NCBI GenBank assembly: GCA_963720265.1
Contig: CAVRET010000002.1
Coordinates: forward strand, 520,704-584,703
DNA from: an uncultured bacterium
GTDB lineage: Bacteria > Patescibacteriota > Saccharimonadia > UBA4664
Length of the DNA: 64,000 nucleotides
Reading direction: 5' to 3'
The notes below the pieces were generated by a model. It did no database searches. It saw only the letters and a list, made by a program, of their open reading frames with translations, and was not told the DNA's origin. Below are positions 1 to 64,000 of the stretch, piece after piece. The stretch's first letter is position 1, and each line of letters begins with the position of its first letter. The translations under genes were made by a program, and so were the position numbers.

Positions 1-151
1 ACCAAGCGTTCTCACTAAATTGGGGGTCTTGCAAGTCTTCCGGTACAGCCGGAATCTTCTTGCCCACTATGTACAATTCCTCTAACCGCTCGCGGTCTTC
101 CGGACTCTCGGCCTCAATATTATTTGCTAACAATGCTTGCGGCGTATCCAT
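1..151 (-). CDS. hypothetical protein, partial (runs off the window's 5' edge)
   Basis: Minus-strand open frame from ATG at 151-149 (MDTPQALLANNIEAESPEDRERLEEL...). A GAGGGGA Shine-Dalgarno-like stretch lies ~8 nt upstream. Sits downstream of nrdR on the same strand. Confidence 0.35.
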   Translation of the reverse strand, partial: MDTPQALLANNIEAESPEDRERLEELYIVGKKIPAVPEDLQDPQFSENAW

Positions 152-195
152 GCGGTTTCCCCTCATGTATTAGTTTGTTGTTTGTGGAGTGGTTT

Positions 196-651
196 TTACG
201 GCTCATCGTGGAGCAACTCCCGGACTTCGCGCTGGAACGACTCGGCATCCTCAAAGTCGCGGCAGACGCTGGCAAAGCGCAAATAGGCGACATGATCGAT
301 GCCCTTCAGCTCTTCCATGACCAGTGCGCCAATCAGCGCTGCCGGCACTTCGCGGCTCTTTTTGGCCCTTAGGCCGGCCTCGATGGCGTCAACCATGGCG
401 TCAACCTGAGCGTCAGCCACCGGCCGCTTGGCTACCGCCAGGCGGATGCCGGCCCTGAGTTTCTCGGGCTGAAAGCTTTCCTTGCGGCCGTCATGCTTTA
501 CCACCGCCATATCAAGCGGTTCAACCCGCTCGTAGGTTGTAAAGCGCTGATGGCAGCCCAAGCATTCCCGGCGCCGTCTGGTGCTGGTTGCGTCACTCTC
601 ACGCTTATCCACCACCTTTGTATCACCGTTTTCGCAAAATGGGCAAACCAT
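196..651 (-). CDS. nrdR: transcriptional repressor NrdR
   Basis: 151 aa. N-terminal zinc ribbon (CPFC...CLGC) followed by an ATP-cone. The MVCPFCENGDTKVVDKRE motif is characteristic of NrdR. Confidence 0.9.
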   Translation of the reverse strand: MVCPFCENGDTKVVDKRESDATSTRRRRECLGCHQRFTTYERVEPLDMAVVKHDGRKESFQPEKLRAGIRLAVAKRPVADAQVDAMVDAIEAGLRAKKSREVPAALIGALVMEELKGIDHVAYLRFASVCRDFEDAESFQREVRELLHDEP

Positions 652-867
652 TTGCTTTGCCTCCAGCTCACATTATCGTTAGTTGTTTTTTAGTTGCTGC
701 ACCACAACGAGTTGTGCTACATTAGCAGTATGCACCCCACATATTGTGGGCGTCAACAAGAAAAGTTACATCAAAATAGTGCTATAATTAGTACAGCAAT
801 GTGAGGTGCCAAACCTCTATTTATTTCGGCCTCAGTCGAAATTAAGCAAAGGATGAAAAGGAGAAAC

Positions 868-1188
868 ATGATCAAGACTGTTAACAAATCAACCTTCCAA
901 AATGATGTCTTAGGCGCCGACAAGCCGGTGCTCGTCGACCTCTGGGCCGAATGGTGCGCACCGTGCCGCGCTATGGAGCCGGCGATTGAAGCCGTGGCCA
1001 AGGAATTTGAAGGCCGGATTGAGGTTGCCAAACTCAACGTCGATGAAAACCCGGAAATTGCGCAGTCGCTTGGAGTCATGAGCATTCCCACCATGCTGCT
1101 ATTCAAGAATGGACAGCCGGTGAGCCGCATGGTGGGGCTCGCCACCAAAGACCGCCTTGCAGGCGCTGTAAATGCGGCTCTAGCGTGA
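868..1188 (+). CDS. trxA: thioredoxin
   Basis: Thioredoxin fold with [13 protein letters not shown] active site; note CAPC rather than CGPC. AAAAGGAG Shine-Dalgarno 5 nt upstream of ATG 868. The track ORF starts at 853. Confidence 0.85.
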
Positions 1189-2147
1189 CGGTCCGGGACG
1201 TTATCATTGTCGGCTCTGGGCCGGCCGGCTACACGGCTGCCCTGTATTCGGCGCGCGCCAGCCTAAAGCCACTCCTTATCGAGGGTGAACCAGTCGGCGC
1301 CGGCGACCAGCCCGGCGGCCAGCTCATGAATACCACCACGGTTGAAAACTATTCCGGCCGCCCCAACGTGCAGGGGCCGGAGCTCATGACGTCGATGCGC
1401 GAGCAAGCGCTCGAATTCGGTACCGAGGTTATCCCCAAGCGCGCCACCAAGGTCGACCTCAGCCAACGACCATTCAAAGTCTGGGCCGGCGATGACGAAT
1501 ATCGCGCCCACACACTCATTGTGGCAACCGGTGCATATTCCGTTATGCTTGGCCTAGATGACGAACAACGCCTGCTCGGCCGCGGTGTTTCCACCTGTGC
1601 CACCTGCGACGGCTTCTTTTTCCGTGGCCGGGATATCGCAGTAGTCGGCGGTGGTGACTCCGCCATGGAAGACGCCCTCTTCCTGACCCGGTTTGCCAAT
1701 TCTGTTACCATGATTGTCCGCCGCGACGCTTTGCGCGCCAGCCGGATCATGCAGGACCGCGCGGCAGTCGATCCCAAAATCAAGTTCCTCTGGAATACTG
1801 AAGTGGTTGGTCTAACCGGCGATGACAAACTAGAAAGCATTACTGTCCGCGATAAAGCCGCCGGTGATACCGCGGAGCTAGCTGTTAGTGGCATGTTTGT
1901 GGCGATCGGTCACAAACCCAACTCCGAGCTCTTCACCGGCCAACTTGAGCTTGATCAGCACGGCTACATTAAAACCATCGGTGTTAAAACTAGCGTCCCC
2001 GGCGTGTTTGCGGCCGGTGATGTCCAGGATCCGCGCTATCGCCAGGCCATCACCTCGGCCGGCACCGGCTGCATGGCTTCGCTCGAGGCTCAAGACTTTT
2101 TAGTCAGCCACGTCGAGCCCAAGCCTGCTAAAGCTGCAGTCAGATGA
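1185..2147 (+). CDS. trxB: thioredoxin-disulfide reductase
   Basis: FAD motif [12 protein letters not shown], redox [24 protein letters not shown] start overlaps the trxA stop (GTGA). Confidence 0.9.
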
Positions 2148-2734
2148 AAAATGCCGTCATCGTCCATGGTTGGGCGAGTAAGTCGGAATACTACAGCTCG
2201 GATTACCCGTCATTAAGCAACTCTCATTGGGAACCTTGGCTACAAAAGCAGCTGCTTCTGAATGAGATTGCTGCTCAGACTCCAGAAATCCCGCGAACCT
2301 TCGACTTCGATTACGCCACTTGGCGGCACGAGTTTGAGCGCTATGATATTACTCCGCAAACGGTTCTTGTCGGGCACAGTTGTGGTGGTGGGTTCCTGGT
2401 ACGTTGGCTAAGTGAGAACCGGACAGTGCAGGTTGGGCCGGTTGTACTCGTTGCGCCATGGTTCGGCACACCGTTTGAGGGCATTGTCAATGACCAGGAC
2501 AAGGCGGACAAATTTTTTGATGTCACAATCGATCAAGCCCTGGTTAAACGCACGGCTAAACTCGTCATTTTTAACTCGGATAATGATTCCGACTCCGTCC
2601 ACGAAAGTGTGACTATGCTAAGGTCGGCTTTGGCTGGCGCAAAATACCGTGAATTCCATAACTTCGGCCACTTCTGCTTCGAAGACATGAAAACCGACCA
2701 ATTCCCTGAACTGTTACACGAGATCTTGAGCTAG
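2144..2734 (+). CDS. alpha/beta-fold serine hydrolase (RBBP9/YdeN-like)
   Basis: GHSCGG nucleophile-elbow motif, ~196 aa. ATGA overlap with trxB. Confidence 0.55.
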   Translation: MKNAVIVHGWASKSEYYSSDYPSLSNSHWEPWLQKQLLLNEIAAQTPEIPRTFDFDYATWRHEFERYDITPQTVLVGHSCGGGFLVRWLSENRTVQVGPVVLVAPWFGTPFEGIVNDQDKADKFFDVTIDQALVKRTAKLVIFNSDNDSDSVHESVTMLRSALAGAKYREFHNFGHFCFEDMKTDQFPELLHEILS

Positions 2735-2736
2735 CC

Positions 2737-3765
2737 TTAGCGCACAAACTCCGGCTCCGGCTCCAGCGTAATCCCAAACGTCCGCTGCACCGTGCGTACT
2801 ATCAGTTCCACGAGTTTCATAAGCTGTGCAAAATCGGCTCTGTTCGAGTTGGTAATCACGAGCCAATGCTTCGGCCATAGGCTCAGGCCAAAATGTTCCT
2901 GGCCGTCGAGTCCGCAGTGCTCCACCAGCCAGCCGGCAGCAATCTTGTAGTTGCCCTCGTAGGCATACGACGGTACTCGTTCAAACTGCGCTTCCAGCTC
3001 TGCCAACTTCGCTTCATCAACAATCGGGTTCTTAAAAAACGAGCCCACATTCGGTACCACCATCGGATCCGGCAAAATCCGCGCCCGCACTGCCATCACG
3101 CCGTCTCGAATTTGCGCGAGGCTCGGGTTGCGAATGCCCTGTTCGTCTAAATAGCGCTTGAGTGACTCGTAGGTCGGCGCTTTGGGCGGTCGCTTATTAA
3201 GTTTCAGGGTAACACTGGTTATCACAAACCGTCCGGCCCACTCGCCGCGAAACTTGCTCGAACGGTAAACAAACCCACAATCCGCAGCCGGTATGGTCAC
3301 AAACTCGCGTTCATCCATGTCATAAGCCTCGAGCTCAACTAGTGTATCCGCAATTTCCTGACCATACGCCCCGGCATTTTGCACCGGCGTAGCGCCCGTT
3401 GTGCCGGGGATCATACTCATGGCTTCAACGCCGGCCAGCCCCAGCTCAACCGTCCGTGCCACCACGTCGTCCCAGTGTTCGCCGGCGCCTACGGTCAGGC
3501 GCACCGACTCGCCTTGGGTCACCGGTTCGAATCCGGTAAGCTCCACCTTCAGCACGAGCCGGTGCAACGGCCCATCGCTCACCACAATGTTCGACCCCTC
3601 GCCCAGTACAAACACCCGCACACTGTGTCCTGCCGCCCAATCACAGGCCGCTTGCACTTCCGCCCTCGTTGTCGCCACCACAAAATAATCTGCCGGCCCG
3701 CCAATCTTAAGCGTGGTGTAGCCTGCCAGTGACACCTGCTGCCGGACCTCTGTAGCCGGTCTCAC
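2737..3765 (-). CDS. murB: UDP-N-acetylenolpyruvoylglucosamine reductase
   Basis: FAD-binding MurB-type N-terminus (YTTLKIGGPADYFVV...FVLGEGSNIV) and a MurB C-terminal domain. Confidence 0.85.
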   Translation of the reverse strand: MRPATEVRQQVSLAGYTTLKIGGPADYFVVATTRAEVQAACDWAAGHSVRVFVLGEGSNIVVSDGPLHRLVLKVELTGFEPVTQGESVRLTVGAGEHWDDVVARTVELGLAGVEAMSMIPGTTGATPVQNAGAYGQEIADTLVELEAYDMDEREFVTIPAADCGFVYRSSKFRGEWAGRFVITSVTLKLNKRPPKAPTYESLKRYLDEQGIRNPSLAQIRDGVMAVRARILPDPMVVPNVGSFFKNPIVDEAKLAELEAQFERVPSYAYEGNYKIAAGWLVEHCGLDGQEHFGLSLWPKHWLVITNSNRADFAQLMKLVELIVRTVQRTFGITLEPEPEFVR

Positions 3766-4166
3766 AATGTCTGCCTGGCATTACCCAAGCCGTTGATCAG
3801 TGCAAGGACCTGCTTTGCCTCAGTCTCGGTTACGTTGTGCGTTTCATCGCCGGCCGCGGTCCCGGCCTGAGTGCCAAAAATCATCTCGTTAACATATTGC
3901 GTCAGCCGGCGGTCGCCAAACAGCTGGTACCCTATCTCGCGCACGCCGCCGTCCACCCGGTTAAATATCTGCACCTTGTAGCGTGGCACATTCGTCTCCG
4001 CCACGGTGCATTGGGTAAGGTACACGAGCACATTATCGTTGGTTAAAAACTTCTTGGTCACAATCGGCGTATGCGCGTCCTGCACTTTGTCAGCTAGAAA
4101 CCAGCTCACACTATTTTCGATCGTTGTTTTAGTAGCCTCAGTGGCGAGAGATTGCGCATCCATGCT
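3762..4166 (-). CDS. hypothetical protein
   Basis: Open frame overlapping the murB start by 4 nt. No recognisable motif. Alternative start at 4178. Confidence 0.35.
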
Positions 4167-4188
4167 CCAATGATACAATAAACTGCGC

Positions 4189-4265
4189 GCGCCCGTAGCT
4201 CAGTTGGATAGAGCGTTGGTTTCCGGTACCAAAGGTCGGGGGTTCGAATCCCTTCGGGCGTACCA
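4189..4265 (+). tRNA. tRNA-Arg (anticodon CCG)
   Basis: Cloverleaf drawn by hand. Acceptor GCGCCCG/CGGGCGT with a G1-U72 pair. D-arm GCTC-AGTTGGATA-GAGC. Anticodon stem TTGGT/ACCAA with loop TTCCGGT. T-loop TTCGAAT. Encoded CCA. Confidence 0.75.
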
Positions 4266-4357
4266 AGGAATTATTTATCAGTTAAAATTAAGCTCATAGC
4301 TTGACAGGCGCCGATATAATACTTATGCTTAACTCAACATAAGCAAGAAACAAAAAA

Positions 4358-4810
4358 ATGCCGAGAAAAACCAAGCGTAAACAAAGCTTTGGCGACCGCA
4401 TACTCCGTATCGGACATATGAACCTGGCGATAGCGGCGGTGTTTGTATTAGCGTTCGCTGGGGTCGGCACGTGGTTCGTAGCCAGATCCGAAGCCGCCGG
4501 CAGCTGCGTCCTTTACAAATTATATGAATACCGCCCCGGTTTTTATGGCAGCCAGTGCGTGAAGGATGTTCAATATGAACTTAGTCACCTTAGCTATCTG
4601 GGTTATGGAAATCTAGCCATTGATGGAATTTATGGTCCCCAAACTGAAGCCGCGGTCTCAAGATTCGGGTATGACAATGGCATTAATAACAGCGGTCAAG
4701 TTGGAAGTCGGACATGGGCAATCCTCTGCGCCGCCGGTTGGGAATTTCCTTCGGTCAGTAGCAATGAAGGCTGCGGCTATTGGCCGGCATATTCGTACGG
4801 AAACTTATAA
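4358..4810 (+). CDS. membrane-anchored protein with peptidoglycan-binding (PG_binding_1-like) domain
   Basis: N-terminal TM helix. LGYGNLAIDGIYGPQTEAAVSRFGYDNG matches the PGBD helix-pair motif. Confidence 0.55.
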   Translation: MPRKTKRKQSFGDRILRIGHMNLAIAAVFVLAFAGVGTWFVARSEAAGSCVLYKLYEYRPGFYGSQCVKDVQYELSHLSYLGYGNLAIDGIYGPQTEAAVSRFGYDNGINNSGQVGSRTWAILCAAGWEFPSVSSNEGCGYWPAYSYGNL

Positions 4811-5058
4811 TGCTAAATACTCTCATCCAACCCCTCTTGTTCCCGCCGCATCTGGGATTTCCAGCCCTTACTGGTCTAATTGCCGGCCTGCTACTCATTC
4901 TCGTGTTCGAAGTTTGGATGCTCGTGGACGTACTCACCAATAAAAAAATACCGACACAGCACAAAGTCTGGTGGGTCATCTGCATGTTCCTTATTCACCC
5001 GGTTACGGCCATTGTTTACTTCTTTGTTCGCTCGGCTTACAAGAAATCCAAGCGGTGA
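4780..5058 (+). CDS. small membrane protein, PLDc_N (phospholipase-D-nuclease N-terminal)-like
   Basis: Two TM helices. The HKVWWVICMFLIHPVTAIVYFFV motif is typical of the PLDc_N small-protein family. Confidence 0.5.
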   Translation: MAGIFVRKLIMLNTLIQPLLFPPHLGFPALTGLIAGLLLILVFEVWMLVDVLTNKKIPTQHKVWWVICMFLIHPVTAIVYFFVRSAYKKSKR

Positions 5059-5789
5059 GCGCGGGCGAGCCCGCGGTTGAAATAAAGCGGCTGGCCGTCG
5101 TGTTAAGCGGCGGCTTTGTCGCGCTCCAAGATATTTCAATGGAGCTCCCGACCGGAAGGATAATTGGTTTTATTGGGCCGTCCGGCGCCGGCAAAACCAC
5201 GCTCATCCGGGCCATCGTTGGGCGGCAGCATATTGCCAAGGGTACGCTCAAAGTGCTAGGTCTGCCGGCTGGGAGCCGAGCATTGCGTTCCAAATTGAGC
5301 TACATGACCCAGAATCTCTCAGTGTACCCCGACCTCACGGCGGCGCAGAACCTTGAATATTTTGCCATCATGATCGGCCTCTCGCGCCATGAACTGGGAG
5401 AAGTCGTAGGCGAGGCACTGCATACGGTTGACCTCATGCCACAAGCCCACCAACTGGCCGCCAGCCTGTCCGGCGGCCAAAAACAACGGCTGTCGCTCGC
5501 CATTGCCCTGCTCGGCCAACCCGAACTGCTCGTGCTCGATGAGCCCACTGTGGGCCTCGACCCAGTGTTGCGCGACTCAATTTGGGCGCTCTTCCGGCGC
5601 CTGCGAGACGCCGGCGCCACGCTCATCGTCTCAAGTCACGTCATGGACGAAGCTGCCCGGTGCGACGACCTCGTACTCATCCGCGACGGACGGCTGCTGG
5701 CTCACGACACTCCGGCCACACTCAAGCACTCGACCCACGCCACCACCGTCGAGCAAGCCTTTCTCAGACTGGTCGAGGAGGCCGCATGA
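5055..5789 (+). CDS. ABC transporter ATP-binding protein
   Basis: Walker A GPSGAGKTT, signature LSGGQKQR, Walker B LLVLDEPT. A GTG start at 5055 overlapping the upstream stop is more plausible than the track's 4971 start. Confidence 0.85.
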   Translation: MSAGEPAVEIKRLAVVLSGGFVALQDISMELPTGRIIGFIGPSGAGKTTLIRAIVGRQHIAKGTLKVLGLPAGSRALRSKLSYMTQNLSVYPDLTAAQNLEYFAIMIGLSRHELGEVVGEALHTVDLMPQAHQLAASLSGGQKQRLSLAIALLGQPELLVLDEPTVGLDPVLRDSIWALFRRLRDAGATLIVSSHVMDEAARCDDLVLIRDGRLLAHDTPATLKHSTHATTVEQAFLRLVEEAA

Positions 5790-6520
5790 GCCCGCGCAAC
5801 ACCCTCTTTACTGCCCGACGCGTACTGCAGCAGCTCTCGCACGACCATCGCACGCTGGCCCTTATATTGCTCGTGCCAAGCGTGCTGCTCATTATTTTCA
5901 AATACACCTTTGACCACGAGTCCGCCGTCTTCGATCAATTCGCCCCCATGATTTTAGGCATCTTCCCGCTTGTGATAATGTTTATTGTCACTTCCATCGC
6001 CACCCTGCGCGAACGCACTATCGGCACGCTCGACCGCTTGCTCACCATGCCCATTGCCAAGCTCGACTTCTTGCTCGGCTATGCGCTGGCCTTTGCCGTC
6101 CTGGCCTTGGCGCAAGCCGGTCTGGCTAGCGCTGTGCTGCTCGGCCTGCTAGGCGTCACGGTAGCCGGCGGCACGGCTCCGGTGCTCATCTGCGCCATGC
6201 TGGCCGGGCTTCTTGGCATGTCGCTAGGATTGTTTATGAGCGCCTTTGCCAAAAGCGAATTCCAGGCTGTGCAATTTATGCCGGCCGTTATCCTTCCGCA
6301 GCTACTTACCTGCGGCCTGTTTGTAGCCCGCGATCAAATGGCGAAACCCTTGCAGTGGTTCGCCAATGTTATGCCGCTCACCTACAGCGTCGATGCTCTC
6401 AAGCAAGTTACAATGAGTACCACCTGGACGCACACACTCACCCGCGACCTCACGGTTGTGGCAGCCTACACCGTGGCTGCACTCGTGCTTGGTGCGCTCA
6501 CGATTCGCCGCCGGGATTAA
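5786..6520 (+). CDS. ABC-2 type transporter permease
   Basis: Six predicted TM segments. ATGA overlap with the ATPase gene. The track's 5582 start (Arg-rich) lies inside the ATPase gene and is rejected. Confidence 0.8.
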   Translation: MSPRNTLFTARRVLQQLSHDHRTLALILLVPSVLLIIFKYTFDHESAVFDQFAPMILGIFPLVIMFIVTSIATLRERTIGTLDRLLTMPIAKLDFLLGYALAFAVLALAQAGLASAVLLGLLGVTVAGGTAPVLICAMLAGLLGMSLGLFMSAFAKSEFQAVQFMPAVILPQLLTCGLFVARDQMAKPLQWFANVMPLTYSVDALKQVTMSTTWTHTLTRDLTVVAAYTVAALVLGALTIRRRD

Positions 6521-6565
6521 CAAAATTGACAGCATAAGCGCTTTTGGCCGATCATAATACATGTC

Positions 6566-9094
6566 ATGACACGCCACTACCTTGAACCCTCGTCCGATCA
6601 TGTCGACCACCAGAGCACGGACCGGCTGATGCCTGCTGGCCCGCCACCGCTGCATCCCTCGCCCGAACCCGAGCTACTGCAACGCAGGGCCCGTTTTCGC
6701 GAACCCGCAGCCCTGTTTGGGGTGCTGGTCGTAGCCGTTTGTCTCAGCCTGTTCCTCCGCCACACGCATGCCGCTACTGCCACCAACATTGCCATTAGCG
6801 GCACCAGCACTGGTCAGACCTTCTATGGTGTGGGCGCCATTAGCGGCGGAGGTGGCAACTCACGTTATCTCAATGATTACCCGGCCGCTGAGCAGAACCA
6901 GATCATGAATTATCTATTCAAGCCTGATTACGGCGCCAACCTCCAAATCCTCAAAGTCGAAATTGGTGGCGACACCAACTCCACCGACGGCGCTGAATCC
7001 AGCATTGAGCACACTGATGGCACCATTAATTGCAACGCCGGCTACGAATGGCCGATCATGCAGCAGGCCAAGGCCCTCAACCCCAACCTCAAGCTCTACG
7101 GCCTGGCCTGGGGCGCGCCCGGCTGGATCAGCGGCCACACCTTTAATTCGCAAGACACCATCACCTATCTCGTGAGTTGGCTCAACTGCGCCAAGCAGCA
7201 CAATCTCACCATCAATTACCTCGGCGGCCAAAACGAAAAACCCTACTCCGACACTTGGTACGAGAACTTGCGTACGGCCCTCAATAACGCCGGTTTCACC
7301 GGCACCCAGATCGTGGCCGCCGACCAAGCCTCCGGCCCATCAACGTGGAACATAGCAAGCGATATTGCAGCTAGCCCCCAACTTAAGAGTGCTGTCGGCA
7401 TCGTCGGCACACACGACGTTTGCGATTACCCCACCGACGGCCTTCAGTGCACCAGTACCGCCACAGCCCAGAGCCTCGGCTTGCCACTGTGGATCTCAGA
7501 AGCCGGCCACATGAACGCCAACACCGGCGCCGCCGACTACGCCCGTACCATCAACCGCGGCTACCAAGATGCCAAGCTCACCGGCTATATTACCTGGCCC
7601 ATCATGGACGCCATGCCGCCGGGCTTAAGTCACGAAATGTTTGGCCTCGTTACTGCCGACGAGCCCTGGAGCGGCTACTACACTGCCAATCCGATCATCT
7701 GGGGCATTGCCCACACCACCCAGTTCACAGCGCCCGGCTGGCAATACGTTGATTCCGCCACGGGCTACTTCGGCGGCGACCGCACGAACGGCAGCTACGT
7801 CACGTACAAATCGCCCAACCAGGCCGATTGGACCATGGTGGCTGAAACCACTACTGCCACCAGCTCGCAAAGCTTCAGCGCCACGATTTCCGGCGGCCTA
7901 AGCACCGGCGCCGTCCATGTCTGGGCGAGCAATGTGAATTCCGCTAGCCCATCAAGCTGGTTCCAGCAACAAGCCGATATTATCCCTAACAACGGCCTCT
8001 TCAGCTATACCCTCCAGCCCGGCTACATCTACACCTTCACCACCACAACCGGCCAAAGCAAGGGCAGCGCCGGCACGGTGCCGACCGCCGGCACGCTCAA
8101 GCTCCCATACTCCGACACCTTTAGTACTATGGACAGCTCAAATGAGGCCACCTACTTCGCCACCATGCAAGGCGCCTTCGAAGGTCAGCCCTGCAAAGGC
8201 GGCGTTGCAGGGCTTTGTCTGCAGCAAATGACGCCGGTTGACCCAATCGAATGGGGCTCAGGCCCGGTCAATCCGTATACGCTCATCGGCGATAACAGTT
8301 GGGCCAATTACACTGTGCAATCAAGCGTGCTCTTCACCGCCGCCGGCAGTTCGGCCGGCGTCATCGGTCGCTTCGAAGACCAGGCCGGCGATGCTGCCAA
8401 CTTCAACGGCTACCTCTTCCAGGCCACCGATTCCGGCGCCTGGACCCTGTACAAAAATACCAACGCCGGCACTCACACCGCGCTCGCCTCAGGCACAGTC
8501 GCGGCCCTTGGCACAAACAAGTGGCATACGCTCTCACTGAAAATGCAGGGCTCGGCCCTGACGGCCGCAATCGATGGAAAAACCGTTGGCTCTGCCGCCG
8601 ACAGCTCATTCGCCTTCGGCCCCGCCGGCCTCGACACCGGCGCCTTCACAAATACCTGGCCAATTGTCCAATTCCGCAATTTCTCCGCCACCGGCACCAA
8701 TGCCGTAGGCTTCACCGGTCCGGTTTTCTCCGGCGTCATCGACAAATGCCTCGACGACTACCAGGGCAGCTCGGCCAACAATAACAAAATCGACCTCTAT
8801 TCCTGCAACTACTCCGGCGCCCAATACTTCAATGTTCCGGGCGACGGCACTATCCGCATTGCCGGCAAGTGCCTCGATATCTACCAACAGGGCAAATCCA
8901 ATGGCACTCCGGTCGAACTCTTCACCTGCAATGGCGGCACCAATCAGCAGTGGCAAGCCACGAACGGCACACTCGTCAATCCGGTATCCGGCAAATGTCT
9001 CGACGATCCCAGCTCCACCTCCAGCAACGGCACGCAGCTCGACATCAGCACCTGCGACGGCTCGCCCGGCCAGTATTGGACCCTCCCGCAATAA
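6566..9094 (+). CDS. secreted glycoside hydrolase family 59 (galactocerebrosidase-like) with C-terminal ricin-B lectin (CBM13) repeats
   Basis: Signal-anchor, then YGVGAISGGGGNSRYLNDYP...LKVEIGGDTNSTDG...GYEW...NPNLKLYGLAWGAPGW...ADEPWSGYYTANPIIWGIAHTTQFTAPGW, all of which parallel conserved GALC/GH59 blocks. A GALC-like beta-sandwich lectin domain follows. The tail carries three CLD/QxW repeats (KCLDDYQG...YSCNYSGAQYF; KCLDIYQQ...FTCNGGTNQQWQ; KCLDDPS...STCDGSPGQYWT). Confidence 0.8.
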   Translation: MTRHYLEPSSDHVDHQSTDRLMPAGPPPLHPSPEPELLQRRARFREPAALFGVLVVAVCLSLFLRHTHAATATNIAISGTSTGQTFYGVGAISGGGGNSRYLNDYPAAEQNQIMNYLFKPDYGANLQILKVEIGGDTNSTDGAESSIEHTDGTINCNAGYEWPIMQQAKALNPNLKLYGLAWGAPGWISGHTFNSQDTITYLVSWLNCAKQHNLTINYLGGQNEKPYSDTWYENLRTALNNAGFTGTQIVAADQASGPSTWNIASDIAASPQLKSAVGIVGTHDVCDYPTDGLQCTSTATAQSLGLPLWISEAGHMNANTGAADYARTINRGYQDAKLTGYITWPIMDAMPPGLSHEMFGLVTADEPWSGYYTANPIIWGIAHTTQFTAPGWQYVDSATGYFGGDRTNGSYVTYKSPNQADWTMVAETTTATSSQSFSATISGGLSTGAVHVWASNVNSASPSSWFQQQADIIPNNGLFSYTLQPGYIYTFTTTTGQSKGSAGTVPTAGTLKLPYSDTFSTMDSSNEATYFATMQGAFEGQPCKGGVAGLCLQQMTPVDPIEWGSGPVNPYTLIGDNSWANYTVQSSVLFTAAGSSAGVIGRFEDQAGDAANFNGYLFQATDSGAWTLYKNTNAGTHTALASGTVAALGTNKWHTLSLKMQGSALTAAIDGKTVGSAADSSFAFGPAGLDTGAFTNTWPIVQFRNFSATGTNAVGFTGPVFSGVIDKCLDDYQGSSANNNKIDLYSCNYSGAQYFNVPGDGTIRIAGKCLDIYQQGKSNGTPVELFTCNGGTNQQWQATNGTLVNPVSGKCLDDPSSTSSNGTQLDISTCDGSPGQYWTLPQ

Positions 9095-9191
9095 CCCTCG
9101 CAGTTGCCGCCCATTATGTGTTATAAAATGCTGGTCGCACGTTAACAAGGTAATCGTTGTGATATACGAACAAAAAGCGTACACTCAGTGT

Positions 9192-9530
9192 ATGCCTTAC
9201 GCAAATAGGAAAAAAGCCCGAGCAGCAATCCGGAAGCACTATCTCGAGAATATTGATTATTACGTTCAAAAATCAGCAGCTAAGCGAGAGCGCCTAAAAC
9301 ATATTGTGCAAAGTATCAAGGCAGCATCACCGTGCGCAGATTGCCGGCACAACTTTCCGTATTATGTAATGGATTTTGATCATATTGGTGCCAAACTCAT
9401 GAATGTGAGTAAAATGATTAAAAAGGGCAGCATAAAACCCGTCCTCGAGGAAATTGCCAAGTGTGAGGTCGTGTGTGCAAACTGTCATCGAGTACGCACA
9501 TTTATGCGCCTGAGAACTTCACCCAAGTAG
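9192..9530 (+). CDS. HNH endonuclease family protein
   Basis: Cys-rich with CADCRH...CANCHR HNH/zinc-finger motif, ~112 aa. The track's longer 8832 ORF overlaps the GH59 gene and is rejected. Confidence 0.6.
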   Translation: MPYANRKKARAAIRKHYLENIDYYVQKSAAKRERLKHIVQSIKAASPCADCRHNFPYYVMDFDHIGAKLMNVSKMIKKGSIKPVLEEIAKCEVVCANCHRVRTFMRLRTSPK

Positions 9531-9538
9531 CAAGGCAC

Positions 9539-9613
9539 GCCCCGGTAGCTCAGCGGATAGAGCACCTGTCTTCGGAACAGGGTGCGGGGGTTCGATTCCC
9601 TCCCGGGGCACCA
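9539..9613 (+). tRNA. tRNA-Arg (anticodon TCG)
   Basis: Acceptor GCCCCGG/CCGGGGC. D-arm GCTC-AGCGGATA-GAGC. Anticodon stem CCTGT/ACAGG with loop CTTCGGA. T-loop TTCGATT. Encoded CCA. Confidence 0.75.
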
Positions 9614-9650
9614 AATGCTATGTAATAATCTAAAACTAAAGGACTGACCG

Positions 9651-10022
9651 GTGACAGCTCTCAGCCCCGAATTCATCCAATATGCCAACAAGCTTGTAAA
9701 CGACCATCCTGACGACATCGTGGCCGTGTACAATCTCGATTCAACCTGCGCCTGGGCCTCACCCACGCATGAGACCATCCTTGGCTATTCGCAAACCGAA
9801 ATGATTGGCCTGCCTTGGACTCGCTTTGTAGCGCCCCGCGACCGTGCCCATGCCAGTCTGGCCGGCGCCGACGCCATGCTCACCGGCCGTTCGGTCGAAT
9901 TTGGTTTCAGCGCCGTCACCAAATCCGGCGATCATATTCCGGTGCGGGGCCACGCCTGGATCCGTACCGACGAGCCCACTCACAAACGTTACTTGATCTT
10001 CCAGGCCAGCCCCCGACCCTAG
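9651..10022 (+). CDS. stand-alone PAS-domain protein
   Basis: 123 aa with a PAS-fold-like layout (DDIVAVYNLDSTCAWASPTHETILGYSQTEMIGLPWTRFVAPRD...). Lies between two tRNAs. Confidence 0.5.
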   Translation: MTALSPEFIQYANKLVNDHPDDIVAVYNLDSTCAWASPTHETILGYSQTEMIGLPWTRFVAPRDRAHASLAGADAMLTGRSVEFGFSAVTKSGDHIPVRGHAWIRTDEPTHKRYLIFQASPRP

Positions 10023-10067
10023 CCAAGATCGTTCATTTGCTCTATGCTGTACAAGTTTCCGTATCAC

Positions 10068-10144
10068 GGGCCATTAGCTCAGTTGGTTAGAGCAGCTGCC
10101 TCTTAAGCAGCGTGTCCTGGGTTCGAGTCCCAGATGGCCCTCCA
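10068..10144 (+). tRNA. tRNA-Lys (anticodon CTT)
   Basis: Acceptor GGGCCAT/ATGGCCC, anticodon loop CTCTTAA, T-loop TTCGAGT, encoded CCA. Its 3' end GATGGCCCTCCA is reiterated in every array repeat. Confidence 0.85.
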
Positions 10145-10190
10145 TAGCACTTATGCTTAAACGACCGAAAGGTCGTTTTTGATATGATTA
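10133..10190 (+). repeat. array repeat R0 (native tRNA-Lys 3' end plus 3' flank: conserved box, hairpin/T-run, TGaTATGAT)
   Basis: GATGGCCCTCCA-TAGCACTTATGCTTAAA-ACGACCGAAAGGTCGTTTTT-GATATGATTA. Confidence 0.8.
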
Positions 10191-10194
10191 ACCC

Positions 10195-10716
10195 ATGCCA
10201 CTCATATACGTTACTGGCATTGCTGGTTCAGGAAAGTCTGCGGCCCAAAAAGAACTCCAGAGACGAGGGTATGAGGCCCATGATGTCGACGAGCCGGGAA
10301 TTGGCGCAGCCTATAATCTACAAACTGGTGAGATTGTTAGTATCCCTGACGCAGCAGAGCGGTCGCCGGAATGGTTTGAGGCACACACCTGGAAGATGGA
10401 CCTTGAGGCTGTTAAGGAACTCAAAGCTCGGTCGCTTCATGGCGTTATATATTTATGTGGGCGAGCGGGCAATGAAAGCGAAGCCTGGCGATTATTTGAC
10501 AAGGTTGTCTACCTCGATATAAATGACGACACACTGCGTTGGCGTCTTGCCGTGAGGGAGGACAATGACTTTGGCAAGACAGAACATGAACTCCAGCAGA
10601 TTCTTAAAAGAAATAAGCGAGCCCGCGAGGAGTTTGAGCCACTTGGCGCTGTATTTATTGATGCTTCAGAGTCACTAGATAAAGTTGTTGGTGAGATTGT
10701 GAAACAATCACAGTAG
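10195..10716 (+). CDS. P-loop NTPase / small-molecule or nucleotide kinase-like protein (cassette 1)
   Basis: Walker A GIAGSGKSAAQ at the N-terminus, 173 aa. Stop TAG 10714-10716 lies inside repeat R1 (caGTAGcaa). Confidence 0.6.
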   Translation: MPLIYVTGIAGSGKSAAQKELQRRGYEAHDVDEPGIGAAYNLQTGEIVSIPDAAERSPEWFEAHTWKMDLEAVKELKARSLHGVIYLCGRAGNESEAWRLFDKVVYLDINDDTLRWRLAVREDNDFGKTEHELQQILKRNKRAREEFEPLGAVFIDASESLDKVVGEIVKQSQ

Positions 10717-10780
10717 CAACGGTCGTCACTACGGCCATCCATAGCACTTATGCTTAAAAAGAAACCGCAAGGTTTCTTTT
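10711..10780 (+). repeat. array repeat R1
   Basis: CAGTAGCAACGGTCGTCACTACGGCCATCCATAGCACTTATGCTTAAA + hairpin GAAACCGCAAGGTTTC + TTTT. Confidence 0.8.
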
Positions 10781-10990
10781 GTGTTAGCTAGAATAGTTCA
10801 AATGAGCAAGTTACTCTCAGGTCAAACACTCGCGACGATTACTGTCATTTCAGTGCTCCTTGTTCTCTGTGCATTTACTTGGCCCGCAATCAATAAAGCC
10901 AGGGCCACTTCCCATCTCAAACGGGTATTCAGCCAAGAGGCTAGCCCGCTAATCCCGGAAGTAACCGCCCTATGGAGGGGTGCATTCTAG
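10781..10990 (+). CDS. small membrane protein, possibly the N-terminal fragment of a frameshifted cassette gene (cassette 2)
   Basis: TM helix ATITVISVLLVLCAF. Its frame matches the TAG embedded in repeat R2, but the frame closes at 10990. Confidence 0.3.
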   Translation: MLARIVQMSKLLSGQTLATITVISVLLVLCAFTWPAINKARATSHLKRVFSQEASPLIPEVTALWRGAF

Positions 10991-11440
10991 CAATAGATTG
11001 GAATGTGACGAGGTAGCGCACACCCGTACCAAATCACAACTCTACTGCAAGGATACGCAGGCGTTCAAATACAACCCGGTACCCCTTCCCGATTCATCAC
11101 GGTCTGAAATAGTTACTGAAGCTACACGCCTCGACAAGGCACTCGTTCAAAACGGTTGGGCAGTGGATAGGGCCCAAGATACAACCAAGACCATCGCGGC
11201 CAGTATACCGACGGCTCCTGTTGCAGCCTTTCACGGGGGTGGTGTGCCATTCCACAAAAACATTGGGGATATAAGCTGCAATCTTGAGGTTAGGTTCAGC
11301 GGACCTACGGACGGAGTCTCACCCGGTGTGATAACCATAAATCGATCTCGTGCCAACAAAATATTGCGTATTTTATGCTTCATGCATCGAACTATACAAA
11401 TCACGGATTTGGTGGTCAAAGCCTCGTACTTTAGTTGCTA
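10980..11440 (+). pseudogene. hypothetical ORF continuing cassette 2 in another frame (possible frameshifted gene)
   Basis: ~150-codon open frame with no stop before R2. It reads straight through the repeat into the next gene, which produces the artifactual 381-aa track ORF. Confidence 0.25.
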
Positions 11441-11508
11441 CAGCCTGTACGATGGCCCTCCAAAGAGCTTATGCTTAAAAACGACCACCAGTTCGTTTTG
11501 TTATCATG
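11431..11508 (+). repeat. array repeat R2
   Basis: TTAGTTGCTACAGCCTGTACGATGGCCCTCCAAAGAGCTTATGCTTAAAA + hairpin ACGACCACCAGTTCGTTTT + GTTATCATGG. Confidence 0.8.
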
Positions 11509-11513
11509 GGAGC

Positions 11514-12125
11514 ATGAAGCCATATATACTTGGTTTGTGCGGCGGATCGGGTTCAGGAAAATCTACACTAGCATTTGGGTTGGCCGATATGCATCCAGGT
11601 GAAGTTACAGTATTCCACTTAGATGATTACTTCCGGCCCAGAGAAGAAGTTCTCACACTACATGGTTTCGTCAATTATGATGACCCCAGAGCCCTAAACA
11701 GTGACAAGATGATAGCTGACTTAGCCACGCTTATTAGCGGCAAGCCGGTTACTATTAACACAAAAAGCCCTAGACTGAATCCCGATTATGTCAAAACCAG
11801 GCAGCGGGTACCGGTCCGATTTGAGCCAAATAAGTTAATTGTGGTTGAAGGCTTCTTGACCTTGTATTTTGAGGAACTCAGAAAGCACTTTGATTATTCG
11901 ATTTACTTGGATGCCCCTTTTGATGACAGCACAGGCAGGCGCGCAGGCGAAAAGATAAACAATTACTCCCCTGAATATTTCAAGCTCGTGCTAAAGCCAA
12001 TGAGCGAAAGATACGTATATCCAAATAAAAAATATGCTAGTCGCGTTGTGAATATTGAAGGCAAATCAAAGCAATACGTTCTGAATGAAGTTGAAGAAAT
12101 CTTAAACAGCCAGAGTGTCTTTTAA
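11514..12125 (+). CDS. uridine kinase / phosphoribulokinase-family P-loop kinase (cassette 3)
   Basis: LGLCGGSGSGKSTLA P-loop, DDYF, and a IVVEGFLTLYF...YLDAP layout typical of Udk/PRK. ATG 11514 lies just after R2. Confidence 0.7.
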   Translation: MKPYILGLCGGSGSGKSTLAFGLADMHPGEVTVFHLDDYFRPREEVLTLHGFVNYDDPRALNSDKMIADLATLISGKPVTINTKSPRLNPDYVKTRQRVPVRFEPNKLIVVEGFLTLYFEELRKHFDYSIYLDAPFDDSTGRRAGEKINNYSPEYFKLVLKPMSERYVYPNKKYASRVVNIEGKSKQYVLNEVEEILNSQSVF

Positions 12126-12147
12126 CTCCTGAACTTCGGTTCTAACA

Positions 12148-12215
12148 GAATGAACGATGGCCCTCCATAGCACTTATAATTAAATAACAGCTCTACAGAG
12201 CTGTTATTTAATTAT
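12148..12215 (+). repeat. array repeat R3 (variant downstream half)
   Basis: ACGATGGCCCTCCATAGCACTTATAATTAAATAACAGCTCTACAGAGCTGTTATTTAATTATTGG. The hairpin is AAATAACAGCTCT/AGAGCTGTTATTT. Confidence 0.7.
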
Positions 12216-12238
12216 TGGAACTCTGATAAAATACTTGC

Positions 12239-13015
12239 ATGTATATTTCGGTCGACATCGGCGGCACCAACATTCGCATCGCTGCAACCTCGAGCTTAGA
12301 AATCCCTCGATTCGAGCCTGCACCGATCCGAGCAAAAAGTACGCGCAATTACGAGCGTGACCTCAGTTTCATCATCGACGGCGCCCGCAGACTGGCCGGC
12401 AGCAAGCCGATCAGAGCAGTCGGCATCGGCATGCCCGGCAGTTTTAACGATCAAAAAACCGAGCTCGTTTCAACCAGATATACCAAGCACTGGGTTGGCC
12501 ATCCGTTTGTGGCCACGCTAAGTAATGAGCTAAACTGCCCAGTCTTTATCGAAAATGATGGCGTCGCTGCCGGCCTTGGCGAAGCCTACTACGGCAACCA
12601 CCCGAAGCAATTTTGCTATGTAGTTTGGGGCACCGGCATCGGCGGCGCGTCAATAGTGACGAATGCGGACAAAACCCAAGTTGAGGTCGCAAAGTTCGAC
12701 CACAAAACGCACTTCAAAGCCTGGGAAGACGACTGCGGCGGTCACGAACTGGAGGAGCATTATCACAAAACGCCGGCTGACCTCAGTGCCGAACAATGGC
12801 AAAAGGTGATGGGGAAGTTCGAGACTCATCTCCACATGTTCATTGAGCTTACCGGCACGAGAGCAGTGGTCTTTGGCGGCGGCATCGCCATTAGGAAGCG
12901 GCAAGAGCTTGAGGCCATGGCAACAGCTCAAACAAGTGTAACCGCCTCAAATTTTAACGAGGACAGTGGGGTATATGGCGGCCTCGGTGTAATTCGGGCT
13001 AACGTTCACTTATGA
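12239..13015 (+). CDS. ROK-family sugar kinase / transcriptional-regulator-like (BadF/BadG/BcrA/BcrD ATPase fold) (cassette 4a)
   Basis: N-terminal MYISVDIGGTNIRIA phosphate-1 motif, GIGMPG, and GTGIGG motifs of ROK/glucokinase. Confidence 0.65.
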   Translation: MYISVDIGGTNIRIAATSSLEIPRFEPAPIRAKSTRNYERDLSFIIDGARRLAGSKPIRAVGIGMPGSFNDQKTELVSTRYTKHWVGHPFVATLSNELNCPVFIENDGVAAGLGEAYYGNHPKQFCYVVWGTGIGGASIVTNADKTQVEVAKFDHKTHFKAWEDDCGGHELEEHYHKTPADLSAEQWQKVMGKFETHLHMFIELTGTRAVVFGGGIAIRKRQELEAMATAQTSVTASNFNEDSGVYGGLGVIRANVHL

Positions 13016-13620
13016 TAAACACAATGACAAAATATGTACTCAACTCAGGTGGCATCAAACACCAGCCCGAACTTAAGAAGAAGTTTCACCAGGAGCTCAT
13101 TAAAGGCTTGAGCTCCAATCCAAAATTCGTACTCTGCAATTTCGCCCAAGGCCGCGAGTATTGGGAAGTGAAATTCCAGGGCTACTCTGACACGATCACG
13201 GAAGATATGCCGGCCAACATAAAGCCCACATATGAATTAGCGCTACCAACTACGTTTACTGAGCAATGCAAAAATACTGATGTCATCTACTTCCACGGCG
13301 GTGATGACCACTTACTGCAGTTTTGGCTGAAGCAATTTGACCTAACCGAGCTATTTAAAAACAAAGTTGTCGCCACTAACTCGGCGAGCTCCGACATGCT
13401 TGCCACCCACCATTGGACATGCGATTGGCGCGCTTGCGCCGACGGACTCGCCGTACTGCCGATCAAATTCATTCCCCATTATTTATCCAATTTTGGCGAT
13501 AGCGATCCGCGCGGCCCAATAGATTGGCAAAAGGCTTATGACGAGCTAGCAGCGTACGGCGATACGTCGTTACCGATTTACGCCCTCAAAGAAGGTGAGT
13601 TTATCGTCAAGGAGCAGTAA
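13012..13620 (+). CDS. peptidase S51 (PepE)-like / class-I glutamine amidotransferase-like protein (cassette 4b)
   Basis: VIYFHGGDDHLLQFW...VVATNSASSDMLA resembles the PepE IYxxGGN...GxSAG block. ATGA overlap with the ROK gene. Confidence 0.4.
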   Translation: MINTMTKYVLNSGGIKHQPELKKKFHQELIKGLSSNPKFVLCNFAQGREYWEVKFQGYSDTITEDMPANIKPTYELALPTTFTEQCKNTDVIYFHGGDDHLLQFWLKQFDLTELFKNKVVATNSASSDMLATHHWTCDWRACADGLAVLPIKFIPHYLSNFGDSDPRGPIDWQKAYDELAAYGDTSLPIYALKEGEFIVKEQ

Positions 13621-13676
13621 TGCCTATACTTCAGCCCCGATCCGCGCAATATGTAGGTCCTGAGATCGCCTTACCT

Positions 13677-13750
13677 CAGTAGCAATAGCTTCTACGATGG
13701 CCCTCCATAGCACTTATGCTTAAAACGACTAACAAAGTCGTTTTTGTTAC
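13677..13750 (+). repeat. array repeat R4 (consensus form)
   Basis: CAGTAGCAATAGCTTCTACGATGGCCCTCCATAGCACTTATGCTTAAAACGACTAACAAAGTCGTTTTTGTTAC. Confidence 0.85.
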
Positions 13751-13783
13751 AGTAATACTTAGAACAGTATTTTATATATAACT

Positions 13784-14233
13784 TTGAGGCATATTATGGC
13801 CCACGCCGAAAGCAGCGCAGACATCAATCGAACACCCCGGGCAGTGTATGATTTTCTGGTCGATGGGCTCAATAATTCAAAATGGCGCAGTGCAGTTGTT
13901 GAAATTAGCCTAAAACACGGGTCTGTCGGTCAAGTTGGGACGGAGTATCGCCAAGTTCTCAAGGGCCCAGGCAGTCGCACCATTCATGGCGATTACCACC
14001 TGACTGCCGCCGAATCTCCATCCCGGATCGCGTTTGAAGTGACTGCGGGACCCGCCAGGCCCAGGGGCGAGTACCGGCTTGTGGCCTCTGGGGATGGTAC
14101 GAAAGTCACCTTTATTCTCGACCTTAAAACCTCTGGCTTGATGAAACTTATGGAACCAATGATTCGCCAAACCATGCAGTCAGAAGTATCAAACTTAGCT
14201 CAACTCAAGGCCATCTTAGAGCTTAGTAAATAG
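13784..14233 (+). CDS. SRPBCC (START/Bet v1/polyketide-cyclase-like) family protein (cassette 5)
   Basis: ~145 aa. A RTPRAVYDFLVDGLNNSKWRSAV N-terminus is typical of the SRPBCC ligand-binding fold. Alternative start at 13796. Confidence 0.55.
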   Translation: MRHIMAHAESSADINRTPRAVYDFLVDGLNNSKWRSAVVEISLKHGSVGQVGTEYRQVLKGPGSRTIHGDYHLTAAESPSRIAFEVTAGPARPRGEYRLVASGDGTKVTFILDLKTSGLMKLMEPMIRQTMQSEVSNLAQLKAILELSK

Positions 14234-14306
14234 CTACTGGTGGTAAAAAAGCAGTATATAAACTTTACAATGCCATGACATGAACCGTCTGCAACTGTCG
14301 TATTAT

Positions 14307-14380
14307 GGTTGCAATAGCTTCCACGATGGCCCTCCATAGCACTGATGCTTAAACGACCGACAGGTCATTTTTGTTATGAT
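14307..14380 (+). repeat. array repeat R5
   Basis: GGTTGCAATAGCTTCCACGATGGCCCTCCATAGCACTGATGCTTAAACGACCGACAGGTCATTTTTGTTATGATTGCC. Confidence 0.8.
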
Positions 14381-14386
14381 TGCCAC

Positions 14387-14794
14387 ATGCACAAAGAAGA
14401 ATTCGTCGAAGCCGTTAAAAAACTTGGCCTCAAGCCGAATGATTATATTGTTGTTGGCTCCGGTGTGTTGGTGGCTCTGGGTATCCGTACGGCCACTGAC
14501 GTTGACCTCATAGTCAGTGAGCCGATTTTTCATCAATTTGAAGAAACAGGTGAGTGGCAGCGCAAAGATTTCGATGATGGGACGCATTATCTGCTTAAAG
14601 GTAAGTATGAAATTGGCCTCGACTGGGATGGCGAGAATACTACGCCGAACCTTAAAGATTTGAAGAAGTCGGAGGTTGTAATTGATAATATTCCGTTTGT
14701 TAGTCTCGAACGCCTCCGCCACTGGAAGGCTTGGAAGAATACGCCAAAGCACCTCGCAGACATTCGTTTGATAGACGACTACCTAAGCAGGTAA
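14387..14794 (+). CDS. minimal nucleotidyltransferase (Pol-beta superfamily) domain protein (cassette 6)
   Basis: Carries the two halves of the nucleotidyltransferase signature: hG[GS] (VVGSGVLVALGIR) and DxD (TATDVDLIV). 135 aa. Confidence 0.5.
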   Translation: MHKEEFVEAVKKLGLKPNDYIVVGSGVLVALGIRTATDVDLIVSEPIFHQFEETGEWQRKDFDDGTHYLLKGKYEIGLDWDGENTTPNLKDLKKSEVVIDNIPFVSLERLRHWKAWKNTPKHLADIRLIDDYLSR

Positions 14795-14828
14795 AGCTAG
14801 CTCAACAATCAAAGGCCTTTGAGCCAAG

Positions 14829-14910
14829 ACAGTAGTTGCTACAGCCTGTACGATGGCCCTCCAGCAATAATCATTAAATAACGGCTTCACAGAGCCGTTA
14901 TTTCGTTATT
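14829..14910 (+). repeat. array repeat R6 (variant downstream half)
   Basis: CAGTAGTTGCTACAGCCTGTACGATGGCCCTCCAGCAATAATCATTAAATAACGGCTTCACAGAGCCGTTATTTCGTTATTCG. Confidence 0.75.
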
Positions 14911-15199
14911 CGTTCTTAGCCCTAACGACATGTTAGAGCTAGCTAGGTTAATGGTTATTTGAAATTACATAAGATATATGTTATAAGTGTATGTAGGCTC
15001 AACTATCCAGAGGAGTGCATGGTGCCTATTCACTCGATTGTCTTGGCTGTGAATAATCCACCCCGAGACGAGGTGGAGAGTGTCGTCAAAATGATGGCGG
15101 GCGGTGGATGGAGATCTGTGTGGTGCGCAGACCGCGCATCACTTGACCAGTTGCTGCCTCCTCCGGAGCGCCGCATTGGCTATGTGGTCGTGGGACTGT

Positions 15200-15800
15200 C
15201 TGGCTCACTCAGTGAACCACCTCGGGCTAAAGCCCGAGGCTTCCTTGGGGCGGCATGCTGGGTTTAGCTTTCCATTGATTTTCGATATACCGTTTAATCG
15301 CCTGCTCCGTGTTACGACCAACACTCTCGGCGAAGTAGCCATCCGCCCAGAAGCTATCTCCCCATAACCATTCTTCCAGTTCAGGATGCGTCTGGCGGAT
15401 AGCCCGACTTGATCCGCCCTTGAAGATTTGTACTACCTGTGACACCGAGATGCTGGGAGGTAGTTCAATAAGCATATGAATGTGGTCGGGCATCACTGCC
15501 AGCCGCTCAATCCACCAGTCGTTCATCTCTGCGCACTGAAAGAATAATCGCTTCAGGTCAGTGGCGACTTCGCCCCGCAGGATGCTTTTGCGGTACTTGG
15601 GTATCCAGACGATATGAAATTGCAGGCGATATAGCGTATGCGCACCGGAATAATATTTTTTACCTGACTTCACATACCCAGCATGCCAGACTGTCGGCGC
15701 CAGCGCCAAGGTTGACCGCCATCCGACTTAGCCTTGGTGCTACCGCCTTAAGCGGACCCATTCATCCCTGGCCTAAAGGCCCAGGGGTCTCTGGGAGGTT
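15200..15800 (-). mobile_element. IS200/IS605-family insertion sequence (tnpA only)
   Basis: Y1 HUH transposase gene flanked by two subterminal hairpins with identical loops: CCTCGGGCTAAAGCCCGAGG (15219-15239) and CCCTGGCCTAAAGGCCCAGGG (15766-15786). Boundaries are approximate. Confidence 0.7.
15227..15709 (-). CDS. tnpA: IS200/IS605 family transposase TnpA (Y1 HUH)
   Basis: HIVWIPKYRK and the HUH motif PDHIHMLIE, with the catalytic Tyr region YIENQWK. ~150 aa. Confidence 0.85.
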   Translation of the reverse strand: MALAPTVWHAGYVKSGKKYYSGAHTLYRLQFHIVWIPKYRKSILRGEVATDLKRLFFQCAEMNDWWIERLAVMPDHIHMLIELPPSISVSQVVQIFKGGSSRAIRQTHPELEEWLWGDSFWADGYFAESVGRNTEQAIKRYIENQWKAKPSMPPQGSLGL

Positions 15801-16043
15801 ACTAGAGAGGACATCGCCCCTCATATTCCAAGCGACCTACGTGACGTTGCCGCGTTTGGCCCTGGAGCGAGAAGTTTCGGAATGGTCGTCTAGCTACGAT
15901 TTTTCCGCAGATGAGAGCACTATGGTCAAAGTAATGGCTAACGACCTCGATGCCCTCTCCCGCGAGGCTCTACTCAGCCGACTCCTGAGCCCCCGAATTC
16001 ACAAATGCGCAGACCGATCGGGGTCTGCGCTCTTTCTTTCACT

Positions 16044-16130
16044 GCAGTAGCAATAGCTTCTACGATGGCCCTCCAGAGCTCTTATGCTTAAAATGACTTC
16101 CGCAAGGGAGTCATTTTGGTATCATTATCA
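16044..16130 (+). repeat. array repeat R7
   Basis: TGCAGTAGCAATAGCTTCTACGATGGCCCTCCAGAGCTCTTATGCTTAAAATGACTTCCGCAAGGGAGTCATTTTGGTATCATTATC. Confidence 0.85.
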
Positions 16131-16132
16131 AG

Positions 16133-16675
16133 ATGAATGAATTCCAAACCACCCAGCTAAATGAAATTCTGGCCCGCGACCGAGAATTGGCAAAAAAGTT
16201 CGCTGAACTTAAGGAAGTTTTTGCTCAAAAATTTGGTGAAGATAGCGACATGTACGAAAGGGCGACCGCCATCTTCCTAGCTAACGCCCTCAACGGTGCT
16301 GCAGACTATGGAATTCCGCCCCTATATTCTGTGTATTGGAAACCATATCAAACCCAGAACCTCTTGCATCACATCACTACCAAGAAAAACGTCGACTCCA
16401 TTCGCAGGCATGGTCTGGAACCACGTGACCCTTCTCCTCGTCCATGGGCCGGCATGAAGGCGGTCTATATGGCCGAACCAAATGACCCGCTTTACGATAA
16501 ATCCGAACAAGCGGTCTTGGGTCATGTGCGTAAAAAAGGCGAAAACCCTGTGTTACTACAAATCAAAACCAATAACAAACTCTACAAGTCAATTGAACCA
16601 GGCCGAACCTTCCAAGTGATTTCGGTTGACCACATCGGACCTGAGGAAATCGTTGACTACCAAGGTCCAGGCTAA
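16133..16675 (+). CDS. hypothetical protein (cassette 8)
   Basis: 180-aa ORF starting right after R7. No recognisable domain. Confidence 0.45.
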   Translation: MNEFQTTQLNEILARDRELAKKFAELKEVFAQKFGEDSDMYERATAIFLANALNGAADYGIPPLYSVYWKPYQTQNLLHHITTKKNVDSIRRHGLEPRDPSPRPWAGMKAVYMAEPNDPLYDKSEQAVLGHVRKKGENPVLLQIKTNNKLYKSIEPGRTFQVISVDHIGPEEIVDYQGPG

Positions 16676-16708
16676 TATCGTTACGTACGGCTCTTCAGCC
16701 TGACGCAG

Positions 16709-16792
16709 ACTAGTTGCGATAGCGTATACGATGGCCCTCCGTAGTACTTATGCTTTAAGACTCCATCGGGAGTCTTTTTGCTTTGCTATGAT
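16709..16792 (+). repeat. array repeat R8
   Basis: CTAGTTGCGATAGCGTATACGATGGCCCTCCGTAGTACTTATGCTTTAAGACTCCATCGGGAGTCTTTTTGCTTTGCTATGATG. Confidence 0.8.
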
Positions 16793-16794
16793 GA

Positions 16795-17448
16795 ATGCAT
16801 ATGAGCAGTCTCTCCGAATATGAGGCAAAACCCTGGCCCTATACGGTAATTGTGGGCATCATTATTTACGTTGCAATTGATATTCTCTTGGCTTTTCTAA
16901 GGCCCGATTACAGTAGCCTGCATAACGCTGAAAGCGATTATGGCAGAGGTCCCTACTCTTGGGTTATGGACATTAATTTTTTGCTACGCTGTGTGTTATC
17001 GCTAGCTTTAGTAAAAGCTATCTGGACCACCTTCCCTAAAGAAAAGCCCATTAAGAAAGCTTCTTATTGGCTCATTGCATGGGCGATTTCTTCAGGGCTG
17101 CTGGCATTCTTCGCTGACAATCCCTTCGGCTATCCCAAGCTTAAGAGTGGTTCAATACACCTACTGTTGGCTTTTGTAGTATTTATCAGTGCTTTAGTAG
17201 GAATGGTTTTGCTAACTAGACGCTTTATGATTGTCCAGGCTTGGCGCGATACCGCTGGTTTACTGGTAGGCATAACGATACTCGCAATAGTATCCCTAGT
17301 ACTAATGGGTTACGTAGGGATTAGGCCACACACATTAGGCGGCTTATATGAAAGATTTTTTCTAGGCTCGGTACTTCTATGGGAAGGGGTTGTTGCTATA
17401 AAAATTATTTCAGGTAACAATACGTCCTCTTCAGCTAGTCGCAAATAG
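16795..17448 (+). CDS. polytopic membrane protein, unknown function (cassette 9)
   Basis: ~6 predicted TM helices, 217 aa. Confidence 0.45.
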   Translation: MHMSSLSEYEAKPWPYTVIVGIIIYVAIDILLAFLRPDYSSLHNAESDYGRGPYSWVMDINFLLRCVLSLALVKAIWTTFPKEKPIKKASYWLIAWAISSGLLAFFADNPFGYPKLKSGSIHLLLAFVVFISALVGMVLLTRRFMIVQAWRDTAGLLVGITILAIVSLVLMGYVGIRPHTLGGLYERFFLGSVLLWEGVVAIKIISGNNTSSSASRK

Positions 17449-17478
17449 CAAAAAACAATCCAATTACTACCTTGTATT

Positions 17479-17512
17479 ACAGTGCGATAGCGTGCACGAT
17501 GGCACTCACACT
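17479..17512 (+). repeat. array repeat R9 (upstream half only, degenerate)
   Basis: CAGTGCGATAGCGTGCACGATGGCACTCACAC. It lacks the conserved box and hairpin. Confidence 0.5.
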
Positions 17513-17868
17513 TACCCCGCAAAAATAGTATGAAGCACCGTCATAAGTTTGGATCTTTGGCTTGGTGATATCTCGGCAATACGCTCCCTAAGCCTGGCTT
17601 TATCAACGACTCTTAGCTGGTCACAGGCGGCGCTAGACTTCCGTCCCAAAATATTCACGTCCACCCGAAAAGGCCAGCTGGTTCTGGTCGTTGTCATTGG
17701 AATGATAAGTACCGTCTTCAAGAAATCGTTCATCTCGTCCGGAGATATTACGAGGCCGGGTCTAATTTTCTGAAGCTCTGAACCTCGTGTGGGATCCGGG
17801 TCAAACCAATAAACCGAGAACCGCCTAATGTTTGTCACGTGCGAGCCATTCCTCGTAGGTCGGACCAT
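17512..17868 (-). CDS. mazF: type II toxin, MazF/PemK/Kid-family mRNA interferase
   Basis: VYWFDPDPTRGSELQKIRPGLVISPDEMN...IIPMTTT...CDQLRVVDKARL parallels MazF/Kid blocks. Start is uncertain (candidates 17835-17895). Confidence 0.65.
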   Translation of the reverse strand: MVRPTRNGSHVTNIRRFSVYWFDPDPTRGSELQKIRPGLVISPDEMNDFLKTVLIIPMTTTRTSWPFRVDVNILGRKSSAACDQLRVVDKARLRERIAEISPSQRSKLMTVLHTIFAG

Positions 17869-18142
17869 CCCAAGGCATACTGTCGAGCCCATCACTGGCT
17901 GCAGCGTCCCACGATGTCAAGTCGGTATCATCGGCCAAGGCATGGGGGTTAGACGCTAAAACTGCTTGAATTTGCTGCCTCCACCCTTGTCTTGGATTAG
18001 CCGCAGAACGAATCACTATCTCGCCTGGTCGAGCCTCCAATTCAACCGCGTCTTCCAGATTGCTCAAAGCAAGCAACGCCTTTGGCAGCCGCACTGCTTT
18101 ACTATTACCGGACGTAGTTAATCTCGTAGATATCGTTGACAT
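17825..18142 (-). CDS. mazE: type II antitoxin (AbrB/MazE-type swapped-hairpin domain)
   Basis: TTSGNSKAVRLPKALL matches the SpoVT/AbrB motif. Sits upstream of and overlaps the toxin gene. Confidence 0.6.
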   Translation of the reverse strand: MSTISTRLTTSGNSKAVRLPKALLALSNLEDAVELEARPGEIVIRSAANPRQGWRQQIQAVLASNPHALADDTDLTSWDAAASDGLDSMPWDGPTYEEWLARDKH

Positions 18143-18228
18143 ATGTACATTGTACGTACCTCACTCGATTCGTTCAATAGGGATAATGTCCGAAAGGCGC
18201 AACTTTAGGGTCGGGCTTTAGCCGGATC

Positions 18229-18312
18229 TCAGTGGCAATAGACTCCACGATGGTCCTCCATAACACTCATGCTTAAACTTCTCTACATCGAGGAGTTTTT
18301 TGTTGCTATGCT
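18229..18312 (+). repeat. array repeat R10
   Basis: CAGTGGCAATAGACTCCACGATGGTCCTCCATAACACTCATGCTTAAACTTCTCTACATCGAGGAGTTTTTTGTTGCTATGCTTTGACTATGG. Confidence 0.8.
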
Positions 18313-18897
18313 TTGACTATGGAAACCTTTAAAGACCTTCCGGTACTGCTAGCCGCTACACAATCTGACTGGAGAGCCTGGCTTGAGGAAAACCATATGC
18401 AGCTTCGGGGTATATGGCTCAAGCACGCGAAAAAGTCGTCTGGAAAGCCGTCAGTTAGCTATACGGAGGCACTGGAAGAGGCGTTGTGTTACGGCTGGAT
18501 AGATAGTCAAAAGCAAGCTTACGATGAGGACTATTTTCTGCAAAAGTTTACGCCTAGGGGCCCTAAAAGCGTGTGGTCTAAAATTAACGTTGCCAAAGCT
18601 GAAGCGCTCATTAAGTCAAGAAAAATGCAGCCAGCCGGATTGGAGACAATCAGTGCGGCCAAGCAGGATGGTAGATGGGACGCCGCCTACGACTCCTCAA
18701 GTTCGAATAAAATTCCGGAAGATTTTCAGGCGGCTTTAAATGAAAACCCTAAAGCCAAGCAGTTTTTTGAGACGCTCAATAAAGCGAACATTTACGCTTT
18801 TTCCTGGCGGATACAAACCGCTAAAAAGCCGGAAACCCGGAAAGCAAAAATCGACCAGTTTATCGAGATGCTAAATCGAGGCCAGAAACTTCATTAG
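18313..18897 (+). CDS. YdeI/OmpD-associated family (DUF1801-like) protein (cassette 11)
   Basis: 194 aa. WIDSQKQAYDEDYFLQKFTPRGPKSVWSKIN...KAKQFFETLNKANIYAFSWRIQTAKKPETR is typical of this family. Stop TAG 18895-18897 is inside repeat R11 (caTTAGcaa). Confidence 0.55.
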   Translation: MTMETFKDLPVLLAATQSDWRAWLEENHMQLRGIWLKHAKKSSGKPSVSYTEALEEALCYGWIDSQKQAYDEDYFLQKFTPRGPKSVWSKINVAKAEALIKSRKMQPAGLETISAAKQDGRWDAAYDSSSSNKIPEDFQAALNENPKAKQFFETLNKANIYAFSWRIQTAKKPETRKAKIDQFIEMLNRGQKLH

Positions 18898-18990
18898 CAA
18901 GCCCAATTTGAGTTGCGACAGCGCCTACTGTGGCCCTCCGGCAATTATCTTCAAACTAATAGCTTCCTGAAGCCATTAGTTTATTATCCA
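18893..18990 (+). repeat. array repeat R11 (variant downstream half)
   Basis: CATTAGCAAGCCCAATTTGAGTTGCGACAGCGCCTACTGTGGCCCTCCGGCAATTATCTTCAAACTAATAGCTTCCTGAAGCCATTAGTTTATTATCC. Confidence 0.7.
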
Positions 18991-19149
18991 AGCACGCCAC
19001 CCTAGTAGACGTGCAACTATCCTCGCCATATGATTATCTACATGAGCAATCGGCCTGGATTAGTAAAGCAATTCAATGAAGCTTTTTCAAAAGGCGACCG
19101 ACATCTAGCAGAGGAACTGTTGGCCCCTAACTTCACGTTCTCGGCGCCG

Positions 19150-19750
19150 CCCGATCCCTTAACCCCGCGAGGAACCCCGGAGCTTGCTCCGGGGAGGGAT
19201 AGCGCCGGCGAGCACCTGTCCGCCTCTGGTGGACACAGCAGTCTTTCATTAGCACAATGGTGGTATGGACGTTCAAATCGGTGCCCACTGTCGGTATCAG
19301 ATTCGGTACCATTTGGTATGGGGTGTCAAACTTCGACGCAAGGTACTGCTAGCCAACCGCAGCCAATACTTAAAGCGGGTGCTTGTCGAGATAGCCCAGG
19401 CTTACGACTGGGAGCTGGAAGCTGTTGGCACCGATGACGACCATGTCCATGTATTTATAGGTGCTCATCCAAAAATCGCGCCAGAGAAGTTGGTACAGAT
19501 CTTAAAAAGCAAGAGCGCACGGGCCTTGTTTGTCCAGTTTCCCGAAGTCAAACAGTTCTTGTGGGGCGGTGCGATGTGGAGTGTCGGCTATTACATTAGG
19601 ACCGTCTCTGACGGTCCGTTGGAAGGAGTTATAAAGACGTATGTTGAGCAACAAGGTAAGCACCGACCCACTCAGGCCAAATCGTACCAACTGAAGCTGG
19701 TGCCCTAAGTGACAACCACGGAGCTTGCTCCGTGGGGGTGTCTTTTTTTG
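19150..19750 (+). mobile_element. second, unrelated IS200/IS605-family insertion sequence (tnpA only)
   Basis: Subterminal hairpins CCCCGGAGCTTGCTCCGGGG (19175-19194) and CCACGGAGCTTGCTCCGTGG (19717-19736) flank a Y1 transposase gene. Boundaries are approximate. Confidence 0.7.
19265..19708 (+). CDS. tnpA: IS200/IS605 family transposase TnpA (Y1 HUH)
   Basis: YHLVWGVKLRRKVL and the HUH motif DDHVHVFIG, with a C-terminal Tyr region. Only distantly similar to the first tnpA. Confidence 0.85.
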   Translation: MDVQIGAHCRYQIRYHLVWGVKLRRKVLLANRSQYLKRVLVEIAQAYDWELEAVGTDDDHVHVFIGAHPKIAPEKLVQILKSKSARALFVQFPEVKQFLWGGAMWSVGYYIRTVSDGPLEGVIKTYVEQQGKHRPTQAKSYQLKLVP

Positions 19751-20052
19751 GACCGTGACGGGTTCTTTCAGAAATGCTGGCCTCAGGGACATAACCTTAA
19801 AAATATTGAGTATGTGCGCGTAACAGAAAATGCTGATGAAGTTATCATCACGCATGAATACGCTAAGCCAGACGGCGCCAAGGGGCGCAATACCGACGTA
19901 ATTACATTTGATGGAGATAAAATCATCCGTTTGGAAGTCTATTTTGGTTGGGACACAAAAGACTGGTAGTTGTTTTCAGAATTCCTGCCAAACAATCCTC
20001 GGAAATTTTCCCCTAAGATACGTCAGAGAACGTAAGACGCAAGGGGAACTAC

Positions 20053-20805
20053 ATGGCTAAAGAAAGCATCAACGACAAAGTAGTTATTATTACTGGGGCA
20101 ACTTCGGGTATCGGAGAGGCTACTGCTAGGCTGCTGGCGACCGAAGGTGCCATCACGGTCCTGGCGGGCAGACGAGCGGAGCGGCTGGACAGACTCCGTG
20201 GCGAAATCGAAAAAAGCGGCGGGCAGGCTATGTCCGTAGAAACGGATGTCACCAAATTCGACGACACTCGGCGGCTTATCGACACCGTGCACAAAAAATA
20301 CGGCCGCATCGACATCTTATTCAACAACGCCGGCGTTATGCTGCTCGGCCCGGTGCTAGACGCCGATGTCACCGATTGGCAGCGGATGATCGATACCAAC
20401 CTATATGGGCTCATCTGGTGCACGCACGCAGTCTTGCCGCACATGGTCAAGCAAGGGAGCGGCCACATTGTTCAAACGTCGTCGGTTGCCGGCCGCACCG
20501 CCAACTCAGGCAGCGCCGTCTACAACCTCACCAAGTGGGGGGTTAATGCCTTCACTGAGGCTCTGCGTCGGGAACTAGTGGAATCCAAAATCAGGACGAC
20601 AATCATCGAGCCCGGTCTGGTAGCCACAGAGCTGCGTGAGCACATTACGAACCGGGAGGCCAAAGACCGTGTCAACGAGTGGGCCGAATCGGTGCGTCAG
20701 CTGCAGGCGGAAGATATTGCAAATGCCGTCCTCTACGCCGTCACACAGCCCAGTCATGTAGACGTCAATGAGATCCTAATTCGCCCAACCGACCAACAGC
20801 GGTAA
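20053..20805 (+). CDS. SDR-family NAD(P)-dependent oxidoreductase
   Basis: TGATSGIGEA Rossmann motif, NNAG, and a Y..K catalytic region typical of short-chain dehydrogenases. Confidence 0.8.
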   Translation: MAKESINDKVVIITGATSGIGEATARLLATEGAITVLAGRRAERLDRLRGEIEKSGGQAMSVETDVTKFDDTRRLIDTVHKKYGRIDILFNNAGVMLLGPVLDADVTDWQRMIDTNLYGLIWCTHAVLPHMVKQGSGHIVQTSSVAGRTANSGSAVYNLTKWGVNAFTEALRRELVESKIRTTIIEPGLVATELREHITNREAKDRVNEWAESVRQLQAEDIANAVLYAVTQPSHVDVNEILIRPTDQQR

Positions 20806-20837
20806 ACCGATGAGAGAGCTCAGCCGCGCCGGTGATG

Positions 20838-21224
20838 CTATTGTCCGGCCGTCGGCTCCCACAGCTCGACCTTGTTGCCTTCCGGGTCAATCACCCAGCC
20901 AAACTTCCCATATTCTGATTCATCGACCTTGTCCAATACATTGCAGCCCTCTCCCTTAAGAGCCTCCAGCAGCGCCCGGAGGTCGGCTACCCGGTAGTTC
21001 ACCATAAAGGTAGCCGTGCTTGGCGCGAAAGAGTCATCATCGGCAGACGTGATGGACCAAGCCGTTGTGCCGCCAACAGGTTTGCCAGCTCCATCTGTCC
21101 AGTCAAAGGCGGCGCCTCCCCAGTCTTGCACGTCGATGCCAAGGTGCCGCTTGTACCAGGCCTGCATTGCCTTTGGGTCTTTGGCTTTAAAGAAGATGCC
21201 ACCAATACCAGTAACGCGGTTCAT
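20838..21224 (-). CDS. VOC-family (glyoxalase/bleomycin-resistance fold) protein
   Basis: 128 aa with the VOC beta-alpha-beta-beta-beta arrangement (GIGGIFFKAKDPKAMQAWYKRHLG...). Confidence 0.6.
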   Translation of the reverse strand: MNRVTGIGGIFFKAKDPKAMQAWYKRHLGIDVQDWGGAAFDWTDGAGKPVGGTTAWSITSADDDSFAPSTATFMVNYRVADLRALLEALKGEGCNVLDKVDESEYGKFGWVIDPEGNKVELWEPTAGQ

Positions 21225-21245
21225 ACTAAAACTATATCAAAAAGT

Positions 21246-21292
21246 ATGCGCGATCGCCCTCCAGGCATTTTGTTGTTTTCTGCTATGATGCG
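21246..21292 (+). repeat. array repeat R12 (degenerate, probable right end of array)
   Basis: GCGCGATCGCCCTCCAGGCATTTTGTTGTTTTCTGCTATGATGCG retains CCCTCCA, a T-run, and CTATGAT. Confidence 0.45.
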
Positions 21293-21295
21293 CTC

Positions 21296-21898
21296 ATGAA
21301 AAACATGGAGCGCTTCGTCAATTTCAGCGACGGGGTCATGGCTATTGCCGTAACGTTGCTGGTGCTGCCTCTGGCCGAACGCGCGTCCAACGCCCGTATC
21401 AACTCGTACCACGATTTCCAAGCCGCATTTGCGCATCAACTCGCCATTTTCTTCCTCAGCTTTGTTGTCATTTGCCGCTACTGGGAGGTCCACCACAATC
21501 TATTTAGTTCCCTCAAAACTTTTAGCGCCCTCCTATTTTGGCTCAACGCCGCCTGGCTGGCCTCCATAGTACTCGTGCCGTTTACCTCCGAAATCATCGG
21601 CAACGCGAGCGGTACAAATGCATTTACGACTGCCGTTTACATTGGCTCACTACTCATCACAAGCTACATCGGCGTGGCGATCCAATGGGTGATCGTGCAA
21701 TCGCCGCAACTGCGAAAACCCGGTGTTCTGGCGCCGTCGCGTTTGCTTTACGGAGCTACCAGCGCCGTGGCCATGACCGCGGCCTTCGTGTTGAGCGTTC
21801 TCGTGCCTAGCATCGGGCCCTGGTCGCTTTTGCTGCTCATTCCGGCCGGTTACGTGGCTAAATATTGGCCGGCACAGCTCAAGCACAACCTCTCATAA
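21296..21898 (+). CDS. DUF1211 / TMEM175-like membrane protein (putative K+ channel family)
   Basis: N-terminal signature RFVNFSDGVMAIAVTLLVLPL (compare the FSDGVFAIAITLL motif) and 6 TM helices. Confidence 0.65.
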   Translation: MKNMERFVNFSDGVMAIAVTLLVLPLAERASNARINSYHDFQAAFAHQLAIFFLSFVVICRYWEVHHNLFSSLKTFSALLFWLNAAWLASIVLVPFTSEIIGNASGTNAFTTAVYIGSLLITSYIGVAIQWVIVQSPQLRKPGVLAPSRLLYGATSAVAMTAAFVLSVLVPSIGPWSLLLLIPAGYVAKYWPAQLKHNLS

Positions 21899-22026
21899 AG
21901 CGCAGGTTAATCCCGCAGGCGCTCACCAACACACGCACCACCAATGTCCCCGCTGCCACGGCCAACAGCAGGAAGTGGAGGCAGGTCTCTTCGACAGTGT
22001 TGCTACGATTATAAGCCAAGGAAATA

Positions 22027-22659
22027 TTGTTCTGGTATGCTCATGGCATGACGACTACTCTGTCTGAGCTGATCGGCAAGATCAAGTCTCTGCGTCCCGG
22101 CCAAACCGGCCTGGTCTGCATTGGCATTTCCGGCTACGGCGGATCGGGGAAATCAACGCTAGCCGCGAGATTAGCACAGGCATTGCCCGGCTCGGTTGTG
22201 GTCTCAATTGATGATTTTATACGAAGAGCCCCTACCGACCGGTCAACCAACTGGGGTACATTCAACCGCGCACGGCTTTGCCACGACATTCTGAGCGAGG
22301 CACGGCCGGGCCAGTCAATCACCTACTTGCAGCAACAATCCGGGATTGTGGCGGATCATAAAAAAGGCACCAGGCGCACCATTACGCTGCGGAACTATCT
22401 CATCATCGAAGGCTGCAGCGTCCTTCACCCAAGGTTGATGCATTATTACGATTACTCAATCTGGATCGACTGTCCGCAACCAGTGGCCCTGGAGCGAGCT
22501 GAAGCGCGCGACCAGTCAGAAGGGCGCAGCTACAAACTTTGGGACGATGTCTGGGGTCCGGACGACCGCGACTACTTCAAACATTTCCGTCCCGATCGTT
22601 TGGCCGACGTTGAGATCAAACCAGCCGCCTTCGAGCCGTCCGGCCACGCACAACAATGA
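22027..22659 (+). CDS. uridine kinase-like P-loop kinase (second copy of this family in the window)
   Basis: GISGYGGSGKSTLA P-loop, IDDF, and LIIEG blocks. Confidence 0.6.
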   Translation: MFWYAHGMTTTLSELIGKIKSLRPGQTGLVCIGISGYGGSGKSTLAARLAQALPGSVVVSIDDFIRRAPTDRSTNWGTFNRARLCHDILSEARPGQSITYLQQQSGIVADHKKGTRRTITLRNYLIIEGCSVLHPRLMHYYDYSIWIDCPQPVALERAEARDQSEGRSYKLWDDVWGPDDRDYFKHFRPDRLADVEIKPAAFEPSGHAQQ

Positions 22660-23206
22660 TGCCCGCGATACTCGTGTTTGCAATCAGCAGATACATCGGA
22701 AACGCGTAATTGGCAAACGTCCATTGCTGGATCGTTAATATGGTCAGCAGCACACCTACCGAGCCCGCAATAAAGGCGAATGGGTGCTCGGTTTCAGGAT
22801 TTGTGAACGCTTTCGTGGCGGTTGGCAAGCAGGCCAAAAGGTCCGCGGCAATGGCAAATAAAATCGCAACATTACCCTTGCCGGTCAACCACCACAGCAC
22901 AAGAGCAAGTACCGACAGCCCGGCGCAGTACCAGTCAAACGGGCGGATTTTCCAGTATGCTTTCCGATCCACGAACGATGCGGCGAGCACCAGCATCGGC
23001 CCAAAGCCGGCCGAAAGTGTCACGAGCGACTGAAGTTTAACCCCCTGCGACAGCTCAGCCGCAAATGCCACCAGCGGCGCCAATGCCCACAGGCTCCACC
23101 CAACTCGGTTTGGCTGCGTGTTGCCCTTGAGGGTGTCCCATGCGTAAGTCACGCAACCAAAAAGACTAATGAGCGCACCGACAATCGCGAAATTGGCATT
23201 CAACAT
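22616..23206 (-). CDS. membrane protein, unknown function
   Basis: 5-6 TM helices. Convergent with, and overlapping, the 3' end of the previous gene, so the exact extent is uncertain. Confidence 0.4.
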   Translation of the reverse strand: MLNANFAIVGALISLFGCVTYAWDTLKGNTQPNRVGWSLWALAPLVAFAAELSQGVKLQSLVTLSAGFGPMLVLAASFVDRKAYWKIRPFDWYCAGLSVLALVLWWLTGKGNVAILFAIAADLLACLPTATKAFTNPETEHPFAFIAGSVGVLLTILTIQQWTFANYAFPMYLLIANTSIAGIIVVRGRTARRRLV

Positions 23207-23267
23207 AATGCTTTAGTATAGCAGGAAACACTCAGCCGACCGGCTGCCAATTTGCTATGCTCAGCAC

Positions 23268-23780
23268 ATGGCGCCAAACCCGCACGCAAGCCGCACCACA
23301 CTCCGCCAGGCCACCTCAGCGGACAAGGCTGAAATCCTGGCGCTGTCTCACAAATCGCAGGCCGCTACCGGCATGCCCGATCCTACAATTATCCCGCCCG
23401 AGCAACTCGAAAGCTGGATTTATACCCCGCGCGTGCGCGAGCGCTTTGTTGCCATCCGGTCCGGCCGCATTGTCGGCCACGCCGTCATTGAAGAACCAAA
23501 TCCCGGCGATCTTCCCATTTGGCGCCAATCTGCACCCAAAGGCGCGAAGTTACTTGAGCTGGGTGGCGCCTTCGTTGATCCCAATCTCGCGAAACAAGGA
23601 ATCTGGACCAAGCTCCTCGAGCACCGGCTGCAGCTCATTCGCGACCAGGGCGCCGTACCGGTCAGCGCCACCTGGATGCAAAACGAGCACGTCAAACGCG
23701 TGTTCAAGGCCCACGGCGGTACCGAAATAGCGGTCGCCCCGCCCGATGCACCCATCATCAGTCTCTTTATCTTTCTGTGA
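23268..23780 (+). CDS. GNAT-family N-acetyltransferase (putative)
   Basis: The GHAVIEE...LELGGAFVDPNLAKQGIWTKLLEHRL arrangement resembles GNAT motif A. Confidence 0.45.
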   Translation: MAPNPHASRTTLRQATSADKAEILALSHKSQAATGMPDPTIIPPEQLESWIYTPRVRERFVAIRSGRIVGHAVIEEPNPGDLPIWRQSAPKGAKLLELGGAFVDPNLAKQGIWTKLLEHRLQLIRDQGAVPVSATWMQNEHVKRVFKAHGGTEIAVAPPDAPIISLFIFL

Positions 23781-23883
23781 CCACAGCGCCGCTCAGTTCG
23801 GTAAACTTGCAATAGTCAGTAAAAAATGATATAAACATAAAACCTAGCCTCTGGAGCTAGGCCGACCCGACACTGGGAGCAAC

Positions 23884-24507
23884 ATGTCTGATTTCATCGC
23901 AGTAGACTTTACACAACTCGGTGGCATTGAGGCCGGCGACGACTTCCGTGTCACCGTCTTGCCGGGCGACATCGACGCGGTCAACGCCCTCATCTCCCTG
24001 AATACTCGCGGCATCATCGGGTTGTCGGGCAACGAGGTAACCTTCCTCTTGACAGTCTCTGCCACCGGCGACTGGGAAGGTGACGACAACCGCAACCTCA
24101 AGCTGGTGGCCGCGTCCAACTGGGACGCCGCCACTTTCGAACGGGAAATGGCGGGCCACCTAGAGGCACTGGCGACCGGTCGCGGCGATCGAGGCCATAC
24201 GCCGCTCAAGCTGATCAACTTCGACAACCTCAACCGGGTGCTGATGGGCGACCGGATCACCATCTGCTTCGTGCCCGTCGGCTACCAGTACCTCGGCCGG
24301 CTCTTCGAGCTGAATAACGAGGGCGTAATCCAGCTCCCTGTCGACGGCCTCACAGCCCTGAGTGTCGCCCGAGACGAGCAGCACTGGCCCAGCGACGATC
24401 CCGCCAGCCGTACGTTCACCGTCACCCTGGGCCCATGCTGGGATCCCTGGGAGCTTGAGGAGGTACTTCAAGGCTACATCGAGGTCCTCACCATAACTAT
24501 GGGCTAG
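23884..24507 (+). CDS. hypothetical protein
   Basis: 207-aa acidic ORF followed by a strong terminator. Confidence 0.45.
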   Translation: MSDFIAVDFTQLGGIEAGDDFRVTVLPGDIDAVNALISLNTRGIIGLSGNEVTFLLTVSATGDWEGDDNRNLKLVAASNWDAATFEREMAGHLEALATGRGDRGHTPLKLINFDNLNRVLMGDRITICFVPVGYQYLGRLFELNNEGVIQLPVDGLTALSVARDEQHWPSDDPASRTFTVTLGPCWDPWELEEVLQGYIEVLTITMG

Positions 24508-24555
24508 CCGGTGCGTCGCAGCTGCACCAGCCCATTCCGCCCGCTGACCACTCAC

Positions 24556-24600
24556 GCGAACGCCCCCGTCCGCCGTGTGGTCGGCGGGCGTTCGCTTTTA
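24556..24600 (+). terminator. rho-independent terminator
   Basis: GCGAACGCCCCCGTCCGCCGTGTGGTCGGCGGGCGTTCGC hairpin followed by TTTTA. Confidence 0.6.
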
Positions 24601-24674
24601 AGACCAAAAAACCGCACGGTAAGGCGAAACCAGTTCTGGTTTTAAGTCGGCGGTCGATAAACTACAATTTCCAT

Positions 24675-25283
24675 ATGGCATTGATCAACTTCGGCTTCAA
24701 ATCGCCTGAACACCGCGACGGTCACGTGCCGCCGGGGCAGTCCGTAGTCACGAGCTGGCCAGTGCTCACGTATGGTCCGACGCCGATTATCAAAACTGCC
24801 CAGTGGCAGCTTGAAATCAATGGGGAAGTCAAGAAGCCGCTCAAGCTTAACTGGAAGCAGTTTAACGCCCTGCCCAAAACTACCATGGACACCGACATCC
24901 ACTGCGTCACCCGCTGGAGCAAACTCGGCATGCACTGGGAAGGCGTATCAATCGATGAGCTCATTAGACAAGCCGGTGGTCTCACAGGTAATGCCATGCA
25001 TCTCATAGCTTCCTGCTATGGCGGCTACACCACCAACTTACCAGTTGAAGACGTTACGCGCGGCCAAGCCCTCGTCGCCACCCAGGCCGGAGGGCAGCCC
25101 CTCACTCCCGAGCACGGCGGCCCGGCCCGCTTGTTTGTGCCACATCTTTATTTCTGGAAATCGGCCAAGTATGTGAATGAACTAACATTTACCGAGCGCG
25201 ACTATCCCGGCTTTTGGGAAGTCAACGGCTACAACAATTATGGAGACCCTTGGCGTGAGCAACGTTACGACACCGACTACTAA
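24675..25283 (+). CDS. molybdopterin-dependent oxidoreductase (sulfite-oxidase-fold, YedY/MsrP-like catalytic subunit)
   Basis: Oxidored_molyb-like block ...DIHCVTRWSKLGMHWEGVSIDELI..., ~200 aa. Confidence 0.6.
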   Translation: MALINFGFKSPEHRDGHVPPGQSVVTSWPVLTYGPTPIIKTAQWQLEINGEVKKPLKLNWKQFNALPKTTMDTDIHCVTRWSKLGMHWEGVSIDELIRQAGGLTGNAMHLIASCYGGYTTNLPVEDVTRGQALVATQAGGQPLTPEHGGPARLFVPHLYFWKSAKYVNELTFTERDYPGFWEVNGYNNYGDPWREQRYDTDY

Positions 25284-26025
25284 GAAACAGCCACTGCCTA
25301 CCGACTGGCGCGTGGGCACGGTTACGCACATCCGCTCAGAAGCGCCGGGTCTGCGCAGTTACTCATTTGCGTTCGACACCCCCGTCGAGCACGAGGCCGG
25401 CCAGCATTACGAAATCCGCCTCACCGCCGAGGACGGCTATCAGGCCGCCCGCCTCTATTCCGCTGCCATGCCGGCCAACGGCAGTGGCAACACGCTCCAG
25501 CTAACCATTGCGCTCATGCCCTACGGCGAGATCTCGCCCTATCTGTTTAATCATGTGCGCTCCGGCAGCCAGCTCGAGATTCGCGGTCCCTTGGGCAAAT
25601 ATTTCACCTGGTCTGAAACCGACCCGCATCCAATCCTGCTCATCGGTGGTGGCACCGGCGTGGTGCCACTGCGTGCCATCCGCATTGCCCATCAGCAGTG
25701 CTGCTCCGACGCGCCCATCAGGCTGCTCTACAGCGTGGGCACATACCAAGACATGGCCTACAAGTATGAACTCTTCCCTGAGCACGGCGTTCCTCCGGCC
25801 GATATCACCATGACCTTCACGAGCCGCGCGCCCGCAGGCTGGCAAGGCTATACCCGGCGTATCGACAAGCGAATGATCAAAGACCTGCTCGAATCCTACA
25901 AAACACCCCCGCACGCCTACGTCTGCGGCCCAACACCCATGGTCGAAGGGGTCGCCACCATGCTTGTTGCCGCCGGGCTTGATTTCGCTACCATTAAAAC
26001 TGAACGTTTCGGTCCAACAAATTAG
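25255..26025 (+). CDS. FAD/NAD(P)-binding oxidoreductase (ferredoxin-NADP reductase-like)
   Basis: FNR-type RxYS FAD motif (AARLYSAA) and GGGTGVVP NAD motif. Start is uncertain (25240 ATG or 25255 GTG). Confidence 0.65.
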   Translation: MSNVTTPTTKKQPLPTDWRVGTVTHIRSEAPGLRSYSFAFDTPVEHEAGQHYEIRLTAEDGYQAARLYSAAMPANGSGNTLQLTIALMPYGEISPYLFNHVRSGSQLEIRGPLGKYFTWSETDPHPILLIGGGTGVVPLRAIRIAHQQCCSDAPIRLLYSVGTYQDMAYKYELFPEHGVPPADITMTFTSRAPAGWQGYTRRIDKRMIKDLLESYKTPPHAYVCGPTPMVEGVATMLVAAGLDFATIKTERFGPTN

Positions 26026-26160
26026 TTGCCGGAGTTGGCAACTGAAACAGCGGCCCAAGGGGCCGCTGTTTGCTTTAAAGGAAGGTGATTTGACCGGTCT
26101 GTAACTATCTTCACGCTTTCGTCTGATAGTTGACTTGGGTTTAACTGAGTCGAAACTGAG

Positions 26161-27093
26161 TTACTGAATTTTGATCACAACCTTCCCGCGCACCGAGCCG
26201 CTCTCACGCGCCCGCATGGCCTCTTGAATCTGCTCCAGCGGGAACACTTGGCCCACCTGGGGTGTTACCTCGCCAGACTCTACCAGCTCGCGCAAAGCGT
26301 CAAGCGCCTCCGTTGTCACCTTGGTACCCTGCGTAATAGCGGTCACGCCCAGTTCTCGCGCCCGGGCCTCGTCCGCCCTTGCAAGCATCGACACAGCCTT
26401 GCCTCCGCGCTTCAAAATACCCAGTGCTTTATTAAACTCATCACCACCAACCGTATCAAACACCGCGTCATAATCGTGGAGTACTTCGGCGAAATCCTGA
26501 GTCTGGTAATCAATCACCTCATCCGCGCCCAGCCCTCGCACATAGCCGCGGTCGAGAGCCTTGGCTGTGGTCGCCACATGGCTGCCAATGTACTTTGCGA
26601 TCTGAATCGCGATACTACCAACGCCACCGGCGCCGCCGTGAATAAACAACTTCTGGCCGGCCGCCAGCCCCAAATGCTCATTCAATCCCTGTAACGCGCT
26701 CACCCCCACCAGCGGCAGTGCTGCTGCCTGTTCGGAATCAAGCCCTTCCGGTGCCCTGGCCACCTGGCCCACGGCGGTAGCGGCAAATCCCGCCCACGCG
26801 CCGCTGTTGCCTGCCACTACGTTGGCCTGGCCATACACCCGCTCGCCGGCCGCAAGACCCCGCACGCCGGAGCCGACCTCAGTCACCACCCCGGCAATAT
26901 CGCCGCCCAGTGTCACTGGCAGCGCAGGCATCATCGCCTTCACCGTGCCGTTACGCACTGCACTGTCAAACGGGTTAACACTCGAAGCATGCACCTCAAC
27001 CAGCACCTGCCCATCCAGTACCGCTGGTTTGTCCGCCTTGTTTATGTGCACCACCCCGGCATCGCCATACTCACTAATTTGTGCCGCCTTCAT
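26161..27093 (-). CDS. zinc-binding dehydrogenase / NADPH:quinone oxidoreductase (MDR family)
   Basis: GroES-like N-terminus and Rossmann motif GGAGGVGSIAIQIAK. Confidence 0.8.
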   Translation of the reverse strand: MKAAQISEYGDAGVVHINKADKPAVLDGQVLVEVHASSVNPFDSAVRNGTVKAMMPALPVTLGGDIAGVVTEVGSGVRGLAAGERVYGQANVVAGNSGAWAGFAATAVGQVARAPEGLDSEQAAALPLVGVSALQGLNEHLGLAAGQKLFIHGGAGGVGSIAIQIAKYIGSHVATTAKALDRGYVRGLGADEVIDYQTQDFAEVLHDYDAVFDTVGGDEFNKALGILKRGGKAVSMLARADEARARELGVTAITQGTKVTTEALDALRELVESGEVTPQVGQVFPLEQIQEAMRARESGSVRGKVVIKIQ

Positions 27094-27147
27094 TGCGATC
27101 TCCGTTACTATACTTTTTACAGCATACCGCTTTGCTATAGTAACTGC

Positions 27148-27618
27148 ATGCCGGATGACCCCGACGTCTATTTATTCCAATATATCCAAAAACTTATTGT
27201 ATTAAGTCCCGATCTCACCCGTGTGTTACTCGCCAAGCGCAAGGGTGAGGTCGATTATAATGGCACCTTCACATTTATCGGCGGCAAAATGGAAACCACG
27301 GATCAAACTCTAGTTGATGGAATGAAACGAGAGAAAGACGAAGAAATAGGCGCTGATAATGTTGTGCGCGTGTTGCCGGGTCAAAGCTGCAATATTCTCT
27401 TTCGCAAAAAGGACGGCAACACCACGATTTGCCCGCACCTGGCCGCCGTTTTCAAGTCAGGGCACATTAAGCTCAGCGATGAGTACAGTGAGTACCGATG
27501 GGTGAAACTTGAAGAGTTAGCTGAGTTTGGGCCAAAAATTGACAACATCACGTGGCTCGCTCCATGGGCCGTCAAGCAAGTGACATCCGCCGACCCCACG
27601 GAATTCACCGAGATCTAG
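27148..27618 (+). CDS. NUDIX hydrolase
   Basis: NUDIX box GGKMETTDQTLVDGMKREKDEEIG. Confidence 0.75.
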   Translation: MPDDPDVYLFQYIQKLIVLSPDLTRVLLAKRKGEVDYNGTFTFIGGKMETTDQTLVDGMKREKDEEIGADNVVRVLPGQSCNILFRKKDGNTTICPHLAAVFKSGHIKLSDEYSEYRWVKLEELAEFGPKIDNITWLAPWAVKQVTSADPTEFTEI

Positions 27619-27654
27619 TCCGCCGCTAGAGAAAAACTTTGCTATGCTCCTCCT

Positions 27655-28218
27655 ATGAGACAAATGTTCGCATTTATCATGGTTAGCCTCGACGGGTATT
27701 TCGAGGGGCCAAACCACGAGATTGATTGGCACAACGTCGATGCCGAGTTTAATAACTTCGCCGCCGGCCAACTGGACGAGGCCGACACGCTCGTCTTCGG
27801 CCGCCGCACCTATGAGCTGATGGCCGGTTTCTGGCCCACCGACCACGCCCGCAGTGTCGATCCAGTGGTGGCCGAAAAAATGAATTCGCTACCCAAGGTG
27901 GTTGTTTCACGCACCCTGAAAACAGCTGACTGGACAGGCACCGCTGTTGTGGGTGGTGACTTGAGCCACGCCTTTCGCACTCGCAAAGCCGCCTCGGGCA
28001 AACAACTGGCCGTGCTTGGCAGTTCCAACCTCTGTGTAACCCTGCTCGAGCAAGGTCTCATCGACGAGGTCCGTCTCATGTACAATCCAGTCGTACTCGG
28101 AGCCGGCCACTCAGTTTTTGGCGGCTTAAAGACCCGGCTTAAATTTGAGCGTGTTGATACGCAGAGCTTTAGATCCGGTAATGTGCTGCATCGCTACCGT
28201 CCAAAGGTTACCTCATGA
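27655..28218 (+). CDS. dihydrofolate-reductase-like (RibD C-terminal domain) family protein
   Basis: MFAFIMVSLDGYFEGPNHEIDW...LVFGRRTY matches the RibD_C family signature. Confidence 0.7.
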   Translation: MRQMFAFIMVSLDGYFEGPNHEIDWHNVDAEFNNFAAGQLDEADTLVFGRRTYELMAGFWPTDHARSVDPVVAEKMNSLPKVVVSRTLKTADWTGTAVVGGDLSHAFRTRKAASGKQLAVLGSSNLCVTLLEQGLIDEVRLMYNPVVLGAGHSVFGGLKTRLKFERVDTQSFRSGNVLHRYRPKVTS

Positions 28219-28718
28219 GCGGTCCGCAGACCCCGGAAACCTACATGCGCCGCGCGATTGAAGCGGCCGAACAGGCCAAGAACGATGGCGGAGTAGCAAT
28301 TGGCGCAGTCATCGTTGATACGGCCTCGGGCCGTGTCATCGCCACGGGTGAAAGCCTAGTTGGCCCCATGCACGACCCCACCGCCCATGCCGAAGTAAAT
28401 TGCATCCGCGCCGCCGCCCAGTCCTTGGGCTCAGACGATCTATTTACCTGCACCCTCTACAGTACCCTCGAGCCCTGCCACATGTGCCTCAGCGCCGCCG
28501 CTTGGGCCAAAATTCCGCGCGTGGTCTTCGGCGCTTATCGCAAAGATGTTGATCCAACCCTTTTTGACATCAACGGCCGCTTTAGTGACGAACGCGAAGC
28601 CACGCGCATGAATCTCCGCGAACCCACCCATATGGAAGCGAAGGGCGGGATGCTTGAGCACGAGTGTGCCGCTCTCCTCGGTGCCTACCATGAGTTCGCC
28701 AAGCACCCCAGATTATGA
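28215..28718 (+). CDS. CMP/dCMP-type nucleoside/nucleotide deaminase (TadA/guanine-deaminase-like)
   Basis: Zinc motifs HAEVNCIR and LEPCHMC. Confidence 0.75.
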   Translation: MSGPQTPETYMRRAIEAAEQAKNDGGVAIGAVIVDTASGRVIATGESLVGPMHDPTAHAEVNCIRAAAQSLGSDDLFTCTLYSTLEPCHMCLSAAAWAKIPRVVFGAYRKDVDPTLFDINGRFSDEREATRMNLREPTHMEAKGGMLEHECAALLGAYHEFAKHPRL

Positions 28719-28731
28719 CAAGATCATAGCA

Positions 28732-29181
28732 ATGCCAGGCGCTAAAGCTTATTCTGAAATCCGTCTTCAACAAATCCTGTGGCCGAATACGGCCGGCGGC
28801 AAGGTGCTCGCCCTGCTCCATTATTTGTTTGTGCTGCCGGTGCTGATGTATGTGCTGATTAATGTCATCTATGCACTGCAAAGCACAAATGGCGCCGCCG
28901 CCGACGGATTACTGGCGCTCATCTGGCTGGCGCCGCCGGCCTTCATCGTACTTGCAATCGATTTTTTTAAGCTGTCATTTTCATTCCGCCGGGCGGCGCA
29001 GCACAAAATCCGCTACGCACCCTGGCAACTTGCGGTCATGGTGTTGAGCTGGTGTCTCGTGTCGTCGCTCTTAGCCTTCCCCGCCGGATCTGCCTGGTGG
29101 GGCTACGCCACCAGCTTGGCCGTGTTGCTCATGGTTCTCGTGGGCATAATGTATGCACCGGCCCGGTCTAACACTCGCTAG
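28732..29181 (+). CDS. membrane protein, unknown function
   Basis: 3-4 TM helices. Start chosen downstream of the deaminase stop. Confidence 0.4.
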   Translation: MPGAKAYSEIRLQQILWPNTAGGKVLALLHYLFVLPVLMYVLINVIYALQSTNGAAADGLLALIWLAPPAFIVLAIDFFKLSFSFRRAAQHKIRYAPWQLAVMVLSWCLVSSLLAFPAGSAWWGYATSLAVLLMVLVGIMYAPARSNTR

Positions 29182-29807
29182 TCCGCTGCCGGCAGCGGCT
29201 CGTTATGAAGGGAGCGCCACAAGTGCCAGGCCGCCACGGTGCGGTACGGCCGCCAGGCCTCGGCCACGCGTGTCAACTCATCCTTGGACGGCACTTCGCT
29301 CCAGCCATAAAGCTGCTTCATGGCTCGCTGCAGGCCGATATCATCGGGTGCAAATACATCCAACCGCACCAGGCTAAACATCAAAAACATCTGCGCCGTC
29401 CATATGCCGATGCCCTTCACGGCCGTGAGGTCGCGGATTACCTCGTCGTCGCTTAACTGCTCCAAATGCCGGTACACCTGCGGGTCGTCCCTAAACTTAG
29501 CCGCCAAATCCTGCAGATAGTGCCACTTTTGTCTTGATAGGCCCAAGGCCCGGCCCTCATCCTCGGCCAGTGCCAGCACCCGCTTTGGCTCGATCCCAGT
29601 TGCTGCGCTCAGTCGCTTAAAAATCGTATCCGACGCCTTTACCGATAGTTGCTGGCTGACAATCGATTCCGTCAGCGCCCAGAAATAATCAGTCCGCGGC
29701 TCATGAAGCACCGTACCGTTCTTTTTTATTAACTCACCCAATTTCGGATCACGCTCCGCCAAGACGTGCTCAGCCTTAGTAACGCGCCTGCGCAAATCAG
29801 CGGTCAT
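29178..29807 (-). CDS. DNA-3-methyladenine glycosylase II-like (HhH-GPD superfamily)
   Basis: HhH-GPD layout (GIGIWTAQMFLMFSL...D) with AlkA-like length and order. Confidence 0.7.
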   Translation of the reverse strand: MTADLRRRVTKAEHVLAERDPKLGELIKKNGTVLHEPRTDYFWALTESIVSQQLSVKASDTIFKRLSAATGIEPKRVLALAEDEGRALGLSRQKWHYLQDLAAKFRDDPQVYRHLEQLSDDEVIRDLTAVKGIGIWTAQMFLMFSLVRLDVFAPDDIGLQRAMKQLYGWSEVPSKDELTRVAEAWRPYRTVAAWHLWRSLHNEPLPAAD

Positions 29808-29975
29808 GCAACAATCTCCCGCTGCACACTGCTCGCCGGTCGCGTCACGGTGTAGTAGGGGAATAGGCTGTGCGGCACTGCTCCGGCGCTCAGCTCAATC
29901 CGGTTAAGCGGCTGAAACCGGTTCGGGTTCAAGCGCTTTAACGTTTGCTTTACCAGGGCACGCATCATCGTGCAA

Positions 29976-31109
29976 TTATACTCGTTTGGACTGGCGCACT
30001 GCCCGCTGGTAGAGCTTCTCCAGTTGACGACCTACGAGCTGAACATCGTATTTCTTAACGAGCCGCTGCTGGGCATCATGCAATTTGCGGCGGGCAGCCT
30101 CATCATCAATGAAATAGGCCAACTTGCGCGCGAAGGCTGCCGTATCCCTTGGGTCGAGCAGGGCAGCCGAGTGCTCGCCGAGTGCTGCCGTATAGCCCGG
30201 GTTGTCGCCGCCCAGCACGACGCCGGCCCCGGCCGCCATGGCTTCGGCCAGGATAATGCCGAAGCTCTCACCGCCGGTGGCCGGAAACACGGCAATATCA
30301 GCGCTGGCCAAAAACTTTGCCTTGCTCCGTTCCGGCACAAAGCCGGTAAATTTGATCGCCGGATTCCCGGCCGCAAGCTTTGTGGCCCGCCTTGCCAACG
30401 GCCCCCGGCCCCCGATAATAAGCCGGGCGCGCCGGGCGCTCGTGGCCGGCAGCGCCTGAAAAGCTCGGATCAGCTCAAGCGCCCCTTTGCGCCGCACCAA
30501 ACGTCCCAAAAAAACAATCCTCAACTTACCGGCCCGGGCAGCCCGGCCGGAAGCCACGTTGCCGATTCCTCCTGCGAACTCGCTCACATTTACTGGGCCC
30601 GGCACGACAACGGTCGGCCAGCCGTATACGGTTTGTGCAAACTCAGCGGCCGGTCGCGTTTCGGCCACCACCGCCTGAATGCGCCGGGCGCTCTTTCTCA
30701 ACCAGCGGGCGAGTAATCGGTTTGTAAATGCCTCCCACGGCGTCACCGGTAAAGTGTGAAACGTTCCTACCAGAGCCGTTTGCGGACCAGCCGCAGCGAT
30801 GACGCGGGCACCCAGGAACGGGCTATAGGGCAGCTGAACGTGCAGCACGTCAAAGTTAAGTTCGGTCACCAGCCTCCGGACCCGCCGCTTCCCGCCCGGC
30901 CACGGCGTTCGTACACCATTACCGTTAAAACGCAAATTCACAAACCGCCCCAAACTATGCACGTTCGGCACATCGCGCCGCGAGGTGTTGGCCACCAAAT
31001 AATGCACCTCGTGACCCTGGCCGCTCAGCCACTGGCCCAGCGTCAACACATATTGCTGCACGCCGTCGGGCCGGTCCAGCGTGTCGTCAAGCACCAGGCC
31101 GACCTTCAT
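29976..31109 (-). CDS. glycosyltransferase family 4
   Basis: GT4 C-terminal EX7E-like region (ESFGIILAEAMAAGAGVV). Confidence 0.75.
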   Translation of the reverse strand: MKVGLVLDDTLDRPDGVQQYVLTLGQWLSGQGHEVHYLVANTSRRDVPNVHSLGRFVNLRFNGNGVRTPWPGGKRRVRRLVTELNFDVLHVQLPYSPFLGARVIAAAGPQTALVGTFHTLPVTPWEAFTNRLLARWLRKSARRIQAVVAETRPAAEFAQTVYGWPTVVVPGPVNVSEFAGGIGNVASGRAARAGKLRIVFLGRLVRRKGALELIRAFQALPATSARRARLIIGGRGPLARRATKLAAGNPAIKFTGFVPERSKAKFLASADIAVFPATGGESFGIILAEAMAAGAGVVLGGDNPGYTAALGEHSAALLDPRDTAAFARKLAYFIDDEAARRKLHDAQQRLVKKYDVQLVGRQLEKLYQRAVRQSKRV

Positions 31110-32233
31110 CGGGCCGTCACCAGTTCGCGGTACAACGTTTCGTATTGGTCAACGATAGCCGCGAAATCGTATTGCGGCACCGCGTCAGCCGCCCATTCCT
31201 GCCACACTGCCCGCAATTTTTCATCTGTCATAAGCAATGCCAGCCGCCTGGCGTAGGCCGACGTGTCCTTGGGGTCTACGAGCGACAGCCGGCCGGTACT
31301 GCTGAGTACCGCCGCATACCCTGGATTGTCGCCTGCCACTGTCACTGCACCGGCGGCCATCGCCTCGAGCAGCACAACGCCAAAACTTTCGCCATACAAA
31401 GCCGGTGCGGTAAATACGCTGCAGCGCGCTAGCCAGTCCTGCTTTATGTCATCCGGTGCCTGGCCCAAAAACGTCACGTTCTGCAGTTTGAGCTGGCGCG
31501 TCCGCGTTTCGAGCATGGTCCGTTCCGGCCCGTCGCCCAGGATTACCAACTTTGCTTCCGGCAGCTCCTTCTGCAACACGGCCCATGCCTCAAGCAGATA
31601 TCGCACCCCTTTACGCTTCTCCAACCGACCCACATACAAGACTGTAGCCGGATCGCGCGCCAAGCCGACCGGCGGCCGAAATTTGGCTAACTCAATGCCG
31701 TTGGGGATAATCCTGAGACGCTCACGGTCGACATCCGTGCCGAGATAACTCGTGGCCGATGCAGCGACCGCGGTCATGGCCGACAGTCGCCGAAAAATCG
31801 AACGCTTATACGGCCCAATCGATCCCGCAATCACCTGAGCCAAAAACGTATCCGGCAGCGCAGCGTGAAAGGTGCCGACGGTTGGACATTTCATACGGCC
31901 AAGTAGCTGCATTGCGAGCATTGGGATCAGCGGCTCGTGCAGGTGCAACAGGTCAAATTGCTCACGCTCAAGTACTTGGTCAACCAGTTCAGTATTAACC
32001 ACCCCCGATACGTCGGCCGAGGTGTGCTGTGGCGTCCGGATGCGCACCGATTGCCCAATAAAAATCGTGTCCCGCGGCGGTTCTCCGGAGTAACCCTGCG
32101 GCCTCGGTGTTAATACCCTCACGTCATAACCCCGCCGCACCAGCTCGGCCGCCTGGGCCGTCACTTGGTTCTGCACCCCGCCGGACTTCATCAGACTGTA
32201 AGGACAGGTAATCCCAATCTTAAGCTTTGTCAT
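31106..32233 (-). CDS. glycosyltransferase family 4
   Basis: GT4 fold with ESFGVVLLEAMAAGAVTV. Overlaps the neighbouring GT4 gene by 4 nt. Confidence 0.75.
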   Translation of the reverse strand: MTKLKIGITCPYSLMKSGGVQNQVTAQAAELVRRGYDVRVLTPRPQGYSGEPPRDTIFIGQSVRIRTPQHTSADVSGVVNTELVDQVLEREQFDLLHLHEPLIPMLAMQLLGRMKCPTVGTFHAALPDTFLAQVIAGSIGPYKRSIFRRLSAMTAVAASATSYLGTDVDRERLRIIPNGIELAKFRPPVGLARDPATVLYVGRLEKRKGVRYLLEAWAVLQKELPEAKLVILGDGPERTMLETRTRQLKLQNVTFLGQAPDDIKQDWLARCSVFTAPALYGESFGVVLLEAMAAGAVTVAGDNPGYAAVLSSTGRLSLVDPKDTSAYARRLALLMTDEKLRAVWQEWAADAVPQYDFAAIVDQYETLYRELVTAR

Positions 32234-33192
32234 GCGCTCCCCTCCAACAACGCCTGCACACTCGGTGGAATCATGGTTTCCGGTTCGGTTTCGTCGGTGT
32301 AAGCCGTGCCACCGTGGTGCCGCAACTTCGATTGATGCACCGTCACATGCGCGTATTGCGCTTGGATGTGCCGCCTGGCCCGCTCAACATTGAGCCAGTG
32401 GTCGTTGGCTGTCTCGATATGGTCAGCGGTAAGCGGTACGCGCGGGCCGGTAGCATGCAGACGGAACAATTCTTCCAGGCAAGTACAGTATGTGCGCATA
32501 TCGTTGCATCGCCACAGATACGCTTCGAACGCAATAAATTCCGGCCGCTCTTCCGGTGTCAGCGCCAGCATTTTTGGGTGCTTGGGCCCGTACGACAAGG
32601 TCAGCAGCCAGCGCCTGGTCATGACAAATTGTACCAACCCGCTGAGCGGCCGCCGCTTTCCAAGCCAAAACATGACCACGCCCAACCGTCGCACTGCCGT
32701 AGGCATTGCCAAATCTTCGCCCAGTGCGAGCCCCACCACGCTCAAATTCAGCTTCACCCGGCTATGGAGTTCTGGATGCCGTTGCAGCATGCGGGTAATC
32801 ACTGCAAACCCATACGACAGCCCTATGAGCGTCAAGTGGCCCTCCGGCACTTCCTGGCTGATAAATTCAGCCAAATAATCTCCATACGCATCCAAACCCG
32901 GCTTCCTGCCCGCCTCATAAAACGGCTCCATACCGCCAAACCCCGGCAAATCCGGCGCAACCACCCGGCCAAACCGTGCGAAAAAGTGAATAACCCCGTA
33001 AAATCGTTCTAGGCTGGCATGAATGCCGTACACAAACACTATCGTGCGGCCTCGGCCGTCGGGCTGCCGGCTCGGGTGCACCAGCATCCGTCCGCGCAGG
33101 CCGCCGGTGGTTAAGGGCGATACCATGCCCGCGGTCAGCTGCATTAACCGATCATACATGAGCCTTATTATGCCAGAGCGCAGGTCATACAA
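32230..33192 (-). CDS. alpha/beta hydrolase fold protein
   Basis: GLSYG nucleophile-elbow-like motif in an alpha/beta-hydrolase-length protein. Overlaps the GT4 gene by 4 nt. Confidence 0.5.
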   Translation of the reverse strand: MYDLRSGIIRLMYDRLMQLTAGMVSPLTTGGLRGRMLVHPSRQPDGRGRTIVFVYGIHASLERFYGVIHFFARFGRVVAPDLPGFGGMEPFYEAGRKPGLDAYGDYLAEFISQEVPEGHLTLIGLSYGFAVITRMLQRHPELHSRVKLNLSVVGLALGEDLAMPTAVRRLGVVMFWLGKRRPLSGLVQFVMTRRWLLTLSYGPKHPKMLALTPEERPEFIAFEAYLWRCNDMRTYCTCLEELFRLHATGPRVPLTADHIETANDHWLNVERARRHIQAQYAHVTVHQSKLRHHGGTAYTDETEPETMIPPSVQALLEGSA

Positions 33193-33910
33193 TCCAATCT
33201 GGCTGCAAACCCAGCCTATTGCCCACCGCGGTTTGCACGGTCTAGACGTGCCCGAGGACAGCCTCGCGGCCTGCTTGGCGGCGGCCGATGCCGGCTATGC
33301 CATCGAGCTCGACGTCCGCCTCACGAGTGATAATCAGATCATTGTCAACCACGACACCACCACCGGCCGCTTGTCCGGCACCAACCGTAAGATAAAACAC
33401 GCCACCGCCGCCGAACTCACGGCTATGCCGTTGGCCGGGACCGGCCAGACCATTCCGCTCCTGTCCGACGTGCTGGAGGCTGTCGCCGGCCGCGTACCGA
33501 TTGACATCGAGATCAAGCATTCCATCTCGCCGCGCATCATTGGTCCAAAGTTGCTAGACCTGCTAGCAAACTATCCCGGCGAGGTTGTGGTCGACTCATT
33601 CGACCCACGTATCGTCCATTGGTTTCGGCGCCATGCGCCAAATCTTCCCTGCGGACAAATCGCAGGCAGCTTACCGGAAAAGTCTGCGCCCCGCTGGACC
33701 ACGGCCCTCTTAAGGGCCATGTTGCTCAACTTTTGGACGCGCCCGCAATTTATAAAATTCGATGTTCGCGACTACCCCAACCGCATGTTGTCATTTTGGC
33801 AACAACGCTTGCACGTGCCGGTAATACTATGGACCGTCAGGACTCCAGATCAGCTTGCACTCGCCAGACGCGATAACCATAACGTTGTTTTTGAGCATTT
33901 GCATCCATAA
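33158..33910 (+). CDS. glycerophosphodiester phosphodiesterase family protein
   Basis: IAHRGL...ENSLAA-like opening (IAHRGLHGLDVPEDSLAACLAAADAGYAIELDVRLTSDNQIIVNHD). Confidence 0.7.
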   Translation: MSLIMPERRSYNPIWLQTQPIAHRGLHGLDVPEDSLAACLAAADAGYAIELDVRLTSDNQIIVNHDTTTGRLSGTNRKIKHATAAELTAMPLAGTGQTIPLLSDVLEAVAGRVPIDIEIKHSISPRIIGPKLLDLLANYPGEVVVDSFDPRIVHWFRRHAPNLPCGQIAGSLPEKSAPRWTTALLRAMLLNFWTRPQFIKFDVRDYPNRMLSFWQQRLHVPVILWTVRTPDQLALARRDNHNVVFEHLHP

Positions 33911-33912
33911 TA

Positions 33913-34233
33913 TTGACTCAAAGCGAACTACATGTCATTGTAAGCATGCTCACACATAAGTACAACAACCGCCTACCGGAAAGGTTGGTTATGAGTCCGA
34001 TCACTGCAATGACCATCATTGTTGCCGGGAACGACGGCACGCTCGGCGACTGCGGCCCCAAGCTTGCCTTGCAGGTCAACCAGATCGTCGGAGCACTAAC
34101 GGCCGACGACTTCACTGTTGAGCAGCTTCGAGACTGGGCGCCGAGACACCTGACCGAAGAGGGAGAACTGCAAGCGTTTCTCGCTGATCTCGACGCGGCC
34201 GTAGAGGCTATGGAACCCGGCGTGGACGCCTAG
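33913..34233 (+). CDS. hypothetical protein
   Basis: ORF only; weak support. Confidence 0.25.
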   Translation: MTQSELHVIVSMLTHKYNNRLPERLVMSPITAMTIIVAGNDGTLGDCGPKLALQVNQIVGALTADDFTVEQLRDWAPRHLTEEGELQAFLADLDAAVEAMEPGVDA

Positions 34234-34354
34234 TACGTTGTCGGTCCATGCGTACGGCTCCCTGCCTGTCACCGCCTCAAGCCTCCGTACCACAAAACCA
34301 CCCCCTGGAACAGCGCTCCAGGGGTGGTTCTCTGTATACCTGTATAATGGTGGT

Positions 34355-34858
34355 ATGCCGGCCCAAGACCTCGACCGCGAACTCCACCGTATCGCCCTCA
34401 CCGCCATCATTTACAGGGACGGCAAGTTTCTCATTACCAAGCGCAGCCCGGACAAAAAGGCCTGGCCCGGGCATTGGACCGTGCCCGGCGGCGGCCTTCA
34501 CTCCGATGACTACACGAACGAGCCGCCCACCTACCCAAACCAATGGTATCAAGCGCTTGACCACTCACTCCGGCGCGAAGTCCGCGAAGAGGTTGGTCTA
34601 GAGATCGGCCGAGCCACCCTCCTGCTGGATATCGTGCTCATCCGCGCCGACGGCGTGCCCGTGCTGGTACTGAGCTACTACGCTCCCTACGTTTCTGGCG
34701 AGGTCAAGCTTGACGATGAATCGGTCGAGTTCGCCTGGGTCAGTTACGAAGAGGCGAAAACGTACGAGCTCATTCCCGGCATTTTGGGCGAGCTCGCAAT
34801 GGTTGACCAAATCTTGCGTGGCGCCGACCCGGCCACGGTCGTATACCAAGCCAAATAA
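34355..34858 (+). CDS. NUDIX hydrolase
   Basis: NUDIX box GGGLHSDDYTNEP...REVREEVGLEI. Confidence 0.7.
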   Translation: MPAQDLDRELHRIALTAIIYRDGKFLITKRSPDKKAWPGHWTVPGGGLHSDDYTNEPPTYPNQWYQALDHSLRREVREEVGLEIGRATLLLDIVLIRADGVPVLVLSYYAPYVSGEVKLDDESVEFAWVSYEEAKTYELIPGILGELAMVDQILRGADPATVVYQAK

Positions 34859-34876
34859 GCTGTTACAATAAGCGAT

Positions 34877-35731
34877 ATGACACCGGAAGCTGCCCTCGAA
34901 TACATCAATGCCGCCAAATCTTCGAGCTATGCTGTAACCGGACAATTTTCAGGCGGCGATGAACAAGGCGCCTATGGTGTAGCTACACCAGACGGCCAAG
35001 CCGCGGTGCTCAAGCTCAGCCGCAATCCCAGATGGCGCAGTCAAATCGAGCGCGCCAAGGCCGCCACCGACCACCTACGCGCCCTCGGCTACCCGGTTCC
35101 CACCTACCTCTATATCGACGCCACTGATACCGGCACATTTTGGCTCGAAAGCATGCTGCCTGGACTACCAGTAAGCCAACCCACGCCGGCGCATGTCACC
35201 GAGCTGCTACGCCTCATTGAGCTCCAAAAAGATCAAACCATCTCAGACGTCCAGGGCCAGGATTGGGGCTGGTATGTGATGAGTGTAGTCTTCCGCGGTG
35301 AATCCGGCTTGGTGCGCGCACTGATGCAATATTCGGTTGGCAGTTCGGCACTGGCGGCCGACATTGAAGGCTTGGTGCGCGGCCTCGACGCCCAAACACT
35401 CCGCAATTCCGATCTTGTTCACGGCGATTTCACCATCGGCCAAGTCCTAACGACCAGCGACCAAGTCACCGGCGTTATCGACTGGGATCAAGTGGGTTAC
35501 GGCGATCGCGCCCTCGATCTAGTAAGTTTATGGTATTCAATCGTTGGTCAGCCGGCGGCCGACGAGGTTATGGAACATGCTCTGCGGGCTACCACCCCGA
35601 GTGTGGTAAAAATTCTAGCCGCCTACAAAATGCTCGCGATTCTCGCCTGGCATATCAACAAGGTCGGCGGCGACGTCGACACCGTCTCGGCCCAAGCCAA
35701 GACGGCGCTTGAGACGCTCCGCCATCTCTAG
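34877..35731 (+). CDS. phosphotransferase enzyme family protein (APH/choline-kinase-like kinase)
   Basis: Brenner-type catalytic motif LVHGDFTIGQVL and a IDWDQVGYGD region. Confidence 0.65.
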   Translation: MTPEAALEYINAAKSSSYAVTGQFSGGDEQGAYGVATPDGQAAVLKLSRNPRWRSQIERAKAATDHLRALGYPVPTYLYIDATDTGTFWLESMLPGLPVSQPTPAHVTELLRLIELQKDQTISDVQGQDWGWYVMSVVFRGESGLVRALMQYSVGSSALAADIEGLVRGLDAQTLRNSDLVHGDFTIGQVLTTSDQVTGVIDWDQVGYGDRALDLVSLWYSIVGQPAADEVMEHALRATTPSVVKILAAYKMLAILAWHINKVGGDVDTVSAQAKTALETLRHL

Positions 35732-35850
35732 ACCGCTCGCTTGTGCTACCATAAGAGGTAAGAACAAGACTAACCTCGGGTGGAAGTGGCGGTAAAGCGC
35801 TGGCAATTTGGTCTCATGTTTGTGTCTGTGGCCGCTTCGGGGTCGCAGTC

Positions 35851-36720
35851 ATGAAAGCTGTCCGCATTTGTGCCACTGGCCTCATCATCGTTGCCATTCT
35901 GGCAGTGGCCACTGCCTACCTCCGCCTACATGTGCCGGCCGTGCTGGCTCCCCGCGGCCCAATTGCACTGCAGGAGCGCAACCTCATGCTGTTTGCCTTC
36001 GCGCTCATGATGATTGTGGTCATCCCGGTCTATGTACTCACTATTACATTCGCCGTCCGATACCGAGCCGGTAACCATAAAGCCAAATACAGCCCGCACC
36101 TGGCCGGTTCGCGCGTGGTTGAAACAATCTGGTGGCTTATTCCGACCGCCCTTATAGTAGTGCTGGGAACGCTCGCCTGGACGTCAAGTCATGAGCTCGA
36201 TCCATACCGCCCAATCGCGTCCACTACCCCGACGATGACTATTCAGGTGGTGGCACTCGACTGGAAATGGCTCTTCATTTATCCGCAGCAAGGCATTGCT
36301 ACAGTCGGTTATGTGGAATTCCCGCAAAATACCCCGATCAACTTCGAAATCACTTCCGACGCTCCCATGAACTCGTTCTGGATTCCGCAACTGGCCGGCC
36401 AAATCTACGCCATGCCCGGCATGTCGACCGAGCTCCATCTTATGGCCTCCAAGTCTGGTTCCTATTACGGTGAATCGGCCAATATCTCTGGTGTCGGTTT
36501 CGCCGGCATGCATTTTGCTGCCAACGCCACCACCACCGCTGATTTCAATCAGTGGGTAATGCAGGCTCAGCATGCACCCCGGCGCCTGACCTCCATTACA
36601 TATGCGGCCTTGGCCAAACCAAGTCAAAACAACCCATCTGCAACCTATGCACTGGCCGACCCCAGCCTCTATAACACCATCATAATGAAATATATGATGC
36701 CGGGAGTAAGCCTGCCATAA
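35851..36720 (+). CDS. cyoA: cytochrome o ubiquinol oxidase subunit II
   Basis: Two N-terminal TM helices plus a cupredoxin-like domain. First gene of the cyoABCDE-like operon. Confidence 0.8.
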   Translation: MKAVRICATGLIIVAILAVATAYLRLHVPAVLAPRGPIALQERNLMLFAFALMMIVVIPVYVLTITFAVRYRAGNHKAKYSPHLAGSRVVETIWWLIPTALIVVLGTLAWTSSHELDPYRPIASTTPTMTIQVVALDWKWLFIYPQQGIATVGYVEFPQNTPINFEITSDAPMNSFWIPQLAGQIYAMPGMSTELHLMASKSGSYYGESANISGVGFAGMHFAANATTTADFNQWVMQAQHAPRRLTSITYAALAKPSQNNPSATYALADPSLYNTIIMKYMMPGVSLP

Positions 36721-38714
36721 TGGGATCTATGACTGCATTCTGGAGTGACGTGTTCGGCCGCCTGACGCTGCATTCGTTCCCCACCAGCCCCATTACCGCC
36801 GGCGCGGCTGTGGGTATGGTGCTGGCGGTAATCGCACTGGCTGCCTTTGCCACCTATAAACACGCCTGGGGCTGGCTGTGGCGCGATTGGTTCACCACCG
36901 TCGACCCCAAGCGCATTGGCACCATGTATCTCATTGTCGCGCTCATCATGCTGCTGCGCGGCATCTCTGATGTAATCATGATCCGCGCCCAGCAGGCCGT
37001 TTCGGTCGGCTCAAACCACGGCTTTCTCAGCTCAAGCACGTTCCAGCAAATCTTTTCCGCCCACGGCACCATCATGATTTTCTTCGTCGCCATGGGGCTC
37101 ATGTTTGGTTTCTTCAACCTCATCGTACCCTTGCAAATTGGCGCCCGCGATGTTGCCTTCCCGTTCTTAAATGCCACCAGCTTCTGGCTCTATGTGGCCG
37201 GTGCAATTCTCATCAATATGTCGCTCGTGGTAGGCGAATTCTCGGCGGCCGGCTGGCTAGCCTACCCGCCGTTGTCCGAGATTCAATACTCGCCCGGCAC
37301 CGGGGTCGATTATTGGATATGGAGCCTCCAAATCGCCGGCATCGGCAGTTTGCTATCAGGTGTCAATTTCCTCGTCACGATTCTGCGCCTGCGTGCCCCG
37401 GGCATGAACATGATGCGCCTGCCGATGTTTTGCTGGAGTGCGCTCGGTTCGCTCGCTCTCATCGTGTTTGCATTCCCCATTCTGACCGTTACGCTTACGC
37501 TGTTGGCCCTCGACCGCACGCTCGGCTTCCACTTCTTTACCGCCGGCGCCGGCGGTAACGCTATGATGTACGTCAATCTCATTTGGGCCTGGGGGCATCC
37601 GGAGGTATACATTCTCATTCTGCCCGCCTTCGGCATTTTCTCTGAAGTCGTGCCGGTATTTTCGCGCAAACCACTCTTTGGTTACACCTCCATGGTGTGG
37701 GCGATTTGGGCCATCGTGTTTCTGTCGTTCACCGTCTGGCTGCACCACTTCTTCACCATGGGCGCCGGTGCCGACATTAACGCTTTTTTCGGCATCATGA
37801 CCATGATTATCGCCATTCCCACCGGCGTTAAAATCTTCAATTGGCTCGCCACCATGTACCGTGGCCGCATTACCTTCGCCACGCCCATGTTGTGGTTCCT
37901 GGGTTTTGTGGCTACCTTCACCATGGGGGGTGTGGCCGGCGTTTTGATGGCGCTTCCCCCGGTTGATTTTCAGCTCCACAACTCGCTCTTCCTGGTTGCA
38001 CACTTCCATACCATGATCGTCGGCGGAGTCGTGTTTGGCTTCTTCGCCGGCCTGACCTACTGGATGCCCAAATTCCTGGGCTTCAAGTTTAACGAGCGCC
38101 TCGGCCGCTATGCCTTTTGGGGTTGGTTCATCGGCTTCCTCGGCGCCTTCATTCCGCTCTACATTCTTGGCATCATGGGCGCCACCCGCCGTCTCGACCA
38201 CTATGAACCGAGCCAGGGCTGGCAGCCACTTTTCATCGTGGCAGCGATTGGTGTGGCCATCGTCTGCCTTGGAATTGGCTTCCAGATATTACAACTCGGC
38301 TACAGCATTTGGAAACGTAAAGAAAATCAGGCCGGTGCTGACCCTTGGGATGCGCGCACGCTCGAATGGTCAACGCCCACGCCGGTACCGTTCTACAACT
38401 TCACCAGCATCCCGCACATTACCAGTCGTGACCAACTATGGGCTGATAAAGAGGCTGGGAAACGGCCCGCCGCACCCAGATACGAAGATATTGAACTGCC
38501 AAACAATACCCCCATGGGTCTATTTATCGGCCTGACGGCCTTGGTCACCGGCTTTGCCATTATTTGGCACATCTGGTGGTTGGCAATTCTTGGCCTGCTC
38601 ACCATCATTACGCTTATGGTTATTCGTCTCAGCGCTGATGACGAAGCCGTCGTGACCAACCTCACCGCCGCTGAAGTCAAGAAGCTGGCCGCCGGAACGG
38701 AGCAGGCGTCATGA
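36720..38714 (+). CDS. cyoB: cytochrome o ubiquinol oxidase subunit I (haem-copper oxidase)
   Basis: 664 aa with conserved HCO histidines (WAWGHPEVY, ...HHFFTMG..., HFHTMIVGG). Confidence 0.9.
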   Translation: MGSMTAFWSDVFGRLTLHSFPTSPITAGAAVGMVLAVIALAAFATYKHAWGWLWRDWFTTVDPKRIGTMYLIVALIMLLRGISDVIMIRAQQAVSVGSNHGFLSSSTFQQIFSAHGTIMIFFVAMGLMFGFFNLIVPLQIGARDVAFPFLNATSFWLYVAGAILINMSLVVGEFSAAGWLAYPPLSEIQYSPGTGVDYWIWSLQIAGIGSLLSGVNFLVTILRLRAPGMNMMRLPMFCWSALGSLALIVFAFPILTVTLTLLALDRTLGFHFFTAGAGGNAMMYVNLIWAWGHPEVYILILPAFGIFSEVVPVFSRKPLFGYTSMVWAIWAIVFLSFTVWLHHFFTMGAGADINAFFGIMTMIIAIPTGVKIFNWLATMYRGRITFATPMLWFLGFVATFTMGGVAGVLMALPPVDFQLHNSLFLVAHFHTMIVGGVVFGFFAGLTYWMPKFLGFKFNERLGRYAFWGWFIGFLGAFIPLYILGIMGATRRLDHYEPSQGWQPLFIVAAIGVAIVCLGIGFQILQLGYSIWKRKENQAGADPWDARTLEWSTPTPVPFYNFTSIPHITSRDQLWADKEAGKRPAAPRYEDIELPNNTPMGLFIGLTALVTGFAIIWHIWWLAILGLLTIITLMVIRLSADDEAVVTNLTAAEVKKLAAGTEQAS

Positions 38715-39310
38715 GCCGCCCAGCCGAAAGTGTCGCGGCCGAAACTTCGGTCACCACCAAAGTCACCTTCGGTTTTTGGGTTTATCTCATGACCGACTGC
38801 GTACTGTTTGCCAGCCTCTTTGCTACGTTCGCGGTACTGCGAAACAACACCTTCGGCGGCCCTCCCGGGAGCGTGCTGTTTAGCCTGCCCTATGTACTTA
38901 CTGAAACGCTTATCCTACTCACCTCAAGCTTCACGTGTGGTCTTGGCTTGCTGGCCGGCTACCGCCAGGCTAAAAACCAGGTAATCGCCTGGTTTGGCGT
39001 GACCTTTTTGCTTGGGCTGTCATTCCTTGTGCTCGAGATCTCTGAATTCACCCGCCTCATCAAAGACGGCAACGGCCCTCAGCGCTCCGGCTTCCTCTCA
39101 TCTTTCTTTACCCTGGTGGGCACGCACGGGCTGCACATTACTGCTGGGCTCATTTGGATGCTTGTGCTCATTACGCAAATTGCCGTTCGTGGCTTCTCGC
39201 CCGCCAGATTGCGCCGCCTGACATTGTTCAGTCTGTTTTGGCACTTTCTTGACATCATCTGGATCTTCATCTTTACCATCGTGTATCTTATGGGAACGAT
39301 ACCGCAATGA
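38711..39310 (+). CDS. cyoC: cytochrome o ubiquinol oxidase subunit III
   Basis: 5-TM subunit-III pattern. ATGA overlap with cyoB. Confidence 0.8.
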   Translation: MSRPAESVAAETSVTTKVTFGFWVYLMTDCVLFASLFATFAVLRNNTFGGPPGSVLFSLPYVLTETLILLTSSFTCGLGLLAGYRQAKNQVIAWFGVTFLLGLSFLVLEISEFTRLIKDGNGPQRSGFLSSFFTLVGTHGLHITAGLIWMLVLITQIAVRGFSPARLRRLTLFSLFWHFLDIIWIFIFTIVYLMGTIPQ

Positions 39311-39660
39311 ACCAGCCGACCTCTGAGCGCAGCACCCTGGGCGCCTATCTTACCGGTTTTGCCTTCTCAATTATTCTCACACTTACGGCCTACTTTATGG
39401 TGGTAGACGTTGCCTATCACGGCAATGCACTGCGGCTGATCATTTGCGCCCTCGCTCTGGGCCAATTTGTCACCCAAATGGTCTTTTTCCTGCATCTCGG
39501 CCGCGAACGCAAGCCCCGCTGGAAATTGCTGGTGTTTGGCGGGATGGTAACCGTGGTACTCATTCTCGTTGGCGGCTCGCTGTGGATTATGCAAAATCTC
39601 AATTACCGCATGACGCCGGCCCAGGTTGACCAATACATGAACAGCCAAGATGGGTTTTAG
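39307..39660 (+). CDS. cyoD: cytochrome o ubiquinol oxidase subunit IV
   Basis: Small 3-TM protein in the expected operon position. ATGA overlap with cyoC. Confidence 0.7.
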   Translation: MNQPTSERSTLGAYLTGFAFSIILTLTAYFMVVDVAYHGNALRLIICALALGQFVTQMVFFLHLGRERKPRWKLLVFGGMVTVVLILVGGSLWIMQNLNYRMTPAQVDQYMNSQDGF

Positions 39661-39666
39661 CCGGGG

Positions 39667-40524
39667 TTGGGGGAGCGGCTTACAGCATATTACTGGCTGA
39701 CAAAGCCGGGAATTGTCTACGGCAACCTGTTGCCGGCCGCAGCTGGGTTTTTTCTGGCTTCGCGCTGGGAGGTTAACTGGCTCAGGCTTGCCGCCATGCT
39801 GGTAGGCCTGGGCCTCGTCATTGCCTCGGCCTGTGTGTTCAATAACATGCTCGACCGTAACCTCGATGCCAAGATGGCCCGCACCCGCCGCAGAGCGCTT
39901 GTTACGGGCCGGATATCACTCACCGCGGCCCTCATCTATGCCGCAGCGCTCGGGCTCATCGGCACTACCTTGCTCGCTGCCTGCACTACCGGGCTCGCTC
40001 TCGCCTGTGCCCTGGCCGGCCTCGTGGGCTATGTAGTGGTCTACGGCGTGGCCAAGCGCCGCACCACTGCCGGCACCATTGTTGGCAGCCTACCAGGCGC
40101 CGTCCCACCGGTTGTGGGCTACACCGCAGTAACCGGTCATTTCGACCTCGCCGCCGCTCTGCTCTTCGCCACGCTTGCCGTCTGGCAAATGCCGCACTTT
40201 TACGCCATCGCGCTCTTCCGCGTTCACGACTACACGACAGCAAACCTACCCGTTTTACCCGTAAAGCACGGTGCCGCAGTCACCAAGCGCCACATTCTCG
40301 CCTATATTGTTGCATTCACCGTTATCTCACCGTTGTTAACGGTGTTTGGCTACACGGCCTGGCCTTATCTCGTGGCCATGATTGCGCTCGGCCTCGCTTG
40401 GCTAGTCCTTGGCATACGTCGTTTCCGCACCGAAAACAACGCGGCTTGGGGTCGCATAATGTTTCGCTTTTCATTGATCGTGTTGCTTGCGTTCAGCCTG
40501 CTTGTTAGCCTTACGCCAACCTAA
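39667..40524 (+). CDS. cyoE: protoheme IX farnesyltransferase (haem O synthase)
   Basis: UbiA-family polyprenyltransferase with NMLDRNLDAKMARTRRRAL motif. TTG start per the track. Confidence 0.8.
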   Translation: MGERLTAYYWLTKPGIVYGNLLPAAAGFFLASRWEVNWLRLAAMLVGLGLVIASACVFNNMLDRNLDAKMARTRRRALVTGRISLTAALIYAAALGLIGTTLLAACTTGLALACALAGLVGYVVVYGVAKRRTTAGTIVGSLPGAVPPVVGYTAVTGHFDLAAALLFATLAVWQMPHFYAIALFRVHDYTTANLPVLPVKHGAAVTKRHILAYIVAFTVISPLLTVFGYTAWPYLVAMIALGLAWLVLGIRRFRTENNAAWGRIMFRFSLIVLLAFSLLVSLTPT

Positions 40525-40532
40525 ACGGCTAG

Positions 40533-40814
40533 CTACTTGTAGTACCGCTTACGTGCCAGCCGGCGGTTGAGTCTCATCGCGATCGTGCCGCCGCCATATC
40601 GGTACATAACGACAAAATATACAATCGTTAACAGTGGCGGCGCTGTCGCAGCCGCGCCATAGATCGAAACGCCATTCGATATCGACTTGCCGAATAACAT
40701 TCCCGTTAGCACTGTGAGTACAAAAAAAACGAGTATGGCTTCAAAGATCGAGTCGAGAATCAATATAAACTGAAGGATCCAGGTCGGGAACAGTACATAT
40801 TGCTTTGCTTTCAT
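40533..40814 (-). CDS. small membrane protein, unknown function
   Basis: 2-3 TM helices, 93 aa. Confidence 0.35.
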   Translation of the reverse strand: MKAKQYVLFPTWILQFILILDSIFEAILVFFVLTVLTGMLFGKSISNGVSIYGAAATAPPLLTIVYFVVMYRYGGGTIAMRLNRRLARKRYYK

Positions 40815-40921
40815 AAAGGCCCTGCTTTGTGGATATTGTGGTGCGCGGGCGTCAATTATGTCAACTGCACGAAGACCAGGCTTGCGCCCAGATACCCAAT
40901 CCGCTTATGATTGTAACTGAT

Positions 40922-42166
40922 ATGGCCACACAACAATCTCAAACCAAGGTCGTAATCGTTGGCGGCGGCTTTGCCGGCGTGCGGGCGGCGCGCAAATTAG
41001 CGCCTCACCGCGAGCTTGCCGTCACGCTGATTTCGGCCGAGCCCACGTTTTCGTATTACCCACAGCTCTACCACTCGGCCACCGGCGGCTCACGTTCCGA
41101 ATCGGCCCTACCGCTCAACGAGTTGTTGGCCGGACTACCGGTGAGCCTAGTACACGACACTGTCGCCACCATCGATCCCGCCGCCCGCATCGTTGCTTCC
41201 GCCGGCACTAGCTATACCTACGACCAGCTCGTTCTCGCCCTGGGATCTGTCACTAACTATTTCGGTATCCAGGGTCTGCCCGAATTCAGCTACGACATCA
41301 AATCTCCGAGCGGCGCTGAGCGGTTCAAGCGCCATCTCCACAAACAGCTCGTTGACGACAAAAAGCCGGACCTCAACTACGTTGTCGTCGGCGGCGGTCC
41401 CACCGGTGTTGAGCTAGCGGCCGCGCTCGGCAGTTACCTCCGCTACGTCACCAAAAAGCATGGTATGAGCGCGCCCAAGTATTCGATTGATCTGGTGGAA
41501 GCCGCTCCGCGCCTATTGCCTCGTTCAAGTGAGGCCACCAGCGCCAAAGTTACCAGCCAACTCCAGCACCTAGGCGTGAATGTCATGACGGCTCAAACCG
41601 TCCAGGCTGAAACTGCCGACGCCCTCCAGCTGGCCGGCCAATCACTTGCTACCAAAACTGTCGTCTGGACCGCCGGTGTCGCCAACAATCCGTTCTTTAA
41701 AACCAACGCCGCCCACTTCACCCTGTCCAAAAACGGCCACGTCGAGGTTGACGAACATCTTCAAGCCGGGCCGAATGTTTATGTACTCGGCGACAATGCC
41801 GTGACCCAATATGCCGGCATGGCTCAAACCGCTATTGATAACGCCGATTTTGCCGCCGCCGACCTCCTGCGGGTAGTGCACAGCCAACCCAGGTCGGCCT
41901 ACAAGCCGGCCGCGCCTGCCAGCGTTATCCCGGTGGGTGAGCACTGGGCGGTAGCCGACTGGGGCGTACTGCACCTAAACGGTTTTGCCGGCTTTATGCT
42001 CCGCCGTGCCGCTGATCTTATTGGATATGCCGATGTCGAATCCTGGTCCAAAGCGCTGGGAGTTTGGCTGGCCGACGGCCGCCGCGAAGACGACTGCCCT
42101 ATTTGCCAGCCGGGCACGCCCCAGGCTACCACTCCGCCCGAAGTTCAACCCGAAACCGAAGCCTAA
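40922..42166 (+). CDS. ndh: type II NADH:quinone oxidoreductase (NDH-2)
   Basis: Two dinucleotide-binding motifs: VVIVGGGFAGVRAARKL and VVVGGGPTGVELAAAL. Start chosen at ATG 40922. Confidence 0.8.
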   Translation: MATQQSQTKVVIVGGGFAGVRAARKLAPHRELAVTLISAEPTFSYYPQLYHSATGGSRSESALPLNELLAGLPVSLVHDTVATIDPAARIVASAGTSYTYDQLVLALGSVTNYFGIQGLPEFSYDIKSPSGAERFKRHLHKQLVDDKKPDLNYVVVGGGPTGVELAAALGSYLRYVTKKHGMSAPKYSIDLVEAAPRLLPRSSEATSAKVTSQLQHLGVNVMTAQTVQAETADALQLAGQSLATKTVVWTAGVANNPFFKTNAAHFTLSKNGHVEVDEHLQAGPNVYVLGDNAVTQYAGMAQTAIDNADFAAADLLRVVHSQPRSAYKPAAPASVIPVGEHWAVADWGVLHLNGFAGFMLRRAADLIGYADVESWSKALGVWLADGRREDDCPICQPGTPQATTPPEVQPETEA

Positions 42167-42183
42167 CGCGTTAATAAAGACCT

Positions 42184-42215
42184 GCGGACCCCACCGGTGG
42201 GTGGGGTCCGCTTGA
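42184..42215 (+). terminator. bidirectional rho-independent terminator between convergent genes
   Basis: GCGGACCCCACCGGTGGGTGGGGTCCGC perfect hairpin. Confidence 0.55.
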
Positions 42216-42230
42216 AAATCTGCACGGATT

Positions 42231-42608
42231 TCAGATTGGTGTGGGGAACAGCGACACGATCACGAACAGGGCCAGGAAGAGAACGGCCGCCACCACCACC
42301 GCCCGCCTCCTCCTCACGCCAAATCGACGGATGAAGAAGTAGATCGCGCCGAACGCGAATAGAGTTGCGATCGACAGGCCCACGTTGCCGACCACGACTT
42401 TGTGGCCCAGGCTGAGATGCCGATCCGCCCCCGAGTAGACAACCGTAGTAATGGTGGTAAGCGCGGCCAGCACCATCAGGCTCAGGGCCAACTGGCCGGC
42501 ATGGCGTGGCGCTGACGACCGCTGGGCAGGGGTCCGGCTTGACCCGGCAGGCGACACATCACTCAAGGTTCTGCTCCTTTGCCGAAACTTTGGGCCGAAT
42601 TGGCCCAA
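42231..42608 (-). CDS. membrane protein, unknown function
   Basis: Arg/Ser-rich N-terminus followed by 3 TM helices. Start is uncertain. Confidence 0.35.
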   Translation of the reverse strand: MGQFGPKFRQRSRTLSDVSPAGSSRTPAQRSSAPRHAGQLALSLMVLAALTTITTVVYSGADRHLSLGHKVVVGNVGLSIATLFAFGAIYFFIRRFGVRRRRAVVVAAVLFLALFVIVSLFPTPI

Positions 42609-42673
42609 ATGCCACCCAATTATTAAACAAGATCACGCCAAAGGCAACGTACGGGGTAGTGTACACTAACGGC

Positions 42674-43468
42674 ATGACCACTGGACCCAAACTCCTCGAC
42701 GGCAACGCTCCGGCCGACTTTTTGCAGATGCGACACGCTCAAATTGTGGCCAGTCTAAGCCAAAAACCGCGCCTGGCCATTATTCGCTCAGCCGACAATC
42801 CGGCCGCCGACCGCTACCTAAAATTAAAGCGCGCCTACGGCGAGGCTATCGGCGCACCGGTCGACCTCTATGTCGAAGATGCGCCCACCCTCATGGAACG
42901 CATCGAGGCGCTTAACGCCGACCCCGGCGTTACCGGCATTATCATTCAACTACCGGTCGCCGGCCCAGACCTTACCGGCAAGGCGCTGGCCGCAGTGGCA
43001 CCGGCCAAAGACGTCGACGGGCTTGGTCCAAACAGTCCGTTTGAACCCGGCACCGTGAAGGCTGTGCTGTGGCTGCTGGCCGCCCACAACATAGATCTTT
43101 CCGGTCGCAGCGTAATTGTAGGCCAGGGCCGGCTGGTCGGCCGCCCACTCGCCTCGCGCCTCGAGGCTGCTGGTCACGAAGTTGTTACCGCCGACATCCA
43201 TACCGCCGATCTCGGCGCCGTTACCCGCACCGCCGATTTCCTGTTTACCGGCACGGGCCGCGCCGGCCTTATTCGTGCCGACATGGTAAAGCCCGGCGCC
43301 GTTGTGGTCGATACCGGTGCGCCCTCATCCGAGCTCGACCCAGCGCTCTACCAGCGCACCGACCTGCGTGCCATCACTCCTAATCCCGGCGGCGTCGGTC
43401 CCATGACCGTCGCCTGTCTGTTCGACAACCTGTTAATTGCCGCCACCACGCCACAGACTGCCTCATGA
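42674..43468 (+). CDS. folD: bifunctional methylenetetrahydrofolate dehydrogenase / methenyltetrahydrofolate cyclohydrolase
   Basis: LNADPGVTGIIIQLP, DVDG, and PNPGGVGPMTVA blocks align with FolD. True start is ATG 42674, not the track's 42506. Confidence 0.85.
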   Translation: MTTGPKLLDGNAPADFLQMRHAQIVASLSQKPRLAIIRSADNPAADRYLKLKRAYGEAIGAPVDLYVEDAPTLMERIEALNADPGVTGIIIQLPVAGPDLTGKALAAVAPAKDVDGLGPNSPFEPGTVKAVLWLLAAHNIDLSGRSVIVGQGRLVGRPLASRLEAAGHEVVTADIHTADLGAVTRTADFLFTGTGRAGLIRADMVKPGAVVVDTGAPSSELDPALYQRTDLRAITPNPGGVGPMTVACLFDNLLIAATTPQTAS

Positions 43469-44160
43469 ATGATAATGATCTCAGTCCCATTAAATTTGCC
43501 CTGTTTGATATGGACGGCGTGCTGTACGACCCCGGCTACCTCGAGCACGGTGCTAAAGTTGGCGTGAGCACCTGGCGGGCAATGTTTGACAGCCTTGGCA
43601 TTACGGACGAACATGCTAGGCTCAGGCGAGCGTTCATTAACGGCCACTTCCCGAGCTATATGGAATGGACTGACGAGGCCTGCCGCCTGCTCCAGCAACA
43701 TGGCCTCACCGAGAGCATATTTACGGGCGTGCTGAGCGGGCTCGTGCCCATGCCCGGCGCCTCCGAAGCTTTCGCAGAGCTAAGACATCGCGGCTACCGC
43801 ACCGCCATCATTACCGGCAGCTTCAAATATCTAGCCGACCGGGCGCAGCGCGAGCTCGGCATCGATCACGTGGTAGCCCACTGCGACCTTAGTTTCGATC
43901 CCAGCGGGCACCTCGACGGCTGGTACCTCACTCCCTGCGATTACGAGGGCAAATCCGATTACTTCCATCGTTTAACCCAGGCCGAGGGGCTGACCCCACA
44001 GCAATGCGCCTACATTGGCGACGGCGTCAACGACATCACGCTCTTTGCCGAAACCGGCTTAAGCATCGCTTTCAATTCTCACCGGCCAACCGTCCAAGCC
44101 GCCGCCGGCGTGGTAGTTGATAAGCCGGACCTGCGCGCCATTCTCAAGCACTTGCCCTAA
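43465..44160 (+). CDS. HAD-superfamily hydrolase (phosphoserine-phosphatase-like, subfamily IB)
   Basis: Motif I FDMDGVL and motif IV GDGVNDI. ATGA overlap with folD. Confidence 0.7.
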   Translation: MNDNDLSPIKFALFDMDGVLYDPGYLEHGAKVGVSTWRAMFDSLGITDEHARLRRAFINGHFPSYMEWTDEACRLLQQHGLTESIFTGVLSGLVPMPGASEAFAELRHRGYRTAIITGSFKYLADRAQRELGIDHVVAHCDLSFDPSGHLDGWYLTPCDYEGKSDYFHRLTQAEGLTPQQCAYIGDGVNDITLFAETGLSIAFNSHRPTVQAAAGVVVDKPDLRAILKHLP

Positions 44161-44279
44161 ACCAAAATAAAAAGCAGCCCCGCTAAAAGGGCTGCCGGAA
44201 ATAATTGCATTTCTAACAAGTAAGAGAGCCGGATACGGCGCCGGGAGCTTCAGCAGCTCCCGGCGCCGCGATCGGTTGT

Positions 44280-44516
44280 TCAGACACAGGCCAGTGCGGA
44301 GCACCTCGCCGGAGGAGACCTCCCTGAGGGCCACGGCCACTTGAGCACGCGGCTCATGACCCCCCGTTCTAGGGGTCGGGCTCGTCGCACAGGCCTTACC
44401 ACCCAGTCGCATTCCCACAACTGCGGCGCCTGGTGGTGCCCCGTCGGAGCACCCCATGACACGCCGCAGAACGGCAGGCTGGCGACAATAAACAGAACCA
44501 ACAGAAGCAGATCCAT
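44280..44516 (-). CDS. small secreted Cys/Trp-containing protein (putative), in a high-GC island
   Basis: AGGAAAGGA Shine-Dalgarno 6 nt upstream of ATG. N-terminal signal peptide MDLLLLVLFIVASLPFCGVSWG. 78 aa. Speculative. Confidence 0.25.
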   Translation of the reverse strand: MDLLLLVLFIVASLPFCGVSWGAPTGHHQAPQLWECDWVVRPVRRARPLERGVMSRVLKWPWPSGRSPPARCSALACV

Positions 44517-44610
44517 CGGGATCCTTTCCTGATGACTGTCATAGGTGACAGCGACGACCATCTCGGGAACCATGTCCCCTAGTCAATCGCCGCAGCCGCG
44601 CCGGAGCCGG

Positions 44611-44733
44611 TCAGGAGATGGTCGCGCTGCCGCCGGTGGCGGTCAGCTCGTCGACCTCGTACGCGCCGAAGCTGCTACTGAAAGAGTTGATGGTGGTCAG
44701 CTCCGCGGGGCTGGCCCTGGTCTGTCCGTGCAT
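44611..44733 (-). CDS. 40-aa peptide ORF (possible precursor-type peptide), in a high-GC island
   Basis: GAGGAGGA Shine-Dalgarno 3-4 nt before ATG. MHGQTRASPAELTTINSFSSSFGAYEVDELTATGGSATIS carries a Ser/Thr/Gly-rich tail. Not in the track (<60 aa). Speculative. Confidence 0.2.
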   Translation of the reverse strand: MHGQTRASPAELTTINSFSSSFGAYEVDELTATGGSATIS

Positions 44734-45000
44734 TTGTCCTCCTCGGGCTTGCGCCGTTACCAGTTGGACGTGCAGTGACGTACCTGCGTACGGGGGAAAG
44801 CCAACAAACCAATCCGTGGCATGCCTAGGATTCGCCTAGTTTCAGTCCGTGTGCTTACCTGAGTCCCGCGTTCGGCCATCAAAACATTGATAACCCGACG
44901 CGAGACTCAGAAAGCTCTCTTACTTGTTAAGGCCTACTTGCAAATTCACAAGCAGAATGCAAAAAATCTTAGAACAAAATGTAAAAAATGTCAAGGACAT

Positions 45001-45028
45001 TTGAATTAATAACAATTAATTGTATAAT
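45001..45028 (+). promoter_or_regulatory. near-consensus sigma-70 promoter
   Basis: TTGAAT-16 nt-TATAAT in an AT-rich gap ~50 nt upstream of ATG 45079. Confidence 0.5.
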
Positions 45029-45078
45029 ATACAAACAGCGCAACTCACCAACCCACACGAGAGCAAGAGGGAGCCCTT

Positions 45079-45483
45079 ATGAAGAGGGTCAACGTGTACG
45101 TGCAGGGCGCGACCATCACAGCGGTGCTGGCGTTCATTTGCGGAATCCTCGCAGGGATTCTCGGCAGCGCCCGAATTGGCGCTGCGGTCGCACTCGGCAT
45201 CCTGCTTATCGGTCTCGGGTTCATCACCTACCGAGTATCGCAGGGGCTGCCGCCACACCATCTGTTCGTGCGGTACGGCCTGCTGGTGATCGTGTGCGCC
45301 GGCCCCATGGTCGGAAGTATCGCTGGTCGTGACGTCGCGGGCTCGGTGGTCGGGGCCGGCTGCATACTGGTCATCCTGGCCGTGCCGGTTTGGGCACTCG
45401 TGCCCGGGGCTTGCCGGATCAGCCCGGCCAATCCTGCAGCCGGCCAGCAGCCCACGTACACCACTACCAGCCGGCAGGCCTAA
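45079..45483 (+). CDS. membrane protein, unknown function (high-GC island)
   Basis: 4 TM helices. GAGGGAG Shine-Dalgarno upstream. Confidence 0.45.
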   Translation: MKRVNVYVQGATITAVLAFICGILAGILGSARIGAAVALGILLIGLGFITYRVSQGLPPHHLFVRYGLLVIVCAGPMVGSIAGRDVAGSVVGAGCILVILAVPVWALVPGACRISPANPAAGQQPTYTTTSRQA

Positions 45484-45556
45484 TCAACCTGGAGCTACCG
45501 CCGGACCGTCACGTCGAGCCGGCCCTGGACACACCCCGGGGCCGGCTCATCGCATG

Positions 45557-45935
45557 TTATTGTTTGGCCAGCAGTGTCTTGACCCGCTCAGCTACCTGCT
45601 TCGGGGTCATCTCGGCTTTCACAATGTAATCATCAGCCGTCAGTTTATATACGCGCGTGGCCGTCTCGGTATCGCCCATGTTGGTCAGCACAACCACCTT
45701 AGCATCCCGGCCGCCCGGCTGCGCCCGCAGTTTCGACAGCATATCAAGCCCATTCATGTTGGGCATCATCAAATCCAGCAAAATAATGTCGGGCTTAAAG
45801 CTCTCAATGAGCTCAAGCCCTGATGTGCCGTCCGGCGCCGTGGCTACCTCGTAGCCTTCGGCCTCAAACTTGGTCCGGTACATCTGCACAATCGCCATAT
45901 CATCCTCGATAATGGCAACTCTGATCTTGGCGCTC
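45557..45935 (-). CDS. stand-alone response-regulator receiver (CheY-like)
   Basis: VAIIEDD...ILLDLMMPNMNGLDM...VVVLTN... receiver-domain motifs with conserved Asp. Confidence 0.8.
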
Positions 45936-45949
45936 ATGGCCAAAGTATA

Positions 45950-46618
45950 CTACCGCACCGGCACGTCGTATATACGATCCAGGATTTCCTGAGCCGTCAG
46001 GTGAGTGCCGTCAAACGGCTTGCCAATGCCAATCCGAAACCGCCTCCCCAGCCGCGTTTTCTGCCACTCAATGTGAGCTGGCACCACCATCGCCTGGTGC
46101 GAGTGCGCCAGCACCTCCACACCGCTCCGCGTGCGCGCCTGCCCGCGAATCGTCCGCCGGCCCTCGGGGAAAATAAATACTGTCCGCCCCATTTTAAGCT
46201 GCTTCAGGCCATATTCCAGACCACTCGGCCACTTAGGCGTTGTGCGTGCCGGGAAGCACCCCAGCGCCATAATAAGCGTGCGCAGCCCTGGCACCATCAG
46301 TCCGTTTGCTGCAAAATAGCGCAGTGTGCCCATATGCTGCCACACTCCAAACGGAAACTGTGAGCAAACAATGAATGTGTCCGCAATTGACTGGTGATTA
46401 GACGCAATAATGTAACGCGAACCATGCACTACATCGGTGGTCTCAATCTGAATCCGCCGAGACCGTCGCATGGGGACTGCCAGGACCTTACAGAGCCAAT
46501 ATGCCGCTCGCACGTTAAAATGGATAAGCCGCTCGCCCGCAGGAGTCTCGAGCAGCCAAACCCTACGCCTCTCCCGCGTCTTTTCAGGAACTCGTCCAAA
46601 ATGTTCTACTGTAAGCAC
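45950..46618 (-). CDS. plsC: 1-acyl-sn-glycerol-3-phosphate acyltransferase
   Basis: NHQSIADTF (HX4D) and FPEGRRT motifs. Confidence 0.8.
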   Translation of the reverse strand: MLTVEHFGRVPEKTRERRRVWLLETPAGERLIHFNVRAAYWLCKVLAVPMRRSRRIQIETTDVVHGSRYIIASNHQSIADTFIVCSQFPFGVWQHMGTLRYFAANGLMVPGLRTLIMALGCFPARTTPKWPSGLEYGLKQLKMGRTVFIFPEGRRTIRGQARTRSGVEVLAHSHQAMVVPAHIEWQKTRLGRRFRIGIGKPFDGTHLTAQEILDRIYDVPVR

Positions 46619-46681
46619 GTGTGTCAGCCGTTACAGAAAAATCTTGCATAAATGATACCATAATGATATAAAGAAGTCAAC

Positions 46682-47419
46682 ATGAATCTGACGATAAAAG
46701 AGCTCTCCAAAGCTGTATCCTACGCAGCGATGTTACAAAAGAACCGGGCTGACGTTCGCTCCGGCATTGTTACCGAAGCACAAGCCCTGAAAAAAGCCAA
46801 GCAACTTCATGCAAAGGTTTTTCTCTCACGCGGGTATATCACTGATGCAGATTTAACGACCGAAGGGACCATTGACACAAATGAAGACCCGTATCAGGAG
46901 CACTCGGAGTATTTTGTAGTTGAACGACTGATTGATAGTGAGTGGCGTATCCAGGCTGTCGCCCGACTCATTCATTTCCATCCTGAAAAACAAGACAGCT
47001 CGTTCCAGACGCTAGTGCACCAGGATGTGAACAAAGAAAGCCGTGAGTTAATTCAGCTTGTTGGGCTTGAAAATTGTTTTGAAGTTTCCGGGCTTGTTAA
47101 GGAAACAGGAGAGAGTACGTTAGCGGTCATGTTTCTATATCGAGAAATGTGGCAATATGCCCTCATGAATGGACAAAAATTATGGCTCATGTCATGTGAC
47201 GCTGGGCTGTACAAACGGCTAAGTTTTCTATTCGGAAATGCCTTTCAGCAAATCGGCAAAAAGTCCTTCTTTAAAGGGCACGATGTCATACCTGCGCTAC
47301 TCGACATCAGAGGCTCGATCAGCGTGTTCACTGGCAAAACCAAAAGCCGAAATCCTGCAACAAAGTTGCTGCAACACCGGCTTGCAAATTTTTTCCTTAG
47401 CGGCCTGCCAACAGAATAA
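46682..47419 (+). CDS. GNAT-fold N-acyltransferase resembling LuxI autoinducer synthases / N-acyl amino acid synthases (putative)
   Basis: Conserved-block order AKVFLSRGY...D.NED.Y...EYFVVER...IQAVARLI is similar to the LuxI/FeeM layout. By-eye call only. Confidence 0.3.
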   Translation: MNLTIKELSKAVSYAAMLQKNRADVRSGIVTEAQALKKAKQLHAKVFLSRGYITDADLTTEGTIDTNEDPYQEHSEYFVVERLIDSEWRIQAVARLIHFHPEKQDSSFQTLVHQDVNKESRELIQLVGLENCFEVSGLVKETGESTLAVMFLYREMWQYALMNGQKLWLMSCDAGLYKRLSFLFGNAFQQIGKKSFFKGHDVIPALLDIRGSISVFTGKTKSRNPATKLLQHRLANFFLSGLPTE

Positions 47420-47453
47420 GCCGACCGCTGATTAATCATGCTAGCATTAGCTT

Positions 47454-49628
47454 ATGTTAAGCATAAGGTTTATAGGGCTGACCCTTGTTGCGATCGTGTC
47501 AGTCATGATCGGCGCTATTACCCTTATAAGCAATAAAAAAGCCTACTCAAGCAGAGTGTTTGCCGCTCTCAGCAGTATTAGCGGCACCTATGTACTCGTT
47601 AATTACCTGGCTGATCACGATCAAGCTCGCGGACTATTTTGGGTACGAGGCACTTTTTTCCTAGCAACGTTTATGGTGCTTTTCTTGACACTGTTCCTAA
47701 ATCGGTTCCCGAGACGCAAGCTCCCAAGGCGCTGGGATGTCTGGCTGAGCTCAGTGGCGGTAATGATGGCCGTCTTATCGATATTGCCGGTATTTGTGCC
47801 TCGGGTAGTGCTTACGCCTGGAAGAACAAACGTTGTGCACGGTCCTCTGTATTCAGTTTTCCTTGTATTCCTTGCAGTTTACCTGGGAATAGCGATTTAC
47901 TGTGGCATTCGAGGTTTTCGAGAAGCTGAGCGTCTCGATCGTTTGCGGCTTAGATATGTGATCTTTGGCATATTCATAACGGCTTTTCTACTCATTCTGA
48001 CAAACGTTGTTCTGCCACTAATTCAGGGGCATGACACATATGCAGACCTGGGGTCATACTTTATCTTGATCTACGCCAGTTTCACCGCATACGCCATCAT
48101 CCGTCACCGCCTCTTCGATATCCGCACCGTCGTTGCTCGTTCGGTAGCCTACACCCTACTGCTCGCCACACTGGCCGCCTTCTACGTCGCCGCTGGGTTT
48201 GCCTTCACGAGCATATTTTCACCTAGCGACACGGCTTCAAAGACCCAACTCGTGCTCAATACCGCGCTCGCCCTCATTTTGGCATTTACCTTCCAGCCGC
48301 TGCGGCGGTTCTTTGAGCGGGTTACCGACCGCGTGTTTTATCGCGACCGCTACGACTCCCAAGTAGTCTTAAGCAGCTTCTCCAAAATCCTTGTCTCCGA
48401 ACTGGATCTCGACCGCATCTTAAAGCGCGCGCTGCAAGAATTATGCGAATCAGTGCACATCGAATTCGGCCAGCTTATCATCTTTAACCACGACCGTGTC
48501 TATCGTGTCGAGCACTACGGCCCGCTGCCCAAACGCCTCATGGTTGCCCCCGAGCTGGCGCGCCTGGGCCATGTCATGCTGGTGGCCGACGAGCTCGAGG
48601 GCGGCGAGCGTAAGACCCTGCTCGACCGCCACGGCATCCGGGTGGCGCTCAGCCTGCGCACCCGCGAAGAATTCGTCGGTTACCTCCTCTTGGGTGACAA
48701 ACTGTCCGGCGACATTTACTCCGGCCAGGACCTCAGGCTCCTCGAGATTATCGACAAAGAGCTCGCCGTGGCCATTCAAAACGCCAAGTCCTACGCCGAA
48801 ATCCGCGAATTTAACGTCACACTGCAAGCTCGCATTGAGCATGCCACCAACCGCCTGCGCGTCGCCAACCGTCACTTAAAGGAGCTCGACCGCGCCAAAG
48901 ACGAGTTCATTTCCATGGCCTCGCACCAGCTGCGAACCCCGCTCACTACCATCAAAGGCTACCTCTCAATGATGCTCGAAGGCGACGCCGGCCGCCTCAC
49001 CAAGCAGCAAAAGGAATTCGTGGATTACGCTTTTGGCGCCTCCGAACGTATGGTCAACCTGATTTCCGACCTGCTCAATGTTTCGCGCCTCAGCGCCGGA
49101 CGCTTCCTTATCCAAACCAAGCCCACCGATATGGTGGGGATGATCGACGAGGAAGTACACCAGCTTAAGCAGCACGCTGCCGCCAAGGGCCTCAAGCTTA
49201 TCTTCGAGCGTCCATCGCACCCTTTACCCCCGGCCCAAATCGACGACAACAAGACCCGCCAGGTCGTCATGAACTTCATCGACAACGCCATTTACTACAC
49301 CCAAACCGGCGAAGTGCGCGTTATCCTCACGCAGGACAGCGACCACGTGCGGCTCGAAGTGCACGACACCGGCATCGGTGTACCCGAAGCGGCTCGCAAA
49401 AAACTGTTCACCAAGTTTTTCCGTGCCGGCAACGCCCAGGACATCCGGCCCGACGGCACGGGCCTAGGCCTCTATCTTGCGAAACGCGTCATTCAAGACC
49501 AGGGTGGTACAATTATATTCAGTAGCGTGGAGGGTAAAGGATCGACCTTTGGGTTCGAACTACCCTTCAAGCCCCAACCTGTAATCCACAAGGACGAGCA
49601 TGACAGAGTCCACGCCCACACCCGGTAA
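47454..49628 (+). CDS. sensor histidine kinase with ~7-TM N-terminal domain, GAF-like region, HisKA and HATPase_c
   Basis: About seven hydrophobic helices in the first 270 aa. H-box MASHQLRTPLTTIKGY. N, G1 (DTGIGV), and G2 (GTGLGLYLAKR) boxes. Confidence 0.85.
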   Translation: MLSIRFIGLTLVAIVSVMIGAITLISNKKAYSSRVFAALSSISGTYVLVNYLADHDQARGLFWVRGTFFLATFMVLFLTLFLNRFPRRKLPRRWDVWLSSVAVMMAVLSILPVFVPRVVLTPGRTNVVHGPLYSVFLVFLAVYLGIAIYCGIRGFREAERLDRLRLRYVIFGIFITAFLLILTNVVLPLIQGHDTYADLGSYFILIYASFTAYAIIRHRLFDIRTVVARSVAYTLLLATLAAFYVAAGFAFTSIFSPSDTASKTQLVLNTALALILAFTFQPLRRFFERVTDRVFYRDRYDSQVVLSSFSKILVSELDLDRILKRALQELCESVHIEFGQLIIFNHDRVYRVEHYGPLPKRLMVAPELARLGHVMLVADELEGGERKTLLDRHGIRVALSLRTREEFVGYLLLGDKLSGDIYSGQDLRLLEIIDKELAVAIQNAKSYAEIREFNVTLQARIEHATNRLRVANRHLKELDRAKDEFISMASHQLRTPLTTIKGYLSMMLEGDAGRLTKQQKEFVDYAFGASERMVNLISDLLNVSRLSAGRFLIQTKPTDMVGMIDEEVHQLKQHAAAKGLKLIFERPSHPLPPAQIDDNKTRQVVMNFIDNAIYYTQTGEVRVILTQDSDHVRLEVHDTGIGVPEAARKKLFTKFFRAGNAQDIRPDGTGLGLYLAKRVIQDQGGTIIFSSVEGKGSTFGFELPFKPQPVIHKDEHDRVHAHTR

Positions 49629-50001
49629 AACCATCCTGATCGCCGAAGATGATCCGTTCATTTCGCGTATGTATCAAATCAAGCTGGAAGGCGCCGGCCT
49701 GCGCGTGATCGTGAAAAACAACGGTCGCGACGCTTATGAGGCCATCAAGGCTGAGCACCCGAACCTGGTCATGCTTGATATTAATATGCCCGAACTTTCC
49801 GGCCTCGAGGTACTGTCGGCTTTGCAAAGCGACGGCTACGACCTCGGTGCCATGCCCGTGATTGTACTCACCAATTCATCTGATATGGCCGACCGTAAAC
49901 GAGCCCAAGAGCTCGGCGCGGAATACGTGGTAAAGGCCGACCTTACGCCCCGCCAAGTGCTTGATATGATTAGCTCCAAACTCGGCGATGCTCCGGCTTG
50001 A
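49600..50001 (+). CDS. stand-alone response-regulator receiver (CheY-like)
   Basis: ILIAEDD...VMLDINMPELSGLEV...VIVLTN. Overlaps the kinase 3' end by 29 nt. Confidence 0.8.
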   Translation: MTESTPTPGKTILIAEDDPFISRMYQIKLEGAGLRVIVKNNGRDAYEAIKAEHPNLVMLDINMPELSGLEVLSALQSDGYDLGAMPVIVLTNSSDMADRKRAQELGAEYVVKADLTPRQVLDMISSKLGDAPA

Positions 50002-50169
50002 GCCCCTGATTGCTGCCGTCCTCGCGTTTGTAGCTGTATTCGTGGTTTTGCGTGCGGCCGAGTGGCTCTACCACCGCCTCCGTCACACCAAAGACTGGTC
50101 TCCGCACTGGGGATCGTGGTTGTTTGCGCTGCTGGCTGCGGCCTTTATGCTCATTAATGAGCTCGGCCG

Positions 50170-50670
50170 CTAGGACGACAAGTCGGCCTGCGCCTTAACT
50201 TCGCGCCGGTGCCGCTGCCATTCCATATACGTCAGCGTGGTTACAAGCAGGTCGAACAGCGTCAGCCCCACCAACAGCATCGAATGGTTAGCGGCGATCA
50301 AATAGCTCTGGTACACGATGAATACCACCAAAAATGCCATCGCATAGGGATAGGCGCGATAGTATCGCTTCAGCAGTGCGACGGCGAGCGCGATCTTGAT
50401 ACAGCCGTGTGCCAGTAAGTATATGGCCGCAAATAGTGCCACATGTACGTCCACTTTCTGGTCAAGCGTTAGCACAAAATGAGCAATAAAGGCGTGCTTG
50501 TCCTCCTGGATCTCATTCGTGGCCAAGGTCGCGATCACGCCCTTGATTTGCGTGGCTGGCACTACGAGCAAAATCAGGCCGGAAAGCGTCTCCACGATCC
50601 CATCAAGCCCCTTAATGGCCGCAGCCACCCGAAACCAACGGTCGAGGCGTGTGGGCGAAGGAGAACTCAT
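50170..50670 (-). CDS. DUF2127-family membrane protein
   Basis: 4 TM helices. The RWFRVAAAIKGLDGIVETLSGLILL N-terminal motif is characteristic of DUF2127. Confidence 0.5.
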   Translation of the reverse strand: MSSPSPTRLDRWFRVAAAIKGLDGIVETLSGLILLVVPATQIKGVIATLATNEIQEDKHAFIAHFVLTLDQKVDVHVALFAAIYLLAHGCIKIALAVALLKRYYRAYPYAMAFLVVFIVYQSYLIAANHSMLLVGLTLFDLLVTTLTYMEWQRHRREVKAQADLSS

Positions 50671-50803
50671 ACTATTATTATGCCGGAATTTACAGTCGCT
50701 CGCGACCGCGCCAGGCATCGCCGCCGAGTATCCCCACTGACTAGGGAAAAGAGGGGATAAACCTCAGGGAAAAATCACCAAAATGTGCTAATGTCTGGAT
50801 ATC

Positions 50804-52132
50804 ATGCCCTTGCCCCAACGTCGCCAGGCCGTTCCACCTGATCCTCTGGCACAGTATCAATCAAGCATCAATCGCGCCGCCGTGGCTGCAGGCCCGTCTC
50901 GGGCCAGGTGGTCGCGTAACGGTGGTACCGTCCATCACCAGCCGGCCAAGCCCATGCGCCCGCCACGCAATCGCGGCCGCATCATCCGCCGCAGCCTGCT
51001 TGGCCTATTTGGACTTATTATCATAAGCGGCGTCATTTTTATCTTTACCGCCGGCCACGGCAAATTCAGCCTGGCCAGCCTGCTCGGATCAGCCGCCGAG
51101 ACCTTTTTGGGGCATGGTCCGGCCATTGCCGGCCAAACCACCGGCCGTACCAATTTCCTCATCTATGGCATGACCGAGGACGGCCTGCGCACCGATTCCA
51201 TCATGCTGGTCTCGTATTACTGGCAACAGAAAAAAATCGTTACCCTCAACATTCCCCGCGACCTCTACGTTTACGACGGCTATGAGAACGACAAAATGGG
51301 CGAAGTTTACGCCTATGCCAAGGCCCGCGAACCCAAAAATCCAAGTTACCCGGACCAATACGTAGCCCAGGTTATTTCGAAGGAGTACAACATCCCCATC
51401 AATTACTGGGTTCAATTCAACATGCAAGGCGAAGTGGATTTCGTAAACGCCCTCGGTGGCATTAACATCGACGTGCCTGATTCATTCACCGACTGCGAGT
51501 ATCCCACCTGGGATTACTCCGGCTATGTGCGGCCGTGCCCCAGCTTTACCGCCGGTGAGCAACACATGAACGGCGCAACCACCCTCATTTACTCCCGTAG
51601 CCGGCACGCTACGCAAAATGGCGAAGGCTCGGATTTTGCCCGCTCCAAGCGCCAACAGCTCGTCATCGAAGCGGTTATGGTAAAGCTCAAGAGCATGGGG
51701 GTGGTCGGCAACCTAACCGAAGTTTCGCACTATCTCAATATTTTGGGCGACAATCTCACTACCAATATGTCCACGTCCGAGATGGTGAGTTTTGCGACCG
51801 AGCTTAAAAATATTAGCCCGCAAACCGACTACGTCCGGGCGGCCTGGGAGACGGGCAACGGCTTCTTGTGCGACAGCTCAACCACCAGCGGCGAATACAT
51901 TACCCTCTACGGTCTCAGCGACACGTGTACACTCGGCACGAGCGGTATCGGCGCCGGTGGCTACCATGATTCCGAAGCCCGCGAGCTGGCGATCTACTTC
52001 GTCCAGCACCTGCTCTCAAGCGGACCCATGACGCCGGTCAATTTTGTCACCACGGCCGAAACCGCGCTTGGCTACACGCAGAACGCATCATCTTCGTCAT
52101 CCGCAACATCCACCTCCTCGGGCACGCAATAA
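50804..52132 (+). CDS. LCP family (LytR-CpsA-Psr) cell-envelope phosphotransferase
   Basis: TM anchor followed by NFLIYGMTEDGLRTDSIMLVSYY...LNIPRDLYV, which matches the LCP core. Confidence 0.8.
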   Translation: MPLPQRRQAVPPDPLAQYQSSINRAAVAAGPSRARWSRNGGTVHHQPAKPMRPPRNRGRIIRRSLLGLFGLIIISGVIFIFTAGHGKFSLASLLGSAAETFLGHGPAIAGQTTGRTNFLIYGMTEDGLRTDSIMLVSYYWQQKKIVTLNIPRDLYVYDGYENDKMGEVYAYAKAREPKNPSYPDQYVAQVISKEYNIPINYWVQFNMQGEVDFVNALGGINIDVPDSFTDCEYPTWDYSGYVRPCPSFTAGEQHMNGATTLIYSRSRHATQNGEGSDFARSKRQQLVIEAVMVKLKSMGVVGNLTEVSHYLNILGDNLTTNMSTSEMVSFATELKNISPQTDYVRAAWETGNGFLCDSSTTSGEYITLYGLSDTCTLGTSGIGAGGYHDSEARELAIYFVQHLLSSGPMTPVNFVTTAETALGYTQNASSSSSATSTSSGTQ

Positions 52133-52169
52133 ACCCGTATACTGAGAATCAAACGAGGAGGGCTCAAGT

Positions 52170-52592
52170 ATGCACAAGATAATTGCAGTTGCCGTTATCA
52201 TTTTGGCTTTTTGTGTGGCCGCGGCTGGTGGCCTATACATCTTTACGCACAAGGCCGCCGGGCCCGTCGCTACGCCCAGGCCAAGCATGAATATGCCGAC
52301 ACCATCGGGCCAAAGCAGCTCAAGTACGCCGGTTGCCACATCGAGCGTAAGTATTCAAAATTATGCCTTCAGCCCGGCCGCTGTTACGGTCAAGAAGGGC
52401 GCCACCGTAACCTGGACCAACAAAGACACGGTCGGCCACACAGTGACCGAATCCGACGGTCAGTCGGGCCCGTCCAGCAGCACGCTTAACCAAGGCCAAA
52501 GCTATAGCTATACCTTTGGCACCGCCGGCACATTTCATTACAAATGCACCATCCACCCCTACATGACCGGCACGGTCACTGTTACGGACTAG
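52170..52592 (+). CDS. cupredoxin (blue copper protein, plastocyanin/amicyanin-like), membrane-anchored
   Basis: N-terminal TM. Type-1 Cu ligands in ...GHTVTE... and YKCTIHPYMTGTV (Cys-x2-His-x2-Met). Confidence 0.7.
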   Translation: MHKIIAVAVIILAFCVAAAGGLYIFTHKAAGPVATPRPSMNMPTPSGQSSSSTPVATSSVSIQNYAFSPAAVTVKKGATVTWTNKDTVGHTVTESDGQSGPSSSTLNQGQSYSYTFGTAGTFHYKCTIHPYMTGTVTVTD

Positions 52593-52978
52593 GACAGAAC
52601 GGCCAGCGCAGCCGCCGCGAACAAAATTGCCACATCCCGAAAAACAATGTCCAGCGCTGACAGATTTGTGAGCATAATGCCAAGCACAGTCACGCCCATC
52701 AGCGCTGCCGCGTACCGTCCGAGTCGCCCGGTCAGAATCCACAGCGCCAACACGAGCTGGTAAAAGGCAAAAAACTTAAGCGCAAGCGTCGCCGGCACTA
52801 CGCGCGTCACGGCGGCCGGCACGTAGCCGGCCCAATGGTCTGGTTGCAAGGTCGAACCAATCGTTGCATACAGCAACACCAAAGCCAAGCCAATTCTCAG
52901 CAACCACACAGCCCAGACTATTCTCTTCGTGCTTACGCTTGCCATTACTCGCAAGTATAGCGCAACCGGTGATACCAT
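52589..52978 (-). CDS. DoxX-family membrane protein
   Basis: 4 TM helices with a DoxX-like length and pattern. Start chosen to avoid overlapping the divergent gene. Confidence 0.45.
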   Translation of the reverse strand: MVSPVALYLRVMASVSTKRIVWAVWLLRIGLALVLLYATIGSTLQPDHWAGYVPAAVTRVVPATLALKFFAFYQLVLALWILTGRLGRYAAALMGVTVLGIMLTNLSALDIVFRDVAILFAAAALAVLS

Positions 52979-52985
52979 AAATGAT

Positions 52986-54830
52986 ATGTCCAAATCAAAA
53001 TCAGCTGTCACGATAAGGCCTCTGCGCCTAGCCGACGTTGGTGCGCTGCACCGGTTATTCAATACCGCACTCGACACCGACTTCCAATACTTTCCAGCCT
53101 CGCACATTGGCAAGATCAGACGCCAAAATAGTCCATTGCACCTTGCCATAGCCAGGCTGCGCCACCACCGCCAGATCCTGGTCGCAGTGAAACGCCACGA
53201 CATTGTGGGATTCGCCTTTGCCAGTACTCAGGCGGAAGGCGTCGGCCACCTCTATTGGCTCTACGTTTCGCCTGACCTGCGCGGCCAAAAGCTCGGCGAC
53301 CGCCTAATGCAGGCCACGCTCGACGCGCTGAAACGCCGTGGGATGCACGCTGTTGAGCTTGTGACCTATAATTTTGATGGGTACTACCGCCGGCTTGGCT
53401 TTTGGGATCGTGGCACCACCAGTCAAGAGGGGATTGAACTGCACGTGATGCAGCATGACTTTCCGCCGCGAACCAAAGGAGCCGTCATTAAACGTAAAAC
53501 TCGCCGCACCCATGCCCATACTCGCCGCCGGAGTCTGATCCGCTTGCCGTTCTGGATTGGCCTGCTCGTGGCAGTAACCACGGCTGGGGTAGTGCAGAGT
53601 TACTATCCGGCCGACACGCCGTTTCAGGTCATCCCAGTGCCCGCGAGCAAAAAGCCAAAAGTTGTAGCCACGGTGCCAACTCAGGCACCCGGCGGCATCG
53701 TGCAAGTGGTGAGTGACCAAACCTACACGCCGGAACAAGTCACAGACTTTGCCAGGCAAAATTACGGCCCCACCTTTGCTGCCAGCAAGTATGCCGTTAC
53801 CTACGAACTTATTCGCTACCTCTCGACTGACCAAAACGGAAATCTCATCACTGATTACGCCGGCGTCTATGTTCCGCAAGGGGTCACCAACGCTTCAGTG
53901 TTCGCTATGGCGCCCGGCACCACCGGCGACTCGCCGACCTGTGCCGTGAGTCTCGAACAGCCGCAGGTGCGCAACTGGGCCAACTACCGCAGTTACATGA
54001 TGAGTTACGCCGCCAAGGGCTACGTCGGCGTCATCACAGATTACGACAACATGCGCGGCACCGACGGGCCGCAGCCCTATATGGTGGCCGAGGCCGAGGG
54101 CCGGGCTGTGCTCGACAGTATTCGGGCACTCAGGCACTTGCCGCTGGCAGTTCAGGCCAGTAACATGCACCGCGTATTTGTGGCCGGCTATTCACAGGGC
54201 GGACACGCCGCGTTAGCCGCCGACAGCATAGCGGCCACCTATGCGCCCGATGTCAGTATCGCCGGTGTCGTCGGCTGGGGGCCAGTTATTAATGTTGAGA
54301 CTACCTGGGCCGGCATAGGCCGCGGGTCCACGCTGGAATGGTTTGGCCCCTCTATCCTCGTCGGCTATGAGAATTATTATGGTCATCACTACCCAATTGA
54401 AAACATTTTGCAGCCGCAGTACGTTGGATCACTGACCACCGATGTTATGTCGCATTGTGTCGATAGTGTTATCCCGTTTTGGGGCACGCACCCGGAAAAA
54501 GTCTACACTGCCCAATTTCTGACTGATCTCAAGGCCGGTAACCTGCCCGAAGCACTTTACGGTGACCTCCAGGCTGACCTTGATGCCAACGATGTCGTCG
54601 ACACCTCGGATACGCCCAAGCTCTTGAACCAGGGTGCGCTCGATAACGTCGTGCTAGCCGACCAGCAACCCGCCGCGGTCAAGGCCATGTGCCATGACAC
54701 CACGCCGGTTGATCTCGCCATCTATCCCAAAGATACGCACTACGACCTCATGGTCGCCAGTTTCAACAATGTCCTCACCTGGATGCAAAACGTGCTCGCT
54801 CATAAGCCGCTGCCTACTACCTGTCCCTGA
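52986..54830 (+). CDS. fusion protein: N-terminal GNAT acetyltransferase, TM helix, C-terminal secretory-lipase-like (LIP family) alpha/beta hydrolase
   Basis: GNAT motif A (LYVSPDLRGQKLGDRLMQA), a TM segment (LPFWIGLLVAVTTAGVV), then a lipase nucleophile elbow GYSQGG and a C-terminal Cys pair. Confidence 0.6.
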   Translation: MSKSKSAVTIRPLRLADVGALHRLFNTALDTDFQYFPASHIGKIRRQNSPLHLAIARLRHHRQILVAVKRHDIVGFAFASTQAEGVGHLYWLYVSPDLRGQKLGDRLMQATLDALKRRGMHAVELVTYNFDGYYRRLGFWDRGTTSQEGIELHVMQHDFPPRTKGAVIKRKTRRTHAHTRRRSLIRLPFWIGLLVAVTTAGVVQSYYPADTPFQVIPVPASKKPKVVATVPTQAPGGIVQVVSDQTYTPEQVTDFARQNYGPTFAASKYAVTYELIRYLSTDQNGNLITDYAGVYVPQGVTNASVFAMAPGTTGDSPTCAVSLEQPQVRNWANYRSYMMSYAAKGYVGVITDYDNMRGTDGPQPYMVAEAEGRAVLDSIRALRHLPLAVQASNMHRVFVAGYSQGGHAALAADSIAATYAPDVSIAGVVGWGPVINVETTWAGIGRGSTLEWFGPSILVGYENYYGHHYPIENILQPQYVGSLTTDVMSHCVDSVIPFWGTHPEKVYTAQFLTDLKAGNLPEALYGDLQADLDANDVVDTSDTPKLLNQGALDNVVLADQQPAAVKAMCHDTTPVDLAIYPKDTHYDLMVASFNNVLTWMQNVLAHKPLPTTCP

Positions 54831-54847
54831 GGCCGAGGCATGCTAGT

Positions 54848-56044
54848 ATGGGTCGTATGGCAAGACGGCGCTTATCCGAATATCGCGCCAAGCAGCTTCT
54901 CGCAAGCGCCCTGGGGCAGCTCTATGCCGGGCTCGAACTCGACGCCGAAACCGATTGGCGAGCAGTACTCGCGGACTTACGTAGCCCACAGCATTACGTG
55001 ATAAAGGTTGACCAGGCTGTAAAGGGCCGCTTCAAGCAAGGACTGGTCCTACTCAATGTACCGGCCGCACAGACGCCCGCGGCCGCCCAGACATTATTTG
55101 ACCGGGGGTTTCGATACCTGCTGGTGGAAACCTACACGCCTCACGACCGTGTAGCTGAGTGCTATCTGGCGATCAGGCGCGGACGCGGAGCCGACGCTGT
55201 ACTGTTCTCGGCCAGCGGCGGGGTCGATGTGAACGAACATGCCGATGCGGTTACCGGCGCCGAATTCTCACCAGCCTCGGCCGGCGACGCCGAATCTGCG
55301 CTTGGCCTGACCACGGGCACATTGGAGCGCTTGCATGAGCTGTTTAATGCTGTCCATATGACCCTTCTCGAACTCAACCCACTCCTGGTTGTGGAGCATG
55401 AGCTCGTAGCACTCGATGTGGCGGCCGAGGTTGATGCCGCGGCCGAGCACCTCGTGGCCGGCCGGTGGACCGCCGGTGATCTGCGCCGGGCTGCCTTGTT
55501 GCCCGAGGAGGCCGCGGTTGAACAGCTTGGCGCCCACAGTCCGGCTTCATTTAGCCTCAAGCCGCTCAATCCGGACGGTGCCGTCTTCGTACTTTTGTCC
55601 GGCGGCGGCGCCAGCCTTGTGGTGACCGATGAATTTTGCCACCAAGGTTTTGGCCCACAGTTGGCCAATTACGGCGAATATTCCGGCGACCCCAGCGAAT
55701 CCGAAGTAGCCGATTATGTAAGGCAGGTGCTCTCGTTGCTCAAAAAATCCCAAGCTAAGGCCAAAGTGCTTGTCATCGGCGGCGGCGTGGCCAACTTCAC
55801 GGACGTGCGCACCACGTTCAAAGGCATTATTCGGGCACTGAACGAAGCGCAACCATGGCTACGTGAACACGACGTAAAAGTGTACGTTAGGCGCGGCGGC
55901 CCGCACGCGGCCGAAGGCCTCGCGCTCATGCGCGAGTTTCTGGATCAGGCGGGACTACTTGGCCTTGTGGCCGGCCCGGAACTCGGCTTGCCCGAGCTCG
56001 TTACGGCCGCTACCGCACGCCTTGGAACCAAGGCCGCAGCATGA
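54848..56044 (+). CDS. aclB: ATP-citrate lyase beta-like subunit (ATP-grasp, succinyl-CoA-synthetase-beta fold)
   Basis: 398 aa. Blocks NYGEYSGDPS, VIGGGVANFTDVRTTFKGII, and VYVRRGGPHAAEGLALM parallel bacterial AclB. Confidence 0.7.
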   Translation: MGRMARRRLSEYRAKQLLASALGQLYAGLELDAETDWRAVLADLRSPQHYVIKVDQAVKGRFKQGLVLLNVPAAQTPAAAQTLFDRGFRYLLVETYTPHDRVAECYLAIRRGRGADAVLFSASGGVDVNEHADAVTGAEFSPASAGDAESALGLTTGTLERLHELFNAVHMTLLELNPLLVVEHELVALDVAAEVDAAAEHLVAGRWTAGDLRRAALLPEEAAVEQLGAHSPASFSLKPLNPDGAVFVLLSGGGASLVVTDEFCHQGFGPQLANYGEYSGDPSESEVADYVRQVLSLLKKSQAKAKVLVIGGGVANFTDVRTTFKGIIRALNEAQPWLREHDVKVYVRRGGPHAAEGLALMREFLDQAGLLGLVAGPELGLPELVTAATARLGTKAAA

Positions 56045-57855
56045 GCATTATTCCCGACATTGAGCGCTTGCGCAGGCAGGATCCACGCATAATTGTTCTA
56101 GGCTCCCACCCGGCCGCTGTGCAAAGCATCCTCGACTTCGACGCCCTGGCAGGCCGGACCGCAGCCTCGGTTATGGCCATAATCGCCGCCGGCCGAAGAT
56201 CTGAGCGCTACTACTTTGGCCGCCGTGAGCTTATCCTGCCGGTCTATCCAGATATCACTGCCGTGCCGAAAAGGCTTCGTGTCGAGGCCGGCCTGTTTTT
56301 AAACGTGCTCTCCGGCCGCCGCGTCGCTCCTGCCACGCTCGCGGCGCTCGAACAGCTACCAAATCTCGTGGGTGGCGTAATTTTTGCCGAACGGCTGCCT
56401 GAGCTATCCTCGCTTGAGCTCGCTCGCGCCGCCACCAGCCGCAGCATATGGATCATCGGCGGCGCTAGCACCGGCCTACTCATTCCCGGCGCGCTCAAGC
56501 TTGGTCCCATTGGCGGCGTAACGCCTGAGCAGCTTATTGCAGCGCCCATTCACGCACCGGGCAACGTCGCGGTTGTGGCTGTTTCCGGCGGTATTACAAA
56601 CGAACTCATTCATCTCGTTACCTCAAGCGGCCATCTGGTGTCATTTGGCGCCAGCGTCGGTGGCGAACGTTACCCTTCGGCTGAGCCGGCCGACCTCCTG
56701 CTGGCAGCCGAATCCGATCCAGCTACCACGCACATCGTCTATTTTGGTGAACTCGGCGGCACGGACGAATACAAAATTGCCGAACTCATGCAAACCGGCC
56801 GGCTCACCAAGCCGCTGTACGCCTACATTGCCGGCCGCAGTGCCGAGCTGTTTCCCGAACCGCCCCAGTTTGGCCATGCCGGGGCACTCGCAAACAGTCC
56901 GGCCGAGTCGGCTGCTGCTAAATCTGCCGCCCTTACCGCCGCCGGCGCTCACGTTGCGCCCACTTTTGCTAACCTAACCGAGGACATTATGAATTTACCC
57001 AAATCAACCACTCAAACGTCCGCGCCCGCGGCCGCTGAAGCCATCACGGGTCGTCCGCCGGCCCGCTTGTTCGCCAGCACTATCTCCCGCGACCGCGACG
57101 ACGGCACAGTTGAAGTACTTGGCCAAACCTTGCTCGATTTCTCAAAATCCCATTCCTTTGCCGGGCTTGTAGCGGCACTCTGGCTCGGCCAGAACAAAAT
57201 TTCACCAGAACTCGAGGCTGCTGTCGATTTCATTCTGCGTGTCTCAGTCGAGCATGGTCCTTACCAAGCCGCTGCCATCAATACCGTCACATCTGCCCGG
57301 GCCGGTGTTGGCCTCACCCAGGCACTCACCGCAGGCCTGCTGACCATTGGCCCGCGCTTCGGCGGCGCCGTCAATCAATCGGCCGCCATTTGGCTGTCAG
57401 GCGTCAAAAATCATACGTCGGCCGCCGAGCTTGTCGAAAACTTGGCAGCCCACGGCGACACTATTGCCGGCATCGGCCACCGCAAGTATTCCCGTCACCA
57501 GCCCGATCCGCGCGTCGCCGAAATCCTCGCTTTTACCAAAACCCTAAAATCCCACCCATTCACCGACCTGGCGCTTGAAGTTGAGGCCATTACCACTATC
57601 AAAAAATCCATCCTCATCTTAAACGTCGACGGCGCCATCGCCGCCGTCCTGCTCGACCTCCTCCACGGCCCGCAGGGCTACGACTTTGTTGAGCTCCAAC
57701 GCCTGGTTGACGTTGAATTCTTCAACGCTTTCTTCATCCTCAGCCGCTCAGTCGGCCTCATGGCCCACTATTTCGACCAACTCCGCCTAGGCGAAGGCCT
57801 CTTGCGCCTCAGCCCCGACGACGTCGCCTTTGTCGAACAGCCAAATTCCAAATAA
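56041..57855 (+). CDS. aclA: ATP-citrate lyase alpha-like subunit (CoA-ligase domain with phospho-His loop plus citrate-synthase-like domain)
   Basis: Phosphohistidine loop FGHAGALAN. C-terminal LLTIGPRFGGAVNQSA resembles the ACL/citrate-synthase GxRFGGA block. ATGA overlap with aclB. Confidence 0.65.
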   Translation: MSIIPDIERLRRQDPRIIVLGSHPAAVQSILDFDALAGRTAASVMAIIAAGRRSERYYFGRRELILPVYPDITAVPKRLRVEAGLFLNVLSGRRVAPATLAALEQLPNLVGGVIFAERLPELSSLELARAATSRSIWIIGGASTGLLIPGALKLGPIGGVTPEQLIAAPIHAPGNVAVVAVSGGITNELIHLVTSSGHLVSFGASVGGERYPSAEPADLLLAAESDPATTHIVYFGELGGTDEYKIAELMQTGRLTKPLYAYIAGRSAELFPEPPQFGHAGALANSPAESAAAKSAALTAAGAHVAPTFANLTEDIMNLPKSTTQTSAPAAAEAITGRPPARLFASTISRDRDDGTVEVLGQTLLDFSKSHSFAGLVAALWLGQNKISPELEAAVDFILRVSVEHGPYQAAAINTVTSARAGVGLTQALTAGLLTIGPRFGGAVNQSAAIWLSGVKNHTSAAELVENLAAHGDTIAGIGHRKYSRHQPDPRVAEILAFTKTLKSHPFTDLALEVEAITTIKKSILILNVDGAIAAVLLDLLHGPQGYDFVELQRLVDVEFFNAFFILSRSVGLMAHYFDQLRLGEGLLRLSPDDVAFVEQPNSK

Positions 57856-57940
57856 ATCCTCTAAAAACAGGAGGACCCCACGAGCACGACGGCCCTCGTG
57901 GGGTTCCTGTCGCGCCCGCAGGGCATGATTGTGGTGGACG

Positions 57941-58561
57941 CTACCACCGGTTCGCCTGGCGCGTAACTACCAGGTCGCCGTGGCGTCGGTTGTGATCAGC
58001 GTGCATCTGGCCGCGTCGCACTACTGGCACACCGCGGTCCTGGGCGTCGTTAATGCGGCCCGAGATGAACTGGGCGATCGATGAGGCGGCTGCGACGTTT
58101 CCGGCGTCACCCAACCCACAGACCGCGACCAAGACCAGGGTATTGCCACGGCCGGCCATTTCACAGCTGGGCTCCGCAGGGAATCCCCAGCGGGTGTCGC
58201 TTGCCGGCACTTCGCGGCTCGGCCTCCTCATCATGACGCTGATGTACATCATCTGCAACGCCCAGGCCGTAGCCCTGACATCGCCGAATCGACAGCCAGC
58301 CAGTTCAAGCGGGTCGCCGATTGCGTGCTCGTAGCAACCGAGGTGGTTTGTGAGGTTGGCGATAACTCCGCCTGACTCGCCATCTGCAAGCAGAGACAGT
58401 CCGTCGACCGGCTGTCCGCGAAGGCCCAGCATGTTCGCATGGACCAAGTTGGCAATCGCGGCGCAGTCAACGGTCTCCTCCCACATCAAACTCGTCGGAA
58501 TCCGCTGGACTATATCACCCGTGACAATGAACTTATCCACGCACGAACCCTTCCATGTCAA
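57941..58561 (-). CDS. hypothetical protein (high-GC island)
   Basis: 206-aa ORF in a markedly GC-rich segment. Confidence 0.3.
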   Translation of the reverse strand: MTWKGSCVDKFIVTGDIVQRIPTSLMWEETVDCAAIANLVHANMLGLRGQPVDGLSLLADGESGGVIANLTNHLGCYEHAIGDPLELAGCRFGDVRATAWALQMMYISVMMRRPSREVPASDTRWGFPAEPSCEMAGRGNTLVLVAVCGLGDAGNVAAASSIAQFISGRINDAQDRGVPVVRRGQMHADHNRRHGDLVVTRQANRW

Positions 58562-58756
58562 ATCCGCGACTCGGCTACCGCGGATTGCGTTACCTTATAA
58601 TGGCACAAAATTGAAATAATTCAATACTATAAACCAGAAGCACTCCACGGAGTGGGCCGTGCCGTGAGGCACCTCTGGCCCACTCCGTGGAGTGTGGATG
58701 CGGGCGAATGGTCGCGTCGCCCGCGGCGGATGTGTTATGCGAAGTGCGGCCGGTCG

Positions 58757-59464
58757 TCAGCCCGTGGTGACCGCATCGTCCGCGGTCGCGTACTCGACCT
58801 GCAGGTTGACCAGGTGCGCGTACGGGCTCTCACCCGGCGGCGTGTTGCGGTAGATCAGACTGCCAACGAACATGGCGGCGGCGACCCCCAGAGTCGGATC
58901 CTCTATCTGGCTCGCGGCGCTGAATCCGCCGAGTCCCCACAGGTGCCCGATCTGGAACAGCTCCACACCACCGAACGGGAAGACGCCCATAGTAAAACGG
59001 CCCTGGTCGTCGACCGACGGGACCACGCACGGGAACCCGTACTCGTCGAGCACGAGCTCGAATGTGCCCTTGTAGTCGTTCTGCTCGAGGGCCGCCTGGA
59101 GCCAGCCCAGGGCCTTGCGGAAGACATTTGCCTGGTAGCGCGGCATCTCCACCGTCCCCGAGCCCCAGGCGACCGCCGCCAGCACACCGTACGGGTTCTC
59201 GGCCGCCGCCCGGACGAGGTCGTACGGGTCGCGGTACAGCCTTGAGACCAGGCCGCCGAAGTGCTGCGGCGCCTTCATGGTGAGCAGGGTGGCGCTGGTC
59301 GCGCCGTCCACGCGGACGATCCGATTCCTGGCGCCAGCCGCGATCAGGGGCTCCATGAAGGCCGAGGTCGAGGCGCCGAGGTCGACGCCGCGGTACACGG
59401 TCCTGATCGGGAAACGCAGCGTGTCGACGAAGCCGCCGTCCTGGAGGATCTGGAGCAGTTCCAC
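58757..59464 (-). CDS. hypothetical protein (high-GC island)
   Basis: 235-aa ORF, same orientation as its neighbour. No recognised motif. Confidence 0.35.
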   Translation of the reverse strand: MELLQILQDGGFVDTLRFPIRTVYRGVDLGASTSAFMEPLIAAGARNRIVRVDGATSATLLTMKAPQHFGGLVSRLYRDPYDLVRAAAENPYGVLAAVAWGSGTVEMPRYQANVFRKALGWLQAALEQNDYKGTFELVLDEYGFPCVVPSVDDQGRFTMGVFPFGGVELFQIGHLWGLGGFSAASQIEDPTLGVAAAMFVGSLIYRNTPPGESPYAHLVNLQVEYATADDAVTTG

Positions 59465-59609
59465 CTTCGATTCACATCCTTGTTGTCACTGCCGCGCCCC
59501 TCATGGACGCGATCATACACAGCTACCAATAATAGCATAAAAATAAAATTAGTCAATAATTCATGGCTAGGCCAAGCCGTAAGAACCGTCTATAATAACC
59601 ACGATCACC

Positions 59610-60473
59610 ATGACCTACCTCCAAGCCATCATCATGGGCCTGCTCCAGGGCGTGAGCGAGCTTTTCCCCATCTCAAGCCTTGGCCACAGCGTGCTCTTGC
59701 CCGCGCTTTTGGGCTGGCACAACCTCGTGGCCGCCCAAGACGCCAGCGAGTCATTCTTCCTGGCTTTTCTCGTCGGCCTGCACGTCGCCACCGCCCTTGC
59801 ATTACTCGTGTTCTACTGGCAAACCTGGCTCAAAATCATCAAAGGCTTCTTTCACACCGTCAGTACCCGCAAAATCAAAACCCCCAATGAGCGCCTCGCC
59901 TGGCTGCTCATTGTAGCCACCATTCCGGCCGCCCTCACCGGCGTCTTATTCGAACACGTCTTTCGGGTTATTTTTGCCAGACCCCTCTATGCCGCCATCT
60001 TCCTCACTATCAACGGCCTCATTCTGTTTACCGGCGAATACTTTCGCCGCCGCTCGGTCGAGCGCGCCAAAGCCGGTCGCACCCCCGCGCGCCGGCTCGA
60101 GAACCTAAGCTTTGGCGAGGCCGGCATCATTGGCGTGGCCCAAATCTTCGCCCTGCTCGCCGGCATCAGCCGCTCCGGTATTACCATGGTGGCAGGTCTT
60201 GCGCGCGGGCTCGACCACGAAGATGCCGCCAATTTCTCATTCTTACTCGCCACGCCCGTCATTCTGGCCGCCGGCGTCTACAAGCTGCCCGACCTACTCG
60301 GCTCCAACGGTAACGGTGTGCGCCCACAAATTCTCGTCGGCTCCATCGCCGCTTTCATTGCGGCCTACCTCTCGGTCCGCTTCCTCACCAAATACTTCCG
60401 GACCAAAACACTCACTCCCTTTGCCTGGTACTCACTAATCGTCGGTTTGCTGATGATCTTGCGCTTCGCCTAA
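59610..60473 (+). CDS. uppP: undecaprenyl-diphosphate phosphatase
   Basis: LLQGVSELFPISSLGHSV, SRSGITM, and ~8 TM helices: the BacA/UppP signature. Confidence 0.85.
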   Translation: MTYLQAIIMGLLQGVSELFPISSLGHSVLLPALLGWHNLVAAQDASESFFLAFLVGLHVATALALLVFYWQTWLKIIKGFFHTVSTRKIKTPNERLAWLLIVATIPAALTGVLFEHVFRVIFARPLYAAIFLTINGLILFTGEYFRRRSVERAKAGRTPARRLENLSFGEAGIIGVAQIFALLAGISRSGITMVAGLARGLDHEDAANFSFLLATPVILAAGVYKLPDLLGSNGNGVRPQILVGSIAAFIAAYLSVRFLTKYFRTKTLTPFAWYSLIVGLLMILRFA

Positions 60474-60479
60474 GCTATC

Positions 60480-60902
60480 ATGCCTACCAGTAATAAGGAG
60501 CCCGCCATGTTTGAACACACCCCCGCTATGAGCGGTTTTTCGGTCAAAAACATTGATGAAGCCAAGAAATTCTATGGCAATACGCTTGGCCTCAAAACAT
60601 CCGACGGTGAAATGGGCACACTCGCGCTCCATTTTGAAAACATCGGCCTGGTCATGATATATCCCAAAGACGACCACGAACCAGCCACCTATACAGTGCT
60701 CAACTTCCTGGTCGATGACATTGATAAGGCCGTTGACGAGCTAGCGGGCAAGGGCGTTGAAATGGAGCGCTACGGCTCGGACTTTCACCAGGACGAAAAG
60801 GGGATCGCTCGCGGCAAAAAGCACAACATGGGCCCGGACATCGCGTGGTTTAAAGATCCTTCCGGCAATGTCCTGGCCGTGATCGAAAACGATAAAAAAT
60901 AA
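60480..60902 (+). CDS. VOC-family (glyoxalase-like) protein
   Basis: VOC-fold length and pattern (FSVKNIDEAKKFYGNTLGL...). Confidence 0.55.
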   Translation: MPTSNKEPAMFEHTPAMSGFSVKNIDEAKKFYGNTLGLKTSDGEMGTLALHFENIGLVMIYPKDDHEPATYTVLNFLVDDIDKAVDELAGKGVEMERYGSDFHQDEKGIARGKKHNMGPDIAWFKDPSGNVLAVIENDKK

Positions 60903-60903
60903 G

Positions 60904-60956
60904 TCCAAAACGCAATCGAGCCGCGGGCCGGGAAAACTTTCCCGAGCCCGCAGCTC
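60904..60956. terminator. GC hairpin repeat copy A (degenerate stem)
   Basis: TCCAAAACGCAATCGAGCCGCGGGCCGGGAAAACTTTCCCGAGCCCGCAGCTC shares 30 nt with copy B. Confidence 0.4.
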
Positions 60957-61062
60957 GCGTCTACCACTCGAGAAGCACCGTCTCGCCGTGCCGCCCAGTA
61001 CATAGCTGTGTCACCAGCCAAAAAACTTCTTGGCGGCTGCGCCCTCCGCCCCTTTTCTGCAA

Positions 61063-61455
61063 TCACCGTCGCCTCCGCCAAGGCCGCGGCATCCGGCTCA
61101 CCCAATCCCTGACCGCGTCAACAGCCTCAGCGGCGATATCAAGCCCAGACCTAACCAAATCGGCAAGATCGCCCTCGATCTCGATCTTGAAATAGGCGGT
61201 TCCCGACTGGACGACGAGGGCCTGGGAGGCTAGCGCCCTCGCCTCGTCGTACTCCTTACGCCGCTTCTCGTCACTCAGCACCGAGTAGGCCTCGGAAATT
61301 TCCTTGAACCGTTCCTCAGCGGTCGCATCGCCCTCGTTCGCGTCAGGATGGTACTTCCGCGCGAGCTTTCGGTACGCAGTCTTAATCTCTGCCAGCTTGG
61401 CGGTCTTGCCCACGCCTAGTGCCTTATAATAGTCTTTATCCGCAAGTGAGCTCAC
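61063..61455 (-). CDS. J-domain (DnaJ-like) protein
   Basis: DYYKALGV...[13 protein letters not shown] with the HPD motif. Confidence 0.75.
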
Positions 61456-61529
61456 AAGCTCCTCCTAGGGGAATCGACTCCAACAAATTACGTCAGCCTT
61501 ATCCAGCTGGAGGCCGCTATTATAGCACC

Positions 61530-61582
61530 TCCAAAACGCAATCGAGCCGCGGGCCGGGAGAATTTCCCCGGGCCCGCGGCTC
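61530..61582. terminator. GC hairpin repeat copy B (near-perfect 16-bp stem)
   Basis: TCCAAAACGCAATCGAGCCGCGGGCCGGGAGAATTTCCCCGGGCCCGCGGCTC. Confidence 0.5.
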
Positions 61583-61616
61583 ATGAGCCCGCACGTCGGT
61601 CGTTTCGAGCACGACG

Positions 61617-61985
61617 CTACTGATACAACTTGCGCAGGACCGCGCTCACGAGCTTGCCACGCGCGAACGCGAGCAGAGTCTGGATTCGGCCGTATGAAAG
61701 CGTCATCTCCGACTCCATTTCTCCGCGAATTTGCCGCGCAGCTCGCTGCTCGCCCAGCGCGAAGCGCAGGCGAACCGCCTCAAGCTGGCGCGGTGAGAGT
61801 TTGGCAAGCCTGAGCAGATCGTTGAGCTGTTCGAGGTCTGGCGCGAGCCGGTCGACCAGAGCGTCCCGGTGAACCGGGTTGTCCCAGTTGGTTAGCATCC
61901 AGTTAAACAGTTCGCGGACGTTGTCCTGCCGGTAGATCGAACCCGGTATGGGCGTGTCCGTGGGAGGGACACCAGGGTCGGGCAT
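61617..61985 (-). CDS. sigma-70 region-4-like HTH protein (putative regulator)
   Basis: LSPRQLEAVRLRFALGEQ...TLSYGRIQTLLAFARGKL resembles sigma-70 region 4. Confidence 0.4.
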   Translation of the reverse strand: MPDPGVPPTDTPIPGSIYRQDNVRELFNWMLTNWDNPVHRDALVDRLAPDLEQLNDLLRLAKLSPRQLEAVRLRFALGEQRAARQIRGEMESEMTLSYGRIQTLLAFARGKLVSAVLRKLYQ

Positions 61986-62068
61986 GACTCTCCTTTACAC
62001 AGACGAATCAAACATTGAACAAGGTAGAATAATAACACAAAAACATACAAAAATCAATCGCAGCTAGT

Positions 62069-63424
62069 CTAGCTCTTGGCGTCCACTAGTTTGCCCCGAA
62101 TCCCCACGGCCGAAATCAGCCCTCCGAGCACGAGTAGCACTACCATTACCACCACTCCGCGCCGAAAACCAGCCAAATCAAGCGAGCCCACTACCACGCC
62201 AATCGCCGCCACAGCCACCAGCCCGGCAATGCGCGCGATGGCATTGTTCACGGCCGAGCCGATCCCGGCGTGCTCCGGCTTAATGCTGCCCAGCACCGCC
62301 GAGGTCAACGGCGCCACGGTCATCGAGAGCCCCAGGCCGAATAACAACACGCCCGGCAGCAGCTGGGTCCAATAAATGACCTTTGCGTTCACATTCAGCA
62401 TAAGTAAAAATCCCATCGCCGCCACGATTGGTCCAAACGTCATAAACCACCTCGGCCCAAACCGCCCGGCAAGCGCCCCAAACCTAGGCGACAGCACAAA
62501 CATAATGAGCGTCACCGGCAGCAGGCTCAAGCCGGCCTCAAACGCCGAGTAGTGCCCAAATTGCTGTACAAACACCACCACCACAAACGTCGCCACAGAC
62601 AGTGCTCCATAAATTGCCGTGGTCGCCAAATTGCCAAACGTAAAATTCCGCACCTTAAAGAGTTCCAGTGGCAGCATCGGATCACGCGCCTTGTCCTCGT
62701 ACCAAATAAACCCTGCCAGCAGTCCGACCCCGAGCACTAGCGGCACCCAAATGAGTGGGCTAGTCCAGCCAAACTTCGGCTGTTCAATCAGCGCAAACAC
62801 GGTGCCGCCCAGACCCAAGGCACACAGCCACGCGCCCAGCCAGTCGATGCGCGTGTTTTTGCGCTCGTCACCCGCCAGCTTTACCCGTTGTAGCAGCCAC
62901 AGCGTAATCGCAATAATTGGCACATTGATCGCAAACACCCATCGCCACGAACCCGCATCCACGAGTGCACCGCCCACCAGCGGGCCGATAATAAACGAAA
63001 TCCCGGTCCAGGCCGTCCATGTGCCAATGGCTTTGCTCTGCGCCTCGCCACTAAAGCTCGCGATGATAATCGCCAGCGAGCTCGGCACCAACAGCGCGCC
63101 GGCCGCCCCCTGCACTGCCCGTGCGCCAATCAAAAACCCGGCGCTAGGTGCTAATGCGCATGCTACCGATGCGATCCCAAAACCGGCCAGCCCCAAAGCC
63201 AAAATCCGTTTGCGCCCCACAATATCCGACAAACTCCCGGCAATCAAAATCAGCGAACCAAGCGTCAGCAGATAGGCATCAACCACCCATTGTTGTAGCG
63301 TGAGGCCGCCGCCCAGGTTTTTCGCCATGGCCGGCAACGCCACGTTCACCACCGAGCCGTCCAAAAACGCCACCAAAGACGCCAAGATACTCACGACCAG
63401 CACTAACCGCTGCTTGCTGTTCAT
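62069..63424 (-). CDS. MFS transporter, DHA2 (14-TMS drug:H+ antiporter)-like
   Basis: 14 predicted TM helices, GxLaDrxGrR-like motif (DIVGRKRIL). Start chosen at MNSKQRL; the track ORF extends to 63562. Confidence 0.75.
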   Translation of the reverse strand: MNSKQRLVLVVSILASLVAFLDGSVVNVALPAMAKNLGGGLTLQQWVVDAYLLTLGSLILIAGSLSDIVGRKRILALGLAGFGIASVACALAPSAGFLIGARAVQGAAGALLVPSSLAIIIASFSGEAQSKAIGTWTAWTGISFIIGPLVGGALVDAGSWRWVFAINVPIIAITLWLLQRVKLAGDERKNTRIDWLGAWLCALGLGGTVFALIEQPKFGWTSPLIWVPLVLGVGLLAGFIWYEDKARDPMLPLELFKVRNFTFGNLATTAIYGALSVATFVVVVFVQQFGHYSAFEAGLSLLPVTLIMFVLSPRFGALAGRFGPRWFMTFGPIVAAMGFLLMLNVNAKVIYWTQLLPGVLLFGLGLSMTVAPLTSAVLGSIKPEHAGIGSAVNNAIARIAGLVAVAAIGVVVGSLDLAGFRRGVVVMVVLLVLGGLISAVGIRGKLVDAKS

Positions 63425-63559
63425 ATTGCAACCGCTTTCATGGCTAAAGCATAACCTCTTCATCCACTGGGCGCCATTGTTATATCTGAACGCATGCGTT
63501 ATGAATGGTATAGCCAAAATCAGCCCCCGCTTGTAAAGCGGCCGCCCGAAGGAGCACAA

Positions 63560-64000
63560 CATGACAGATGCGCGACTGCCACGGTTTATCAGCGAACTAA
63601 CGCTGGACCGGTGGGGCGCCTTCGTCCGCGGCGCAGCCCCGGACGGAGCCCGCGGTAGCAGTATCGATGGGAGGCCGGCCGTCGCCGCGCTAGCGGGCGC
63701 CAGGCTCCTGCGCCTCGGCGATCCCGTGGCTAACGCCTACCTTACGGCTTTGTATCGAGTCTGGTTCGAAGCGTGGACCCAGGACAATCGCTGGTTCATT
63801 CTGGCGCTCCTCATGCGCGAGCCGGGCCGGGAGCCAAAGCGGCTGTACATGCCCGGCAGGGGCGACTACGATAATCAGTTCGTGAGCCTGCTTGATACAA
63901 TCGCGCTCAACGACTCGCTCCGGCCGGTGTTCGAAAGCGCAGTCGAGCGCGATCGCGCCGCCCGGGAGCGCGTGGCGGGAAGTCAACCGCATTCGCTCGA
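63560..64000 (+). CDS. hypothetical protein, partial (runs off the window's 3' edge)
   Basis: AAGGAG Shine-Dalgarno 6 nt before ATG 63560, with an open frame to the window end. Absent from the track because it has no stop in the window. Confidence 0.4.

What the first reader, a model, noticed from the sequence alone, without database searches (positions are those of the whole stretch)
6566..9094. Secreted GH59 galactocerebrosidase-like hydrolase fused to three ricin-B (CBM13) lectin repeats
The catalytic region parallels animal GALC block by block: GxxSGGGxxSRxLxxYP, LKVEIGGD..TDG, GYEW, NPNxxLxGLxWxxPGW, EPWSGxYxxxxPxWxxAHTTQFTxPGW. It also includes the GALC-type beta-sandwich lectin domain. 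It is followed by a beta-trefoil with three QxW repeats. GH59 enzymes are rare in bacteria. In an organism that probably lives attached to or scavenging from other cells, a secreted beta-galactosyl-lipid/glycan hydrolase with an extra lectin module is a plausible host-surface or polysaccharide-foraging tool. It sits immediately upstream of the tRNA cluster and array.
Basis: partly seen in the sequence, partly recalled or inferred. Interest (0 to 1): 0.55.

Follow-up and report, generated by a model that had tools for sequence, protein, structure and literature searches.

The report
Secreted GH59 glycosidase with ricin-type lectin
This is an intact gene for an exported sugar-cleaving enzyme of the galactocerebrosidase family (GH59) with a ricin-type carbohydrate-binding tail, carried by a tiny-genome soil Saccharimonadia bacterium; the annotation is sound but the enzyme type is common in soil actinobacteria, so it is only modestly unusual.

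Summary
The 842-aa ORF at 6566..9094(+) is real. It is a four-domain GH59 enzyme: TIM barrel, beta-sandwich, GALC-type lectin domain and a C-terminal CBM13/ricin-B trefoil. Pfam GH59 scores E 2.8e-100. Mouse GALC aligns end to end (E 3e-78). The AlphaFold model superposes on GALC (TM 0.89), and GH30 scores far worse. Both catalytic glutamates (E224, E312) and most galactose-pocket residues are conserved. An N-terminal hydrophobic segment with a T-H-A|A site indicates export. The host is a Saccharimonadia (CPR) genome on a 1.1-Mb contig.

- GH59 is not rare in bacteria. There are thousands of homologues, and the same architecture is routine in acid-soil Actinomycetota.
- Only two trefoil repeats carry QxW; the first has QYF.
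- The protein belongs to an "HD" GH59 subfamily (Y238D, S261H, W180Q relative to GALC) and lacks the R380 loop, so it is unlikely to be a true galactocerebrosidase.

Its nine-member clade is under purifying selection and matches the genome in base composition. The most likely role is extracellular exo-beta-galactoside hydrolysis for glycan foraging. It is a new member of a known kind and of modest interest.

The parts
6526..6555 (+). Promoter-like site (TTGACA, 18 nt, GATCAT) in the 45-nt gap between the ABC-2 permease stop and the GH59 ATG
   Evidence: Consensus scan, 10 of 12 matches. The count in the region is not above the shuffled expectation, so this is weak evidence.
6566..9094 (+). Whole ORF, 842 aa plus stop. 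Public annotation starts at Met22 (6629), giving 821 aa.
   Evidence: P0001 is 100% identical, 821 aa, on a 1,108,292-bp contig.
6566..6772 (+). N-terminal export region: a long, poorly conserved, charged n-region (RRARFRE), a 17-residue hydrophobic core at aa 48-64 (6707-6757), and a T-H-A|A-T-A-T-N putative signal-peptidase I site after aa 69
   Evidence: Kyte-Doolittle 19-residue mean up to 2.26. The same H(S/T)xA|AT site sits at the same alignment position as the classical AxA|A signal-peptide ends of the actinobacterial homologues. pLDDT is below 50 here. Cleavage is inferred; no signal-peptide predictor was available.
6821..7723 (+). GH59 catalytic (beta/alpha)8 barrel. Acid/base E224 (7235-7237) in GGQNEK; nucleophile E312 (7499-7501) in WISEAGH. 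Pocket residues G95, T140, W182, N223 and W344.
   Evidence: Pfam PF02057, E 2.8e-100. Residue mapping to mouse GALC E182/E258 and the other pocket residues.
7907..8056 (+). GH59 central beta-sandwich domain (Pfam match covers part of it; structurally about aa 400-545). It lacks the 14-residue GALC loop that carries R380.
   Evidence: PF17387, E 9.5e-8. Gap in the alignments. Strands in the AF2 model.
8210..8686 (+). GALC-type C-terminal lectin (concanavalin-like) domain. W563 (8252-8254) corresponds to GALC W524, which shapes the active-site pocket.
   Evidence: PF21708, E 1.4e-15. W invariant in 121 sequences. Role of W524 from PMC4445328.
8738..9079 (+). CBM13 / ricin-B beta-trefoil with three subrepeats, each with a Cys pair (728/747, 769/788, 811/830) and a CLD motif. 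The motifs are QYF (alpha), QQW (beta) and QYW (gamma).
   Evidence: PF00652, E 8.4e-25. Best solved relatives are Streptomyces CBM13 modules 3wmy, 1knl and 3a21. Subrepeat alignment.

Best explanation
The gene encodes an exported GH59 glycoside hydrolase with a retaining mechanism. It is either released or tethered to the outer face of the membrane. The GH59 core consists of a TIM barrel, a beta-sandwich and a lectin domain, which together form a pocket for one terminal sugar. A C-terminal CBM13 (ricin-B) trefoil holds the enzyme on galactose-containing or related polymers. E312 attacks the anomeric carbon and E224 acts as the general acid/base, releasing a terminal beta-linked galactose-type residue from glycans. 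Likely targets are plant or microbial galactans, or the surface glycopolymers of neighbouring or host cells. The freed sugar would feed a Saccharimonadia cell with a reduced, 1.1-Mb genome.

Shown: family membership, domain architecture, conservation of the catalytic pair and most -1 subsite residues, the export signal, purifying selection, and the host lineage.

Inferred: galactoside specificity, exo action, the natural substrate, signal-peptide cleavage, and an ancient origin by gene exchange with Actinomycetota.
For: Family and fold:
- Pfam hits to all four domains.
- Mouse GALC E 3.2e-78 over aa 79-707.
- AF2 model pLDDT 85.9, pTM 0.83.
- Foldseek: GALC 3zr5 E 1.9e-60, target TM 0.89, rmsd 2.7 A; GH30 about 5e-25 or weaker.

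Active site:
- The equivalents of GALC G48, T93, W135, N181, E182, E258, W291 (the galactose C4 specificity determinant) and W524 are invariant in all 121 sequences.

Export:
- Hydrophobic core plus a T-H-A|A site, aligned with the signal-peptide ends of homologues.
- 12 Cys in the mature part, including three CBM13-type pairs.
- A DsbA-like neighbour in relative L016.

Selection and composition:
- dN/dS about 0.10-0.16 in each of the four domains against the 80%-identical relative.
- Upstream synteny with that relative is conserved.
- GC3 0.739 against a window mean of 0.666 +/- 0.081.

Host:
- MurB's closest named relatives are Saccharimonadia/Saccharibacteria/Patescibacteria.
- The contig is 1.108 Mb.

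CBM13:
- The nearest solved relatives are Streptomyces CBM13 modules attached to xylanase, arabinofuranosidase and arabinopyranosidase.
Against: - I found no biochemically characterised bacterial GH59 in the paper library, and no bacterial GH59 structure appeared among the PDB matches. Specificity is therefore extrapolated from animal GALC.
- This clade differs from GALC and from the ricin-bearing actinobacterial type at three positions near the active site: W180Q, Y238D and S261H. It also lacks the R380 loop. S261 and R380 hydrogen-bond galactose hydroxyls in GALC, so the sugar or linkage preference may differ.
- Model coordinates could not be inspected, so the positions of D284 and H315 relative to the pocket rest on sequence alignment only.
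- The long n-region and 17-residue h-region could equally make an uncleaved membrane anchor.
- In the alpha and gamma trefoil sites the motif or aromatic positions are degenerate.
- No galactose-catabolism genes were identified next to the gene.
Confidence: 0.6

Rival explanations
1. Same fold and mechanism, but a different specificity that defines the 'HD' GH59 subfamily. Candidates are 6-substituted or beta-1,6-linked galactose, D-fucose, L-arabinopyranose, galactosamine or galactofuranose. The pocket would be remodelled by Y238D, S261H and W180Q and by loss of the R380 loop.
For: The substitutions are fixed in all nine clade members. The motif H-D-x-C-x-Y-P-T-x-G with S-E-x-G-[AH]-M recurs in a broader subfamily that groups with the clade in 98 of 100 bootstraps. 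S261 and R380 contact sugar hydroxyls in GALC. About 15% of family representatives have Asp at the Y238 position, which suggests a functional subclass and not decay.
Against: W291, the determinant of galacto-configuration in GALC, together with T93, W135, N181 and W524, is invariant. The Tyr-to-Asp and Trp-to-Gln positions vary across the family generally, so they may tune activity without redefining specificity. There are no biochemical data for any member.
Confidence: 0.22
2. An epibiont weapon or harvesting tool. The enzyme is displayed on the Saccharimonadia cell surface and binds and trims galactose-containing wall glycopolymers or glycolipids of an actinobacterial host. The gene was originally captured from that host lineage.
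For: Nearly all relatives outside the clade that carry an organism name are from acid-soil Actinomycetota. Cultured Saccharibacteria live on Actinomycetota (my own knowledge), and Saccharimonadia hosts inferred in sludge include Actinobacteria (PMC10031880). The N-terminal anchor-like segment and the lectin tail suit a surface-displayed enzyme. Relatives P0005, P0007 and P0008 add dockerin-like repeats. From memory, Kitasatospora and Streptacidiphilus have galactose-rich walls.
Against: There is no direct link to any host. The gene matches its genome in composition in three genomes, so any transfer is ancient, and its direction is inferred only from taxon breadth. The nearest single relative, P0242, is on a mid-GC (0.52) contig of unknown taxon. 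CBM13-tagged hydrolases in Streptomyces mostly target plant polymers.
Confidence: 0.12
3. A true galactosylceramidase-type glycolipid hydrolase that removes galactose from galactolipids, as animal GALC does.
For: Full-length homology to GALC, including the lectin domain that shapes the aglycon side of the pocket. Some databases name the homologues 'galactosylceramidase'.
Against: Those names are transferred by homology. The R380 loop is deleted and S261 is replaced. GALC needs saposin A to reach its lipid substrate (the 5nxb complex is listed), and nothing equivalent is evident here. Galactosylceramide is not a known lipid of the likely neighbours (my own knowledge). The extra CBM13 points to polymeric glycans.
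Confidence: 0.04
4. A catalytically dead lectin or adhesin that keeps the GH59 fold only for binding.
For: Loss of the clan GH-A beta6 tyrosine (Y238D) could weaken positioning of the nucleophile (its role is from my own knowledge). The protein has two lectin-type domains.
Against: Both catalytic Glu, N223 and the pocket tryptophans are invariant. The catalytic domain has the lowest dN/dS of all domains, 0.096. Asp at this position is common in the family alongside an intact catalytic pair.
Confidence: 0.02

Closest known systems
Mouse/human galactocerebrosidase GALC (GH59; PDB 3zr5, 4ccc)
   Same: The three-domain core (TIM barrel, beta-sandwich, lectin domain) is shared: about 31% identity, target TM 0.89, rmsd 2.7 A. 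The acid/base (NE) and nucleophile (SE) motifs are the same, and the G48, T93, W135, N181, W291 and W524 equivalents are conserved.
   Different: The window protein has no R380 loop. It carries Y238D, S261H and W180Q. It has an extra C-terminal CBM13 and a bacterial export signal in place of lysosomal targeting. A polymeric-glycan substrate is more likely than a sphingolipid.
Actinobacterial GH59-ricin proteins annotated 'ricin-type beta-trefoil lectin domain protein / galactosylceramidase' (Kitasatospora, Streptacidiphilus, Catenulispora, Pseudonocardiaceae, Streptosporangiaceae)
   Same: Identical four-domain architecture, 50-56% identity over the full length, a signal peptide ending at the same alignment position, and also no R380 loop.
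   Different: They keep GGWNER, HYPC and SENGSQ (the 'HY' type). They come from high-GC genomes (0.67-0.69 against 0.57). They are not the phylogenetic sister of the window clade (2 of 100 bootstraps). None was found to be biochemically characterised.
'HD' GH59 subfamily, e.g. P0246 from Actinocrinis sp. (HEV2634967.1), P0242 and P0414-P0454
   Same: The shared motifs are H-D-x-C-x-Y-P-T-x-G and W-x-S-E-x-G-[AH]-M. They group with the window clade in 98 of 100 bootstraps.
   Different: Most are about 700 aa without the ricin domain. Most keep Trp before the NE motif, where the window has Gln. The exception P0244 (809 aa) has a ricin domain and sits on a 1.12-Mb contig.
Streptomyces CBM13 modules (Xyn10A 1knl; SaAraf43A 3wmy; beta-L-arabinopyranosidase 3a21)
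   Same: The closest solved relatives of the C-terminal trefoil (E 5.8e-26 to 2e-18). They show the same three-fold repeat with CLD, Cys pairs and QxW.
   Different: They are attached to other catalytic families. In the window protein the alpha repeat has QYF and the gamma repeat lacks the usual aromatic residue before the second Cys (ISTC).
Ruminiclostridium cellulolyticum Ccel_1238 (S-GH59-UNK-CBM6-DOC) of the xyl-doc cluster
   Same: A bacterial secreted GH59 fused to a carbohydrate-binding module and used in plant-polysaccharide degradation (PMC6556953).
   Different: It has CBM6 and a dockerin in place of CBM13, and it comes from a Firmicute cellulosome. Its activity is only putative. It was not compared by sequence here.

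Membership tests
CAZy GH59 (Pfam PF02057 + PF17387 + PF21708) | Significant match to the GH59 catalytic-domain profile, stronger than to any sister family of clan GH-A | tested here: met
   PF02057 scores 335.8 bits (cut-off 27), covering profile positions 1-294 of 294. GH30 scores 16.4 bits, below its cut-off of 23. dbCAN itself was not available.
CAZy GH59 (Pfam PF02057 + PF17387 + PF21708) | Three-domain fold: (beta/alpha)8 barrel, beta-sandwich and lectin domain, all contributing to the pocket | tested here: met
   AF2 model pLDDT 85.9. Foldseek to 3zr5_A gives E 1.9e-60 and target TM 0.89 over 669 columns. PF17387 and PF21708 are above their cut-offs. The W524 equivalent is conserved.
CAZy GH59 (Pfam PF02057 + PF17387 + PF21708) | Retaining catalytic pair: acid/base Glu in an N-E motif (GALC E182) and nucleophile Glu (GALC E258) | tested here: met
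   E224 in GGQNEK and E312 in WISEAGH. Both are invariant in 121 sequences. The roles come from PMC4445328.
CAZy GH59 (Pfam PF02057 + PF17387 + PF21708) | Beta-galactosidase or galactosylceramidase activity | not testable with these tools
   This needs an enzyme assay. W291 and the other -1 subsite residues are conserved, but S261 and R380 are not.
Galactocerebrosidase sensu stricto (EC 3.2.1.46, GALC orthologue) | Complete GALC galactose-binding set, including S261 and the R380 loop of the beta-sandwich | tested here: not met
   The 14-residue loop carrying R380 is absent in all bacterial sequences aligned. The S261 position is His315.
Galactocerebrosidase sensu stricto (EC 3.2.1.46, GALC orthologue) | Clan GH-A beta6 His-Tyr pair (GALC H237-Y238) | tested here: not met
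   His283 is kept but Tyr is replaced by Asp284 (HDVC against HYPC/HYPG), anchored by the invariant Cys. The role of the Tyr is from my own knowledge.
CBM13 / ricin-B lectin (Pfam PF00652) | Profile match above threshold and a three-fold internal repeat of about 40 residues with a Cys pair in each | tested here: met
   PF00652 scores 87.8 bits (cut-off 29). Three repeats have Cys 728/747, 769/788 and 811/830. Streptomyces CBM13 structures are the best PDB matches.
CBM13 / ricin-B lectin (Pfam PF00652) | (Q/N)xW motif in each of the three subdomains | tested here: inconclusive
   The motifs are QYF at 753, QQW at 794 and QYW at 836. The alpha repeat has Phe in the window and its two closest relatives, but Trp in P0004-P0008.
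CBM13 / ricin-B lectin (Pfam PF00652) | Sugar binding (galactose, lactose, xylan and so on) in at least one subsite | not testable with these tools
   The CLD Asp is present in all three repeats. Only the beta repeat has the full Asp/aromatic/Asn-Q-x-W set as read by eye. Confirmation needs a glycan array or ITC.
Sec-exported protein with a cleavable type I signal peptide | Positively charged n-region, hydrophobic h-region, and small residues at -3 and -1 | tested here: inconclusive
   The n-region (RRARFRE), the h-region at aa 48-64 and T-H-A|A are present and aligned with the signal-peptide ends of homologues. However, the n-region is unusually long (about 25-47 aa), no predictor was available, and an uncleaved anchor is not excluded.

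The most novel reading that the evidence does not exclude
Soil Saccharimonadia, which are obligate epibionts with genomes of about 1 Mb, maintain several lineages of GH59 enzymes shared with acid-soil Actinomycetota. This ricin-tagged 'HD-type' enzyme would be a surface-displayed tool with a specificity not yet described for GH59. It would be used to bind and strip galactose-type residues from the wall glycopolymers of an actinobacterial host, with the gene originally exchanged between host and epibiont.
Probability: 0.12. Interest if true: 0.6.

Novelty: new member of a known kind. Interest (0 to 1): 0.3.

Why it matters
Bacterial GH59 is a sizeable family: 691 clusters at 50% identity, and thousands at 90%. 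Yet I found no characterised bacterial member in the paper library and no bacterial GH59 among the PDB matches, so every annotation leans on a mammalian lysosomal enzyme. A reduced-genome Saccharimonadia keeps a large, four-domain, exported GH59-CBM13 under purifying selection. This marks extracellular galactoside harvesting as part of its lifestyle. It also offers a compact candidate, together with the 'HD' subfamily signature, for defining what bacterial GH59 enzymes actually cleave. As a genome feature, though, it is a well-behaved CAZyme gene and not a new kind of system.

Tried and rejected
- GH30 assignment: rejected.
- Recent horizontal acquisition: rejected. GC and GC3 lie within the window's range, and gene GC equals locus GC in L012 and L013.
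- 'Nested inside Kitasatospora/Streptacidiphilus': the first tree, built from the top 120 full-length hits, suggested this in only 48 of 100 bootstraps and was unresolved. With wider sampling the clade instead joins the HD subfamily in 98 of 100.
- Y238 retained through a 4-residue shift (the HMMER alignment pairs Y288 with Y238): rejected. HY-type proteins carry both tyrosines (HYPCGY), and the Cys anchors the alignment.
- Pseudoenzyme: rejected on conservation and dN/dS.
- A second GH59 copy in the window: none found.
- Dead ends: P0001 was not retrievable with the look-up of encoding contigs. The source genome is not among the GTDB representatives. The two PNAS GALC structure papers are not held. 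The afdb50 fold library is unavailable. Model coordinates are not exposed, so I could not measure distances for D284 or H315. Literature searches for a characterised bacterial GH59, or for GH59 in Saccharibacteria, found nothing relevant.
Full report
**Observation.** The window has a single long ORF at 6566..9094 on the + strand, 842 aa. Pfam finds four domains, each above its curated cut-off:
- Glyco_hydro_59, aa 86-386: E 2.8e-100, full profile coverage.
- Glyco_hydro_59M, aa 448-497.
- Glyco_hydro_59_C, the GALC lectin domain, aa 549-707.
- Ricin_B_lectin, aa 725-838.

It scores 16.4 bits, below its threshold. NCBIfam gives only sub-threshold lectin and GH30-type hits. An AlphaFold2 model built on 120 homologues (pLDDT 85.9, pTM 0.83) superposes on mouse GALC with E 1.9e-60, target-normalised TM 0.89 and rmsd 2.7 A over about 669 columns. 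The best GH30 structures reach only about 5e-25.

**Host organism.**
- The identical protein (P0001, annotated from Met22, 821 aa) is on record on a 1,108,292-bp contig.
- The window's MurB has its closest named relatives in Candidatus Saccharimonadia, Saccharibacteria and Patescibacteria. The first non-CPR hit (Symbiobacterium) is at 46% identity.
- The GH59 relative P0012 (69% identity) is named Candidatus Saccharimonadales.
- The window also carries a cytochrome bo-type quinol oxidase, GT4 glycosyltransferases and a LytR-CpsA-Psr protein.

The source genome is not among the GTDB species representatives.

**Active site.** Residue roles come from the GALC azasugar paper (PMC4445328): E258 is the nucleophile and E182 the acid/base; N181, G48, T93, W135, S261 and R380 bind sugar hydroxyls; W291 confers galacto-specificity; W524 of the lectin domain shapes the pocket.
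- Mapping through the alignments gives window residues E312, E224, N223, G95, T140, W182, W344 and W563. All are invariant in 121 bacterial sequences.
- The 14-residue loop carrying R380 is missing in every bacterial sequence.
- The nine sequences closest to the window protein (P0001-P0008 and P0012, 64-100% identical) differ from GALC and from the 112 actinobacterial-type sequences at three positions next to the catalytic residues. GGWNER becomes GGQNEK (W180Q), HYPC becomes HDVC (Y238D), and SENGSQ becomes SEAGHM (S261H).
- These changes are not unique. Among 150 representatives of 50%-identity clusters, the Y238 position is Tyr in 103 and Asp in 23.
- A recognisable subfamily shares H-D-x-C-x-Y-P-T-x-G and W-x-S-E-x-G-[AH]-M.

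The protein is therefore a bona fide GH59 with intact catalytic machinery. It is not a GALC orthologue in pocket detail, and its specificity may be shifted.

**Export.**
- The N-terminus has a long, poorly conserved, charged stretch. It is followed by a 17-residue hydrophobic core (aa 48-64, hydropathy up to 2.26) and then R-H-T-H-A|A-T-A-T-N.
- The A|A junction lies at the same alignment position as the classical AxA|A signal-peptide ends of the actinobacterial homologues, nine residues before the GALC-homologous region.
- The mature part has 12 cysteines, including the three CBM13 pairs.
- One relative sits next to a DsbA-like gene.

Export is well supported. Cleavage as opposed to membrane anchoring is not resolved.

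**Ricin-B domain.** There are three subrepeats with CLD motifs and Cys pairs. The motifs are QYF, QQW and QYW, so the 'three QxW' claim is slightly off. By eye, only the beta repeat has the full canonical set of binding-type residues. The nearest solved relatives are Streptomyces CBM13 modules.

**How common it is.**
- A capped search returned 3,479 clusters at 90% identity with E<=1e-10. All but one (a partial, P0012) of the top 120 share the GH59 + lectin + ricin architecture, and the named ones come from Kitasatospora, Streptacidiphilus, Catenulispora, Actinocrinis, Actinacidiphila, Pseudonocardiaceae and Streptosporangiaceae.
- An exhaustive HMMER scan with the catalytic part found 691 clusters at 50% identity at E<=1e-30.
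- GH59 with bound CBMs is already noted in Ruminiclostridium (PMC6556953) and counted in Streptomyces genomes (PMC11475409).

'Rare in bacteria' is therefore not supported. What is lacking is biochemistry. I found no characterised bacterial GH59, and a 2025 paper still describes GH59 as 'a family of galactosylceramidases' (PMC11739564). No bacterial GH59 structure appeared in the PDB search.

**Evolution.**
- The nine-member clade is monophyletic in 100 of 100 bootstraps.
- With only the top full-length hits its position was unresolved.
- With wider sampling and an L-INS-i alignment it groups with the HD subfamily in 98 of 100 bootstraps. It is sister to all 23 sampled HD members in 72, and to P0242 plus P0416 in 22. 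It does not group with the ricin-bearing 'HY' actinobacterial type.
- These are neighbour-joining trees rooted on a distant outgroup, so they are indicative only.
- The HD subfamily includes a named Actinocrinis protein and many sequences with Ala/Arg-rich actinobacterial-style signal peptides.
- It also includes proteins from mid-GC loci: P0242 (GC 0.52) and P0244. P0244 is an 809-aa GH59 with a ricin domain on a 1.12-Mb contig, flanked by genes for 3,484- and 3,988-aa proteins.
- The Saccharimonadia contig that carries P0003 also has a second, 38%-identical GH59 without a ricin domain.

Soil Saccharimonadia thus hold at least two GH59 lineages, interleaved with those of Actinomycetota. Ancient inter-phylum exchange is likely, but its direction is inferred only from taxon breadth. 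The window gene shows no sign of recent transfer:
- GC is 0.595 and GC3 is 0.739, against a window mean of 0.666 +/- 0.081.
- Upstream synteny (PG-binding protein, small ORF, ABC ATPase, ABC-2 permease, GH59) is shared with the 80%-identical relative.
- dN/dS is about 0.10-0.16 in each of the four domains, with dS near saturation.

**Mechanism and role.**
- Most likely (0.6): an exported, retaining exo-beta-galactosidase-type GH59. Its CBM13 holds it on galactose-bearing polymers and it releases terminal sugar for uptake.
- Rival (0.22): the same chemistry with a shifted specificity that defines the HD subfamily.
- Rival (0.12): a surface tool aimed at actinobacterial host walls.
- Rival (0.04): a true glycolipid galactosylceramidase.
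- Rival (0.02): an inactive adhesin.

Nothing nearby links the gene to a sugar-utilisation locus. The ABC-2 exporter upstream is syntenic in the closest relative, an ABC ATPase with ABC-2 permeases also lies two genes upstream of the GH59 in L013 (P0005), and there is none in L012 or L016.

**Verdict.** The annotation is correct and solid. The significance argument based on rarity fails. This is a new member of a known kind, with a modest point of interest: an uncharacterised GH59 subfamily kept by a reduced-genome epibiont. Interest 0.3.

Noticed in passing
window 10131-18277 (+): An array of at least 10 direct repeats. The core is ACGATGGCCCTCCATAGCACTTATGCTTAAA, followed by a variable GC hairpin and a T-run. 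There are 9 copies within 3 mismatches (0 expected by chance), plus one more divergent copy at about 14828. Spacing is 0.5-1.5 kb, roughly one small accessory gene per spacer: AAA_18 kinase-like, uridine-kinase-like, ROK, SRPBCC, DUF998, MazF and YdeI. The first copy is the 3' acceptor end plus CCA of tRNA-Lys(ctt) and its downstream flank. The region is low in GC (0.47-0.50 against 0.56-0.60).
   Followed up: partly
window 15227-15709 (-) and 19265-19708 (+); repeats at 19173-19197 and 19714-19738: Two IS200-like Y1 transposase genes (Pfam Y1_Tnp, E 6.6e-41 and 6.5e-33) lie inside or next to the array. The second is bracketed by a 25-nt GC-rich palindromic repeat (AACCCCGGAGCTTGCTCCGGGGAGG).
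   Followed up: no
window 9192-9530 (+): A small ORF lies between the GH59 stop and tRNA-Arg(tcg). By eye it has an HNH-like Cys/His pattern (CADCRH...DFDH...CANCH), but it has no Pfam hit at E<=1e-3.
   Followed up: no
window 35851-40524 (+) and 40829-42166 (+): A cytochrome bo-type quinol oxidase operon (COX2 + COX_ARM, COX1 at E 3e-150, then three further ORFs that were not scanned) is followed by a Pyr_redox_2 flavoprotein that could be a type-II NADH dehydrogenase. This is an aerobic respiratory module in a 1.1-Mb Saccharimonadia genome.
   Followed up: no
L012 13391-15439 (-); L018 6001-8430 with flanking genes: Related Saccharimonadia-type contigs carry further GH59 lineages. One is a 682-aa ricin-less paralogue 3 kb from the P0003 gene, 38% identical. 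Another is an 809-aa GH59-ricin (P0244) on a 1.12-Mb contig between genes for 3,484-aa (CBM_4_9) and 3,988-aa proteins.
   Followed up: partly
L013 6813-9431 (P0005); also P0007 and P0008: Three clade members insert dockerin-like repeats (DLNxDGxVNxxDLSxLLSxWG; Pfam Dockerin_1, weak) between the signal sequence and the GH59 domain. This hints at scaffold or surface attachment in these small-genome bacteria.
   Followed up: no
window 4358-6520 (+); L015 731-3005: The block upstream of the GH59 gene is conserved with the 80%-identical relative: a PG_binding_1 protein, a small PLDc_N-like membrane ORF, an ABC ATPase and an ABC-2 permease. L015 also has DUF998 and PemK/MazF genes downstream, as in the window's array region.
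   Followed up: partly
window 46682-47419 (+): A second low-GC gene (GC 0.458, GC3 0.476) sits just upstream of a 7TM histidine kinase and response-regulator pair at 47454-50001. Its origin was not examined.
   Followed up: no

What the first reader, a model, noticed from the sequence alone, without database searches (positions are those of the whole stretch)
10068..21295. tRNA-Lys-anchored array of at least 12 single-gene cassettes separated by a repeat that copies the tRNA 3' end and its 3' flank
Immediately 3' of tRNA-Lys(CTT) there are 12-13 imperfect direct copies of a 60-85 bp element. They start near 10133, 10711, 11431, 12148, 13677, 14307, 14829, 16044, 16709, 17479, 18229, 18893 and 21246. 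Each sits exactly at a gene boundary and separates unrelated genes that are almost all on the tRNA strand. Every copy contains (AC)GATGGCCCTCCA, which is identical to the last 12 nt of tRNA-Lys including the CCA. Most then continue with TAGCACTTATGCTTAAA, which is the sequence that natively follows the tRNA. This is the signature expected from repeated site-specific insertion at the tRNA-Lys 3' end, with attL/attR reiteration. However, the inserted units are single ~0.4-1 kb genes rather than integrase-bearing islands, so the region behaves like an integron-style cassette platform whose attachment site derives from a tRNA. No tyrosine or serine recombinase is present in the window. The array appears lower in GC than the flanking core by eye, which is consistent with foreign origin. 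I am not aware of a described cassette system with this architecture.
Basis: partly seen in the sequence, partly recalled or inferred. Interest (0 to 1): 0.92.

Follow-up and report, generated by a model that had tools for sequence, protein, structure and literature searches.

The report
tRNA-Lys-anchored gene cassette array in Saccharibacteria
Just after a lysine tRNA gene, this small symbiotic bacterium (Saccharibacteria/TM7) keeps a row of about 12 unrelated small genes, each ending in the same 35-base tag whose last 7-12 bases copy the tRNA end; the same layout, with different genes, occurs in many related genomes, so it looks like an integron-like gene-collecting site that has apparently not been described.

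Summary
tRNA-Lys(CTT) lies at 10068-10144. Eleven co-oriented copies of one element follow it, up to 18940, and bound 12 low-GC cassettes that end near 19972. The claimed 13th copy at 21252 is not supported.

The window comes from a Saccharimonadales-like (TM7) genome. The conserved unit is a 35-nt motif, A-TTYRGTTGCNAYAGCNTNYAC-GATGGCCCTCCA. It is conserved in sequence and shows no conserved structure. Only its last 7-12 nt match the local tRNA-Lys.

Across the loci that held a tRNA-Lys, 105 of 105 elements lay downstream of it on its strand. Cassettes have a median length of 763 bp, and 177 of 204 gene clusters are singletons. Toxin-antitoxin pairs recur. One cassette family (YdeI) occupies different array positions in different genomes, and empty tRNA-Lys sites exist. 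Homology breakpoints place the crossover in CCCTCCA.

No tyrosine or serine recombinase was found in the window or in about 1 Mb of related loci. The two IS200 copies in the window are incidental.

Best reading (confidence 0.6): circular cassettes are inserted at the tRNA-Lys 3' end by a recombinase encoded elsewhere in the genome. This works like an integron but is not a member of that family. Seven literature searches found no description.

The parts
10068..10144 (+). tRNA-Lys(CTT) with encoded CCA. It anchors the array and plays the attI/attB role.
   Evidence: ARAGORN. Rfam tRNA model, 69.6 bits.
10138..10144 (+). CCCTCCA, the inferred 7-bp crossover (overlap) region. It is the only block shared by every tRNA-Lys and every element.
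   Evidence: The shared suffix between tRNA and element is 7-12 nt in 40 loci. The pairs L004/L074 (97.7% identical) and L012/L067 lose homology directly after CCA.
10707..10741 (+). Element E1 (degenerate: ...AGTAGCAACGGTCGTCAC-TACGGCCATCCA). It closes cassette 1.
   Evidence: It falls below the nhmmer threshold.
11428..11462 (+). Element E2. Its last 31 nt (11432-11462) are identical to the last 31 nt of E6.
   Evidence: nhmmer E=3e-11. Sequence.
12133..12167 (+). Element E3 (exact core, degenerate arm).
13673..13707 (+). Element E4. Its last 31 nt (13677-13707) are identical to the last 31 nt of E7.
   Evidence: nhmmer E=2e-9.
14302..14336 (+). Element E5.
   Evidence: nhmmer E=7e-12.
14829..14863 (+). 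Element E6.
   Evidence: nhmmer E=1e-9.
16041..16075 (+). Element E7.
   Evidence: nhmmer E=2e-9.
16707..16741 (+). Element E8 (core ends in CCG).
   Evidence: nhmmer E=3e-9.
17475..17509 (+). Element E9 (good arm, degenerate core GATGGCACTCAC, no box after it).
   Evidence: nhmmer E=1e-4. Sequence.
18226..18260 (+). Element E10 (core GATGGTCCTCCA).
   Evidence: nhmmer E=1e-5.
18906..18940 (+). Element E11 (degenerate core TGTGGCCCTCCG). It is the last detectable element.
   Evidence: nhmmer E=0.012. Sequence.
10145..10741 (+). Cassette 1: 5' box, terminator-like hairpin and TGATATGAT, then an AAA_18 kinase-like gene (10195-10716).
   Evidence: Pfam. Sequence.
10742..11462 (+). Cassette 2: no intact long ORF (69-aa ORF at 10781-10990). 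Probably a decayed gene.
   Evidence: No Pfam hit.
11463..12167 (+). Cassette 3: PRK/uridine-kinase-family gene (11514-12125).
   Evidence: Pfam.
12168..13707 (+). Cassette 4, with two genes: a ROK-family gene (12239-13015) and a weak Peptidase_S51-like gene (13012-13620).
   Evidence: Pfam.
13708..14336 (+). Cassette 5: Polyketide_cyc2/SRPBCC gene (13784-14233).
   Evidence: Pfam.
14337..14863 (+). Cassette 6: gene of unknown function (about 14387-14794). Its 5' module is 87% identical to that of cassette 1.
   Evidence: (D7).
14864..16075 (+). Cassette 7, occupied by an IS200-family Y1 transposase gene (15227-15709, - strand). An incidental insertion sequence.
   Evidence: Pfam Y1_Tnp, E=7e-41. 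No IS200 in 167 related loci.
16076..16741 (+). Cassette 8: 180-aa gene of unknown function (16133-16675).
16742..17509 (+). Cassette 9: DUF998 membrane protein gene (16795-17448).
   Evidence: Pfam.
17510..18260 (-). Cassette 10: MazF/PemK toxin (17512-17895) and MazE-like antitoxin (17825-18142), both on the opposite strand.
   Evidence: Pfam.
18261..18940 (+). Cassette 11: YdeI/OmdA-family gene (18313-18897). Homologous cassettes lie at other array positions in L048, L087, L106, L136 and L158.
   Evidence: Pfam. blastn 72-79% identity bounded by elements.
18941..19972 (+). Cassette 12 (terminal): SnoaL_2 gene (19030-19160 plus 19744-19969) split by an IS200 insertion. No 3' element follows it.
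   Evidence: The intact orthologue is in L070. Pfam SnoaL_2. Homology ends at the stop codon.
19161..19743 (+). IS200-family insertion (TnpA at 19265-19708; terminal hairpins at 19173-19197 and 19714-19738).
   Evidence: Pfam Y1_Tnp, E=7e-33. Repeat family D13. Absent from L070.
21252..21263 (+). It is NOT accepted as part of the array.
   Evidence: One-mismatch core only, no arm, no profile hit.

Best explanation
**What it is.** This is a chromosomal gene-cassette platform of Saccharibacteria that uses the 3' end of tRNA-Lys as its insertion site.

**Anatomy of a cassette (shown).** A cassette is about 0.4-1.5 kb. It carries:
- a variable 5' module, often N6-TTATGCTTAAA, then an intrinsic-terminator-like hairpin and a TGnTAnnnT extended -10 close to the start codon;
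- usually one ORF;
- a 35-nt sequence-conserved site, A-TTYRGTTGCNAYAGCNTNYAC-GATGGCCCTCCA.

**Mechanism (inferred).**
- A cassette circle recombines through its CCCTCCA with the identical last 7 nt of tRNA-Lys (acceptor end, discriminator, CCA).
- The tRNA is regenerated, and the incoming 5' module supplies its terminator.
- Older cassettes are pushed away from the tRNA, so arrays grow from the tRNA.
- Exchange at internal sites also occurs.
- The enzyme is encoded elsewhere in the genome. The 7-bp identity block fits the overlap region of a tyrosine recombinase, either a host Xer-like enzyme or a dedicated one.

**Shown here:** the architecture, the polarity, the variable occupancy, the position of the breakpoints, and the shared cassette pool.

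**Inferred only:** the circular intermediate, the recombinase class, and current activity.
For: 1. **The element is confined to the array.** It occurs 10 times against 0.28 expected in the window, with no profile hit elsewhere in 64 kb.
2. **The window is a Saccharimonadales-like genome.** It is collinear with MAG locus L075 at 59-69% amino-acid identity and shares the tRNA-Arg(ccg)/tRNA-Arg(tcg)/tRNA-Lys(ctt) order.
3. **The element is widespread in that group.** A genome scan for it gave 87 stretches, and 58 of the 80 listed are labelled Saccharibacteria, Saccharimonadia or Saccharimonadales.
4. **Polarity is absolute.** In 40 sequences (39 of those loci plus the window) that include a tRNA-Lys (CTT or TTT), 85 of 85 elements are downstream on the same strand. 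In a second sample chosen only by the tRNA sequence, there are 20 elements in 206 kb downstream, 0 in 154 kb upstream and 0 on the opposite strand. In that sample 11 of 43 loci are occupied, and the empty sites have a plain terminator after CCA.
5. **Cassettes are small and diverse.** There are 143 cassettes with a median of 763 bp. Their 238 ORFs fall into 204 clusters, 177 of them singletons, and 108 of 140 are co-oriented. Toxin-antitoxin pairs recur.
6. **The same cassette appears in different contexts.** The YdeI cassette is first after the tRNA in L136/L158, preceded by three cassettes in L106, and 11th in the window.
7. **The crossover is mapped.** Local tRNA-Lys ends differ (…CTGGCCCTCCA, …TGGGCCCTCCA, …CAGCCCCTCCA) while the elements keep ACGATGGCCCTCCA, so exchange lies to the right of position GG|CCC. 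Two high-identity pairs diverge immediately after CCA.
8. **7-12 bp of identity at the tRNA junction is too short for RecA-type recombination.**
9. **Elements are not homogenised within arrays.** Arm identity is 0.673 within arrays and 0.659 between arrays (p=0.13), so each cassette brings its own site.
10. **Array GC regresses to about 0.42** whatever the host GC, which ranges from 0.33 to 0.57 (26 loci).
11. **Terminator-like hairpins and an extended -10 are enriched after the sites:** 70 of 174 against 21 in shuffles, and 96 of 174 against 45.
Against: - No recombinase was identified. There is none in the 64-kb window (Pfam). There is none in 167 related loci, about 1 Mb (phmmer with XerD, lambda Int and gamma-delta resolvase).
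- No circular junctions or within-species presence/absence were observed. All comparisons are between fairly distant MAGs.
- The site is strongly conserved only on its left side. A classical two-half-site tyrosine or serine recombinase site would be conserved on both sides. The right-hand box TTATGCTTAAA is present at a fixed offset in only 25-40% of sites.
- The terminal cassettes (SnoaL_2 here, YdeI in L136) lack a 3' element, which the simple model does not predict.
- No phage or plasmid copy of the site was found.
Confidence: 0.6

Rival explanations
1. The array is a graveyard of larger, integrase-bearing elements that integrated one after another into tRNA-Lys (tRNA-anchored islands such as tycheposons, or ICE/CIME accretion). 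They then lost everything but cargo and att remnants.
For: - The tRNA 3' end is regenerated and repeated between the units.
- Insertion next to the tRNA pushes older units outward.
- Exactly this is described for tandem tycheposons separated by partial tRNAs (10.1101/2020.12.28.424599).
Against: - The 143 units have a median of 763 bp, usually with one intact ORF.
- No integrase or fragment was detected in about 1 Mb of loci.
- Each unit ends in the same intact 35-nt non-tRNA arm placed right after its stop codon. Random decay would not produce that.
- The tRNA-derived part is only 7-12 nt.
Confidence: 0.1
2. No dedicated recombinase exists. Saccharibacteria are naturally competent, and cassettes are swapped or inserted by RecA-dependent homologous recombination between the conserved elements. 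Under this view the elements persist because they are useful 3'-end, terminator and promoter adaptor modules.
For: - The repeats are direct, and 35-50 bp is near the minimum length for RecA recombination.
- Identical element pairs exist in the window (E2 and E6; E4 and E7).
- 5' adaptor modules are shared by unrelated cassettes: 87% identity between 10128-10198 and 14320-14390.
- Competence of Saccharibacteria is from general knowledge and was not tested here.
Against: - At the tRNA junction the identity is only 7-12 bp.
- Elements are not homogenised within arrays.
- The 35 nt are nearly invariant across genomes whose tRNA-Lys and core genes have diverged to about 66% nucleotide identity. That argues for recognition by a protein.
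- Breakpoints fall at one exact position.
Confidence: 0.15
3. The element acts at the RNA level. It would be a 3'-UTR signal that mimics the tRNA-Lys 3' end (for processing, stability or CCA-related enzymes), and it spread by local duplication.
For: - It lies in the 3' UTR, 0-190 nt after stop codons on the coding strand, and upstream of terminator-like hairpins.
- It ends in the tRNA acceptor 3' strand plus CCA.
Against: - There is no partner for the acceptor strand.
- There is no base-pair covariation.
- Folding z-scores range from -1.2 to +1.2.
- No Rfam family matches it.
- It is restricted to a single locus per tRNA-Lys and absent from the other 54 kb of the window.
- Cassette turnover and exact breakpoints are DNA-level facts.
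Confidence: 0.07
4. It is a generic intergenic repeat (REP/BIME or MITE), possibly mobilised by the two IS200-type HUH transposases in the array.
For: Two Y1_Tnp genes lie inside the array. The repeats are short and intergenic.
Against: - All copies have one orientation, at one locus, and always downstream of tRNA-Lys.
- The element has no palindrome.
- IS200 genes are absent from all 167 related loci that carry the elements or the tRNA.
- One IS simply interrupts a cassette gene that is intact in L070.
Confidence: 0.02

Closest known systems
Integrons, especially sedentary chromosomal integrons (IntI, attI, attC cassettes)
   Same: - Arrays of mostly single-gene, co-oriented cassettes of about 0.5-1 kb.
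- Each cassette carries a recombination site at its 3' end.
- Insertion happens at one fixed platform site.
- Gene diversity is huge, many genes are of unknown function, and toxin-antitoxin cassettes are frequent.
- The short core shared by platform and cassette site (7 bp here) parallels the GTTRRRY box.
   Different: - No intI gene lies next to the array or anywhere in the 64-kb window.
- The platform site is a tRNA 3' end.
- The cassette sites are conserved in sequence and unstructured, whereas attC sites are structured hairpins with variable sequence.
- The cassettes appear to carry their own terminator and promoter, rather than relying on a Pc promoter.
tRNA-anchored islands built by serial integration (tycheposons of Prochlorococcus, 10.1101/2020.12.28.424599; ICE/CIME accretion; Islander-type islands)
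   Same: - Integration at a tRNA gene regenerates the tRNA.
- Partial tRNA copies separate tandem units.
- New units arrive next to the tRNA and push older ones outward.
- The locus is a conserved hot spot with variable content.
   Different: - Those elements are several kb long and encode their own tyrosine recombinase and mobility modules.
- Their repeats are longer tRNA fragments and nothing else.
- Here the units are single genes without an integrase. Their site is mainly a conserved non-tRNA arm, with only 7-12 nt of tRNA.
Xer-dependent modules (IMEX elements at dif; pdif modules of Acinetobacter plasmids)
   Same: - Small gene modules, including toxin-antitoxin pairs, are bounded by short sites and moved by a recombinase encoded elsewhere in the genome.
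- In 25-40% of sites the layout is core-CCA, N6, TTATGCTTAAA. This recalls the 11-6-11 dif geometry, and the box resembles a XerD arm (TTATGTTAAAT, from memory).
   Different: - The left arm is not dif-like.
- The sites are direct repeats at a tRNA, not at dif and not in alternating orientation.
- The mapped crossover lies in CCCTCCA, not in the N6 spacer.
- Xer involvement is untested.
REP/BIME elements with RAYT transposases, and MITEs
   Same: They are short intergenic repeats, and an HUH-type transposase family is present nearby.
   Different: - The elements here are not palindromic and not dispersed.
- They have a single orientation at a single locus.
- The IS200 copies are ordinary insertion sequences that are unique to this genome.

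Membership tests
Integron | An integron-integrase gene (intI, a tyrosine recombinase) adjacent to the array | tested here: not met
   - Pfam on 50+ ORFs across the window found only two Y1_Tnp.
- phmmer with XerD and lambda Int found nothing in the window plus 167 loci.
Integron | attC sites: imperfect palindromes with conserved structure (R''/L''-L'/R') and poorly conserved sequence | tested here: not met
   - The 35-nt element is nearly invariant in sequence.
- No complementary covariation was seen.
- ssDNA folding z-scores range from -1.2 to +1.2 on both strands.
Integron | Cassettes consisting of (mostly) one ORF plus a 3' recombination site, co-oriented in an array | tested here: met
   - Median cassette length is 763 bp.
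- 108 of 140 longest ORFs are on the array strand.
- ORF stop codons lie 0-190 nt upstream of the element.
Integron | Promoterless cassettes expressed from a platform promoter (Pc) | tested here: inconclusive
   - TGnTAnnnT occurs within 110 nt in 96 of 174 sites, against 45 in shuffles.
- Terminator-like hairpins occur in 70 of 174 sites, against 21 in shuffles.
- This suggests cassettes carry their own promoters and terminators. There are no transcript data.
Integron | Insertion at the platform-proximal site and excision as circles | tested here: inconclusive
   Platform-proximal insertion is supported by comparing L136/L158 with L106 and the window. Circles cannot be tested with these tools.
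tRNA-integrating genomic island / tycheposon-like element | Integration into a tRNA gene, with a regenerated tRNA and a direct repeat of its 3' part | tested here: met
   The shared suffix is 7-12 nt, always including CCCTCCA. The tRNA remains intact.
tRNA-integrating genomic island / tycheposon-like element | An element-encoded tyrosine integrase and mobility or replication module within each unit | tested here: not met
   No recombinase-like ORF was found in the 143 cassettes. The largest ORFs were inspected and screened by phmmer.
Xer-dependent IMEX / pdif module | A 28-bp dif-like site with XerC and XerD arms around a 6-bp spacer | tested here: inconclusive
   The box TTATGCTTAAA (at least 9 of 11 matches) sits at offset 6-7 after CCA in 40 of 163 sites, against about 1 at any other offset. 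The left arm is not dif-like, and the similarity to the XerD arm is recalled from memory.
Xer-dependent IMEX / pdif module | Dependence on host XerC/XerD | not testable with these tools
No Xer gene was found in the loci read.
REP/BIME or MITE | Dispersed through intergenic regions in both orientations, with a palindromic unit | tested here: not met
   There are 0 copies outside the array in 64 kb, 0 upstream or on the opposite strand in any tRNA-Lys-bearing locus, and no hairpin.
IS200/IS605 (applies to the two transposase genes only) | A Y1 HUH transposase with subterminal hairpins, inserted without target duplication | tested here: met
   - Y1_Tnp E=7e-41 and 7e-33.
- Hairpin repeats at 19173-19197 and 19714-19738.
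- A clean 583-bp insertion relative to L070.

The most novel reading that the evidence does not exclude
Saccharibacteria, and perhaps other CPR bacteria, have an independently evolved gene-capture system that is functionally equivalent to an integron but shares no homologous part with it. A still unidentified recombinase encoded elsewhere in the genome recognises a 35-nt double-stranded site and exchanges strands in the last 7 bp of tRNA-Lys. This lets these tiny genomes sample a shared, class-wide pool of self-expressing single-gene cassettes. The pool leaks into other phyla, as shown by the AadA_C fragment with an intact element in a Ktedonospora isolate.
Probability: 0.45. Interest if true: 0.9.

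Novelty: new variant of a known kind. Interest (0 to 1): 0.82.

Why it matters
- **Source of accessory genes.** Saccharibacteria have genomes of about 1 Mb with few recognised mobile elements, and it is unclear how they gain and exchange accessory genes. A conserved cassette platform at tRNA-Lys would be a main route of gene flux in this episymbiotic lineage. The cargo seen here includes toxin-antitoxin pairs, small-molecule kinases, NUDIX enzymes and an aminoglycoside-adenylyltransferase-like gene.
- **Convergent evolution.** It would be a second, convergent solution to the problem that integrons solve. That would show that cassette arrays do not require folded attC sites or a linked integrase.
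- **Practical uses.** The 35-nt site together with tRNA-Lys defines a natural safe-harbour locus for engineering the cultivable Saccharibacteria. It also points to a new recombinase/att pair. The motif is a simple marker for finding cassettes in metagenomes.

Tried and rejected
- **Rfam** search of 9.4-22 kb at E<=1 found only the tRNAs.
- **attC-like or RNA structure:** no covariation and no stable fold.
- **Coding potential of the element:** the stop codons of upstream ORFs scatter from -186 to +4, so it is non-coding.
- **Arm derived from the tRNA T-arm:** the conserved arm positions do not match the T-arm.
- **Crossover left of the core, or a serine-recombinase site centred in the arm:** rejected. 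tRNAs with …CTGGCCC or …CAGCCCC keep their own ends next to canonical elements.
- **Crossover in the N6 spacer:** disfavoured, because partners diverge from position +1.
- **IS200 as the mobilising enzyme:** both copies are unique to the window.
- **Phage or plasmid carriers of the site:** two IMG/VR pattern scans, PLSDB and INPHARED were all negative.
- **Strain-level synteny using the PAS protein next to the tRNA:** no relatives in the JGI metagenomes.
- **Reading beyond the window:** the source contig (>1 Mb) could not be read, and only a 21.7-kb Logan contig was returned.
- **Generic promoter/terminator scan:** no enrichment. It was replaced by a site-anchored count.
- **Age gradient in GC or element quality along the window array:** none evident.
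- **Mapping the crossover from rare core variants:** too few informative cases.
- **Seven literature searches:** none found a description of such arrays in Saccharibacteria or Patescibacteria.

Full report
**1. The observation**

ARAGORN and Rfam place tRNA-Lys(CTT) at 10068-10144 on the + strand. Its last 12 nt, GATGGCCCTCCA, recur with at most 1 mismatch 10 times in the window. All are on the + strand between 10133 and 21263, against 0.28 expected. Repeat finding and a register-anchored alignment show 11 internal copies of a longer unit.
- Six copies have an exact core, two have one mismatch, and three are degenerate (10730, 17498, 18929).
- A profile built from 107 copies finds hits in the window only between 10133 and 18940.
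I do not accept it.

The copies delimit 12 cassettes with GC of 0.43-0.53, against about 0.58 in the flanks. Their contents are as follows:
- an AAA_18 kinase-like gene;
- a decayed unit with no intact ORF;
- a PRK-family kinase;
- ROK plus an S51-like gene;
- an SRPBCC gene;
- two genes of unknown function;
- DUF998;
- MazEF on the opposite strand;
- YdeI/OmdA;
- a SnoaL_2 gene.

One occupies cassette 7. The other (19161-19743) splits the SnoaL_2 gene, which is intact in a relative.

**2. Where the window comes from**

Window 224-3657 is collinear with a Saccharimonadales MAG locus (L075), at about 66% nucleotide and 59-69% amino-acid identity. Both have the same tRNA-Arg(ccg)/tRNA-Arg(tcg)/tRNA-Lys(ctt) order. 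The window is therefore a high-GC Saccharibacteria (TM7) genome. One of its proteins is on record on a contig of more than 1 Mb.

**3. The element elsewhere**

One scan of 185,579 species genomes for the arm plus core gave 87 stretches. Of the 80 listed, 58 are labelled Saccharibacteria, Saccharimonadia or Saccharimonadales. Most of the rest are unclassified or Patescibacteria.
- *The conserved unit.* Across 107 copies it spans 35 nt: A-TTYRGTTGCNAYAGCNTNYAC-GATGGCCCTCCA. Sequence beyond the CCA is not generally conserved.
- *No structure.* There is no Watson-Crick covariation, no stable or consistent ssDNA fold (z from -1.2 to +1.2), and no Rfam family. The element follows ORF stop codons by 0-190 nt and is non-coding.
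- *Polarity.* In 40 sequences (39 of those loci plus the window) that include a tRNA-Lys (CTT or TTT), all 85 elements are downstream on the tRNA strand.
- *A sample free of ascertainment bias.* I scanned metagenomes for the tRNA-Lys 3' half alone. This gave 20 elements in 206 kb downstream, none in 154 kb upstream and none on the other strand. Eleven of 43 loci with at least 1.5 kb of downstream sequence carry an element. The others have a plain terminator directly after CCA. Occupancy is therefore polymorphic and empty sites exist.

Neither is observed.

**4. Cassettes as units**

The 143 inter-element segments have a median of 763 bp. Their 238 ORFs fall into 204 clusters, of which 177 are singletons. 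In 108 of 140 segments the longest ORF is on the array strand.
- *Recurrent families.* These are toxin-antitoxin pairs (Phd/YoeB, RelB/YafQ, PIN, ParE), NUDIX and DUF5674.
- *The YdeI cassette moves.* It is bounded by elements in the window, L048, L087 and L106 at 72-79% identity. It lies directly after the tRNA in L136/L158, behind three other cassettes in L106, and 11th in the window. This is what insertion between the tRNA and older cassettes predicts.
- *No homogenisation.* Arm sequences are no more alike within an array than between arrays (0.673 against 0.659, p=0.13). Each cassette therefore carries its own site.
- *GC.* Array GC stays at 0.35-0.48 while host-flank GC ranges from 0.33 to 0.57 (26 loci). 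This indicates a shared pool with partial amelioration.

**5. Where exchange happens**

Local tRNA-Lys 3' ends differ among genomes (…GATGGCCCTCCA, …CTGGCCCTCCA, …TGGGCCCTCCA, …CAGCCCCTCCA, …CTGACCCTCCA). The elements in those same genomes keep ACGATGGCCCTCCA. The shared suffix is 7-12 nt and always includes CCCTCCA. Exchange must therefore lie to the right of …GG|CCCTCCA, otherwise the acceptor stem would be corrupted.

On the other side, two high-identity pairs lose all similarity immediately after CCA. These are L004/L074 (97.7% over 517 nt) and L012/L067 (91.8%). The identity block that can host the crossover is therefore the 7 bp CCCTCCA, which is the size of a tyrosine-recombinase overlap region.

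The sequence after CCA belongs to the next cassette.
- In 40 of 163 sites a box TTATGCTTAAA (at least 9 of 11 matches) sits 6-7 nt after CCA. It is essentially never at other offsets, and it is missing from empty sites.
- It is therefore a feature of the cassette 5' end, not the native tRNA trailer. It may be a weak right half-site. Its geometry and sequence recall a dif XerD arm, but that comparison is from memory and is only a lead.
- After the sites, terminator-like hairpins occur in 70 of 174 cases against 21 in shuffles. TGnTAnnnT motifs occur in 96 of 174 against 45. In the window these motifs lie a few bases before the start codon. This suggests self-contained, possibly leaderless expression units.

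**6. The enzyme**

No tyrosine or serine recombinase was found in the window (Pfam on more than 50 ORFs). None was found in the 87 plus 80 related loci, about 1 Mb in total (phmmer with XerD, lambda Int and gamma-delta resolvase).

IS200 genes occur only in the window, so they are incidental. The site was not found in IMG/VR, INPHARED or PLSDB. The recombinase is therefore unlinked and unidentified.

**7. Interpretation**

*Best explanation (confidence 0.6).* This is a cassette platform that works like an integron. Circular cassettes carrying the 35-nt site recombine through CCCTCCA with the tRNA-Lys 3' end, and also at internal sites. A recombinase encoded elsewhere in the genome catalyses this, most simply one of the tyrosine type.

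*Rivals.*
- Decayed integrase-bearing islands, as with tycheposons, confidence 0.1. The small uniform units, the intact arms and the absence of integrase remnants argue against it.
- RecA-mediated exchange after transformation, confidence 0.15. The 7-12 bp junction identity, the lack of homogenisation and the exact breakpoints argue against it.
- An RNA-level 3'-UTR signal, confidence 0.07. The lack of structure and the restriction to one locus argue against it.
- A REP/MITE-like repeat, confidence 0.02. The distribution refutes it.

*Family membership.* It is not an integron: there is no intI, no attC-like structure, and the cassettes probably have their own promoters. It is not a classical tRNA island either, because the units encode no integrase. 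I therefore file it as a new variant of a known kind. The principle of site-specific cassette capture is familiar, but the parts are new.

Seven full-text searches found no description of it.

**8. Limits**

- All comparative loci are MAG or metagenome fragments of at most 15 kb.
- The first set of loci was ascertained by the motif itself.
- Relatives are distant, so there is no within-species comparison.
- No circles, transcripts or enzyme were observed.
- The terminal cassettes lack a 3' element, which is unexplained.
- 5' adaptor modules are shared between unrelated cassettes, which is also unexplained.

Noticed in passing
The second is a clean 583-bp insertion that splits a SnoaL_2 cassette gene, which is intact in L070. 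None occurs in the 167 related loci.
   Followed up: yes
L062 3244-3532 (Ktedonospora formicarum SOSP1-1, NZ_BNJF01000002.1): An isolate genome of a different phylum (Chloroflexota) carries one perfect 35-nt element. It sits directly after a truncated AadA_C (aminoglycoside adenylyltransferase C-terminal) ORF and next to an IS240/IS6-type DDE fragment, in a low-GC patch. This looks like a Saccharibacteria cassette fragment acquired horizontally.
   Followed up: partly
window 10128-10198 vs 14320-14390; 12169-12216 vs 14863-14910: 5' modules (box, terminator-like hairpin and TGnTATgAT, up to the start codon) are 81-87% identical between cassettes with unrelated ORFs. In other genomes, recurrent alternative 5' modules (for example CCA-ATTTGGTTGTATATTACTACAGTAACTTCTTAG) head many different cassettes. 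How ORFs acquire these adaptors is unexplained.
   Followed up: partly
window 4266-9538: The spacer between tRNA-Arg(ccg) and tRNA-Arg(tcg) is 5.3 kb here, against about 0.02-1.7 kb in the relatives read (L030, L070, L071, L075). It holds an ABC-2 transporter pair, a GH59 plus ricin-lectin protein (6566-9094) and a CxxC…CxxCH ORF (about 9150-9530, HNH-like by eye, no Pfam hit). Homologues of the ABC pair lie just downstream of an element in L012. The tRNA-Arg 3' ends are not repeated.
   Followed up: partly
window 10180-10197, 11496-11516, 14369-14389, 16104-16135, 21280-21298: Start codons lie about 6-9 nt after a TGnTAnnnT extended -10-like motif, with no Shine-Dalgarno sequence. This suggests leaderless mRNAs for cassette genes and also for the core gene at 21296.
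   Followed up: no
window 35851-39310 and 54848-57855: Unusual metabolism for a CPR genome: cytochrome oxidase subunits (COX2, COX1) and a two-gene ATP-citrate-lyase-like pair (Citrate_bind, Ligase_CoA, Citrate_synt).
   Followed up: no
window 21252-21263: GATCGCCCTCCA, a one-mismatch core without the arm, lies 33 nt before the TMEM175-family gene. The SDR (20053-20805) and glyoxalase (20838-21224, - strand) genes between it and the array end have near-core GC. This is either chance or the relic of an old, ameliorated cassette boundary.
   Followed up: partly
L107 and L148 (metagenome loci): Two convergent tRNA-Lys genes share one bidirectional terminator-like hairpin. They have no cassettes between them, so they are 'empty' sites facing each other.
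   Followed up: no
window 10742-11462: Cassette 2 has no intact ORF longer than 69 aa on the array strand. One long frame runs through the next element. It is probably a decayed cassette gene.
   Followed up: no
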